A stretch of 64,000 nucleotides of DNA from Lepidodermella squamata (GCA_047495785.1 JBLDXI010000003.1:4402001-4466000), one strand, 5' to 3'. Positions 1-64,000 are shown, numbered from the stretch's first letter. Notes: generated by a model from the sequence alone, not told the origin. Program-made: numbers and translations.

Positions 1-1749
1 ATGTTAGGTCGGCAAGCAGGTTCCGTAGCCCAACACCTCAAGAGTAAATTATCAAAAAATTCTTTCGGACACAATAAATTTGGATCATCTTTGCAACGCC
101 TAGCAACGTAACTCGGCTGGCTTTGAATGGCATGTAAATCTTCCAATGATATTCGCCCGCCAGAATCGATGAACCGCCACATTTCAAAATTGTTCTTTTC
201 TGCAATAAAAATTGACTATAAAAAGATGCTCGAAATGAAATTAGATTGCGTTACTTTCATAAGGAATAGCTCCCAAACTCAGAACCTCGAAGCCCAGAAT
301 TCCGTAAGACCAGACGTCGCTTTTATTCGAGAATCTTTTGTGAATCAAAGCTTCCGGTGCGGTCCAGCGAACTGGAACACGCTTATCGGAATGCGACTCG
401 TAGGTGTTATTATGGTCTAGAACGGCTGACAATCCAAAATCGGCTATTTTCACCTCCAAACGGGAGCTGGGCGTCTCCTGGTGAACTAGGCAATTAGCAG
501 CCCGCAAATCACGATGGAGGACCTTTTCAGCTTCAAGGTAAGCCATTCCCATGCAAACTTGCTTCAAAATGTCGACGAAATGACGGAATGAAAAATAAAA
601 GCTGACTCCATTCGTCGCTAGTAAGGAATCAAGCAGAGACCCGAGATTCATAAACTCGGTAACGATAAGGAACGGCTCTCGATCGATGCAAACCCCGACT
701 AGTTTTACTAGATTTTCGTGCAACACTGATGACATCGTTGTGGCTTCGTCTAAAATCGCAGCTTGACACACGCCCTCGCCAGGCTTCAGTCGTTTCACTG
801 CAACATCAAGAGAGTTCCATTTCGCTTTGAAAACATCACCGAAATTTCCGCCCCCAATTTGACCAAGTAATTCAACTTCAGAGGCTGATATTGAGATATC
901 ATTTAGTTCAACTCGCCGACACTGCCTAGGATAAGCCATCGTGAGGCGAAGTTGCCCCGACTGTAACCCAAGGTCGTTTTCTACAATAAAAACGCTGGTT
1001 CTTGGGAGGAAAGCAATGTCGACCGAATGGTTTTACCACAATAAAACATTAGTAATGTATCCAAGTCTGGAAATATTTCATCCGAAACTGCACAGAGTCG
1101 GCCATCGGCCAGTACACGGATCTAAAATCCTTTCAACTTGACCTCTTGGAATACATTTTGCTAAAACAAGCGCTACCTTGATATGAGCCACCTTTCGCTC
1201 GCTTGTCCGTACTGACATCGCCAAGGTTTCTGAATCGCATCTGCACGGCCTCAAAATGAAGGTACCAAGTTGCACATCGGGTCTGAGCAACATTAATTCC
1301 GCATTTCGGCGATTAACGCTAAAAAATGCTCGATTTCCCGACAGTTCGTCGCTTTTCAGTCTGTCGAATTCAAGGTAACGATCAATCCGACTTGCAAAAT
1401 CTTCAGTTCTCCCCAAGGTCATGTAAAGAGAATCCTGATCATCGTTCACCGGTTGGAAAAAAGTTTCAAAATCATCACATGATGGGCTTGATAGGTAGCC
1501 ATTTTCGTCGAAGGCCGAAAATCTTTCCTCATTCTCCAGGACACTTCCGAGTTGGCTATCGGGATTGCGACGCCTCGTCGGTCGGCTGACTTTTGGCGGC
1601 GTCACATAGGGGTACTGGCCCCCACTGTAGTCGTACATATCGTTTGGCCGGGCGAGTTTTTGAGCACGCTTCTCCTTCAGCGGATTCAACGCGCGAACGA
1701 GAGCTCCAACGAAAGAACTCCGTTTTTTCTTCTTAATAACAGCGGACAT
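1..1749 (-). CDS. Non-receptor tyrosine kinase, SH2 + Src-like kinase domain, no SH3 (3' end runs off window)
   Basis: ORF 1078-1749 has SH2 (FFSVNRRNAELMLL..GTFILRPC); ORF 241-939 has kinase motifs GGGNFG, VAVK, HRDLRAAN, DFG, PVRWTAPE, SDVWSYG. GT-AG introns 1176-1122, 1036-981 and 254-200 join them in frame (HIK|IRVLADG..FYC|ENDLG..MAYP; PYE|KKNNFEMW..CWATEPACRPN). Confidence 0.92.
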
Positions 1750-2554
1750 ATCATAAATAAGCTTCTAAAGCAATACACGCCGTTAAGGCGGCTCGGCTTC
1801 TTATCAGTATCAGAATTCCAAATCGCAGCATTTCTCGCGTAGGCGTGCGTTACTTAGTCATCTATAAACAAGTAAAACTCTTTGAAAATGAGAATATAAC
1901 AGCTTTTACTATTTGAATCCGCTTTTTTCGTCCAACAAATAACAACTTTTCCGTGTAACAAATGATAGAAATTCAATATTCGTTCAAATCATCTCTTTGT
2001 AATATAATATATATATTTATATTTATATTTAATTCATTGTATAAATTTTGAAAATGCACAAGGCAGTCTCTTCTTTCTCTCTCTCTCTGTTTTTTGCATT
2101 TTGTTAATGAAAAATGGCGAGTACTGTGGAAGCTTGAGTGAGAGCTGGGAATGCAAGTTCAGCTCAGTGAAATCAAAAGAAGCGCAGATGAAAACCCGCG
2201 AAAGAGTAGATAAGAAAAGTAGGTCAATCACAGCTGCCGACTGCTCCTTGGTCAAAGCGAAAAAACCGCATTGCATGCAAGGAGGGTCGACCAACAACAT
2301 GTGACTGCTACCTAAAACAGCGCTTTAGAAATAAAACAGCATAGATGAAGGGTTGAAGGAATACGACTTCTGAACGATACGACAATCGAGTTAAAGTTTG
2401 CACCGAGAAAGGGTCGATAATTTCTGATCATTGAACTGAAATTCAAGAAACAAGCTCAATCGTATACAGAGTACTAGCATTAGCATTTTCGATTTGATAG
2501 AAGTTATTGCAGCTCTTTCTTGCCTAAAAACTGGAATCTACGTGAGGGTTGGAG

Positions 2555-5500
2555 CTAGCAGCTGGTCGATTCAGTGGTTATGACGGTTTTCGAACGGCGG
2601 CCGAAGCGTGGCGTGATCACGGTCGGGGCGGAACCGCGCATCGGGGCCCGGGGCAGGATCCGGGAATTCGGCGAGACAGGCGATGATGAGATGACGGCGA
2701 CGGGAATCGACGAAGACGACGAGCCGCGTGCCACTGGAATGACTACTGAGCCTGCGCTTTCCTCCGCCTTGGATTCAGACTAAGATGAACAAAAAGGAGA
2801 ATTTTAGTACATTTAATTCGCAATATTGGAGAAATAAGGCAAAAGCGATGCAGGTAGAGGGAAGAGGAACCAAATTTAACAAGACGAGTTCAACATATAT
2901 ACCTGAATGCGCCTAGAAACTTCAAACGTGAGAAGAGCGATACTTTGAGCTGGGCTCGACTCGAAGGCGGCGGTATCAGCCCAGATGACGCGAAATTCTG
3001 TGTTAGTATGGGGTTGAAATCACGCATTTGTTAAGATTTTAAGCAGATGAGAGAAAATCCAGAAATTACTCAAAGCTCAAAGCAAACATAAGCTTGGAGA
3101 TATAGACCAAATGAATTAAAGACGTACCTTTGCCTTGGAGAAGCCCATTTTTGCTTGCAACAGCAGCGCTGCCTCTTTGCACTCCGAATTAATTGCTACT
3201 GTCAAAGCAGTGCTACCTTCCTATAAATTGGAAAAAAAATTCTTTAAGCAATTTTGTTTCCTTTTTATCAACTCACGATATCAACAAGGTTAGGGTCGAT
3301 GCGAGGATCCGCGAGCAACCGGCGCACAACGTCGACGTAACCATGTTCAGCCGCAGTCATTAAGGCAGTCGAGCCGTCCGCATCCTGGGCGTTCGGGTCG
3401 GCGCCACATGCCAGCAACAGGTCAACAACGGCGAGCCGACCGTGCGCCGACGAAAGCATGAGGGCAGTTTGCAGAGCGTGCGCCGATCGTGCGTCGACGT
3501 TTCCGGCGCGGAACAGCCGGGTCAACGCATCGCGCTGGTCCGGTGTCTGCGGCTCGGCGAGGCTGGCGAGCATTAAGGCGGAATAACCAGCGCGATTCAG
3601 CGCATCGACATTCCGTTCGACCGCCGGAACGTCGAGCAGCAAAGAAACGACCTGGAAATTGGCCTGCGAAACCGCGTAGTGCAGAGCTGTATTACCGTTG
3701 CCATCGCACAAGGTCGCGATTTTGTCGAGGAGAAGCGGCGACAATTTGCTGAAGGCGTTCATGTAATCTTCGACCTGCTGAGCGTCCGCCACCTTCTGAC
3801 TCGAGGCTGCAAACCAGGCGCCGGCAATTGTTGCTAGTATTGACTGGACCTCGTGGTCAGACATACGACTGGTGCCATCGAGGTGGCTAGCGTAGGCCTC
3901 GCACGCCCTTAGCACCGTTTCAGGTAGGGCGTAGACCTCGCCGGTACCCCGATTGCGACGCCGAGATGACGTCACAACTCGAGGGTATCCGTTGCCATCA
4001 ACGCGGTACGTCCCTTCATCGATCGACTCGTCCGAATCGCTGAGACCACGCCGCCTCCGATCGTTATCAGACGATGATTCCTCTTCGGTATCTTCGTCAG
4101 TTATAGCCGGACTGACAAGGGTCTCTTGCACACGATCGTTGAAAGAAATGCGCCGGCTCGAGCATGACGAACTGTGTTTTCCTGAGATCTCTTCCGAACT
4201 GCTCCAGCCGGTCGTCATCGTGTCGTGAAATGACAACTCAGGCCCAACCAGTTCAGAGAATGACTTCTTCAAGCACGACTTGAGAGGCCTATTCGGTGAG
4301 GATGGTAACGTGGTTGAAGAAGAGCGATAGCGAACAGCTGATTCGAGGAAGCCAATATCGCGTCCGGCCGGTTTGATGCCGATCACCTCGGCTGTAAGTT
4401 GCGGCCGGACCGGGCGAGATTCGGGGCGGGCTCGGTTCGAGCGTGGAATGTCTTCTTCCGAACCAGCCGGTGGTACGGACATGCGGCGGGGTACCTGTTC
4501 GGCCTCGAGCGGCTCCGACGGCGGGGCGACAACGGCGGCGGAAATTTGTTCAAATTGACGAATGCGAGACTCGATATCCACTTTCACTGTGTCTTGTTTC
4601 TTCGGGCGAGGAATAGCCGGTGCGAGTTGAGGCAACGGCCGTATTGGAACCGGCTGCGGGGCTGGTTCCGGTACCGGCGAAGTCGAAGATGAGGTCAGAG
4701 TTACAGGAATCGGCACTATTTGAGCCTGGATTTCCACAGACCGGCTCGGAGGTCTGGACTCAAATCTATAAGAAAAAAACAAATTTTATGATTGTTGGAG
4801 CATAAATGGACTGTAAATGAGATAAAACAAACACGCAGATATTATAGAAAATAAATACATACCGGAGGTCAGTAGTTGAAGTCGAGAGAGTGCGCTGTTC
4901 ATTCGGCTTCTTGCATGACGAGGCGAAATTTGAATCACTTGGCGATCGCGACCACAGCTGACGAAATTCAGTCCCATCATCCCGGCCCTCAGTACTAGTG
5001 CCAACGGTGTAAGTAATAGCTGGCTGAGTTGTGGTTTGTTTATGAGCCCGTTCGATTGATTCAGTGGCTGTTGATGTTGATATCGCAACAGCTCGATCAG
5101 TCCACGAGCCAGTTTCAGAGGTCTTTGGCCTCACCTGAGTCGCGTGGTTTTTAAACATGCCAGATGAACTTCGCCCGTCGGGTCCGCTTTGCTGGGTCTG
5201 ACACCCTGTATTCTCCACTTGCGGGGGTTTCGGTAGCTTGGGCGCATTAGCTGTGGCGAAAATGCCTAAATCAAGAGTGTCCACCTGACATTCGGCTGTT
5301 TTCACGTCCTTGGTCAGCGCCTCTTGGAGCCACTGTAAAACCTCTTCCTTATTAACAATTTGATGCTGGTAGATGGCGCGTAATATTGTCTCGAAACTGT
5401 TAGCAAAGTTAACACTGCACGTTTCTTTTTCGATATAATCCGGGTCGAGAGCCGCTTCTGTCGACATCTCGTACGTGATTGGTCGAACATCCGGCCACGG

Positions 5501-6795
5501 ATTGGCCGTGGTCCGGCTCGAGACTTCAGGCTGAGCCTGCACCGCAACCGAACAGTTGCTGCGAGGCCCTTCGTCGCCAACGCAGTGTTCAGCCGTGCCC
5601 CATTTCCGGTCGAATTGCGTTGAGACTGTGCACATTTTCGGCGGTTTGGGCAGAAGATCGGCCTGAAGACCGAATTCGCGGTAGCCACGGAAGAACGACG
5701 GTCCGGCCATGACCGAGGCGACGGCATGCGTTTTCAACCACGGCGCGTCCGAGTCATAGTTAGCACCAATAGAACGCAGCACGGGGTCGACGTAAGGCAG
5801 CCGGTCGACGCGATTGTTGCCGAAGCAGAAGTCCCGCTGGCGGGGAGCACCTTCCCCGCACCCAGTTGAGCGGAGCTCAGGCGGGTCGCGGTACAACAAG
5901 CCATTGACGTCGTTGTTACCGAAACCTGAGTTAACAACGGGCACCACGGCATAAGCACAGGCATCTCGCCGGTCGACCCACACGCAAGTTGTGGCATCTC
6001 GTTTCGGCACGACAATTTCAATTTCAGCCTATAAAATTGACAAAATATTAATATGATTGCAATAATTTTCCAGGAAGTTGTTACCTGACAGCCAGCATTG
6101 CGAAGGTATACTTCGTTGGTTTCTATGCCAACCGAGCACGTGTCAACAGGTGGTGGGGCAGGAGGTTTCATTTCGTAGGTAGCGTGTTCCGTGTGATGAA
6201 TGTTAACGACGTTTTCCTCTTCCTGCCGACTTTCATGCACCGTTCTGTACTTCTGCACAACCGGCAGCGACACGTCCGAGCTCCACTGATAATAATCGCC
6301 GATGTTTTGGTGGTCTTCTAGCGTCTCGGTAACAACGCGTTCGACGTGCATGTAAGCAATTTCGCCGTCGATTTCGAGCTCCGCCTCTTCTTCTTCACCC
6401 TCCTCGGCTGGGGCAGAGGCGTCGCCGCAACTGCCGAGCGGCGGGTCCCACGGCATGACAAGCCGGCTTTTAACTGTTCTCTGGTAAATCTGACCGTCCG
6501 GGGTGCGGTAGCTTTCGCAGAATCGCACGAAATCGCGGTCGATGTGATAGCCATAAGGGCAGCAGTTGCAGGTCTGCACCTGTTGCCCGTCGCCATTATG
6601 CAGCGAAGAGGATGATGACGAGTTCTGGAGGTTGCTTTTCATCAGCAACGAAGACGATCCAGACTTGCAGTTTTGGGTCGGCGCAGCTATTCGCACCTGG
6701 ACTGGCTGGAAGGTGGTGGTGACAGTAACGGGCTGCTGCTGCTGGGTCGCGCGCCCGCTCGGCGGCAGCGAGGCGTTGTTGCCTTCAACGACCAT
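2555..6795 (-). CDS. KANK: KN motif and ankyrin repeat domain protein (KANK/VAB-19 family)
   Basis: N-terminal KN motif PYGYHIDRDFVRFCE; C-terminal ankyrin repeats (DGNGNTALHYAVS, NRAGYSALMLA, QTALMLSSAHG, DADGSTALMTAAEHG, EGSTALTVA); joined from ORFs 5734-6795, 4766-6010 and 3268-4782 plus small 3' exons; last exon SESKAEE..ESTSC* ends at 2555. 5' UTR exons probably extend further upstream (towards ~9900). Confidence 0.92.
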
Positions 6796-8296
6796 GCAGC
6801 CGTGGTAAGAGCGCGCTTTTCAAAGTGTACACGCCCTACAAATCAAGTAGAAAAGAAGTTTAATTAAAAATTTGTAAAGCTTCCACTCAATGGGCCTCTT
6901 GTTATATTTATGCTATGAGAGTATCAAGGCTGCGGCGGCGGCGGGCGTATACCTACTACAAAGCGCGCGACGTTGACTCGGAATATTTCCGAGATAAGAC
7001 ACGCGACGCCATGTCGCAAGGTGCACACAAAGGCCAATTCAGCTCAGATTTATTACACACCCACCCAATGGTATATTAATAGCAACGCAATGTGAGGGGG
7101 CGCGGTGAGAACTGCCAGTTGAGAAGCTAGTCCGGGAAATTAACAGTAAATCTTGACAAAATTATAACATCACAATCAAACACTCACGGTGAGTGTTTCA
7201 ATTAAACATATAATTCAAGATAATAGGTAATTTAGTTACTTCCTAGAAGAGGCGCGAAGAGGCAAAAGATAATGAAAGATAACGAGAGATAACTGCTCAT
7301 AAAAAATAGTTCAATCCAACAATGCAATAAGTCCAGCAAAATAGCATTCCTATCTGTTTTATTCCAACCATTGTTATAAGCATGTCTAAAGCTCTGCTTC
7401 AAGGTACGTGAATCACAAATGATTGTCACCTCACGCAAATAAAATATTCTAGGAAACTTGAAAAATAGGTAAAGTCCAAAGATATGACTAATGACCTTCG
7501 GAATCTACAAATAAGGTCAATAATCCTAAATTATGAGCTACCTCCTAGGCATTAGAAATTCGGTCGATCTCCGTACTGCAGCTTCAAGGAAATAGTTTCT
7601 ATCCTGGAATATCATGAGTCATCATATCTAAAATATTACGGAAAGTGTTTGCAAAGTTGTGAGCAGAATGCCGAGAAATGACTGTGACATGTGCAGAAGT
7701 TGAAAAGGGCAGAGGAAATGAGCGATTGCTCAATTGCTAAGCATCAGCTATTCATCAACAGATCATTAATCTTCTGGTAAATAAAAGCGCGATATAGCGC
7801 GATAAGGTTGTATTATCGCGTTAAGTGGTCGGAAATTAGCGCGTAAATTGGACGAAAATTCTACTTGGACAAACACCGGGTAGGTATACATTGGTAGAGG
7901 CAGGTATACGCGAGAGATGGCCAGGCGAAAGACGACATACGAAAGAGACGTCATCTCTTCCGGAACACGGTGTCTCTTGTTCGCGCGCGAGCGAGAGAAC
8001 CAGCCCGAAGCACGGCGCACAGTGTCAACATGCGCGATGTTACGCCGGCGACTCTTTTGCTGGTTGTTGGTTGTTAAACAAGTACGCGCATAATAACAAT
8101 ATTAATAACAATAATATTCTCGTCGCCGTTGCAGTCGTCGCTGTCGTCGTGCTCTGGCTGGCCTAGCACCAGAGAGCAGCAAGAGAGAGAGAGACAACCC
8201 AAAGCGAACATCGCAACGCGGCACAAACACGTCACAGGCCACGCCGATAGTCTGTTCATTTTTGCGCAGTTGCCAACAAATACACGGCACGTACGC

Positions 8297-8320
8297 CAGC
8301 CAGCCAGCCAGCCAGCCAGC
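8297..8320. repeat. (CCAG)n microsatellite in the CpG-rich KANK upstream region
   Basis: Six tandem CCAG units; nearby (GA)n, (CT)n and (CTG)n runs between 8180 and 9175. Confidence 0.85.
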
Positions 8321-11113
8321 CTGCCAGGCCGGCCTTGAGCGCGCGCGCGGGTCAGATGCTGCTGACACACAAACGCGGCGCGCATCTCGCGCTAATGTGC
8401 CGCTCTTACCTGCCCATCTCTCTCTCTCTCATTCGCTCGCGGCTCATCGCAAGAAATTCGGGGCGGAAACGTGCCAAAATAACACGGCCCGATACCAGCG
8501 AGGCATTAGCACGCTCTCACCTGCGATGCGTGGCCCCTAACACGCTACATGACGAAAAAACACACGCGTATTTGCAGAAACTCGGCTGAGGAAAGGCGGG
8601 GTCAGCGCTAAAAAATATTGAACAAACAATGGCGCGACGACTAATGACAAAACAATTTGCATGTAGTACAAGCAAAGACCGGATCATCGCCGCTATTAGC
8701 CTCCTCTTCATCACATCTAGACATGAGGACAAACAGGTAGCTGCTAACGCGCTACTTTATCGTGTGAGCGACAATGTGAAACATCAAACCCGTTTTTCGC
8801 ACGCAAAAAAACGCGATGACTAGGCCTGACACGAATATGCGGCTCGTGCGTATTTTGGGCTCCATCTCCTCCTCCTCCTTATAATTCTCCTAGCCACAAT
8901 AAATAATCTATATGACTCTCGATGCGTACATGCAGTTTAAAAAGAGCTAAACAATGCTATAACACTCGTGGCACGTCGCGTAGTTATTACTACAGCATAA
9001 AATAATGACAACAGTAGTAATAATCTTGGCGAATTTTGCTTGGTGGGGTAAGGGCTGAAGAGCGCGCGCGCTAAGATGCCGCCAAATACAAAGCGCAGTT
9101 TCGGCGACATAGCCGCGCTTCGTCATCTTTTTCTTCTTCGGACAGCCGCGGCGCTGCTGCTGCTGCTGCTGCGGCTGCGAATACTAACGTGAGCGAACTA
9201 ACACGAACGCGCAGGCGCCATTTGGAGTCATTTACGAGCCCACAACAACACACATAGTTTAGCAATCTACACGTCGTAGGTATTACGAGAACATAATGTA
9301 GTATAATATTCGTATATCTGAAGAAGAATTATACGTACTAGCGGGTTTTAATTGAATCCACCAACTTTTTTCTATTAGCCATTGTATCACACACGTACAC
9401 ACACCGCAAGTTGGCGCCTCTTGCAACAGTATTATTAATATTTGGCGCTGCTGCTGCCGACGACGACCAGCTCACCAAGACGCGATACATTAGGTGATAT
9501 TACACTGCGCGACTTGGCGTGTTGACAATTTAACGAGCGAGTAGAAGAAGAAGAAAAAGAGTCGTAAACTTTACGCCAGTGTATTTTCTTGTGTCGAACT
9601 CCACGTTTATAACTCCGGCTCGCGCTCTCTCAGTCGCAAATACGAGCTCACTTTATTACAAACAACAATAAACATTCATATATGCAAATACGAGATATGG
9701 ATATTATAATAAACAGCCTTCTATTGCTCGCGTGCCGCGCCACTTGTTGGATAAAAAGTGTTCACACTGGCCGCCATTGCACGAAACCGCTAGTGGTCAG
9801 TAAACTCGTGTATGGTGTAGATTTTAAATGAAAAACGATGCAGTCATTTAATCTCAATCACAAGATCATAATCTCGAGCAAAAAAAAACAAACGTACCGT
9901 TAATGCGACGCTCCATGGGTCGTGGCAAATATCCCATTTTTTTACATAAAAATTAAATTAAAATGCTGAACCTACATCAATAGAGCACATCAAATTTATG
10001 GCAGTGTCAAATATTGACCTGATCTATCATGTCAAAAAGTATGCATTAACTACGCTCAGTGACTTGCTTATTACTATTGACGGCATCATAAAAAATTGAT
10101 TGCAGAGTCTTTTCTACTACATGGGACATACTAATGTTTGTAAATAATAGTGATGTTCTGACTATTAGTTTAATCATATGACAAATAGACTAACAAAAAT
10201 TATAAATCCCGTGCGAACTTAAGGTTAGCGAAGGTACGATATCCAGCAAACCATATCAGCAAATGCTCATCACAAATTTCCTTGCCAAACTTGCCTGGAA
10301 AAATTATTTAAAAACAATTAGGTAAATAGGAAACACGCCGCAATATAGCCTGCCTAAACGTAATTATGCCTTGGGTTGATGGAGCGACACTAAGCGGCCC
10401 CGAAGTGAATTATAGACCAATGAACTAAGAATAGATCGATGCATGAAAACAAAGTTGATCCCGGACGCGGTTGCTCAGTTATTCGACCCTGAAGTTGAAC
10501 AATATAATACAATACGAACTTTCGAATCCCGCAATTTTTCGATACCAACTGCTGTTCGAATGTTCATTTCAGCCACAAGCTTCGTTTTGATCCTGTTTAG
10601 GAACATTTGCAGTAAAGATATAAATTACTTTAGCTTGATAACAGTCAGTCTATTCCCAAGAAATGGGCGAAACAGACCGTCAAGGACTTAACAGAAAGAG
10701 GGAATCGTGAAGACATAAAAGACTCAGTCGGCGATTTTGACACCAAGTTGCCTTTTCTGTCAAATAAATTATTTGCTTAGTAATTAGTAAAGAATTTTTA
10801 TGTCTCTTCAGACGACTGCGAAGATTGGATTAATGCCGAAAACATTTTCGGGTCTCTTTTTCGGTTTCATTTCAATGCTGGTAACACCAGAATTTCCAAA
10901 GCAATAATTTGCTGACCTATACTGGACGTCCGTAGATTTGGTTAGAAAATAATAACTAATACTTTTCAAAGCCAAATCTCTTCCAGTATTGGAATATAAT
11001 TTACTCAACTTCATAGTTATTTCTTTCCTAGCTCCTTGTGAGTGTTCAGCAACATAACATCTTGCTCTGCATCAGATAATACGGCTCAATCGATTAGAAA
11101 AGTTGCATATATA

Positions 11114-11258
11114 CCGTATTTGTTCGAGTTGTTTTAGTAGCCCGGGCTACTAAAATTTTTAGTTTTTATGTTTTCGAACCGACTTTACTCCTCAACCCTG
11201 GGCTCCTATTAGGGATGGGCGATTATTAGTGGATGGGCTACTATTGGATAAAATACGG
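11114..11258. mobile_element. MITE, Tc1/mariner-pogo (Tc2-like) type, ~145 bp
   Basis: Termini TA|CCGTATTT...AAATACGG|TA (TA target duplication); subterminal TAGTAGCCC in both arms; internal 24-bp palindrome TTTTAGTAGCCCGGGCTACTAAAA at 11132-11155. Confidence 0.75.
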
Positions 11259-13469
11259 TAAACACTATTATAACAATTTCTTATTGACGATTCATGTAAA
11301 TCAGTACGCGTCAGGTCGCGATCATTTTAGACTTTAAGAAAATCTATTTTGTGAACAGTCGCGGTAGTCGATTTAACTTAAAATCAAAATGGCGTTTTGG
11401 CCGATGAGAGGATTAGAACGAAATTGTAAGAATTCTTGTGCAAAGAATTGTTGCCTCACGTACCAAGGTATATAAGCACAAAATTTTCAATACGGTCCCA
11501 TTATAGCAACGAAAGAAGTGGCTGTAATACAAGAAACCCCCCGGGATCGCCACGAGCGCCAGGATGTTACTGCGCCTCGTGCCCTTAACCCTTATGGCAT
11601 CCTCATGTTCGGAAACCAACTTTCTGGTGAATTGCACAAGGAAAAAGGTTACTGCCAACGACCAAAGCAGTATCGTATCGCCGCCTCCATGATGCCGAAA
11701 TGTGCAATGTCGATTCGATTAATAACAGTTGATAGAATTTCACAGGCTGTTATTTAGCAATCCACTTGATTCCAAGACCCATTGAGCATATTTAATTCGC
11801 TGACCGGGACAGCGTTGCTGGCGATAAATTTAGCGGGATATTTTGAAGCGTTTCAAATAATAGAAGGCTAAGAAACTCATGTTTTATTACGAAGACACAT
11901 ATGGCAGATACTTCCTAACTGCTTGCCTTATGACACATAAAGTTGAGAACTAAGAATAGCTATTTATTTCAGTTTATTGTATTGATATAGAGGTGCTAGT
12001 GAGCTAGTGAACTTGTGTGCTACTTGCTAGTGGTAGTGCAAAATTCGGCATGAGTCCTCAACTATGTAACGATAGAACAATGTCATTAAACAAAGATTAA
12101 ACAAAGTTAAGTTTGTTAAACAGTTCGATGAGTCCACGCGTAACAATTACGCACACGCCGACGAATACGCTGTACGCCGCTGACGTCAATTGATTTGAAT
12201 TTGTATACGTCAATCAGATACGGTACACATGTTAGATAGTGGTCGCGATTTAGTCTGTCCAGAAAAAATAGAAGAAAAACCTTCAGCAAAAGCTCGCTGC
12301 TCTCACGAATGGCTGATTTTGGGAATAGCCCAATAGAATTCGATAATTAAAGCAATATGGGGGAAATTTCAAGTTTGCTGCCAGCAAGCTATGCAGATTC
12401 TACACTCCTCAATGAGTAATGTGTAACAACGACGTTGAAGCGGCCAAGATTTGCAATACAATTAGTTAGAGATTTGTGCTTTTTACGGTGGCAAGCTTTA
12501 CGTTTAGCTAGGCGTGCTTTTATGGTAGATGTGGGGTTTTCTAACAGTTAACCCGTGTTAAAGACATGTCTCAGTCCAGAGAGATTTCGAAAAAATTCGA
12601 AAAATCGTGATGGTCCTGATGCATATTTGCCCGCCAAATTTTATTTAAAGTTTTTCACGCACAAATTATTTTACATGTTAGAAAATTAATAAAATACAAT
12701 TTTTATTATTTTTTGATGTTGGTTATATTAGAAATGCAAAATTGTGCTGAAGAAGAGGGGGTGACTGTATAAGAATCGTCTGGGGGTTGATCGAGCGTCC
12801 CGTTCCGATGTCCTCGAACACCGCGTCACATAGAGCTGGGGTTCGTGGGATCTTGGTTGTCTATGTTTCACGTTTCGTCGCTATTTTTAGTCAGGTGTAT
12901 GGAGTTGATGGTGTTGATATTTCCAAGGCTCCTTAGCCCTTGGGTGTTAGGTGACATGTTTGCACAGTCTTTCGCGGTTTGCGGCCGATTATTGTATGGA
13001 AAAGCTGAAAGATGAGTGATGAACGAGTCGACCGAGCTCTGTATTTTCTTTCGAACTAACCATCATGAATATCCAATTGTCGGAATTTCAGTGATCGCCG
13101 GGGGATTGCTACGTGGATAGCCTATTGCTATTTAGTCACTCACGGTCGGGGAGTAATTCCCCTTCTATTTAGACTGAGACTGATATTGGATTTTGGAATA
13201 AACATACTACATACTCAGGTTAAATATGCGCTTAGCAGTATTCTTCTTGAAGAACTGCCATTGTTCCCAATTAAAAGTGAGCGAACACTATCCATATGCC
13301 ACTCTTTATCTAGGATATCTCCCGATACTATTTCCTTTTCTCAAATAGATATTTACATTAGAGTAGCGCCATGTATTACGCTTTGTAGTAGTCATAAATC
13401 GTCGCAGTTTGTTCTTTTAAAGGTATTGTCGTTTTAGATGTTTTAATAGATTCATGTCAATCGCCATAT

Positions 13470-14702
13470 ATGTCAGCTGCGACATCAGCCGATCACTCCG
13501 AGAGCGTTGTTAAAAGTGCCTCATTTTTGCACAATTTAAGGGAAGCAATTTTGTGGCCGTATCACACCGTAATCCGAATTTACGCTTTGATCGCTGTCGT
13601 CTTCCATAGCATTGCCAATGGAATTCATGCCTGCATCGATGGATACTTTTCATTTATTGACAAAGTTCATCGTGGCTACTGCTCGATTTGTGCCTCAATC
13701 GTCGCTTGCGTCAACAAAGTGGTACAGACGTATAAGAGGACGAAAGCGTTCATAAGCAATTCATGCCAGTCAGTTTCTACGTTCTGCTCTGTTGTTGTTA
13801 ACTCAATCTTCCAATTTTTCAACGCGCTTGTTTCATTTTATGTTTCTTGCAAGCTTAGAGTTTTAGCACTGTATTGTTCGATTTGTAATTTTTTCAGTTC
13901 CCTCAGAAACAGTATCTCAAATTTTAAGCAAAATTGTTACAATTGTGTGGTTTCTGTTTTTGATTTTGTTGCAAACATTTCCGTTCGCGTTCGTAAATCT
14001 AAAGAGTCAGTAGTTGAAAAGTATTCACACACTGAGAAAAGTGTTTCTGCTCACGTTGGTAATGCTAAAACTTGGATTAGCGAGCATAAAATGATTAGTG
14101 CCGCCTTTGTTGTTTGTGCCATAGCTGTTTGTGTGCCATTCATCAGCCTTATTTCTGATATATGGATGGGAGAATTTGATTCGGCGGCAGAAAAAGCCGA
14201 TCGCTATGGAAGATCTGTTCAGGTGCTGTATTTGTTAATATATCGTATATTTATCGAGCCTGTTTTATGGCTCAGTCGTTATATTTTCACCACCTTGTTC
14301 GGCTTTGCTTTTATAATCTTCGAATCGACTGCTGTCTTTCTGTACGATGCCCTTAGTCATGCCGCGCTTGTACTTTATTCTATTTCATCTTTTGTAATGC
14401 GTTACATATATGTCACCGCGTCTCTGCTGTACGCTGCTTATGAGCGATACGCCATGAGCAAGGAAGTAATTTTCACCTGCTTCTGTCTCCTGTTGTTGCG
14501 CATTTGGTTCTTTCCGTCCTCGGCGGCAAGCGACCGGCGCATTTCCGACGACGTATCGACTCAAGACCCCGACGATGATCTGCTTCCTGTGAATGATTTC
14601 GAAGATTTAGGCAACGACACTTTCCCGAGCCCCAGTGAATCCGATGAAGACGAGGAAATGTTGCGATTTATGCCGAACGAGGGAGCGGAGTTGTCGGATT
14701 AG
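13470..14702 (+). CDS. Uncharacterised 410-aa protein: long Cys/Ser/Phe-rich amphipathic helical region, several hydrophobic segments, acidic C-terminal tail
   Basis: Uninterrupted 1233-nt ORF, splice acceptor TTTTAG at ~13437 upstream, organised composition; no family recognised. Confidence 0.8.
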   Translation: MSAATSADHSESVVKSASFLHNLREAILWPYHTVIRIYALIAVVFHSIANGIHACIDGYFSFIDKVHRGYCSICASIVACVNKVVQTYKRTKAFISNSCQSVSTFCSVVVNSIFQFFNALVSFYVSCKLRVLALYCSICNFFSSLRNSISNFKQNCYNCVVSVFDFVANISVRVRKSKESVVEKYSHTEKSVSAHVGNAKTWISEHKMISAAFVVCAIAVCVPFISLISDIWMGEFDSAAEKADRYGRSVQVLYLLIYRIFIEPVLWLSRYIFTTLFGFAFIIFESTAVFLYDALSHAALVLYSISSFVMRYIYVTASLLYAAYERYAMSKEVIFTCFCLLLLRIWFFPSSAASDRRISDDVSTQDPDDDLLPVNDFEDLGNDTFPSPSESDEDEEMLRFMPNEGAELSD

Positions 14703-15571
14703 TCATCCGATACCTGGAGTGACTTGATGTATCGAAGTCGGTATTAACTTGCGCGTTATTTTTCATGACTGTATTGAATTCGAATCTTCACGCTGTCTCC
14801 CTTATCACGTGTGCCTAACTGCGCCAACCTCGAATCGCTTCTATTAGTATTTTTCCACCGATCGCATTATGACAATAATTTTGTTTGGATTTAAAACTGA
14901 AAAATATGACAAAAAGTTGGCGAATCGAGATTTACAAGGAACGAGTGCTATAAAAATGACAGATTCATTATGTATAAGGTTAACATATCTTTTTGCATTT
15001 TAGGTTTTAATTGACTGAAGTGTTTACACAACGTTTGTTGGCGTCGACTTTCAAACAACTGGATTGTTACCGAGAACGGTGTTATCCGCTCGCGTCGTTT
15101 AATTCAAGTTTCTTGCTTCCTTTCTGCGTTTCGTTGTTTTGTTTGAGTTGGCTCACTGTTTTTGACGCAGTTTATTATTGTTGCACATGGGAAAGTTGGG
15201 TCTTTCTTACTCACTCACTCATTTGCGCAGTATTATATTCCGAAATTGCGCGCGTCTTGTAATTTTTAGTAATTTTATACACTATTCTCATGCTCACAAG
15301 TTGCATATTTACTTTTGACGACATTGCTTTATAGAAGTCGCCGCTAATAGTGGTCACGAAGCTCCACCGTCCTTCTAATAAAGGTCGCAATCGTATTTTT
15401 ATTAACTACTACGCTGATGGCTGAGGTTGTTTGGGTGTTGGCACGAGCGCCTCTCTCCTTTATAAAAACTGTCTTACGGCTCGCGCGACAATTGTTGATG
15501 ATTACTTTCATTTCATTGTTTTTAGGCTGATGAGAGGGCTGGTTATTGTGTAAGGTGGTTTTATTGATGGA

Positions 15572-18500
15572 ATGGCCATAGTCAGCCTGAACCCACTCGC
15601 CGAACTTTACTTTCACGGGCGGATAACCCGCGAGGATGCCGAGGAGTTACTTCGCGAAGGACCGAATGGAAAATTTTTGCTGCGTAGCCGCGAAGTGGTG
15701 AATGCTGGTTTAGATATTTTTATTATTTCTGTCGCCTTCGATGGCCAAGTGCTGCACTATTCGATTGATCGGAGGCCGGACGGCACTTACAACATTCCAG
15801 GAGGCAAGCAGTTCATCGGTCCGGTAGAAATCGTTCGCTATCACACGGCATGTCAAGATGGCATTAAAACATTACTAACTCAGCCTGTGAATCGGCCTCC
15901 CGACCTCGGCGCCGTTGTTTATTGGGGTCTAACCACAGATATCGTCGAAGCGGAGCTTTTTCAATCAGGCGGGCTGAGCCGCGAAGCCGCACGTGATGAA
16001 GTTTTGCGAATTTTTGCTAACTCTTCATCTAATAAGCCGGTTCGGTTTCGGGAATTCCTTCGCCAGATGCAGTACTCGCGCACTTGGTTTCATGGTGTGG
16101 CAGGGCGTGAAGAGGCTGAACAGCGATTAGCGGTAAGAATCAATCTATTTTATTTTTATTTTGTAGATTTTTTATGGCTCACAATCTTTTGAATTTGAAA
16201 TTTTCTGGAATTTATTTGATTCGGGCCCTGATAATTCATTCTTCGGACCTCATTATCTCGAATCCAATGCCCGTTACATATTATCCTCCTGTAATTTTAA
16301 GCTGCCAGGATTTTGCAGAAGCACCTTAATTATTTTACTGATATTTTGCATTTTTTAAACAGAAATAGAAAAATGTGATTTAGTGATGCTAAGATTACTT
16401 TATTTGTTCAAGTTAAGTGACATGACGTGATTTGTTGCGTTTGTTTCTAGGCACTTGGCATGCGTTCTGGAACGTTTCTGATCCGGCGCAAAAAGGAGTG
16501 TTTCGTGCTGAGTGTCATCCACGATCGTCAGTTCAAGCACTATTTGATCCGCGAACGCCAGAACCCGTCGGGACACTCGTCGCCGCCCGCACCGGGCGTC
16601 TGTGGCTACGGCATGGACGGGGGCCCGATGTATTCGAGTCTCATTGAGGTGCGTGGCTTTATTTTTGTGTGCACTTGGCTCGAGAGGCGGCCGATCCGTC
16701 CCACCGGCAGCGCGCTAATATGTTGTGATAGTAATGCTGCTAGTGGGCCTTTCAGCAGGTAATACAGCAAAGTGGGCGGACGTCTGCGCTGCAATAACAA
16801 TAAACGCATTTCTCTGCGTAATCTACCTTGTTTGACGTGTTTGTTTCGTTTCCGCGCGCCGCGCTTCGCAATGTTTCTGCTGCACCTGTGTGGGAAGCTT
16901 TTCTTTCCTCCCTACGTGTGCCTGGCGTAGCGCTATTTTTCACTTGGCCGCGACGCGCTCGGGCAAGTGTCGTGCGATGACCATTTTATAACCCGCGGCC
17001 GACCACCACCGCAGCAGCAGCAGCAGGCTGATTAGCGCGCATTCATTACTCGCGGGCAAGAACTCGAGTAATTATTCGTGTCGTGCAGGCGTCGGACAAC
17101 AACAGCATAACAACAGCTTACAAGCTGCGCAAAAACACAACACAAAAAACTCAAAAACGGAAATATAAATAAACGGATTTTTTGCGTTTCTTTTCACAGC
17201 TTGTTCACTGGTATCATGCCTACTCAGACGGACTGCCGTGCGCGTTGCTGTATCCGTGCTCAAATGCCGCAAACCAGGACGAACAGAGCAACAGGCCGAG
17301 GGCGATTGAATCACCTAGTAAAGTATCCGTGGTGACAGACGTGTTGCCGTCGGCGAGAGACCAACAACAGTTGGTATCGCCACCGAAAGTTAAGCCTCAG
17401 GAACCAGTTGAACCAGACCCGGGGTCTCTGCCGAAACCTGTCCTCGACGAAGAGTTGGCGCGGAAGTTGGATGCGATTGCGCTAGAAATAAGCGTCGCCC
17501 AACCCGGCCAGAAACAGCCTGATGTTTTGAATCCGAACAAAATTCTGATAAGTGTTCAGCGACCCGCCGTCGCAGTCCGGCCAACACCAGTAATACCGAT
17601 GTGCAAACCTGCTAGCACGCCCATGCCGCCTGATCCACCCTCGGCTAAAGAACTGATGTTGCACAAAGACAAGGAGAAAAGCGACGTGGGTAAAGCGAGT
17701 CCGCCGGCTCCTGCGAAAATGGCTCCGACTAAACGGGTCATCAGGTTGCCGCAGTCTTTAGCGCGAAAGACGATGGCGCCTGCAGAACCCGGTCCTGTTG
17801 TAGGCGCCCGAGCGAATGGCCATGAACGGTCAACTTCGCCTTTCAAGCCTGTTACCACTCCTCAAAATTCGTCTTCTGGCTCGCTATCTCCGCCGACTCC
17901 GAAAATTACGCAGCAAAACTTACGCACCACCTTAATTTTTGACACGGTTCAAACTGTGGCGCAAACCAAGGAGGAATGGGACGAACCGGCTAGTGGAGGT
18001 GACAACCCGATTGCGGCAGTGAATGGGGTTTTTAGAAATGGCAATGGATCATCTCACAACAGCTCCACAAATGGAACTCTACCCCGAGCTGTAGCTCATA
18101 AACAGCCACAAAAAGAACCACCGTTACATCCCGAGCCGCTTATCCTCCAAGATTCGGTTACTAGATTAGACCCCGACTGGTTGGAAATTCATCAGACCAT
18201 AGGCCACGGGCATTTCGGCACCGTTTTATTCGGTTATTTGATTACGCCTCAGAATCGGATTCCTGTCGCGATTAAAAGTGTGCGCGAGACCGAGTCGCGG
18301 TGCGTAGAGAATTTGATTAAGGAGGCTACGACCATGTCGAATCTGACTCATCCGAATATCATCACCTTCTTCGGCGTTTGCTACATCGAAACCATTCTGT
18401 TAGTTATGGAATATGCGCCTCTGGGAACTTTGCAAAAATTTATCCGTGCCAATCGCAATTTTCCGGTCATCAAAATTGTCAAACTGATGATCCAAGTTGC

Positions 18501-19040
18501 TGATGCCATGCGATATCTCGAGAAAAACAAACTCGTTCATCGCGATTTGGCCTGTCGCAATGTGTTACTTTTGAACGAAGACCAGGCGAAAGTCAGCGAT
18601 TTCGGCATGTCGCGAGCCTTGGATGTTCAACGTGATTACTACAAAAGCCAAAACGTGGGAAAGTGGCCGCTGAAATGGTATCCTCCCGAGGCGATTTATT
18701 ACTGGAAATTCGATTCTAAGACTGATGTTTGGAGTTACGGAGTGACTCTATGGGAAGCGACAAGTTATGGCGCCCGGCCTTATCAAGGCATGGATGGATG
18801 GCAGGTTCTGAAATTCATCGAGAGCGGAAAACGTCTCGATCGCCCTCCAGCCTGTCCACCTCAATTGTACTGTCTTATGAACGAGTGCTGGAAATTCAAG
18901 TAAATTCTAGATTTTTTTGCGAGTGTCGAGCTTAACATATTTTTTTTAGATGTTCTGAGCGACCGACGTTCGAAGAGGTGCTTGTTACTATGCTTGATAT
19001 CGATTGCCAACTGGCAGCTAATGCTTCCGGCGAACCATAA
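15572..19040 (+). CDS. SYK: SYK/ZAP70-family tyrosine kinase (tandem SH2 + kinase)
   Basis: Exons ~15572-16132, 16451-16648, 17200-18899, 18949-19040. SH2-N (YFHGRITREDAEELL..GKFLLR), interdomain A, SH2-C (WFHG..GTFLIR), kinase with DYYKSQNVGKWPLKWYPPE; no ankyrin repeats, so not SHARK. Confidence 0.92.
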
Positions 19041-20171
19041 ATGCAACGAGTATTCCACCCGAATATTTGCTCCTTTATCTTCAGCTTTTTACCTCTACTC
19101 ATGTCTCTTCCAACAACAACAACGTCAATCCACCTTAATTCAGGCAATAAGTGAGTGCTTGTGTGTGGCGGCGACTTTTCGCGCATCGAGTGGAGCAAAA
19201 GCCACGGCAGCTTTTGGCGCTTTCTTTTGTCCTAATATGCAACTTTTTCTACAGAATTTATTGTTTTGCTCTTTGCAAAAGCTCTTTGACATGTGAGAAT
19301 TGATGACCTAGAATGCTGTTTTGAGCGCTAAAATAATATAAAATGATGCAAGCCTCGCAATACATATTCATGTGCCCTCTCTTATACTTATTTTGTTTTA
19401 ATTCTGCAAATTCACCTGCAAAGCCATTCTATTATACTTTTCTCTTATTCCTCAGATGAGAAATGGGCGAATTATTGCTTCTGAAAGAGAAAGTGCATTA
19501 TTATATTATTATACATTGACGAGTGAGTGATTCGCATGAAAAATTTTGACACTATTATTTGGTTGTGCAAGTGAAAGTTTATCTACCGCGCTTTTTACCT
19601 TCACATTGGGTTGTTACATACTTACTTCGTTGTTGTTACTACTTGTATTGATTACTATGCACGGTTTCATAACTCGCTAAATTTTGATCATTTATTATTT
19701 GCCAACATTGGCGGCCACATGCAATAATTTTATTGACTAATATTATTTATTTATATCAATCCTAATATTGCCAAGCTGCTGGAGCCTTAATTAATTTCGA
19801 ATCAACAGCGAGGCGAGGCGAAGCAGTTACTATTTTCGGCTTTGCTCTACCCTACGCTCTTGATTGCGTCTAATAATCTCGAATTATATTATTATTCAAC
19901 GAATCTTGAAGAAAAAACGGGCTTTTTATACAAATTTCTGCTCTATCTCTCTGTTTATCAAATCTCTGTTGTAGATATAGAATCTTCTACGTGCTTTTCG
20001 CCGTTGTTAGTGTAAGCATTGTGCAAACACTCAAAGTGGACCATGAGGACCTGGATGACAAATTTTGCTGGACCTTATTACTGCAGATTCTACTTGTCAA
20101 ACGATTTTTCAATAAAAATTGAATTTCTCATTGAATTAACCTTATTTTTCTGATTTTAGGGATTTTTTAAA

Positions 20172-22151
20172 ATGACAAAAAATCGCCCTTTGCAGTATGG
20201 CATTGAAGACACACCGCCGATTCATGTGTGTATATTGCTGGGTTTTCAGCAGTTCCTTACAATGATGGGTGGTTCGATTGCCATGCCATTGATTATTGCC
20301 GAAGCGTGTTGTGTTGGACCTGATTTGGTCGGCCGTGCTCAAATCATGGGTACCCTCATGTTCGTCAATGGTCTCAGTTCGCTCATGCAAGTCTACTTCG
20401 GCGTTCGATTGCCAATATTACAAGGCGCGTCTTTTGGCTTCGTCGTTCCCATGATGGCGATGCAGCACTTGGACGACCACCAGTGTCCTACTGCTGAGGA
20501 TTATGCAACCTGGCGAATCTTCCCTGGTAGTTCCCATCATCGCAGCATTTGGATGTCTCGGTTGGTCGAAATTCAAGGCGCTATACTCCTTGCAGGGGTG
20601 CTTGAAGTTGTTATTGGATCTCTTGGCCTTGTTTCGTGCCTTGCCCGCTTCATCGGCCCACTGACTATCGCCCCAACGATGGCATTGATCGAGCTGTCGC
20701 TGATTCACGATGTCATCCATAATTACGCTTCGAAATTTTGGCCGATCTCTCTGCTGGCAATGAGCCTTGTTCTGCTGTGTACTCTTTACCTGCCTCGCAT
20801 TACCGTTCCTATTCCGTATTTTTCTGTTACTGCGCTGATTCGAGAGCGAAAATGTAAAGGCGAAGTTGCTTGGATCAGGATTTTCTCGCTCTTCCCAGTG
20901 TTGATGGCTGTCGGAATTTCTTGGGGTGTTTACGCAATTCTAGGCCTGGCCAACGCTCTACCTCAACAGGCCGTCAATGCATCCAGCAATTCCACGACTG
21001 CTCTGCCTGATATTTACATGTCTCAAGTGTCAGCCGCGCCTTGGTTTAACATACCCTACCCTGGCCAATGGGGCGTTCCTAGAATCAACGTTGCGTTGAC
21101 AGTTGGAATGTTTGCGGCCGTAATCGCTTCCATCATTGAATCGATTGGCGACTACTGCGTTTGCGCTACTATGTGTGGCGTCTCAAAACCGCCGAGCCAT
21201 GCTATTAATCGTGGAATAACTGTCGAAGGGTTGGGTTGCATATTAGCCGGAGCGTTTGGTTGCGGCCCAGGTGTTACCTCGTACTCGGAAAATGTCGGCG
21301 CTATTAGTTTAACTGGAGTTGCTTCTCGCCGTGTCATCACTTTCACTTCAATTATTTTGCTCATTTTCGGCTGTTTCACGAAGTTCGCAACGTTTTTCGT
21401 ATTGATCCCCGACCCGATTATTGGCGGAATTATGATCGCGATTCTATCTCTGGTCGCCGCTGTTGGTATTTCAAATCTGCAATACGTCGATTTGAATTCG
21501 ACGCGAAATCTCATGATTTTTGGTCTATCGATATTTCTCGGTCTGGGCATCCCAGACTGGATCAAAGGCAACCGTGATCTCATTAAAACCGGCTCGAATC
21601 TCTTCGATCAAATTGTCATCATGTTGCTATCGACTGGGATGTTTGTGGGTGGCTTGGTCGGTTTCGTTCTCGACAATACCGTGCCGAAAGACCCTGGCAG
21701 TGGGAAAGATTTCGGCTCTGATATTATTACCCCAACTTCTGAGAGTGATAGAATTTACGACTTGCCGTGGAAGTTCGGCGATTGGGTCCGCCGATGCTCA
21801 TTTTTCCGATTTCTTCCGATTTGCCCGACTTTTGAAGCTGACTGTGTGCACAATGCCTTCCGAAATTTAATCTCACGTCGCAATAGGCCCAGAGGAAATA
21901 ATTCGGATACCGCCTCGGGTAATGGACGGGAACCACCTCAAACAGCTGGAAACTTGGATATTTCTCGCAAAAGCTCTGATGTTCCATCTGTTGCGACGGT
22001 GAACGAAGCATTCGAGTCATCAATAAGTCGAACTGTAAGCGTTGCCTCGTTAACGCTGTCATTTTCCGGGATTCCATCAGCTACGGTTTCCGCCGCTCCT
22101 CGATTAGTCCCGCTCGCGTCGTCGAGCGATGAAAAATGGACTGATTTGTGA
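20172..22151 (+). CDS. SLC23/NAT (NCS2) nucleobase-ascorbate transporter, paralog 1 (intronless)
   Basis: GVRLPILQGASF, IESIGDY, HAINRGI, signature SYSENVGAISLTG, DLNSTRNL, LDNTVP. Confidence 0.95.
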   Translation: MTKNRPLQYGIEDTPPIHVCILLGFQQFLTMMGGSIAMPLIIAEACCVGPDLVGRAQIMGTLMFVNGLSSLMQVYFGVRLPILQGASFGFVVPMMAMQHLDDHQCPTAEDYATWRIFPGSSHHRSIWMSRLVEIQGAILLAGVLEVVIGSLGLVSCLARFIGPLTIAPTMALIELSLIHDVIHNYASKFWPISLLAMSLVLLCTLYLPRITVPIPYFSVTALIRERKCKGEVAWIRIFSLFPVLMAVGISWGVYAILGLANALPQQAVNASSNSTTALPDIYMSQVSAAPWFNIPYPGQWGVPRINVALTVGMFAAVIASIIESIGDYCVCATMCGVSKPPSHAINRGITVEGLGCILAGAFGCGPGVTSYSENVGAISLTGVASRRVITFTSIILLIFGCFTKFATFFVLIPDPIIGGIMIAILSLVAAVGISNLQYVDLNSTRNLMIFGLSIFLGLGIPDWIKGNRDLIKTGSNLFDQIVIMLLSTGMFVGGLVGFVLDNTVPKDPGSGKDFGSDIITPTSESDRIYDLPWKFGDWVRRCSFFRFLPICPTFEADCVHNAFRNLISRRNRPRGNNSDTASGNGREPPQTAGNLDISRKSSDVPSVATVNEAFESSISRTVSVASLTLSFSGIPSATVSAAPRLVPLASSSDEKWTDL

Positions 22152-22623
22152 CATTTTCGTACTTCACATGGCCCACTTAATCTCATTTTCATTTGCTCAA
22201 TGAACGCTCAAATCATATCTGCAAACATTATTTCTTCACTTTTATACAGAGTTTTAATTGAATTATCGCATGTGGTTGTTCCTGATGGTTGTGAATATTC
22301 TATTATATCATTTATGCGGAGTAATATTTTACCTGCGTGTGTGCCTTGTGAGTAGTTGTTGAGGCTCAAAAATAAACCGCCTTAATTATTCGTTTCTTTC
22401 GCTATCTAGTTTTTTAAAATAATTTTTGACTGATGCCGATACATCTGACGGTTTGTTTGTTTTGCATGGTTTTGTTGTGGTTTCTCTGCTTTGCTTTCGC
22501 TTTATTTCACGCAACCTTAGCGCCATTTCTTGTCATTCGAGCATTGCTAAAATGTTTGCCTGGGCTTATTATGATCCGCCTTCGCTTTTACTCTTTTCTA
22601 ATAACGCACTTTGTGGGTGAAAT

Positions 22624-24390
22624 ATGGCTGCTCATGGGTCCTCGTCGTCTGCTATCAAATTGGCATATTCGATTGATGACGCACCGCCGATCTATCTGTG
22701 CGCTTTTCTTGGCTTGCAGCAGTTCTTGACCATGATCGGCGGCACGATTGCCACCCCGCTCATGGTTGCTCAGGCAACTTGTGTTGGTGCGGATTTGGTC
22801 GGTCGAGCTCAAATTTTGGGAACTCTCATGCTTGTGAATGGCATCTGCACCTTGCTGCAAACGCTTCTGGGTGCGCGGCTACCCATCATCCAAGGCGCTT
22901 CTTTCACGTTCATTGCACCCATGATGGCCTTGCAAAACATGGATGAATTCAAGTGCCCGGATTTCAACGCTAAAAACTCGACGATAGAGATAGGAAGTGA
23001 CCAGCATCGTGCTATTTGGATGTCTCGTCTCGTTGAGATCCAGGGTGCAATAATGGTTGCGGGGGCTTTGGAAGCTCTTCTAGGTGCTATTGGTGCAGTT
23101 GGCATTCTCCTTCGCGCGATTGGCCCTTTGACTATCGCGCCGACTATCGGTTTGGTGGGGCTGTCTTTCGCAGATGATATCGTGTCAGGCTACGCTGCTA
23201 AATATTGGCCGATCGCTATTTTGTCTCTAAGCCTAGTGATTGGATTCAGCTTATACCTGAGTGAGGTAGCTATTCCAGTTCCGAAAATTATCATTGTCAA
23301 CCGTCGCTTGAAATTTAGCTGGGCCTGGGCGAAGATTTTTGGCCTGTTTCCAGTTTTGCTATCGATTATTTTAGCTTGGGCACTTTGTGCGATTCTCACA
23401 GCTTGCAATGTAATAGGGAAGTCGCCCTCTGATTATGGATACGAGGCTAGGACTGATATTCACCTTTACGAAATTTCAGCGGCTAATTGGATCCGTTTTC
23501 CGTATCCGGGTCAATGGGGCAGACCGAGAGTGTCTCTCGCTATAGTGCTAGGAATGATAGCCGGCATAATAGCCACCATGATTGAAACTATCGGAGATTT
23601 CTACGCTTGTGCCCGCCTTTGCGGTGTCCGACCGCCACCTGCTCATGCTATTAATCGCGGAATTTTCGTAGAAGGAGTCGCCTGCATTCTAGCCGGCGCG
23701 TTCGGGTGCGGCCCTGGTGTCACTTCGTACGCAGAAAATATTGGCGCGATTGCTATTACGCGAGTGGCGAGTCGACGCGTGTTCTATGTTGCTGCCTTTC
23801 TTCTCATTTTTTTCGGCTTCGTTACGAAAATTGCAGCTGTTTTCGTATTGATTCCTGACCCGATTCTAGGCGGCGTTTTAATGGCCATGTTATCTATGGT
23901 CTCAGCGGTTGGTTTTTCGAACCTGCAATTCATGGATTTCAATTCCACGCGAAACTTGCTGATTTTCGGGCTGTCAATGTTTCTCGGCATTTCGATGCCG
24001 ATGTGGGTGAAGAATAACCAGAAAATGATAAAAACCGGGTCGGAAGTATTTGACCAGGTGCTGATTGTTCTGCTGTCGACTGGTATGCTAATCGGGGGAT
24101 TGGTCGGTTTCTGTTTGGATAACACCGTACCAGGAGCTACTCGAGCTCAACGAGGCATGATGGCCTTTGAGGGGTCGCAATCTGTTGCGGATGAAGCCCT
24201 CACTGACTGCTATGAATTGCCACTGATCGGCAAGTATATCGCTAGGTGCTCCATCAGCCGTTTTGTCCCTATTTCGCCGACTTACGATCCGTCATCATTT
24301 CGGTGCCGCCAAACGGCTGCTGTTGAGCCTCACAGCGAACCGATTCAGATGGACGAAGTTACCGATAAGATAGCCCGCACCGAACTTTGA
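22624..24390 (+). CDS. SLC23/NAT transporter, paralog 2 (intronless)
   Basis: Same motifs; signature SYAENIGAIAITR. Confidence 0.95.
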   Translation: MAAHGSSSSAIKLAYSIDDAPPIYLCAFLGLQQFLTMIGGTIATPLMVAQATCVGADLVGRAQILGTLMLVNGICTLLQTLLGARLPIIQGASFTFIAPMMALQNMDEFKCPDFNAKNSTIEIGSDQHRAIWMSRLVEIQGAIMVAGALEALLGAIGAVGILLRAIGPLTIAPTIGLVGLSFADDIVSGYAAKYWPIAILSLSLVIGFSLYLSEVAIPVPKIIIVNRRLKFSWAWAKIFGLFPVLLSIILAWALCAILTACNVIGKSPSDYGYEARTDIHLYEISAANWIRFPYPGQWGRPRVSLAIVLGMIAGIIATMIETIGDFYACARLCGVRPPPAHAINRGIFVEGVACILAGAFGCGPGVTSYAENIGAIAITRVASRRVFYVAAFLLIFFGFVTKIAAVFVLIPDPILGGVLMAMLSMVSAVGFSNLQFMDFNSTRNLLIFGLSMFLGISMPMWVKNNQKMIKTGSEVFDQVLIVLLSTGMLIGGLVGFCLDNTVPGATRAQRGMMAFEGSQSVADEALTDCYELPLIGKYIARCSISRFVPISPTYDPSSFRCRQTAAVEPHSEPIQMDEVTDKIARTEL

Positions 24391-24550
24391 ATTGCCGTGA
24401 ACCCACCTTAACTTGCTTTGGCCGCACTAACACATCACTTGTTGCTTCACCTGATCTTGGTCTAAATTCAGTCGCACTCTTTCTCAATATAAGTACTTTC
24501 CTTTTGGTTTTTAGGTATTTTATTATTAGTATCGATTTTAACGTTGAGTC

Positions 24551-27500
24551 ATGGCGGACTCGAAATATTTTTCAACAACGAAGAAAGGTGAAATTTACGA
24601 GCTGAAGGCCGAGCTCAACAGCGATCGTAAAGACAAGCGCAAAGAGGCTGTGAAGAAGGTCATTGCCAGCATGACTGTCGGCAAGGATGTATCTGCTCTG
24701 TTCCCTGATGTCGTCAACTGCATGCAAACCGACAACCTCGAGCTGAAGAAGCTCGTCTATCTATACTTGATGAATTACGCGAAGAGCCAGCCTGACCTCG
24801 CTATCATGGCTGTTAACACTTTCGTGAAAGATTGCGATGACCCTAATCCTTTGATCCGTGCCTTGGCTGTTCGCACAATGGGTTGCATTCGCGTTGAAAA
24901 AATCACCGAGGTGAGTAGAAAATAACTTTTAAGGAGGATTTTTTATTAATTTATCCATTATTTTTCAGTATTTGTGCGAACCACTGCGGAAGTGCCTGAA
25001 GGACGAAGATCCTTACGTGCGCAAAACTGCGGCCGTTTGCGTTGCCAAGCTTCATGATATCAACCCGCAATTGGTCGAAGACCAGGGTTTCCTTGACTTG
25101 CTTCGCGATTTGCTGTCCGACTCCAATCCTATGGTTGTCGCTAATGCAGTTGCGGCGATTTGTGAAATCGCCGAGGCTAGTCCTTCAGCTGGTCGCATGC
25201 TTGAGCTGAACTCGCAGACCGTCAACAAGTTGCTAACCGCGTTGAACGAATGCACCGAATGGGGTCAGGTCTTCATCCTCGACTCGATTTCAAACTACAC
25301 ACCGAAAGATGATAAAGAGGCTCAGAACATTTGCGAGCGTGTCGCTCCTCGTTTGGCCCATGCTAACGCCGCTGTCGTCCTGTCGGCTGTCAAGGTCATT
25401 ATCAAGTTCTTGGAAATGATTGACCCATCGAGCGATTTCGTTACCGGGCTGACCCGCAAACTCGCCCCGCCGCTCGTCACCTTGCTGTCGGGCGAACCTG
25501 AAATTCAGTACGTTGCCCTGCGCAACATCAACTTGATTGTTCAGAAGCGATCTGACATTCTGAAGAACGAACTCAAGGTTTTCTTTGTCAAGTACAACGA
25601 CCCGATTTACGTCAAGTTGGAGAAGTTGGACATTATGATTCGTCTGACAAATGCCTCCAACATCCAACAAGTTTTGGCCGAGTTGAAAGAATACGCTACT
25701 GAAGTCGATGTCGACTTTGTCCGTCGTGCCGTCCGCGCCATTGGCCGTTGCGCTATTAAGGTGGAGTCAGCGGCTGAGAAGTGCGTCCAAACGCTGCAGG
25801 ATTTGATCCAAACCAAAGTCAATTACGTCGTTCAGGAGGCGATTGTCGTTATTAAGGACATTTTCCGCAAGTACCCGAACCAGTACGAACGTATCATTGG
25901 CACGCTGTGTGAGAACTTGGAGTCGCTGGACGAGCCGGAGGCCAAGGCGTCGATGATCTGGATTTTGGGTGAATACGCCGAGCGTATCGATAACGCTGAC
26001 GAATTGTTGGAAACGTTTTTGACGACCTTCCACGACGAGAACACGCAGGTGCAACTGCAGCTTCTCACTGCGATTGTCAAGCTTTTCTTGAAGAAGCCGG
26101 CCGATACGCAGCAGCTGGTCCAACAGGTTCTGTCCCTGTCAACACAGGACAGCGACAACCCTGACTTGCGCGACCGTGGTTACATTTACTGGCGTCTGCT
26201 CAGCACGGATCCGCAGTTGGCGAAGGAGGTGGTTCTGGCGGAGAAGCCGCTGATTTCAGAGGAGACCGACTTGCTGGAGCCGACCCTCCTTGATGAGCTG
26301 TTGTGCCACATTGCTAGCCTGGCTTCAGTCTACCACAAACCCCCGTCGGCTTTCATTGAAGGCCGCGTGCCTTTGAATCGCCGCACTCTGCCGCCCCGTG
26401 CCCCGGGTAGTGCCCAGTCGCCGACCAACGAGGCCCAGGCGGCGGCCACTGCCCGTCCGGACGCTCGAGCTGCGCCGACCGTCATCCCGGGTGCCGACTC
26501 CGCCGTCGCTGACCTCTTGACCCTCGACCTGGGCGGTTCATCGATGATGCCCCCCGCCAACATCTCCGTCCCGCCGCCCGGCGCCGGCATGTCGTCGGCC
26601 GGCTTCGACCTCCTCTCCGACATCGATAGCCTTATCGGCGGCGGCCCAGCTGGTTCGAGCAACCTCGACTCCACCACGCCCGTCCCAACGAACCCGATGC
26701 AGGCGCCCTTCGGAGCCGCCCCCTCGATGTACTCGAACGCGCCCGGCCCGTTCGGCGGCGCTGCCCCGGTCGCAGCTGCCGGCGGTCTCGGCGACCTCGG
26801 CTCGCTCTTCTCCACCTCGACGGCCACCGCCGGCCAGTTCTACGCCCCGCCGAAAGAGGTCTGGCTACCCGCTACCCGTGCAAAGGGCCTCGAAGTTCGC
26901 GGCACATTCGCCCGTCGCGGCGGTAACATCTACATGGACCTTAGCTTCTCGAACAAAGCCCTTCAGGCCATGTCCGACTTCGCGATTCAGTTCAACAAAA
27001 ACAGCTTCGGCCTATCACCCGCACAGCCTCTCAAAGTTGCCTCGCCGCTGGTTCCGAACCAGAACGCCGACGCGCAGCTGCCGTTGGCGACTGGCGGGCC
27101 TGTCCAAAAGATGGACCCGTTGAACAATTTGCAGGTCGCCGTTAAGAACAACGTCGACGTCTTCTATTTCGCGAGTGCCATCCCGTACCACGTGTATTTC
27201 TGCGAAGACGGTCAGATGGATAAGCACATGTTCATCGAGACGTGGAAGCAGATTCCGGGCCAAAACGAGGCCAATTTCACGTTGACCGCCCACTCGTCGC
27301 TGGCATCGGGCGGCTCCGACGCCATCGAAACTCGCCTGCGGGCTAACAACGTGTTCACGATCAACAAGCGATCGGTTGACGGGCAGGAGATGCTGTACCA
27401 GTCGATCAAGTTCGTCAACGGTATCTGGGTTCTAGCCGAGCTCAAGTTCTCGCCTGGCAACGCAACTGTCACGCTCAGCCTGAAGTCGAGCCAGCCCGTC

Positions 27501-27551
27501 GTGTACCCTGGCGTTAAATCGGCCTACGAGATGCTTCTAGCCGCTGCCTGA
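24551..27551 (+). CDS. AP1B1: AP-1/AP-2 complex beta adaptin
   Basis: [25 protein letters not shown]-terminus; single intron 24911-24968 (ITE|YLCEPL); trunk, hinge with clathrin box LLTLD, appendage domains. Invertebrates typically share one beta1/beta2 subunit. Confidence 0.96.
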
Positions 27552-28033
27552 AAAACCCGCTTTTACTCGCATAAATAGTGCTATTGATCGAAAAACGAAC
27601 AGCTATATTATTGCTATTCTTTCTTTATTTAACAACTTCTTGTAGTCGTGTGGCTTTTGCTCGCGCGGTGTTAACAAAAATTTTTAAGGTGGCATTCCCG
27701 ATTGCACGCACATTTTAAATGTTCCGACTTATTGTGATGATAAAACGACCCTGATGAGTCTTGTCTTAAAAAAGGTGGTATTCCAGCTAATGATTATTAT
27801 TAGTCTGACTAATGAAATTGTCAAATTTTTCGTCGTGTTGTGAACACGCCCGTGGTAAAATGATGTCTCTGTGTGCAATAGTCTGCGATCCGTGTCTTAT
27901 ATCATATTATTGTATATCATTGCTATTCTAATTTGATCACCTTGTGTAATAGACTATTTGGAAGTATAAAATTATTGCTAATTCAATGGCTGATTTTTTT
28001 CATTTTTAGTTTTTTGTTAAACGAAAAGTGGCC

Positions 28034-28504
28034 ATGAACGTGACCAGGTTCGTGTCGCTGGCCCAGAAGAGCGGCCTGTTGGTTGCTGCCCGCCGCAATC
28101 TCGCCGCCGCGGCCCCCGCTAAGGGTAACGACCCTATCCAACAGCTTTTCGTTCAAAAACTTCGCGACTACACTCAGAAGAAGAAGTATACATTCCATTG
28201 TTTCATTTGAATCCATCTTAAAATATCTTGTTCTTGTATTTCAAGGGCTTCCGGTGGTCAGTTGGTCGAGCCGAGCCCTGCTTTCCAGCAGCAGCTGGTC
28301 GAAGACCTCGACCGCGTCGACCGCGTGTTCGCCGTCAAGGGCAAGCCTGAAGAATTCACCAAGTTCCCGACCCTCGCCTTCAAGGACGATAAGTTGCCGC
28401 CACTCAGCGTCGAATATAAGGAGGACTTGACGTTCGAGGTGCCTATCCCGGTTGTCACGGTCAAGAGCGACCCCGACAAGGCCACCTTCGAGCATCTGAT
28501 GTAA
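28034..28504 (+). CDS. ATP5PF: Mitochondrial ATP synthase coupling factor 6
   Basis: Mitochondrial presequence, DPIQQLFVQKLRDY, intron, then ASGGQLVE..FTKFPTLAF; carries a C-terminal extension. Confidence 0.9.
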
Positions 28505-28980
28505 TTAATTAGCCCGGCCAACCTTTATCGATCGACCACCTTAATATTGCAGATGATAAAAACAAAACTGGCATTATTCTCTGTCTGTGAAATTCAACTG
28601 CCACAGGGGATGATGATGAAGATGACTATTTAGAAGCCCTGTTTAGTGAATGAAAGAATGAATGTCCCGAAATTTGCTGAAACGATCCCGTATTTGAGCC
28701 CTCTCTTAGTCGCGCGACTCATCTTCATTTGTTCCACTGGTGATTTATCAAAAATAAAATAATAAAATGAGACGCTAATAGATTATCAATTGGTTATTGT
28801 TGTTTCGAGCACAAGCGGCGCCATATTAAAAAATGAAATAAAAAATGGCTTGTGAAATCCACGCATTCATTATGCACCCGAGAGTAACCAGCGTAATCAA
28901 TTCATGCGAGACGAGTTGGGAGTGATATATTATTTGCACCACCGTCAGTGCAGACATAGAACCTGAAAATTGCGCCAGTA

Positions 28981-31046
28981 ATGACGAGTGAATCGCCGAG
29001 AGCGATTAATCTTGTGTATTCGATCAATTCGACACCTCCAGTTTACCTATGCATTTTGCTAGGCATTCAGCAGTTCTTGACGACGGTGGTGTCAAGTATC
29101 GCAACGCCTGCCATTTTGGCTGATTCGATTTGTATGGGTTGGGATGTGCAGGGTCGGTCTGAACTCATGGGTTCTTTGATGGTAGTCAACGGGGTTTCGA
29201 CGCTCATTCAAACATATTTCGGAGTGCGATTACCGATTATTCAGGGTCCATCTGCTGCGTTTCTCGCGCCGATTTTCGCATTACAAAGCATCGAAGCATT
29301 CAAATGCCCCGCCGAAGGTTCGTACGAGGTCGGTAGCGATGAACACAGGGCTATATGGATGTCACGGTTGACCGTAGTTCAAGGTATAAGTGTTGGAGAT
29401 TCACTTTCTATCACAAGGTTTCACCTGAATTATGTTATAGGCGCTGTGCTTTTATCCGCTTGTCTTGAAACATTCATCGGGTTAACTGGCCTTGTCGGCG
29501 TGTTTTTCAAATACGTCGGACCGCTGACCATTGCGCCAACAACAGCTTTGATCGGTTTCTGTCTTATCGAAGATGGCATCGAGCATTATGCATCAAAACA
29601 CTTCCCGATCGCCTTCCTTACAATTTTCTTTGTTGTACTTTTTGCGTTGTTCCTCGCCGGGGTTGAAGTTCCCCTGCCAGCGTTCCGAATCAACGCTTGT
29701 CCATTCTCATTCAATGTACAAATGACTAAACAGCCGATTTTCACGCTATTCCCTGTTTTGGCTGCTATCCTAGTGTCTTGGGCATTTTGTGCAATTTTAA
29801 CGGCGGCTGGTGCCTTCCCCGATTCACCAACCAGCGGATATGGTTACGCGGCCAGAACTGATATACGACTGTCTCAAGTCGCAGCTACCCCTTGGTTTCG
29901 TATTCCCTATCCTGGACAGTGGGGAGTGCCTCAATTCTTCCTGGCAACAATTTTAGGAATGTTTGCCGGTACATTCGCGTCTATTGTCGAATCTATAGGT
30001 GATTGGTTCCTTTATTCCCCTCTCTTCTTCCAATATAATCTTCCGATCTTTTGCCAGGTGACTATTGTGCGTGTGCCAGGCTTTGCAGTGTGCCACGGCC
30101 GCCTCCACACGCTATAAACCGCGGAATAGCCGCCGAAGGCTTGGGGTGTATTCTGTCTGGAATAATCGGCTCTGGGCCAGGAGTTACATCCTACTCGGAT
30201 AGCATCGGGGCCATAGGCATCACTCGAGTTGCCTCGCGACATGTCGTTTTCGTAACAAGCATCCTCCTTATTTTGTTTGGTTGCTTCACAAAGCTCACTG
30301 CAGTTTTTGTCTCTATCCCTGATCCTGTGATCGGAGGAATTTTTGTGCCAACGTTCGGTATGGTAGCTGCGGTCGGATTTTCGAATCTTCAATTTGTTGA
30401 CCTCAATTCAACACGAAATTTACTAATTTTTGGATTGTCCATGTTTCTCGGCCTTGCTACCCCGCTTTGGGTCAGGCAAAATGCACAGCAGATTAAAACT
30501 GGTTCAGAAATAGCTGATCAAGTTCTGGTGGTTCTGCTGTCGACTGGGATGCTTGTCGGAGGAACAATCGGCTTCGTTTTGGACAACACCGTACCTGGTG
30601 CGACGAAAAAGCAACGCGGCTTGGATGCTATAGAAAATGCATTGGAACCTAGCGATGACTCAAATGTTAACCAGAACCAGCCAATTAGTCATGATTGCTA
30701 TGACCTGCCGTTTATCGGGACATGGATTGCAACTAAACCCTGGCTGCGTTACGTTCCTTTCTCGCCAACTTTCTCGCCAGCAAACTTATCTCATCTAAAC
30801 CCTGTCCACATTATTCAGGCTGTTAAGCGTCAATCTGAGGTTATCGCATTTTCATCAACCGGAAATGTTGAGCCGATCGAATCGAATGATCCTCATCCTT
30901 TGGCAGAAGACAGCTCAAGAAATAAGGCAGTTTTCAGTGAGGTTAAAAGCATGGTTGGCGTGAAGGCGAATGAGATCGAAATAGCCGAAGATGAAACACA
31001 CAAGAAGAGACCTTTGTTTTTTCATCGTCGAGCATTTTTCTCTTGA
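28981..31046 (+). CDS. SLC23/NAT transporter, paralog 3 (two introns)
   Basis: ORFs 28981-30117 and 30051-31046 joined by introns 29384-29440 and 29999-30057; variant signature SYSDSIGAIGITR. Confidence 0.93.
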
Positions 31047-31285
31047 GGGTGACGCACTAGACGCTTTTATTATATAGTAAAAAATCATGAATGATGATCG
31101 CGCTACTATTTTTTTCTGCTTGAGATATCATAAACCACGCATTTCGACGGGAAATGAACGAGTTTTTGCAGGAAGGCACGAGTCGTTCGACGATTATTTG
31201 AGTTATATTTTTTGCACTTGCTTTTCATCAAATTGGTGGCGTTGATTTTTCGTTCAGCTTGAATAGCATCTCCATTATTATCTAT

Positions 31286-31913
31286 ATGCATTCAAAGCCG
31301 TTTGTATTTGCAATTGCCTTGTTGGCATTTTGCGTCGGCGTGTCAACGGCTATTCAATGTTATGCTTGTACCAGTGCTTCGTCCAACTACGATGTGTTCA
31401 ATAAAGTCGGTAACGCGACAGTCGATATCGACGGCGGTTACACGTACGTCGACGGCAACAACCCGAATACAACACAGACTGTCAAATGGAACAAATTCTT
31501 CCAGGTATTTATGGCCGCTCAGCTTTTTATCTGGTTTCAAAACTTGGCGTTGTTTCTCTTTTTAGGGAGGTAATTGCGCGAATCTGAAAAAACCGGAGGA
31601 ATTGCAGATAATTAACTGCACGTATGGTTGCTTGAAGACCTACGTCTTTCTGGAGACAGCGAAGGCGTATAAAATCCATCGCTATTACCGCCAATGTGCT
31701 CACCCGCTTGAAAAAGGCGACGAGGGCAAGTACCAATTCAATGAAAAGCAAGCTATCAAGCGAGCGGGCGAAACTCCCGGAATTCACGCCTATTACTCGT
31801 ATTGCAACACAGGACCAATCAACGGCAAACCATGCAACTCGGCTGTCAAGGCTGGTTCATCGTCAGCTATCATGGCCTCCTTGCTATTTGCGATTGCGCG
31901 GCTTCTTTGCTGA
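31286..31913 (+). CDS. Ly6/uPAR three-finger (Quiver-like) GPI-anchored protein 1
   Basis: Signal peptide, IQCYAC, intron 31505-31565, GGNC, CTYGCLK, RQCA, YCN..PCNSA, hydrophobic tail. Confidence 0.85.
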
Positions 31914-33027
31914 CTGGCCGAGGAAAAATCGATCGCTTATCGCCGCTCAAATGATTTGTTGATTTTCGTCTCTAGTTGCGTTGATGTCTTACTGCTCAAA
32001 TTGAATAGAAAAATTAGAAGAGTGAAGTGTTACAATAAATTGCTTTCAAATGCATTCGGATGCTGATTAATATAAATCTGGATTTCAAATAAAACAATTT
32101 GACGCGGGGTTTTACAATTTTTATTTTACAACCAGAGCCCGAAACCGATAGCATAATTTTGTATAATTTTGAGTCTAATGCTTGACACTTATGATTTTCC
32201 GATATGTTTTTGTAATTTCCGGCAGGTAAACAAATCCGGTGTTTATAGAAAAATTCGCAGAATTTCCTCAGTGCTCTTGTATTTTTCAACGCGGCGACAT
32301 AAAAGCCCGCACGTTATGTGAGGTAGCATGGTCAAAATCGATCACGCAATGCTGTCTGGAGACCAAAGCTAAAGCTTGCATACTAATTAGGCATAGCCCA
32401 AGTTGATCAGCCAAAAAATCGGATTTATACAGCACTCTGGTGGCACCAACTGCTGGGATCCACATTTTGTTCAGTTCGGAAGTGCACCATAAATCAATGG
32501 AACCGTTTTTTGCATGGCCAATCTTGCTCCATTTAGGCGGCGCTTGTTTGCCGTTCTCATGCGGTCAACTCGCAATAAATAACAAAAAGCGAGTGGCACC
32601 AACGCACCAGGGGAACAATAAACCAGCCAGACATTTTTTATTCCCCGATGCTACGGTTTTGCGGGAAGAATTAACTGTCATTTTTCCCCCAACAAATTTA
32701 ATTCTCTATATTATTATAGGTTGATTGGTCAAGTTCCGAGTCGCCCTAAATTTTTAAATATATCATCTCAATATAATAAAATCATGATGATATTCAGAAG
32801 AGGTTTATTTGCCCGAAAATCCAATAAACTTATTATTTTAGCACGCAGAGTTATAGAGAAAATAATCTCAAGTGGTGTCTGCGTGTGCGCGAGTAATTGC
32901 ATCCAGTTCTTCTTCCATGAATATAAGGCATTCATAGTTTCGTACGCGTATACACGTTTGGATGCATCTTTACACATCAGTCATTGATTTAGTTTTCTAG
33001 TTTCAACCTAGTTAACTAGAGAACGAT

Positions 33028-33653
33028 ATGAAACTTGGCAATTTCGATTTGTTGCTTGGTTTTGCCGTCGTCATTCTATCAGCGCTTGATTCCTGCAAAG
33101 CCGTGATTTGCTTTGCTTGCGTTGGGGAATTACCCGAAGAATCTGAGCCAAGAGAATATAAATATTTAAAGCCGGATGGCACCATTGGAACCGTCAGTTT
33201 GGAAGACATGTACCAAGTAAGTCCTATTTGTTTTTACTAATTTCTAAAGTGATTTATATGCTGATATAGGGTAGAGATTGCGAGGAAGGTAACACTACCT
33301 CGATGGCTATCGTCGATTGCTATTACGGCTGCTCAAAGTCCCAAGTCATCTACGTCGGCGAAACTGTAAGGCGGACATTTCGCATGTGCGCTGATTTAGA
33401 GATAATTCGTTCTAATCGGGGAAACTTCATGGAGGTATATCACCAAGTATCTAAAAGTCTCACTTCCTAACACACATATTTTTCGAAGGTTTTCCATCAA
33501 AAGCAAGGCTTCACCCACACAGAGGACTATTATCAAGGCAAATTCTTTTTCTGCAACGATTCAGCGAATGATTTACCGTGTAACTCGGCGAACTCGATGT
33601 CTTCAACTCTAACCTGGTGGTCAATAGCATCTTTATTTTTTTCTCTGGTATGA
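33028..33653 (+). CDS. Ly6/three-finger GPI-anchored protein 2
   Basis: Signal peptide, ICFAC, introns 33217-33269 and ~33436-33489, GRDC, CYYGCSK, RMCA, FCND..PCNSA, hydrophobic tail ending SLFFSLV*. Confidence 0.82.
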
Positions 33654-34422
33654 ATATTCGAAATGTTAATACCTGCTGATAGTTTTCTCCATTTTCTATA
33701 GTAGTCGAAGTTTAATGACGTAGCCCACTCACATGTTCTAAATTTTTCTCGAAACATCTGGGTCGTAATTTAAGTAGATCTTGGAATCAAACCTTTACCT
33801 CATACCTGTGGAACCACTCGATTTGGTGCTCAAGAGGGCTTTAATGTTGCAAGAGGATGTTAGACAGCTATCACATGGAAAATTTGCCGCGTTGATACTC
33901 CTTGAGGACGTATCACTTATAGTCTAAAAATCACTTGTTAACTAAAATTCGTTGTTCTACGTCGCACATATTTTTCTTACAATTTTCTCGTTACTTAAGC
34001 GCATTGCGAGAACGCCGAAATAAAACTGAATTTCAATATTGATCAGTGTTTTTAATGGTATCAGGTTTTGAAATCCACATTTTTGCCCTACACGCCTTTG
34101 CATTAGCAAATAATGGTATAATATTTTATTATGCTATGTGCCGGCAGATATGCACCATGTTGGCATGGGCGGCTGATAAGGCTACGCTGAAAGTGTTTAG
34201 GTGAGTTGATACTTATGATCGTTATCATGCGAGTAAAAGAACAATGATGGAAATGCGACGTGTGGTCACTATACCATGCAGACGGGAGATAAACCAAATT
34301 ATTGCGGAAAAGGCACTAAATATCATCGACATTTTCAATCAGAACTGTTCCAGTATAATTCAATTGGACTTCATTTTTGGAACGCTCAATTCGTTTTTCA
34401 ATTCCTTAGAAATCATTTATAA

Positions 34423-35022
34423 ATGCTGACCAGCATGCATTTGTTCATTTTGATTATTTCAGCCAGCCTGGTACCGTTTTCTGAAGCCATTAGCTGCTAT
34501 GCCTGCACCTCAGCCCCCGCTGAAGATTTGATCAAGCCTGATGGTACTACGTATGAAGGCGGATATCGCTACTTGGATGCCAATAACAAAACCGCATACG
34601 TAGAGTATTCTGAATTTTACAAAGTTTCTAATTCGAGTCATTTTTATGAATATTCAATAAAAATACTGTTTTCACAGGGTAATGATTGCTTCACTGCTGA
34701 TGGCGATGGTTTGAAAACAGTTCAAGTCATCGAGTGCAGCTATGGCTGTCTGAAAGCCGAAGTTGTCCTTTCGAAGAGGAAACAGGACCGCGTATTTAGG
34801 CAATGCGCCCATCCGGCTGAATCTAAGGAGGAACAGCGACGGTACCAGTTTGGAAGCTCGATTAAGCGAACTGGTGCTACTGATGGCACCATCATTTACT
34901 ACCACTACTGCCAAGATTCCACTGAGGAGAAGCCGTGCAACACAGCTACTTTGGCGCAAGCTACCTCGATTGCCATCCTCGCAACATCTGTATTACTAAG
35001 TGTCCTGAAGCCGTATTTTTAG
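34423..35022 (+). CDS. Ly6/three-finger GPI-anchored protein 3
   Basis: Signal peptide, ISCYAC, in-frame 54-nt intron 34624-34677 at the same position as in the paralogs, GNDC, CSYGCLK, RQCA, YCQD..PCNTA, hydrophobic tail. Confidence 0.85.
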   Translation: MLTSMHLFILIISASLVPFSEAISCYACTSAPAEDLIKPDGTTYEGGYRYLDANNKTAYVEYSEFYKVSNSSHFYEYSIKILFSQGNDCFTADGDGLKTVQVIECSYGCLKAEVVLSKRKQDRVFRQCAHPAESKEEQRRYQFGSSIKRTGATDGTIIYYHYCQDSTEEKPCNTATLAQATSIAILATSVLLSVLKPYF

Positions 35023-35123
35023 CCGCTGGAAATCGATAGATTCACGCAAACTGTTACAACAAGATTCGTTCCATGTACTCGAATAATATAGTCTGTGAAG
35101 TTAGAAAAGGTTTATATAGTGGC

Positions 35124-35160
35124 AAATGGTGCTTTAATCAGAGTAAATGGTGCTTTAATC
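35124..35160. repeat. 16-bp direct repeat AAATGGTGCTTTAATC x2
   Basis: Copies at 35124-35139 and 35145-35160. Confidence 0.8.
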
Positions 35161-35724
35161 GCACACAGCTATGATTCATATTATTGTCGATGTTTTTTTT
35201 GCATTTTTTTGCCTCTGCTGCTCTTCGAGAAAATACGCCAAGTCAGAGATTTTAGCTGATAGCTGAGTTGAGGCATACTGACAATTACTCTCACACACTT
35301 TGTCCCATTAACATGCGAGCGGAGCGAGCATGTGAGCCGGTCTCGGTAGTTTTTGTGTTGCGTCGTAAGTTCGGGAGGGAGAACATTTATTGATACCGAA
35401 ATTTATTGGATATTTTTTGATTGAGGCCCCACGCTACGAAGGGTTACGTTACTTCCTGTTCAATTATTTGCACATGCACACTTGCTTGTGTGCAAAAAAA
35501 GCTGTGCGCGCGTGCGATTTGACAAAAAAAACTAGCAACACGACCCGGGAGCGATCTCTTAGCACTAAATTCGTTGCACTGTTGGCGAGTTTTCGCAATG
35601 AAAACTGTCGTGCATATGCAAAACAGACAGCGCGGTGATCCTCGCTTCACCCAAATGATTTTTTTTTCAGTTCAGCTTATCAGGTCTAGCTCGTAGTTAT
35701 GCCGCTTTTCCGCTTCACTAGTAT

Positions 35725-35838
35725 GAAACTAGCGCAGAGACGCGCCCAGGACCCCTTGCGGACCCGCGGGGAATCGGCAATTGGCCGGTTTCCTAGGGTG
35801 TCGGCCTAGGGTTCGGGGCGCATTTTTGCACTAGTTTC
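35725..35838 (+). other. 114-nt GC-rich imperfect inverted repeat / long hairpin
   Basis: GAAACTAG/CTAGTTTC, GCAGAGA/TTTTTGC, GCGCCC/GGGCGC, GGACCC/GGGTTC and GGGGAATCGGC/GCCGGTTTCCT pair around an AATTG loop. Confidence 0.75.
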
Positions 35839-37052
35839 GATTAAAACACCATTTACTATTTAGAGTAACGGGGTATGAAAGTGAATATAAGAGCTAAAAT
35901 ATCGGTTAAGTGCACCGCCTTTTTGAATTCGCGTGCTTGTCATCTTAATTTTTCGTAAATGCTTGAGGCCATTTTTGAAGCAGACGGCCGACTTTTAACG
36001 TTACGATGCCTCCAAGCAAGAAAGCGCTCATTATTCATATCCGGCGATTTAATCCTCGTGTTTGTTTCGCATTGCTCTGATGACGATTCGAAAGGTGATG
36101 AGGACATTATTATTTCAAAATCAAAAGTATTTGTAAGCAACACTTTTTCTAGCTCAAATAATAGTGACATCATCTGCAGACGTCGAGTAGCAACTCCAAG
36201 CTGTAAAGATTATTTCCGAGGAGTGAGTTTACATTTTTGTTTAATTTAAATATGGCTGAACCTCTGCAAGCAATCTCCTAAAAATTGGAGTTAAATCTAA
36301 ATTTTAAGGGGGAAGCATTTTGGCAATATAATGGTCCAATCCGATTATTTACTCAATTCCGCTGAGAAATTGAGACATTGTCTTGAAACCTGCAGTATCT
36401 TTACCGCATGTCTTTTATTGCCTGTAAAAAATTCGATTCTTATTTGAGAATGTCGGCAGGTGCATGTCAGTCCTATTTTAGTCCGGACAAAAAATCATCG
36501 CCAGACTTGTTAGCGGAAATCGGGTACCCTTTAAGACTATATTCAGGTGCGTTTTCACAATGCCTCGGTTGTGCTATATTATTTAATAAAACAACATACC
36601 ACAAAATGTACATAGTTAATAATCATAATGGCTGCTGCGATGACGGCGAGCTTCGAGAAAATATTTGATTTCTACTCGTGCACAAGTCACATAGCGTCTA
36701 CCGTGATGGTTGTAGACTTCTTGTCAACTTCTTGTAAAACAAATGCATCGCACCACCATATCGATAACCGCTGCGTAGAATCCACACGGGCAAGGATACC
36801 GTGGCTGTGGCTAGTAATGACTAAGGGCCTGTGTGTAAAGACAACAAATTGTAATGGCTGTGCAAATTATTGGATTTTGACGCCGGTAGAAATTAATACT
36901 TGCGCTACCGGCGGGCGGTTCGCTGCGCACAAAATCCCGACGGCAAAAAACCAAAAGTTACTTGTACACTCAATTGTTTTGACGCACGGAGGAATTGCCT
37001 AAATTTGGTTCTCAATATATCTTACGGGTCATTATTCTGGGTTTTAGCTGCT

Positions 37053-39576
37053 ATGGCTGGACAGCGAACCGCCGTCGCCAAGGCAACCGCAGATCCACCT
37101 GTTGACGATGGCAGTGATGCTCAGCATGCAGAGGCGAGAGGCCACTGGTCGAAAGGCATCGAGTTCTTCCTGAGCTGCGTTGGCTACGCTGTGGGAAGTA
37201 AGTGACCCCGCATTTCAATTTTGAATCAGATAAATATTTTAAACTGGACGCAGTCGGAAATATATGGCGCTTCCCTTATATGTGCATCAAGAATGGCGGT
37301 GGTGCTTTCCTAATTCCATTTTTCCTATTTCTATTCATCTGTGGAATGTAAGGATCTTTCGGAGTATGAAAATCGCTCTAATTTCGTTTCTTTTCAAGGC
37401 CCTTGTTTTTTCTTGAGCTCATATTAGGCCAATTTTCCAATCTCTCGCCAATCACCCTGTGGAACATCTGCCCGCTATTTCGTGGGATCGGGTTAGGAAT
37501 GGTCATAGTTTCTGGAATTGTCTGCATTTACTTCAACGTGATAATGGCTTGGTCACTCTACTACCTCTGCATGTCTGTGTGGCCGGTTTTGCCGTGGACG
37601 AGTTGCAATAATAGGTGGAACACTGACAAGTGCCAGGAAAGCTTCAGACCGCAAGCTGTCTTTTCTCCCAACAATTTCAGCAACGACTCATCGTTCGCTA
37701 ATTTTTCGAACATTACCAGCAACGTGACAGTGGTGATGAATGCAACTTACTCGCCCTCGGAGGAATTTTGGCGCAATTACATCTTGGGCCAAACCGACTC
37801 GCCGGACGACGTCGGCAACATCAACTGGCCGCTGCTCGCCTGTCTGTTCCTTGCTTGGGTCGGCGTTTTCTTGTGCATGTTCAAGGGCGTTCAAACGAGT
37901 GGCAAAGTTGTCTACGTCACAGCAGTCGCTCCATACATTTTCCTAGTCATTCTACTTATTCGCGGCGTGACCTTACCTGGTGCCGCAGATGGCTTAATTT
38001 TCTTTCTCAAGCCTGATTTTGCAAAACTGCTCAACTACCAAGTGTGGATTGACGCATGCTTGCAAATTTTCTTCTCCCTCGGACCAGCTTGGGGCGGTCT
38101 CATCACAATGGCATCGTTCAACAAATTCAATTACAATTGCTACCGGTAAATGCCTTAAATTCAATTTCAATTCGCAAATTTCTGGTATTTTTCATCGTAG
38201 AGATGCATTCTTAGTTAGCTTCATCGATGCAGGCACTTGCTTCGTTGGCGGGCTTGTTATTTTTTCGGTTTTGGGAAATATGGCCTACAACACTGGCGCA
38301 AAAGTCGAGCATTTCAATCGAGCTGGCCCTGGGCTGGCTTTCATCGTTTACCCTGCTGCGTTGAACCATTTACCATTTCCGCAACTATGGGCAGTGCTCT
38401 TCTTTTCTATGCTTCTTACCCTTGGAATTGATACTCAGGTATGAATAATTTCTTGTCTAAAAGTTTCCTAACATTTACTACTCCAGTTTGGCATGTTCGA
38501 GACTGTTGTCAGTGGCGTTTTAGATCAATTCAAAGGCTTGCACAAACACAAAACATTAGTCATTGCCTCCCTGGCCTTGCTCGAGTTTCTCCTTGGCATA
38601 CCTTTTGTAACCGGGGTGAGTTACTTCATCGATGCCTGAAGCTATCATCCCCAATTAAACTCTTTATCAGGCTGGCTACTACTACTTCCAAGTTGTTGAT
38701 CATTATGCCGCGGCTTTATCTGTAACTCTGATGGCGCTATTGGAATGCTTAGTTATAAGCTATCTCTATGGTAATCGAGTTTTGAACTTAGAAAACATCA
38801 ATTCAAGTTCATTTCATTTAGGACTGGATCGTCTATTCGACGACATGGAACTGATGTTTCAGAAGCGTCCAAGTTGGCTGTGGAAAGTTTTCTGGATGGC
38901 CATTACACCTTTTTTGCTATTCGTCAGTCTCCCTCGTTAAATTGATTCAAATTTAAAGCTGTCCATTTTACAGGTGATTGTTATTAGCGGCATGGCGCAG
39001 CTATCGGAGCCAACTTACTCAGTGATTGTTGAAAGCATCGTTCCCACTGATCCGCCGAATTTGATCGTAAACACAGGTGGGGTAATTATGCCGACGAATG
39101 TGACTTATCCGACGTACGTTCAACGCGATAACCTGCCCTATCCTCGCTGGTTGATTGTTCTTGGGTGGATCTGTGCCATGTCGTCACTGCTAGTCATACC
39201 CTTGCTCGCCATTATCGGGGTTGCTCGAACTAAGGGCAGGACACTCCGAGACAGACTCATCATTCTAACACGCCCAACTCCGTTGTGGTGCCCATCACCT
39301 CCTGAGCTGAAAGCTGCATATATCGAAAAGTACCGTGAGCATAATCACTCATTCGAATTGGCCGCAGCGAATAGGAGAGCGAATGATGCAAATGATGGAG
39401 CTATGGATGGTGAGCAGCTTCTTACCTCAAGAAGCGCAAAAAAGCTGCCTCCGCCATCCTACGATGTTGTTTCTGACGCAAACATATCTTCTAGGCCAGT
39501 TACACCGACACCGGCTGCCATAATCTTATCGGGGGAGCAAACCTTGGACGATCCCAAGTCCACAATTTACGTTTAA
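37053..39576 (+). CDS. SLC6 Na+/Cl- dependent amino-acid transporter (glycine/proline-like)
   Basis: [29 protein letters not shown] (Gly, not the monoamine Asp, in TM1); TSGKVVY; [29 protein letters not shown]; [10 protein letters not shown]; seven short GT-AG introns join in frame. Confidence 0.93.
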
Positions 39577-40121
39577 AATGTAGACTTGTCAGCATTCTCA
39601 TCCGAAGTCCGCAGTCGTTATAAGTTTATTTTCTGAAGGAGAACGCAGCGGAAATTTTCATTTGTGAACAGTGAACGATATTTTTTATTGTCGAACTATT
39701 ATTTAGCGTCGAGTCAAAATTTGCGACTTGGAAACCGGTTACAGATGATGTCGTCGACTATGTTGTTGCGTTCCAACTTTGAGCTACAGAAATGTATATT
39801 TTATTTTTGCAAGCACCAGTTGACATGTCTTTGTATCCTGACTGAATTTGCGGTTACAATGATTGTCGTAAATTATTCAATTAATATATTTGGCTATGTC
39901 ATTTCATGTGTCTTTACCAGCAATGAGAAAATAAATAACGCGCACCCATAAAATTGGCTCTAATACGTGTTTCGGGAGAGAAAAACGCGCAGAATGGGCT
40001 AAATTTGTAGCCCTGTAGGATAGCTCTCGCCCCTTGAACCATTGCTTTACCGCAATAAACCTTTCATTTGACCTTCGTTAAACCCATCCTGCATTAAATT
40101 TGGATGTGCCAAGTGCGCACC

Positions 40122-40520
40122 CCAAATTTAAGGTTCCAGCACTAGATATCCTTAAATATGCTTTTTCGAGTTTCATGTCTTCTCTGAAATCTGAATTTTT
40201 TTGTTATCACGCCTAACTGATAGATCCTCATATTACGCGTACTTTGCGCTATGATCGGTCAGTTTATGAGTTATACTTCAGCCTGCAGAGCCGATATCGA
40301 TTCCAAGTATCGATTTTACAAATCAGTGATTTTTCCGATATCAGCTGTTGTGAAACCCAACATCGATAATTTTCCTACGTAGCTTAGCGCGCCAGGTAGC
40401 TAAATTAAAAAATCCTCGGTTCAGTAAGGGCATTCGTATCGGTCAAAAAACGAAAACGCCGAAATCTTGAAGAATATGAAAAATTTAGTGCCAGGACCCT
40501 TAAATTTGGTGCTGGAACCT
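40122..40520. mobile_element. Possible degenerate inverted-repeat element (MITE-like), ~400 bp
   Basis: CCAAATTTAAGGTTCCAGCACTA (~40122-40144) is nearly complementary to TAGTGCCAGGACCCTTAAATTTGG (~40487-40510); AGGTTCCAGCAC/GTGCTGGAACCT is a perfect 12-bp match. No clear TSD. Confidence 0.45.
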
Positions 40521-41069
40521 CATGTTTAGTGGTGCAAATATTTGAACTCATTCATTTTGTGTTACTAATGGAAGAGGCTCTATAGCCAGAGGGGAAATAC
40601 AAAAACACCGAATGACTTCGACCATCTATGGGAGTTTGCTTATTCCTCGCGGAATATATATTCCTATATGAAGAGGAGCTCATGATTCTGATCACTGGGA
40701 CGAAAATGGCTACGAGAGCTCATCAGATCTTTAGCACTAGCGATGATCATCAGCCCGTGCAATCAAGCGCCCCGATGAAATAGTCGGATTTTCAAACTTC
40801 TCGCTTTTTATCCCGAAAACAGTATTAATGGCTTTGATTTATTTCTGAGCGAAGATAGAGCGACAATCTAATGCGACGAGCTTGTGCATAGGATGCATTT
40901 TCACGCAACCGTACAGACGCCGAATTGTCAAGAAATAGCTTTTAATTAGGCTGCGGATGGTAATATTGATTTGGATGATTGGACCGGTCTGGAGACGACA
41001 ATGCCATCCGGGTGGAATGACCCATTCAGTGCATTTGCTAATAATGTAGCGCATATTATATTAAGACCA

Positions 41070-41549
41070 TTCCCGTGGAAATAATTTATCATGATTTCCG
41101 AGGAAATTACGAAAAATATACGCCTTCAACTTGAAATACTGGTTCTTATGTTGATTATTCCGTATTAAAGCAAATATTCTCTTGAATCCGGTGCGGTTGA
41201 TATATATATATTTCTATGAAAGTTCTTATCATTTCCATGGATAAATCTAATAAACCTTACAGATGCTGTTGCTCCTACCGTTTAACTGAATATATGATAG
41301 GTATATGATTACAAGAAAGTTGCTCACTATTAGAGTGGAAAATGCAAAATTTCCAGGAATTTTCCAAGGAAATATTGTTATCTCTACTCAAGGGTCCACA
41401 TATATATAGTATTTGCAACGTTTTTTCTTATCTCGTGTCGCAATTCTCCACGTAATAACTCACTGACTTTATCAGGAATCAATAGGGTTATCCAGAATTC
41501 TGTGAACAATCCTACGATTCACTAGTATAGGCGTTCCCGGATATAAATA
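41070..41549 (+). promoter_or_regulatory. Promoter of STAT-like gene with clustered GAS (TTCN3-4GAA) sites, kB-like site and TATA box
   Basis: N3 sites at 41212, 41351, 41498; N4 sites at 41096, 41177, 41362; N5 site at 41070; GGAATTTTCC at 41356-41365; TATAAATA at 41542. Confidence 0.65.
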
Positions 41550-41577
41550 GTGGGCTGCACTAGTGAAAAGTGTAAAA

Positions 41578-44309
41578 ATGCCTCTATCCAAGCTACAGTT
41601 GCAGAGATTGGCAAATACTTCGGAAGCTGATAGCTTCAAGGAAATCTACCCGGAGAGGAAAGACTTTCAATTGCGTCAACTTTTAAGTGATTGGATTGCC
41701 CTAATATACGATGTCTGGTTCTGTTGGAATTCAGAAGCTTCTGCGTGTCGAGATCAAGAAAACTCGACCCAGCTTGTCACGTCTGCAATCGATTTCATCG
41801 AAAGTCATTACACCAATGCGAATGAAGGCTCCATGGAAGAATTAAAGGTATTTCTTTAAATATGGGGTTGACGCATATCATTTAATGGTTAACGGTTTTT
41901 AGTCAACTGCCTCTTGCCCCGTCAAAGCATTCCGATTTTTATCTGAGCTAAAGCGTCGTTTGTTCCTCGAAAGCAAGCTATATCATGAATTGTTTCTGGA
42001 GCGGGGAATAGCCGTGCTTGGCGAAGCAACAGGGCGTTCACTTGGTTATGGTGGCGACATTGACGAAGCAACTGAGAAGTTTGTCCAAGCGGCAGACATC
42101 ATTTGCCTTACGCTAAGCTCAGATGCTATGTTTGCGATGGACTACTCGCAAATTGAGAATTCATTTGATGTTTGCATCAGCAATTTGCTGGGCTGCGTCA
42201 ACAGTTTGTTTTGGTATTCCGAGTTGTTTCGGCATCAAATGAGTAGGTCTATTTTCGGCGAACCAATGACTGCAGATCTCGATCACTTGCAATGGGCTTA
42301 TGACACGGCCAGTAAGTCGCTGAATGATATGATCCACATAATGGAATCTGCCACTCAAAAGCTGCATGGTCACTTGGCATTTCTTTGGCCAAAACTGCAA
42401 ATGTCAATCGAAAAGTGTTCGTACTTTATAGGAAACTTCTTCCTTCAGCATTGTCTAGTTTTGGAAAGCGAAGTTCCATTGATTCAAAGAACGGAACGAG
42501 AATTTCGCAGCCCTCCAATTCTCAGAATGCTATGTCCAAGTATAATATTTCATGGAAACTTGTACGATGAGAAGTTGTACGAGAAGCGCGTTTTCAATCC
42601 GTTCATATACGACGAGGATTCAAGAAACATTGCAACTAGTACCAATGAGAGCAATGAAGATTCGGACATCTCTGAAATTCAAATGTTTTCGTCAAATGAC
42701 ATATGGATAGCAGCGAAGAAGCTCGAGGTCCGCGTTCGAGTCTATTCACTTTCGGGTTCTGCAGACTATGCCGCTTTCGTCAACTCGGGTGAACCAGCTA
42801 GTTTAATGTATTGCCCCACCAGACGGCTGTGCTATGCTGGAATTGAAGCCATTCGCCTTATTGAAACGCGGCCCGGTATGAAAAAAACTACAAAGCGGAG
42901 AGCCGCTGAGCGAACGTTGACCGAACAAAGCCCACATTTGATTGCACTTGGCTTCAAGTGTGATTTCAGCTTTTCTGCCCATATTCGTTGCGCCGATGAA
43001 GGTTCGATGTTCTGCAAAAGCATATCTGCGCCTTTCGAATTGTCACCGATGAAAAATCGCAAGAAATCAACTGGATCTTTGTTGGTATTTTGGAACCGCT
43101 ACTTCAACCAAATATTGCCGTCTATTGAAAGAAAGTCAACTTTGGCTTGCAATGACGTTGATGACCTTTTCAGCATCTCTTGGGCGAATGTCAAGTTGCA
43201 TTTAAACTCTCAAGACCTTATGCTGGATTACGATAATGAATGCCTTGTTCATGAAATTGCGACTGCTCTTTTCGGCAATGACATTCAAGAATGCCTCCCT
43301 AGCGAACACCATAATTCGGAAGGTCTTTGCGAGTGCTTCGATCGTGAAATGCTTTCCTGGGAGAGATTATCTTCTGTGGCGGCTGTGCTGAGATCAAGCC
43401 AGCAAACTAGTAGTTTGAATCTCCGAATCGTTGAACGGATTTTAAATGGCTATTTCGAAATTAAGGTAAGATTAGGCATAACAATTTTAATAATAAACTT
43501 GACGATTTCTTCCATCTGGCAGAATTGTCAATCTATACCTGAACAAGCTTGTTGGTCGCACGTGAAGCGTATACTGAACGCTATTTGGAAATCTCATCTC
43601 GGATCTGATTTGAAGCCTGAAAACATCCACCATCTATCTGAACGGTTATTCGCTCCAGCTCCGGCCCAACCGTGCGCATTTGCGACAGCCGATCACGAAC
43701 AAGGACTCTCATTTGACAGCTGTAAATGCTTCGACGACAGCATGGTCTCTTTGCAAAAGTTGATAGATGGTGACTTATTTTTCAAACCTGGGAAACAATC
43801 AGGCGGCTTCAGCTTCTGGGAGTGGTTTTCGCAAGGCTTGTCTTTGATAGACAGTGCATGGCTTCGAAATTATTGGCCAGATGCGATTGCGGGCTTTGTT
43901 TCGCATGAGTATTGTCTTTCTGCTTTACGTCGCGAGAAAGCGGGAATGGTAATTTTTTGCCTATTCATCACATTTTTTTTAATTATTCATGTCCATCAGT
44001 TTCTCATCCGTTTAAGTCAATCTGATGCTGGAACAATTGTTATACCGTATGTTTAGCTTTTTTCTTGTTGAGATTGCCTTCATATAAGTTGTTTACCACA
44101 GGCATACAGTCATAGACCGATTTGGTAGGATACGAGTTGAAAGTTACAAGGATTCTAGGTGGCTAAGGCCGACCATGTCTCGCACGTTCGGACAGGCGAT
44201 CATGTCGCTGCAACCTTTACAGGTTTTATGGTCCACTCGCCAATCAATATGCGACCTTGTATTGGATAAGGAACGTCCTCGAAACTTTTACTTTAGCACT
44301 GGCGGCTGA
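41578..44309 (+). CDS. Highly divergent STAT5/6-like protein (N-domain, DBD-like, duplicated linker, SH2; no pY tail)
   Basis: N-domain IYPERKDFQLRQLLSDWI; DBD-like LMYCPTRRLCYAGIEAIRL..KRRAAERTLTEQ..ISAPF..VFWNRYF; linker/SH2 FSFWEWF..LRNYWPDAIAGFVSH..GM|FLIRLSQSDAG. Introns 41849-41902, 43466-43522, 43949-43999, ~44048-44101; ends RPRNFYFSTGG*. Confidence 0.85.
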
Positions 44310-46676
44310 AATTAATTGAATAAAATAATATACGATAGGCACCGACAGATTGCTGATTCCACAGATATATTTTTGGTTTTTTATTTCGGGACGCGATGCA
44401 AAAAATAGAGGAGAAAGCGTGATTATTTTATAATGGCGATGGCGATATTATCAGCAGTTTGGCATCCGGTGATGAAGATGCCTTGACGTTTAATGCAGCC
44501 CACTCGGCTGAATAGTCTCAGATGTCGGAAGTCATTTTATCTGGGAGAAAATTTTCATCGCAAGCGCTGACATATTTTGTTGTCAATCTAGATTGTTTAA
44601 TAAGAAATGTATTAAAAAATCGTGTAATTAGTAGTTTTTGGTAGGTTCGCGCGTTGTAACAGGGAAGTTTGGATGTAGTAACAGGGAAGATTGAATAAAT
44701 TGCGGCTATTAATAGCCTGATGTCGACGACGTGCGTCGTCATAAGAAATAGTGGTCTCCGATATAGAATCATCAGAAATAGAAACCAGGAATCTGGTCTC
44801 CGAGCAGGTAGGACTAAGAAAGACACCAGCAACGGATATGAAATGATGAAATGAAATGATTTTATTGTTTTACTTCCCCGCGACTGAGCGTCTATACCCT
44901 TTCGGGTTTTGAGGAAGGCAAAGGCTAAGCAAACCAAAAGAATCAGTCACCCGCCCCCACGTCCGAGAGTATCTTGCTTTTGTTGTAAAATTCAAAATTT
45001 TCCAAAGTCTCGACAATTTTACGCCATTCGTCTCGATCTAGTGCAGTTGTTTCGGTCAACAGTTATTTCGATAATTTCGGTTATATTGCTACCATCTTTA
45101 CGAGGTCTGCCACGGGACCCGTCAGTTTTTTCCTTATGATATTTTCGGTTGTAAGACCCACTCTTCTCAGACTTCTTTCTACCGAATCTAGCCACCTAGT
45201 TCGAGGTCTCAACGCAACGGATATGGAAATGAAAATATGTTGATTCTTCAAGCTCAGACAAATAGTCAGGGCAGGTTCCAGAGACTTGTAGTCGAGATTC
45301 AATATTTCAGCAAAACAGCGTCAAAGGTCTACGAGCCTAAATATTGGAACACTCCTTATTAGCCGGTGGGTAAGCCTGCAAAAGATCTTACTCACATTGA
45401 AGCCCGGCTACAATACTGCGGAGCTAGAATTTATGGCCCAGCCATAGGTTTAGCCTCAGCCATTTCAATTTCTCAAATTGTCCTTTACACGAAATCGGCA
45501 ATTTTCGCCCTATCCTTCGCAGCTGGCAGTGTTTCAGCTGTGATCGCTGAGTCAGACGTGCAGACGCCTTGCATTGACAAGGCCTTAGTGGCATTTTGCG
45601 AACTTATCTATTCGGCTATGATTGCCCTATTTCTGTTGTTCCCTACCAAACATCAAGGCAGTAACTAAAAGTGTAGAAAAAGTTGCAGTGTCAAACCAGA
45701 TCTGATGGAAATGAAGGAATTTGAATTTGACTCAGGAACTATGGTAAGTTTGTGCTGGAAGTGTGGGCCCTGGGCAAATTGGACAGTTGGTTGTTAGGTT
45801 GTTGATTTAACGTTTTTGAACTTTTCAAACTCGGTTGCCATTGGTTCAGGTTTAGCGGTTCAAGCTGAACCTGCAGCGTGCATGGCAGCGTGCTGTTGAT
45901 GTTCACATTCCTTATCTTCGTGAATTGAAAAGCCCAAACTCATCCGGTCATGTTATATAGCAATGTTTTGACAAATGCAAGCTCAAGATCAAGCTGTTGA
46001 TATTCATATGAAAAACACAATATTAAGGACAAATAAAAAAGATGATTTTCGTTTCGTTCGTTCAGAAGTGGGTTAGGGTTTTTGAGGAAAAAGAGCTACG
46101 ATCTTACCGATCCTTCGGTTGTGTCAAGCCAGCTAGAAAAGCTAGAAAAGCTAGCCAGCCTTCCTAGATGTTCACGCCAAGATGCGCGCTATCTATCGAT
46201 TGACATGCATCAAGAAATTGCTGTGAGCGAATTTTCGAGCGAAATGCAAGGTTTCGGCCGCTCCTAGTTGCCCCTGAGCCTGAGATGCGCTTCAGTTGGA
46301 ACTTGAAAAGTAGGTTCGTTTTTTCATGTATGCTAACTAGTGAACTACTCAATCCTAACACCTAAGAATCAGGTCGATTAACGCTTTGTTTGCGTTCTTC
46401 TTCGCTTCTTCGCTTCTTTGCTACGAGATGCCTCGGCTAAGCAGTATTTGTTAAAAGCGCTGCATCATTGTATTATGACGGAAAATTAGGTAGTAATGAT
46501 TATTTGATAATAAAATTAATGACTTTTTCGGCCTTGATCGCACATGACCGCGTGTGTCCGCGCGCGCGCATTATCTGCACCATAACGGATTTTGAATTGA
46601 ATGTCCCGGCTGCGGTCAGTCCCTGATTCTTAATCGCAGATTCTGCCTTGAGCTGGCCAACAGCTTATTTTACTAA

Positions 46677-49589
46677 ATGGCGGAAGACAAAGCTTCCCAT
46701 TATTTCGGCGACGATGATGAGCGCTCTTCGAGTCCCGAAGGAGATGGAGCTCGCATGAATTCCGACTGTCCGGAAGATCCGATGGATTTGCTTATGCAGA
46801 CTGAATTTCGTTCGTTGGGGCCCAGCAACGCTACCGCGCGATTTTCTGAAGTTGGCAGTGATTCTTCGGATCTTGAATGGGAGGACCTTCAACATGGTGA
46901 GATAGTTACTAATAGATATTATTATGTTTTATAGGCTCTTATATCATTTCTCTTGTCTCAATCTCAATCTCTATCTCAATTCACACTAGGAGCTTATTTA
47001 ATTGATAAGTACTTTATTTTCAAGTCCAGTTTTGAATTCAAGTTAGGTATGCGACGACGATTTACAGTATTTTCTGAGATATTAATTCTCGGGCTTGTGT
47101 AAAAGCTTAGGAAATGACTAAAACATAGGCGCAATCAGGCTTCTATTTGTGACAGGGCTAACATTATGTAACAAGAAATTTATTTTGCGCTATTATCTTC
47201 GGCAACACGGTATATCAGCGTGGCTAAAGTTACGAATTCGTCTCGGAAAATAATATTATCAAATTATTTACGAACAGCTATCTTGAAATTTATAAACGTC
47301 TATGGAGTGTCGACTGTCTTAAATCCGATTAAATGATATTCTTAGGTCGTAGATATTCACAATTAACTGAGATGAAAATGAATCCTGATGTCTTGAATCG
47401 TCACCCGCCCCGATTTTACTTTGATTCCCATATATTAGTAAAGCCTTCTAAGTAATGAACACTTCGCTGATTACAGGAGGTCAATTGTCGCAGCCGCCCC
47501 GCCAAATTACTGTGACATTCAACCCGTCGAAACGTCCTGCTGAACAGCAATACGAAGAGCGGATACAACGTGAAATTGGTCTCATGTGGAAAAGGTTGAT
47601 AAAAATGCAGCGGATTCATTTAATGAAGGTCAGTTGACGAATTAATTGCTTTCTTTTGATTTCTAAATCCATTATAAATTACAAGGTATATTCCTTATGC
47701 TTTTTGGGTCACGGATTGATGCTTAGTAACACTTGTGATATCGAAGAAAGTAAAGGCTTTGCATTATCCTGTTTGCCGGCGGACTTGGATTCATTTGTTG
47801 CCGATGATCATTCGAGAAAACGTCGGAAGGTTATCAATATATCGAAGATTGAAACAGTTTTGTGCTGGTACCGTTCGAATTTTTCATACTCATCCGATCG
47901 CGTCTCGTCTGCAGCTAAAATAGACTATTCTCGAAGGACAGCTGATGGTCGTTTGTCTTATTTATTGGTAAGCACAATTGTTCAGGAAACGGCTTTCGAT
48001 TGAATATTTGATTATAGGCTTTGGCAACAATATTTCGCGCGTTACGACTTCGTTCCAGAATCCTGTTGAATTTGTGGCCGAGCTTATTGAAACTGCGCAA
48101 CTTAACAAATTCTGAGAGCAAGGGTGAGGGAAAGCCAGGTACATCCCTTGAAAAGTCCAACAAATTTCCAGCAGGTGATAGAAGCAAGGGGCTGCGAAAA
48201 TCGCGAGCAAAGGTTGGCGTGGGGGATGTCGCAGATGAATCAGTAAATACTAGAATCATACCGTTCGGATTAGATGGCTCCAATTCCCTTTACGCCTGGT
48301 TGGAAGTATTTGATCCTGCTCATCAAAAATGGGTCCCCGTTCATCCATTCACGCTGGAAGCGTGCTCAGTGAACGATATCGAATCTATGCTAACGTTTTC
48401 ACTGGAAAAATCAAATGTTTCGGTTATACCAGCTTACATTGTCGCATTCGATGAAGACAGCAGAGCTATCGATGTTACAGCGAAATATGCCTCCGCTACA
48501 CTTCATACCGCAACTCGGAAAGAACGAGGATCAGTGGAACAGGAGAACTGGTGGAAACAGGCAAGTTGACGAGACCTTGGCTACAATTAATTCGCATGTA
48601 TAAAATGCTGTTCGGTTTTCCATTTGGAAATAACTGTTATAGCAGATCAACATGCTACATTTTAGGCATAACCTCTTTACAGCCATTTACTTTCAATCTG
48701 TATCTGGAATTCAGCGGTTTATCTAACATTTATTTTGGATTTAGACCCTGGCAAAATTACGACCGGTTGGAGATATTTACGCAGTTGAAGAAGCCGAATT
48801 GTCAAAGTCGGCCTCAGCCGAAAAGCATCCCGTCCCGACTACAATATCATCTCTCAAGTCCCATCCACTTTACGTTTTAGCTCGCGATATTCACAAGTAT
48901 GAGGCGATTTACCCGCCTGAAACAAAACCCATTGCCCAAGTTCGTGGAGAACCGGTTTTCGACAGGTCCTGCGTACGTGGATTACACACTCGCGAGAAAT
49001 GGATGTTGGAAGGAAGGAAAATTCGGGAAAATGAACAGCCATACAAAACTGTAACTGGTCATAGAAAGCCAGTAAAAGGTGGCGACGGCGAGCGCCAGCC
49101 TCCCAAAATGGTTGGGTTATTTGGTGAGTGGCAAACCGAAGTTTATAAAGCGCCTGCTCTCATCGACGGGAAAATTCCTCGCAATGCGTATGGCAATATT
49201 GAGTTATTCAAACCATGGATGTTACCGCCTGATTGTTGCCATCTGACTCAACGTGGGATTCAGGCAACCGCAAAGCGACTCGGTATTGATTTCGTGCCTG
49301 CGATGGTGGGCTGGGATTTTCATGGAGGCACAAACCACGCTGTGTAAGCACTCAATATGTTCGAATGTTTTGTTATCTGAACCCTCTATAATTTAGGCTC
49401 GATGGAATTGTTGTCACGGAAGATGTACGAGACGTACTAGAGTGCGCTTGGAGACAAGAGAAGATGATTGCGGTCGAAGAAAATATTCAAGAGAAAAGTG
49501 ATCGCGCCGTGGGCAATTGGAAGCGTCTAGTCAAGGCAATTCTTCTGAGAGAGAGACTAAAAGACAAATATCTTGCAAAATGTGATTAA
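46677..49589 (+). CDS. XPC: DNA repair protein XPC/Rad4
   Basis: SDLEWED N-terminal motif, WLEVF..KWVPVHP, IDVTAKYA, HPLYVLARDIHKYEAIYP, LFGEWQTEVY, GKIPRNAYGNIELF, GWDFHGG..LDGIVV, GNWKRLVKAILLRERLK; spliced, includes GC-AG intron 48561-48744. Confidence 0.95.
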
Positions 49590-49863
49590 GTATTTTTGAT
49601 TTTTCTACCCTCAGCTGACAGTGATTTTGAATAAACTCAACAAGCATTTTTACATGTTTCTCATTTTATTGATCCAACCGTCAAGACATAATATTTAGCT
49701 GACAAATTACTTCGCGCGGCACTAGCGTGAATTCAAAAATATGACTGCACAAATTTCACAGAATATTTTTCCAATCAATCACGGGTATAACAGCTGATAT
49801 CAATGGAGGAAGAAGGTAATCTATTTTCACAATTTACTACAATACAGCCATAAAATAAGACGT

Positions 49864-51489
49864 TTAATTGCTGCCGCTCCATTTGATTCCTTTGAGAATA
49901 TCCTTGGCACGCTGCAAAGTCTCGTCTTTCTGTAGGGGTGAACAAAAATTACATCTTGGCGAAGCAAGTCGACAAATGACTATACCTTGATGAAGCAGAA
50001 TCGAATGTAATTCTCGGCTATATGCCTATGCTCTTCACTGTAGAAGCAAGTGACAGGGATAGTTGCAAGCTTGAGATTTTCCGTAAGCCAAGTGACAAAG
50101 CGGAAATCCATCGCCGCATTTTTCTCGGCTTCGGTTTTAGGCTCCGGTAATACATTTTTGTGTTTGGTGTAGTCTGCAAGCATGAAATAGCCACCTTGAG
50201 GCACAATCGGCACAAAGCCGGTACTGCGCAATACATCAGCCATCATGTCGCGTTTCGGCTTCAGCTCTTCGGCGAGAGATGTGAAATAGCAATCTGGCTT
50301 ACCAAGTCTTGCCAGCTCGTATTCAAAACCTGCCGCGACAGCCTCTTGTAAAGGCGTCGGACTTGTGTAGACACAGTTATGGTGGGCGATTTGCAGACAT
50401 TGAATCAGGTTTTTCGGGCCGATAGCCCAGCCGAGCTTCCAACCAGTTACGCTGAAAGTCTTACCAGCACTGCCAATCGTGACTGTGCGATCCCACATTC
50501 CAGGGATATTAGCGATACGCTCGTGTTTATTGGGCGGGATTGCAAGCCATTCGTAGACTTCGTCAGAAATGCATATAACGTCATGTTTAATGCAAAGACT
50601 AGCCACCATCTCAAGTTCGTCGCGAGTGAATGTTTTGCCGAGAGGGTTATTCGGTGAATTGATGATGAGGAACTTGGTTCGTGGCGAAAACGCAGCCTCG
50701 AGCTCAGCCGGATCCAACTTCCATTCGGCACTTGAATGTTCCCCGTTCTCGTTACTCTCGCTTAGAACCGGCGGTCGCAGAGGAACAAAGACCCCTTTGG
50801 CACCAGCCGTTTTAGCCATAGGTTTGTAGCAATCGAAAAACGGCTCAATAATGATGCACTCATCGCCGGGATTTAACAAGCTTTGGAACGAGCAGAAAAG
50901 CGCTTCGTATGCTCCTCCGGTAACAAGAATCTCCGTCAGTGGATCAATCGAACGATTGAACTCATTGGAATAAACTTTCGCTAAATTCTTTACTAAATTT
51001 AGGTTACCCTGCGTAAATAGGAATAAAGCTATCAGCAGCATATGAATTAAGAGCACTTACGTAACCGCGAGTATATTGATTTGCGAGAGGATTTTCGCTC
51101 AAAGTGATATCTGCCAAAGCTTGGCGAACTTGAATAGGTGCGCAGAAATCGGGAAACCCCTGGCCCAAGTTGCAAGCATTATGCTTGACAGCAAGGCCGG
51201 TAAATTGAACCCTATCAGCCAATATTTGAAAATGCGTTTGAAATTTTTCCAGGTTAATTGACAAACCATATGTTCTCTTCGGTTCCAACATATCGTTGAG
51301 CTAGTGTATGCTTTAATGAAGTCATGTTGCTTACAATCTAAAGCGAAAGCATGTTAATGAATCAAGCAAACACTCAACGCGGCGGGGCTGAATTTTAAAT
51401 TTCTCGTGCACAACATATTTCCAACATACCGGCAAAAAGTTGCGTTGAAAAGTGGAAGAAACCCGAGATGACAGCGAAATCATTCTCAT
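49864..51489 (-). CDS. KYAT3: Kynurenine aminotransferase / cysteine conjugate beta-lyase with optional mitochondrial presequence
   Basis: NLGQGFPDF, NQYTRGY, NSPNNPLGK, SDEVYE, PLP lysine motif GSAGKTFSVTGWKLGW, IRFCFIK|KDETL; first exon MRMISLSSRVSSTFQRNFLP is in frame with a second ATG at 51325. Confidence 0.92.
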
Positions 51490-53279
51490 CGAATCGTTGA
51501 GTATGTCAACAATAAAAATTCCTGCAAGCAGCTTAAATGTTTAGGATTTCATTAGAATAAAGGTATCTGAATGCGCATGACTTCTTCACTGGGGAATTCA
51601 AAATTTTCGTGATAGCCAACAAATTGTCACAAATTTGTTTTTCTAATCCTAATGAAAGAAACCCCGATTTCAACGTAACACAAAATGAATAACGCTCGAC
51701 GTTTAGGCGTATATAGTCTAGTTCCGAAATGTCAACTACCAATATTGCGCAAGCTCATAACCTAATTGGATGTACCAAGAAAACAAGAAAACCAAGAAAA
51801 CTCCGATACTAGAAACTGCCTCTGAGAGTAGCTCCTCTTGAAGTACCCCGTAAAACTTCAAGTAGTATGTCTTTACACCTGGAGGTGTTGGTAGTTGGTT
51901 AAACCGTCCACTATTCCGAGAGTAGCTACTCCCAGAGTAGGCTTCTCTAAGAGTTGCCCCCATATTATGAAATACAAGTCGACGTAAGCTCTCCATAACA
52001 GTCCACCAGCGCGTTCGGTGAATTACGGACAGTTCACTGTCCCGGGGACGGCTGTCTCCGCATGGACGGAACATGATTCGCCGTCTGGGACCTTCTCTTA
52101 AATTACGGGACACTGAATCGCCCAGCGTTTACAAGCAGGCCCCTTGAAGAGACCGTACCCCTGGAATGAAAAAAAACTAACGAACGAAACCCCACCCCAT
52201 TCATTTCCATAAAAATCCATAAAAAATTTGAACATTTTCCCCGCAAAATCTTGACGCATCAAATTACTTACTTTGTTATTATTTTGAAAAAATCAACAAA
52301 ATTATCAACGCAACAATTACAAAAAATCACCTGATCGAAAGCCCCGCGAACGGGAAATGTCGCAGAAAGTCTGGTTCTTGTTTCTTGTGTCTTTGACGCG
52401 GAATTCCTTTGGATGCTCGGAAGTCGGAATGCCATGAACATCGGGCTCATCGAGTCTCGTGTCGGCTAATGGACGTCCTCCTCCAAGCTGATTCTTACAG
52501 CGCGCCGTAATCAGGGCACTCATGACGAAGCCAGAGTCCCTCATTCACAGCCTTCGTTGGATTCCGCTAGTTGGAACTCAAGGAAAGGTCATGCCATCAA
52601 AGTTGTCTTGCAGTTGCTGATCGGTGACGCCCCTGACCTACTCAAGGTTGATTTCACAAATAGAGAAGCCGCGAGGGAAACGTGCGAAATTAGACATGGA
52701 TGTCTTTCTTTCCGTAGACCCCAGCAGAACCACCACCAACAATGAACGGCGTGGAATAAAGATTTCCACTTCAATTAATTTTGTCCAAGCACACGCGTCA
52801 AGCTGTGATTCGGAAATATTCGGAGATAGGAAGCGGTGATATGTCTTTTAGACACCCTGGGGTTGTAGTCACCCTATAGGATTTTTTAAATTTAGGGTTG
52901 TCGAAAAAGCTACCATTCGACTCCAATGAGTCAAAGAAACAACTCGAAAAAATGATTTTATAAGAAACTAAATGCATTTTTCTAGTTTAACTGCCTATTC
53001 GATTGTACCACACGGCCTGAGTAAACTATTACCGCGGCCTCTTTGATCGATGAAACTGAATCTGTATTAAATCTTCTATGCGATATCTTCTTATTTTAAT
53101 TAAGCAGCTATTGTGAAACAACCCTTTGTCAACGATTTCTTCGCGATATCTTCCATTACATTTTTAAACATTTCCCTTTATCTTAAATTGCATGGCGCTA
53201 TGGATTCTTAGCCATCAACGGGCTTCATTTATATCTTGAATGCGTTTTATTAAATTCTCTAGGTAGTTTATGGAATATA

Positions 53280-56200
53280 ATGCAGGGGACAAAGCGTAAC
53301 GATGAAGAAAAGCAACAAGAATTCTGGAGAAATAATCGTCCCAACAAAGGCGGCAGCCCTCAAGTGAACAACGCCTCAAACCCCAGCGCTTCTAATGAAG
53401 CAGGGAGTGCAAAGCGGCAAAACAACCAAAATAGCGCTAATCGTAACTCCAATTCAGCCAAAAAGGATGGCCAGAAACCGAGCAGCGCCAGTCAGGGGAG
53501 CAGTGGGAAAGCGCAACAGCAAACACCCAAAGTGCCTTCGAAAACGTCAGACTATCAGCATCACAACAGTTTGATATTCGCCTGCTATAAAATACATAAT
53601 GTTTCATGTTTTATGTTTAGGCGGAGGGCACTCTTCATCCCGATCTGTCAATCCGGTAGCTGACCTTTTTAAGACGCCAAGCTCTTCGAAGCCGACTAAT
53701 TCGCGTCAAAATTCGCTTCACGCACCCAATTCAGGAAATGAGGGCGCTACCCCAACCCGCGGTGGAGCGTCGAACTCCCGAGGAGACCAGTCAGATCAGA
53801 AGTATTCTGCTGTGAAAAAAGCGCAAGAAACTCCTCAGAGCGTGGAACAGGAATCGCCTTCTATGCCTCGCTCCGTTCGACAGTCATCCAACAAAGCCGA
53901 CGCCGACGCATACAGAAAACGCTACAAAGGTCTGATGTGACAATTTGCATTATGCCTTATACTCTGGTTTCCTTTCTATTCTGAATTTAGCTTTAGTTTC
54001 CGAAATTCCGGCGGAGATTCAAGCCAAGCTGAAAGACAACTTTGTCAACTTGACTGATGTAATATCTATTTTGATCGCTTCTTGGATGTAATCTAATCTC
54101 CTCAATTATTTTGCAGAAGCGCGACAAAGTAGGGTTCCATTGTGACCCGTGCTCCTGCAATTTCGGAACTCTTGACGAAGCTCTCGAACATATTGACTCT
54201 TTCTGGCTTCATCTATACAAAAAACAAGTATTAAACTCAACCGTCCTTTGCGTTTTGGATGAAACATTTTTTTTAAATTATAATAGTTGCGTAAAAAGCC
54301 ACTGCCAGCTGTCACCCTGCCTGCTGAGCACGCAGAGATGATAACTCATTTGATTAATCAAATTTACGATGACAACGCTGCTGCTGATGAAGATTACGTG
54401 AGATGGGCGAAAATAGCTGCTGAGCTCCAGTCGCGCCTGGTCGAAGTTCTCGAAACAGTAAAGGTTGAACCAGCCGGCCTTCAAGGGTGCCACTTATCGC
54501 TGAAAACGGATGTTTTAAATCTCTGTCTTTCATCGACGGACGGCAAAGCGCAAAATCCAGCTTGCCTGCTCGCTACTCTGTATCAGAATCCTGAGCTTTC
54601 TGCCCGCTGCGGTCTTGTGTTCGAAAGCGCATCCGCAGGCGATGACAATTTGCGGTTAATACGACGTGCTAAATTTTCTTATTCGGCTGAGACCACCCCG
54701 GTTTCCATTACTCTCAGTGTCATGTGTCTCGATCCCGTTACTAAAGCTCTGCTTGACCTGTACCGAACCCACCAGCCCGAGATTTTGCCCCGCCTGGCCA
54801 TCGCTTTTGAATTCTGGGCAAAGTGTGTTGGATTCTTTGAAAATAACGTCCTGATTCCTGAAGCTTTAGCAGTAATGACTGCTCACTTTTTGCAACATTG
54901 CACGCCCGCTGTTCTTCCCATTATTCAGCCAGGAGAAATCAGAGCGAATGCTCCCAATTTCAAATCTCAGAATAAAAATTCATTAGGCCAACTTTGGGTC
55001 TCGATGCTTCACTACTTCTCTTTCGTTTTTTCGTACGACAAATTCGCTGTCGATATCGTGTCACCTCGCGGAAATCTATCCCTTCGGGATCCAGAGGCAA
55101 AACATTCAAATCGACGCCGGTTATTCGTTAACACAGCTCACGCCGATGTTCAGCAGCGGTTCAATCTCGCCCGCCTCTTGAAACCAGATTTGATGTTCGA
55201 CTTCTTCCATGACCGAATCATGTGGGCATTCAAGTATTTTTCAACTCTGCCGGAAAATCGCCCGCCACTTGTCGATGTACCGAGCTCGGTTGTTGCGAAT
55301 CTGACCGAGAAAATGGAGAAAGCTTCGTTGAAGACTGACAAAGAGGAGCTGCAACGAGAAGTCTGGGCTTCTCAATTCGTTAATGGCGTCGTGGCGACTT
55401 CGATTGACGAAGTTTCTAGTCCCGAGGCGAGTAACCAGCTTTGCAATGAGCTGGCTAATAAAATAGTGGCCGAGGTGATCCGCGAGGCGCTGCTAACACT
55501 GTCTGATGACAACGTTAGTTCTGAAATTGTTGCCACGGTTACGGATAAGGGATTTATTTTTTCACGGCAAGTCTTTCTAAGCAACCCGGTTGTAACTTTC
55601 CCCGTGGCTTGCAATTATTGCGGTACGATATCAGATCACGCTTCTGCGACTTGCAAACGTATCATATGGACGAAACCGGAACCTTTGCCACCTATGACCG
55701 ACACTTACATGCGTACCCTCGATCGCGCTGTTAACTCCGTAGTCAAAGACATGAGTAACTGGCCTGACTGGAATCGTCAGATAGATTTGGTGGTTTCGGA
55801 CGTGATGAATGCGATTCAAGAGCAATTCCCAGACGCGAATTTGCATTTGTATGGGTCGTGCAGGAACGGTTTCCAGGTGTGGCCGTGTGACGTTGATTTG
55901 TGCCTCACTTTCACTGGGAAAGACAACGGCGTGCCTGCCGACCAGGTGGAACGGATTCTTGTCACCATCAAGAAATTGTTGCAAAAAAGCCGGCGTTTCG
56001 TAATGACAATAGCTGTGACTAGTTGCCGTGTGCCGGTCGTTAAATTCGTGCACCGCGAGACGGAACTCGAGGGCGATATTTGTCTATACAATCAATTGGC
56101 CCTGCACAACACCCGGCTACTGCAAACCTACTCGGCGCTAGACGATCGATGCCGCATGCTTGGATTGATGGCTAAGCACGTGTTCAAACAAGCCGATGTA

Positions 56201-59080
56201 AGTTCATTTTCATCGACCCAAGTTTATTGTTGTCCGTTGTCGATTTTATAACCGATCGATTAATTTGATTTTCTTTGTTTTATCACAAGATTTGCGACGC
56301 CAGCCGAGGATTTCTGTCGTCATATGCCTACATTTTGATGGTGATTTACTACCTGCAACACCGTTCACCTGCTGTTCTACCTTGTCTGCAGCAGTTGGAA
56401 CCGAAAAAGGGCTTGCGGACTTCACGAGTGGTCGATGGCTGGGATACTTGGTTCTTCGAAGACAGTATAGAAGCGACGGTGAGAACGATGCTTATTTTTG
56501 TTATTGGCACGTCACCAGGCGTGCACCGCGAGGTGTCGTTAATGATTCACGACGTCTTAGTTATTAATGAGATGCGCGAAATCAATTCGTAAAATATGCA
56601 TGTGCCAGCTCACTTGGGCTCATGAATTTTTATTGCTTCCCTCGTGTTTTGTCTCGTTGCATCCGTAATTGCAAGGTGCTATTTTTTTCATCTGGTCTAG
56701 TTTCGGTTCACGCGCTCAATTATTCATTAACTAACACGCGTGTTTTTATGTATTGTTTTCGCTCTTCCTTCTGCAGAGATCGGCGTGGTCTGGCTTTGGG
56801 CTTAATAAAGAATCGATCGGCAGCTTGTGGCTAGGCTTTTTGCGCTTCTACACTGAACAGTTCGACCTTGCTAATCAAGTCGTCGCTATACGTCAGCTCG
56901 AACCTTTGCTGAAACTCGAGAAAAGCATCGACTCGCATGTGCTGGCCATCGAGGACCCATTCAACCTCAGCCACAACCTTGGCAGTGGACTTCGCGCGAC
57001 TGGTGCGTTTTATTCGATTACTGTCATACTGCCCTATCATAATGCTAGACGTATTTTTGCCCCGAAAATAAGTCTGATGTTTGCGAGCATTTTTTCATTT
57101 CCGCTGCGCGATGTCGCAATATCCGCCTTAAAATTGAATAAAACTACCAAATATTTGGTTGCGGCCGCTTTATTTGAATTCAATTTCGCCGCAACTGCCC
57201 TGAAATGTGCAGCAAATATTTGCGATTGTCTGGTGTGAAAAACTGAATATTGCCGTTTTGATTACTCATCGCCGTAAATTTACAATCACTTCTCAATTTT
57301 TTTATCTCCAGCTTACGCGCATATAATGAAAGTGTTCGTCAAGGCCAGGGCACATTTTGGAACGCCGATGGAAACTTTGCCACAGGGTCACAAAACCTGG
57401 GAGGTAAGGCTTTATACTGATATGGACGATTTGAAAAAACTGGCACGCTTTTGTTTTAGAAGTACCTTTTAGATCCAAATCAATATTCGGTTGCTGACGG
57501 GCCGACTGGCTTTCAGTGTCACTTTTGCAAGTGTGTTGGACACACTTACGCCAAGTGCGAGCGTCGATTAGCGGCCCTCGAGGAGGAGAAAGAAGAGCAC
57601 CTACGACTGCAGCAAATGCGCCTTGAGCAGCAGCGGCAAATGCATCAACAAGCCGCCGCTCTCATGGTAATTCTAAGCTTTTTGTCTGATGCGCCCTAAT
57701 AGCGCTTTAATTTTTAATGCTAAAACGATTCGTGTCTAACATCTCATTGTATCTAAACTTGAACATGCAAGTTTTCGAAATTTTATGATTTACCCGGCAA
57801 AGTATTATCCGGATTCGATTTGGCAGGTTATTTGGGTCACAAAATTAATGTCGCGAAATTCGACCTGTTTAATATTGATTTTTCTATCGATTTAGGGCTC
57901 TGGGGCGTCGCCACGAGGTGCCCCGTACCAGCGTCCTATGGGAGGACAAGCGCCGGCTGTTCGGCCGCCTGGTTTGCCTAATCAGGCACAGCAGAACAAC
58001 GTTGTCGACGCCAACGGTGTTTCACTGCCGATTTCAGCTCTGATGACACCTAACAAGGACCAAATGGACAAAATGAACAGCGCTGCAGCGGCCTCGTCAG
58101 CTAAGCCTAGTAACGGAGACCCGGCTGTTGCTCATGCTCTCGCTCAGCTTTACCCCGATCTGGTCGGTTCAACCAAGGGCAGTAGCGCTGGCAGTCAGAA
58201 CTCTGCGCCGGTCTCCAATGCCTTTTTGAATTCTCTCACGTCGACTTTGACGCCGCTTCTCGTTGATTGCCACGCCCATCGCCAGTCTTTGCTTTCAATG
58301 AACCAAGTGTTGACGCAGCTCTATTCAGCTTTAACTATGCTAACAACGCAACTTGAGCAAAGTTCGCAGCAGCAGAACTCACTGAGTCAATCGCCAGGTC
58401 AAAATCAACAGATGACTCAGCAGTTGACTGTCGTTGTAGACCAGTTACGAACGGGAATCGGCGCGTTCGGCGGACATGTCGTCCAGTGCTGCCATCATTT
58501 TGACACACAAATCTCGGCACCGGTTTTGCAGCTCGCGAGTCAGATTCATCAACAACAGCAAGTCATGGCCTCAAGCCCGTCCTCCTCGTCTTCGCTCGTA
58601 CCGACGCCGACGAGTTCGGCGCCTATGCTTCAGCAGCCCAATCACCCAGCTGTACAGCAGCAGCAGCAACAGCAACAGCAGCAGCAAGTAGGAAGTCGCA
58701 TTCAACAGATGCAGATGGCCGCTATGCAAGCGTCGTCAAGCGTGGCCCAAAGTGGTTCGCCTCTCTCCCTGCCCCAACTTCAGCAATGGCTGCAGCAAAA
58801 TCAAAACATCCCTGCGTCATCGTTAGGTGTTGCCCCGTCCGCTTCGCGATTCCCTGGAATGCTTTTCCCGGCCGAACAAGGTACCCAGAACCATGGCCAT
58901 TATGCCATGCCACAACAAGCGCAACAAGCCGCTCAGTACCAATCATTGTTCGGCATGCCTGTTAATCTTGCCGCTCAAATCAAAGCGTCGTCGTCGGAAA
59001 CTGCTGCCAGTCACTCGGCTCCCGCATTCGCATCGCCATTCCCATCAGCTTTGTTCGGTAGCTCGGACAAGCCTCAATAA
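53280..59080 (+). CDS. TUT7: Terminal uridylyltransferase 4/7-like (ZCCHC11/ZCCHC6)
   Basis: C2H2-like CDPCSCNF..HIDSFWLH, degenerate N-terminal NTase/PAP-associated module, knuckle CNYCGTISDHASATC, active NTase YGSCRNGF..DVDLCL..EGDI, IEDPFNLSHNLG, knuckle CHFCKCVGHTYAKC, long Q-rich tail; multiple GT-AG introns. TUT4 versus TUT7 not resolvable. Confidence 0.9.
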
Positions 59081-59899
59081 GCGGCGCCCTGCATTTCGAT
59101 ATGCTCATTACCCGTTATGGCTTACTTCTTATTTGTGTCTTGTCTTGTTTTTTTCAACCATTCAACCCGCGAATATTCTACTATCTATGCTATCTTTGTA
59201 AATATCTCGATAAAAAGTCTAGCTTTTGATCTAAATAATATAAGCAACGTTATGTTCTAATTGCTATGTAAATTGATGTACCAATCTTTGCGTCTTGTTG
59301 GAATTGTTGTTTAAAGCTACCAATAATTTACATGTAAAAACGATCATTTTCAGATCGCAGCCACCTTTCATTGATAACGACGATGACATTTGATGTTCAA
59401 ATTGGATCATTATCGTCTGCCGTCTGTGATTCATGATGACTTCTCCAACATGACGATGATACTTTTGCTTGTTAAATCTCGTTATGTTGAAGTAAAAAGA
59501 CATGAGCGTCGTTGGCACTCGGTTTTTGCTATTAATTTTACCATTCACCTCAGATGATGGGTTTATTTTCGAAGTGACAACCAGAATGGCCTACCTTGTG
59601 TTAAGCGGTTATCAAATTCGATGAGAGATACTTTGTAAGTACTTGGTTGTTGCGGATAAGTAGAAGGCAGATACGCAGAAGCTGAAGCAGGAGAAGATTG
59701 TTTTCTGGCGATCATTATAAACCATAAACTTACACTTCGTTGTGTACTCGAGATCAAATAATGCCAATGAAATTATCATTCATCAAAACTGGTCACACCG
59801 CACTGACTTGACCGCAGCCACCCACTAATAGAAATCGCCGCCGAACAAAAAAAGTTAAACTTTTCACGTCCAGAACCCTATCGGCATGACCAGGCCGAA

Positions 59900-60045
59900 C
59901 TGACTCTGTATTCGGTTCTGTCGAACAATCACGGTTTTGGCAAACATGAGTCTCGGTTGATTCACGTCTTTTCGACCTTACCGAACTTGGTTAGGTACTT
60001 TGTTAGACAAACTATGCCCAAGTTGTAAATTTGTACGGGTGCACT
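59900..60045 (-). pseudogene. Degenerate remnant of the adjacent RRM gene
   Basis: CCGAACTTGG (59981 vs 60993) and CTGTCGAA (59918 vs 60930) recur at an identical 1012-nt offset; reads LTKFGKVEKT*INRD..FDRTE versus [20 protein letters not shown]. Confidence 0.55.
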
Positions 60046-60352
60046 ACCGTAAAGGAACGCCTCGTCAGGAGAACGCATTATATCAACTCATGAATATGTA
60101 CTTCGAGCTCTTCGAATGACTGAAAACCGTATCGCTTATTAGTTCAGATAAAAACAAGAAGTAATTTTTACGCACACATTTTTTATTTAAAGTGTTCCAT
60201 CAAGTGCCAGGCACCACCAAACGTAACAAAACGTAAGCATTAACGATCTCTGCAATCACTAAACACTGAATCGTCTCATCTATTGCTGATGAGGCACCGG
60301 AAGAACAATTTAACTACAAGTTCGAATCAGCCGAGTGATTGAGTGACTTGAC

Positions 60353-61090
60353 TTAATAGCCGCCGTTGCTGTAGCCACGGCTGCCGCCCTTGGGGCAATC
60401 GCGAGCCATGTGACCGCTCTCGCCGCAGTTGTAGCAACCGCCGCGACCCTGGGGACGACCACCACCACCATTGCTGGGTCCAGACGGGCATTCGCGAGAG
60501 AAGTGTCCGCTTTGGCCGCAATTGTAGCAGCTACCACCACCACGTCCTAAAATAGGAAAAATTCAATTAGGTGAATAAGTGAATAAAATACACTTGGGGC
60601 ATACCTCGGCTGCTGCTGCCGCCGAATCCACCGCCGTAGCCACCGCCATAGCCACCATCTAGTAAAGCAAACAAATAACGTGTAATTTTCAACCCAAATA
60701 TTTTGGACTAATTGATGGTAGTACCTCGGCTGCCACCACCGAATCCACCACGGCCTAATGAACGAATGTTCAGACTAATCGGTAACGACAGTAGCGTGGA
60801 AACTTACCACCAAAACCTCCACGGCTGCCACCTCCGGGGCGCTTCTGGCCAGCGACTTCAACACGGATCTTGCAACCAGCAACAGTGGCACCGTTCAAGT
60901 TGCGGACGGCTTCATCAGCACAGTCAGGGCTGTCGAAGGTGACGAATCCGAAGCCAGGACGATCGCGGCTAATCCAAACGTCAGAGACGGCGCCGAACTT
61001 GGCAAAAGCATCTTCCAATTCAGTCTGGTCAGTGTCCTTCTCGAGACCGCCAATGTACAGTTTGCAATCTGGGTTACCGTTACGAGCCAT
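60353..61090 (-). CDS. SRSF3/7-type RRM + Gly/RGG-rich linker + two CCHC zinc knuckles, no RS domain
   Basis: [40 protein letters not shown]; microexons 60754-60725 and 60658-60605; final exon [14 protein letters not shown] and [14 protein letters not shown], stop at 60353. Confidence 0.9.
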
Positions 61091-61205
61091 GGCACTTTCT
61101 GAAAACACTTTCAACTCACTAATAAAACATTAAAATAAATATATAGGGCTAGACTTGAAATCATTTGGGGATTCGGAAAAGTATGAAGAGGGTAAATAGC
61201 AAGGG

Positions 61206-61322
61206 GGATGTTATCAGCGAGTCTTGAATCAAGGAAAATAACCCACGAGACGCTATCTCTAGTAGCTGATGGAACTACAGTAGATAACTACAAACTTATG
61301 CTAATGTAGACAAATCAGCAAT
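61206..61322 (-). ncRNA. Candidate box H/ACA snoRNA in 5' UTR intron of the RRM-CCHC gene
   Basis: Hairpin GCUGAU[UUGU]CUACA..UGUAG[UUCC]AUCAGC, hinge AGAGAUA 14 nt below the pocket, second hairpin AGCG..CGCU, ACA at 61211-61209; the H box deviates from ANANNA. Confidence 0.6.
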
Positions 61323-61631
61323 TCTACTTAAATAAATACAAACCCGCAAAACCGCAGGGTTCAAGCTTTGAAAATCACCTGCACTTTATTAAAAATACAA
61401 CTATAATCAAAATACGCATCAGTCAATGGGACTTCAGTGCCATGGATCAGGTAGCAATGCCAAATGAGCGCGCAGCTTCCCGGCGCAACTTCAAAAAAAA
61501 CTTACGCGCCGCGGCGTGGTCGGACGAGAGTTTTTCTCGCATATAATTAACAAATTTAAATTTACTTACCGCCTACTTTAAATAACGAAAGTGTATTTGC
61601 AGAATAACAGAAAACACATTTTGTGAGGTAT

Positions 61632-61766
61632 AAAGAATCAAAGGGGGCATCACAAGGCGAGGAGGGTCAATGCAGTGTGGTGAAGTTCGCTAGGTCGTCG
61701 TGTCGCAAGGCGCTTACACTTGCTTGCGAACACACACGGGCTTGAGCCAAGGCCTCTTTTGTCTCT
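61632..61766. promoter_or_regulatory. Compact bidirectional promoter with TOP/TCT-like pyrimidine initiators
   Basis: Minus-strand CCCCCTTTGATTCTTT from 61647 and plus-strand CCTCTTTTGTCTCT from 61753, between the divergent RRM-CCHC and RPL7A genes. Confidence 0.5.
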
Positions 61767-62019
61767 ACCAAAGACCAAATACTGTGGATGACCGAAAATG
61801 AGGGCTCTCCTGAAGTGATAAATTTTCTGCTCGCTATGCGCTATGCCTGTTGAAATACGCGTTATCTGCACATTTACTTTTGTGAATTGAACTACTTAAT
61901 ACTTGCTCATGCATTTCTCATCAGAATGATAATAATCACTTGAATCCCTCTGGCCAAACCTTGCTATCATTAAGATTTATTATTCTTACTCGATTTGTTT
62001 TGATTTAGATCCCTAGAGG

Positions 62020-62853
62020 ATGCCGGTTAAGAAGATCATCAAGAAGATCGTGAAGAAGGTTCCGGCGAGCCAACTGGCTGCCGCCCAAGCTGCAGCTGCC
62101 GCGGCTGCTAAGAAGGACGCAAAGAAGAAGAGGTTAAACCCTCTCTTTGAGCGCAAGGCTAAGAACTTTGGCATTGGCCAGGATATTCAGCCTAAGCGTG
62201 ATGTTAGCCGCTTCGTTCGCTGGCCCAAGTACGTCCGTCTTCAACGCCAGAAGGCTGTTTTGCTGAAACGTCTCAAGGTTCCGCCAGCGATCAACCAATT
62301 CAAGCTTACATTGGAGCGTCAAACGACCTCCGAGCTGTTCCGTCTTCTTAACAAGTACCGCCCGGAGACCAAGTGGCAAAAGAAGGCCCGTCAGAAGGCT
62401 GCCGCCGAAAAGAAGGTTAGCGGAGCTGACAAGGATGCGTCTAAACGCCCGCCGGTCGTTCGCAGCGGTATTAACACTGTTACCCGATTGGTGGAGCAGA
62501 AGAAGGCTCAGCTTGTCGTCATTGCTCACGACGTCGAGCCCGTCGAAATCGTTATCTTCCTGCCTGCCCTCTGCCGTAAAATGGGTGTCCCATATTGTAT
62601 CGTCAAGGGCAAGGCTCGCCTCGGCCAGGTCGTCAATTTCAAGACTTGCGCTGCTTTGGCGATCACCAACGTCAACTCGGAAGATCGCTCATCGCTGTCG
62701 AAGTTGATCGAAGCCGTCAGGACCAACTTCAATGATCGCTACGAAGACATCCGCAGGCACTGGGGTGGTGGTGTTCTTGGCCTTAAGACTCAAGCTCGCG
62801 TAGCTAAGCTCGAGAAGGCGAAGGCCCGTGAGCTCCGCCAGAAGATGGGTTAA
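62020..62853 (+). CDS. RPL7A: 60S ribosomal protein L7a (eL8)
   Basis: [70 protein letters not shown]; intronless CDS. Confidence 0.98.
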
Positions 62854-63005
62854 AAAAACATTCAATAGTTTTTTGAGAGCAGAGTTGTATTGTGGTTCTA
62901 TCAATACTGTGCGCATGGTGCGATAAATAAAAATTTTGAAAGATTGTGCTGCTGACGCTAAAATATATCCGTTTTTTCTATATCATAGGTATTTTTTACT
63001 CGGAA

Positions 63006-63662
63006 ATGAAGCATTATGGGGTGACGTTGGTTGCACTGACGTCTTATTTGGTGTGCTCGACTGCGATGGTCGTTAAAGATTCATCGAATGCGCAGGTCAT
63101 AGCTACAGCTTCAGCAAATCTTTATCGGGCGAATGAGTACGGAATCTACAGTCACGGCGTTATCACCTTTGAACAAGTAAAAGAGGCTGATTCGATGCAT
63201 GTTAGAATTCGTGGTCGCCTCAAGAGCATCGACCCAGTGGAACAGGATCACGCCTTCACTATACATAATGGACCTGCTTCTTGGGAAAAAGGCTGCACCG
63301 ATCTAGGTGGTCACTTCAACCCTCAGAAAACCAGCCATGGCGCACCAACGGAAGCCGCTACATCTCGTCATGTTGGAGATTTGGGCAATATCTACATTAA
63401 CAAATTTGGATTTGCTGATATTAATACAAATGATAATTTGATTCAACTTGGAACAAAAGATTCTAATTTTGACATCCTGGGCAAAACTCTGGCAATTCAT
63501 TATCTCCCAGACGATTTCGGCCGAGGAAATAACACGCGCTCAGTGCCTGACGCAGGAGCTATTATCGCTTGCGGAAACATCGAAGTAAAAAGCGGCTCTC
63601 CTGCATTTGCTGCTTCACCCGTCTTGATCCTCCTCTTTTTGTTGTATGCACTAATATTTTGA
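63006..63662 (+). CDS. Secreted/GPI-anchored Cu/Zn superoxide dismutase-fold protein with degenerate active site
   Basis: Signal peptide, GGHFNP, SHGAP, RHVGDLGNI, ILGKTLAIH, DDFG, IACG, hydrophobic C-terminal tail. Confidence 0.9.
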   Translation: MKHYGVTLVALTSYLVCSTAMVVKDSSNAQVIATASANLYRANEYGIYSHGVITFEQVKEADSMHVRIRGRLKSIDPVEQDHAFTIHNGPASWEKGCTDLGGHFNPQKTSHGAPTEAATSRHVGDLGNIYINKFGFADINTNDNLIQLGTKDSNFDILGKTLAIHYLPDDFGRGNNTRSVPDAGAIIACGNIEVKSGSPAFAASPVLILLFLLYALIF

Positions 63663-64000
63663 AACAAGTGGCATTTCTCAGACATTTGCAGGCTTTAATT
63701 TTCTTCCGAGTCGTGGGATTTTTTGTAATATGCAACAATTTTATGCTAATGGTTTGTATTGAAAACATTTTGTTTGCCCAATTATTTTATACTCGAAAGT
63801 ACGCTGATGAGAGAAGTTGACACTTGATTATTTGAAATTTCTACGCTGGCGTGAGTAAATTTTATATTTCATTGCTATTGAAGATCGAATCACGGGCGTT
63901 ATTATTTTCCTGTGAGCGTCTCTTCTTTCTCCATCTCTCTCTTACTAGTACGGTTGTGTGCCTTGCTGCTCGCTCTACTCAGTAGAGTTTAAACTGACGA

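Follow-up and report, generated by a model that had tools for sequence, protein, structure and literature searches.

When a STAT-family protein ends where its SH2 domain ends, can it still take part in STAT signalling, and if so, would it act as a brake or in some other way? This question is raised by a gene on the + strand at 41578-44309 of the window (the whole stretch of DNA that was analysed, 64,000 nucleotides or 64 kb long), whose five exons encode a product of 837 aa. A preliminary description of this DNA had taken the gene for a STAT-derived decoy, switched on by the pathway itself through an upstream array of GAS and kappaB sites. The follow-up analysis identifies a functional, expressed, constrained, lineage-specific and strongly derived STAT-family gene. 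A role for its predicted protein as a pathway-induced decoy in negative feedback is possible, and is the reading we lean towards, but tentatively and with the balance of probability still somewhat against it.

The four introns are all of the GT..AG type and measure 55, 57, 51, and 55 nt; the features of the locus are collected in Table 1. Two sequencing runs bear on the gene model: X1, a single shallow RNA-flagged run (depth 1-23), and X2, a DNA run that is about 0.6% diverged. RNA cover in X1 is restricted to 41820-44395, with zero depth on both single-copy flanks, and includes the spliced joint 44046>44102 of the last intron. A processed copy is excluded because this joint is absent from X2. 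A transcript of the tail-less gene with its last intron spliced is therefore present, and the expression on which the decoy proposal had been made to depend is borne out. Exon 1 is without RNA cover in this shallow run and is predicted from its open frame, its splice sites, and the match of a short motif. In X2, the stop codon and the frame are unchanged. A high-copy repeat lies within 0.8 kb 3′ of the gene.

Table 1. Positions of the predicted elements of the tail-less STAT-family gene and its upstream region, counted from the first nucleotide of the window
Feature	Position	Strand	Remarks
Eight TTC(N3-5)GAA palindromes	41070-41506		Starts at 41070, 41096, 41125, 41177, 41212, 41351, 41362, 41498
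TATA-like TATAAATA	41542-41549	+	36 nt 5′ of ATG; read from sequence, candidate only
Exon 1, reduced N-domain remnant	41578-41847	+	aa 1-90; carries LRQLLSDWI
Exon 2, whole	41903-43465	+	
Exon 2, first part, coiled-coil region	41903-42520	+	aa 91-296
Exon 2, middle, degenerate DBD-like region and acidic insert	42521-43168	+	aa ~297-512
SAPFELSPMKNR	43025-43060	+	Within the DBD-like region of exon 2
Exon 2, end, extra first copy of STAT linker N-terminal half	43169-43465	+	Cys/His-rich insert
Exon 3, canonical-type linker and SH2 helix A	43523-43948	+	aa 612-753; FSFWEWF (linker), GFVSHE (helix A)
Exon 4, SH2 strand B with pTyr-binding Arg	44000-44046	+	FLIRLSQS at 44000-44023
Exon 5, divergent SH2 C-terminal half, without tail	44102-44309	+	
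Last Tyr, Y832	44289-44291	+	
Stop codon TGA	44307-44309	+	
AATAAA poly(A) signal	44319-44324	+	10 nt 3′ of stop

The 837-aa product is assigned to the STAT family because of homology in the linker and at the start of the SH2 domain. Pfam STAT_linker (PF21354) matches with 37.1 bits against a cut-off of 27 (E 4.4e-9), and the best solved relative, human STAT6 (PDB; phmmer E 9e-6), spans the end of the linker and the SH2 start, so that the retention of STAT linker and SH2 segments, as first described, is upheld. Judged by its sequence, the protein is a very divergent member of the family. Among 1.84 billion representative proteins, an exhaustive search found five matches at E<=0.001, all of them metagenomic ORF fragments and none a full-length STAT-like protein. 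Neither exon 2 nor the linker/SH2 region retrieved any homologue in word-indexed searches, and exon 2 fell below the recognition threshold of an atlas feature search. A profile search combined with a metagenome locus scan recovered canonical STAT fragments whose full-length identity did not exceed ~30%, and contig L003, described below, was not surpassed by any of them.

Two ORF pieces, P0003 and P0002, belong to one gene on the metagenomic contigs L001 and L002 (hereafter the L001 gene), which is a more ordinary STAT than the 837-aa protein and falls into a common clade with it. The L001 gene has weak Pfam matches to STAT_int, STAT_bind, STAT_linker, and SH2, and unlike the tail-less gene it keeps SLPMVVTVHNSQ...WDNYF in its DBD, a TGRY whose tyrosine lies as far past the SH2 as in canonical STATs, and a C-terminus that is long and rich in Q and P, P0002 running for about 130 further residues beyond the SH2. 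The STAT gene apart, no synteny with the L001 contig was found. A third piece, P0001 on contig L003, is 47% identical to the gene across exon 3, and L003 shares the positions of both introns flanking this exon as well as a C-x-C insert, the comparison being restricted to the 699 nt of that contig. An ML tree built from the linker and the beginning of the SH2 pairs the gene with L003 (support 100/99), joins L001 to that pair (94/89), and keeps the canonical fragments separate. The branch of the tail-less gene has a length of 1.25 vs. 0.14 for L003, an asymmetry that relative-rate counts against L003 did not confirm (16 vs. 9, p 0.23). The tail-less gene is thus placed by sequence comparison in a small divergent STAT clade, of which it appears to be the most derived member so far.

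The C-terminus was aligned with P0015 (NNGY), P0028 (PNGY), P0014 (a fish STAT6 fragment), and P0002 (TGRY), a canonical tail tyrosine being recognized as a G-Y motif about 24-32 residues beyond the LYP of the SH2. FLIRLSQS aligns with FLLRFSDS of the canonical STAT fragments, and the Arg singled out earlier as pTyr-binding is retained; LQVLW aligns with L(K/N)xLYP, and the final NFYF with the (H/Y/F)Y conserved at the end of the SH2. The stop comes five residues beyond this FY, 9-11 residues short of the G-Y in P0015, P0028, and P0002, and nothing follows the SH2 in frame, so a transactivation domain is absent. X1 RNA contigs are continuous over 44200-44319, passing through the TGA, with zero cover past the 44212-44395 bin. 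The end of the protein at RPRNFYFSTGG, with neither a tail for the activating tyrosine nor a transactivation domain, accordingly stands as it was first read. In tblastn searches of the 64-kb window, no exon resembling the tail of the relative was found with that tail as query, and no second STAT copy.

The SH2 domain itself calls for more caution. Its C-terminal half scores 14.3 bits with a family HMM, where none of 2000 shuffles exceeded 5.0, and 9.2 bits against 7.2 for shuffles with an HMM made without the nearest relative, while Pfam SH2 gave no match on the ORF pieces. Because this half appears to be weakly conserved and helix A has His in place of its Lys, pTyr binding by the predicted SH2 is not assured.

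At the other end of the protein, the N-terminus is about 40 aa shorter than its L001 counterpart and contains a 17-aa LRxLLxDWI match to the L001 STAT at the same position (53% identity, E 0.001). The N-domain originally reported as kept is represented by this short match; there is no Pfam match to STAT_int in the 837-aa protein, whereas the L001 N-terminus does have one. The coiled coil is homologous to that of the L001 STAT (tblastn E 5e-13), with no Pfam match to STAT_alpha. The preliminary description had looked for support to the STAT_int, STAT_alpha, STAT_bind, and SH2 profiles and to AlphaFold. All four profiles were without a Pfam match and the linker profile was found, and the AF2 model of exon 2, built from a two-row alignment, shows five long helices at a confidence that makes it unusable (pLDDT 37, pTM 0.24).

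For the DNA-binding region, no Pfam match to a STAT DBD was obtained at E<=10, and comparison with the L001 DBD was not significant by Smith-Waterman (z 1.7, p 0.055), nor was hhalign (E 0.17). The best alignments are nevertheless always collinear, with SAPFELSPMKNR...FWNRYF opposite SLPxVVxVHxxQ...WDNAF, and SAPFELSPMKNR stands where the L001 gene and the canonical fragments read SLP(I/M/V)VV(I/T)VH(G/N)(S/N)Q. Only the S-x-P and W-x-x-x-F positions survive. A DBD-like segment is therefore kept in place, as had been proposed, but without significant similarity to any STAT DBD; its homology appears to be positional only, and the predicted base-reading segment is degenerate, in agreement with the altered segment pointed out earlier. 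Two tandem copies of the N-terminal half of the STAT linker are present (BLASTP copy vs. copy, E 1e-5).

Set beside canonical metazoan STATs, the protein has the same domain order and the linker/SH2-start homology (FSFWEWF, GFVSxE, and FLxRxSxS with its Arg), and its coiled coil is homologous to that of a relative with weak STAT_int, STAT_bind, and SH2 matches. It departs from them in the absence of the tail tyrosine and transactivation domain, in an unrecognizable DBD that has lost SLPVVVIVH, in the duplication of the half-linker, in the reduction of the N-domain, and in the strong divergence of the SH2 C-terminal half.

Selection was assessed from the DNA run X2, which differs from the window at 20 sites in the stretch compared, with no indels. 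Sixteen of these are coding, eight synonymous and eight non-synonymous, giving a pN/pS of 0.27 (binomial p 0.01 against neutrality; small numbers), below the near-neutral ratio that would have been expected of a gene without function. All eight amino-acid changes fall within aa 330-598 (p 4e-4; Fisher p 0.026), three in the DBD-like region and five in the first linker repeat, with none in the N-domain, coiled coil, second linker, or SH2. Together, the coiled coil, second linker repeat, and SH2 have no amino-acid changes vs. five synonymous ones. Although the counts are small, this distribution suggests that the interaction modules are constrained and the DNA-binding part is near-neutral, a pattern of polymorphism that fits a protein working via its interaction modules and not through the reading of DNA.

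Upstream of the gene, the 508 bp before the ATG (41070-41577) contain three TTCN3GAA, three TTCN4GAA, and two TTCN5GAA palindromes, one more than the seven originally counted. Eight is the highest count reached by any 508-bp interval of the 64 kb (mean 0.99). Of the six TTCC(N1-3)GGAA sites of the 64 kb, four are inside 302 bp (41070-41371), and none of 5000 second-order Markov simulations matched this clustering. A longer motif, (A)TTTCC-N1-3-GGAAAT, is repeated in four or five of the palindromes, and the region is single-copy by X2 DNA depth. The upstream cluster of STAT-type palindromes is statistically real, and its members are candidate STAT sites; other factors can bind TTCC..GGAA palindromes too. 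No comparable cluster was found upstream of the L001 gene. The kappaB component of the supposed array has been dropped, as the promoter holds no strict GGGRNWYYCC and the single relaxed match, at 41356, corresponds to two abutting palindromes. A reading of the sites as heat-shock elements was likewise rejected (no TTCN2GAA in the region). The absence of X2 differences from the promoter was not taken as a sign of constraint, since the downstream flank is equally difference-free and depth shows haplotype structure.

As for neighbouring genes, pieces of an SLC6/SNF-family gene lie on the same strand at 37403-39576, ending about 2 kb upstream; this adjacency was noticed post hoc and is a lead, not evidence. 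A tyrosine kinase 23 kb upstream was considered as a JAK and discarded, being of the Syk/ZAP-70 type instead.

How might such a protein act? Tail phosphorylation and reciprocal SH2-pTyr dimerization would be impossible, which would close the canonical route of activation, and the clamping of GAS DNA in the manner of a canonical dimer would be unlikely. For these two reasons the tail-less protein most likely acts via protein contacts. Its SH2 may dock on phospho-receptor sites or on phosphorylated canonical STAT, its coiled coil and N-domain may contact partners, and the outcome would be that STAT signalling is modulated, probably dampened. If active STAT drives the gene via the upstream palindromes, a negative feedback loop would be closed. 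Non-phosphorylatable STATs are classical dominant negatives, and the tail-less protein would follow the logic of inhibitory SMADs or of STAT mutants made dominant-negative by a Tyr-to-Phe change. A pathway-induced inhibitor fits the gene because the phospho-acceptor and the DNA-reading segment are lost while the SH2 core and a constrained coiled coil are kept. That it should be an “inhibitory STAT” in the full sense, a germline-encoded paralogue, shorn of phospho-acceptor tail and DNA reading but with SH2 and coiled coil, that active STAT induces through the homotypic GAS-type cluster and that blocks receptor docking or poisons STAT dimers, is suggested by analogy and strikes us as somewhat doubtful.

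The analogy with the inhibitory SMADs (Smad6/7) is functional: in both cases the phospho-acceptor is lost, the DNA-binding domain is degenerate, and the domain that binds receptors or partners is kept, and induction by the restrained pathway would be a further likeness, here predicted only. The fold is unrelated, however, and inhibition by the tail-less STAT is itself a prediction. Dominant-negative STATs (Tyr-to-Phe mutants and beta isoforms) offer another functional analogy, although natural STAT beta isoforms keep the tyrosine.

The main rival to the decoy reading is a non-canonical positive factor of the STA-2 type, that is, a fast-evolved paralogue that needs neither JAK nor phosphorylation of a tail and may operate on a membrane platform, conceivably together with the SLC6 transporter whose gene lies just upstream. 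C. elegans STA-2 (F58E6.1) is a lineage-specific, fast-evolved STAT-like protein that fits HMMs poorly, has a very short C-terminus, and lacks a transactivation domain (PMC3670131), and rapid neofunctionalization following STAT duplication is documented (PMC3670131). STA-2 binds the SLC6 transporter SNF-12 (PMC3309975), a link that recalls the SLC6/SNF gene ending about 2 kb before the tail-less gene in the same orientation, and contact with DNA may still be made by the basic KNRKK stretch of the remodelled DBD loop. It is the closest precedent for the gene but, unlike the proposed decoy, a positive regulator of antimicrobial peptide genes, and it is without an N-domain. No specific sequence relationship between the two was detected, as the exhaustive search, with its five matches, gave no full-length STAT-like protein. 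The post hoc nature of the SLC6 adjacency also weakens the comparison, and the apparent near-neutrality of the DBD and of the first linker repeat speaks against DNA reading. We regard such a positive factor as unlikely; were the gene an STA-2-like activator, tail-independent STAT signalling would have arisen more than once.

It is less probable again that the gene is the only or orthologous STAT of its lineage, with activation altered (through Y832 as a phospho-site, or tyrosine-independent) and with autoregulation through the palindromes. The Tyr six residues from the C-terminus (NFYFSTGG) could be invoked in its favour, but Y832 aligns with the structural (H/Y/F)Y of the SH2 end and not with G-Y, and a protein whose base-reading segment is lost is unlikely to bind its own GAS-type sites. 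Grouping with L003 and L001, beyond which the 1.8 billion proteins yielded no relatives, would agree with orthology, whereas the branch of 1.25 against 0.14 for L003 is what a derived copy would have, with the reservation that the relative-rate counts are non-significant.

We consider it improbable that the gene is a duplicate drifting to loss, transcribed and with an open frame but without a function of its own. Extreme divergence with five database matches only, atlas recognition below threshold, and a DBD and first linker repeat that change in a near-neutral way could all be features of such a copy; against this, the 837-aa frame, spread over four canonical introns, is intact and free of indels in each of two diverged genomes, the pN/pS is 0.27, and the coiled coil, second linker repeat, and SH2 show no amino-acid change vs. 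five synonymous ones. Vertebrate STAT beta-type isoforms arise through 3′ alternative splicing, and RNA cover here is shallow (depth 1-23 in one run), yet an alternative 3′ exon with a normal tail, already considered in the preliminary description and making the tail-less form one isoform among others, is very improbable given unbroken RNA contigs over 44200-44319, an AATAAA at once (10 nt past the stop) followed by zero cover, nothing downstream in the window in tblastn with the tail of the relative, and a high-copy repeat in the next 0.8 kb.

Divergent short-tailed STAT paralogues are an already known kind, C. elegans STA-2 among them; what is new in the tail-less gene is that a missing tyrosine, a degenerate DBD, and a half-linker present in duplicate occur together with a GAS-type cluster. 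Known feedback on JAK/STAT signalling operates through SOCS, phosphatases, PIAS, short receptors, and N-terminally truncated STAT isoforms, and we know of no feedback class described for this pathway that would be the counterpart of the inhibitory SMADs. If the decoy reading is correct, mimicry by a dedicated paralogue, the mimic being neither phosphorylatable nor DNA-reading and placed under STAT-type sites, would join that list, and the gene would constitute a natural experiment on which STAT domains are sufficient for inhibition. Whichever reading holds, the locus illustrates the extent of divergence open to a STAT whose coiled coil and SH2 core are still constrained.

Within the tail-less STAT-like gene (five exons, plus strand, 41578-44309), the STAT linker carries its N-terminal half twice in tandem (43169-43465 and 43523-43800), both half-copies carrying a Cys/His-rich insert (C-x-C-F-D), and the boundary between them coincides exactly with the position of intron 2. 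Since introns 2 and 3 are both in frame and free of stops, a 698-aa ORF runs across three exons of the gene. As read from the sequence, retention of either intron would add 19 or 17 residues (introns 2 and 3, respectively) to the protein rather than truncate it. The positions of both introns are shared with the nearer relative on the metagenomic contig L003, whose intron 3 likewise lacks stops; read-through of it is visible in P0001, an ORF fragment from that contig.

For intron 4 (44047-44101), the comparison is with L001, the metagenomic contig bearing a more canonical relative in which the G-Y tail tyrosine is kept. That relative has no intron at the matching site, and the GTATGT donor of intron 4 falls within codons that are still translated in L001 (IVIPYV). 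Intron 4 could be a gain out of coding sequence.

Introns 2 and 3 of the STAT-like gene and its upstream neighbours
Feature	Position	Strand	Description
Syk/ZAP-70 (Shark)-type tyrosine kinase gene	15572-18903	+	SH2 15572-16192; kinase domain 17182-18903
Three xanthine/uracil/vitamin C permease (SVCT-like) genes	20172-24390 and 28981-31046	+	tandem array
Beta-adaptin gene	24972-27551		splits the permease array
SLC6/SNF-family transporter gene	37403-39576	+	Pfam SNF, E 6e-83; three ORF pieces
Intron 2	43466-43522		57 nt; in frame, no stops
Intron 3	43949-43999		51 nt; in frame, no stops

The nearest upstream neighbour listed, the SLC6/SNF transporter gene, ends about 2 kb from the STAT-like ATG, and its product extends about 115 aa beyond the last position of the Pfam SNF profile. 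The tyrosine kinase matches ZAP-70 (E 3e-75); a JAK identity was rejected for it in favour of the Syk/ZAP-70 type.

Downstream, a high-copy repeat at 44764-45131 overlaps a 139-aa minus-strand ORF (44518-44937). In X2, a DNA run about 0.6% diverged from the window, depth over this repeat reaches about 2600-3300, with many loose ends, compared with about 106 over the STAT-like gene. Depth falls to half (about 54-79) at 44396-44579 and 45684-46400, where X2 shows zero differences from the window. Over the body of the gene, X2 has full depth and differs from the window by about 0.7%, a pattern that suggests haplotype structure around the STAT-like gene in the X2 sample.
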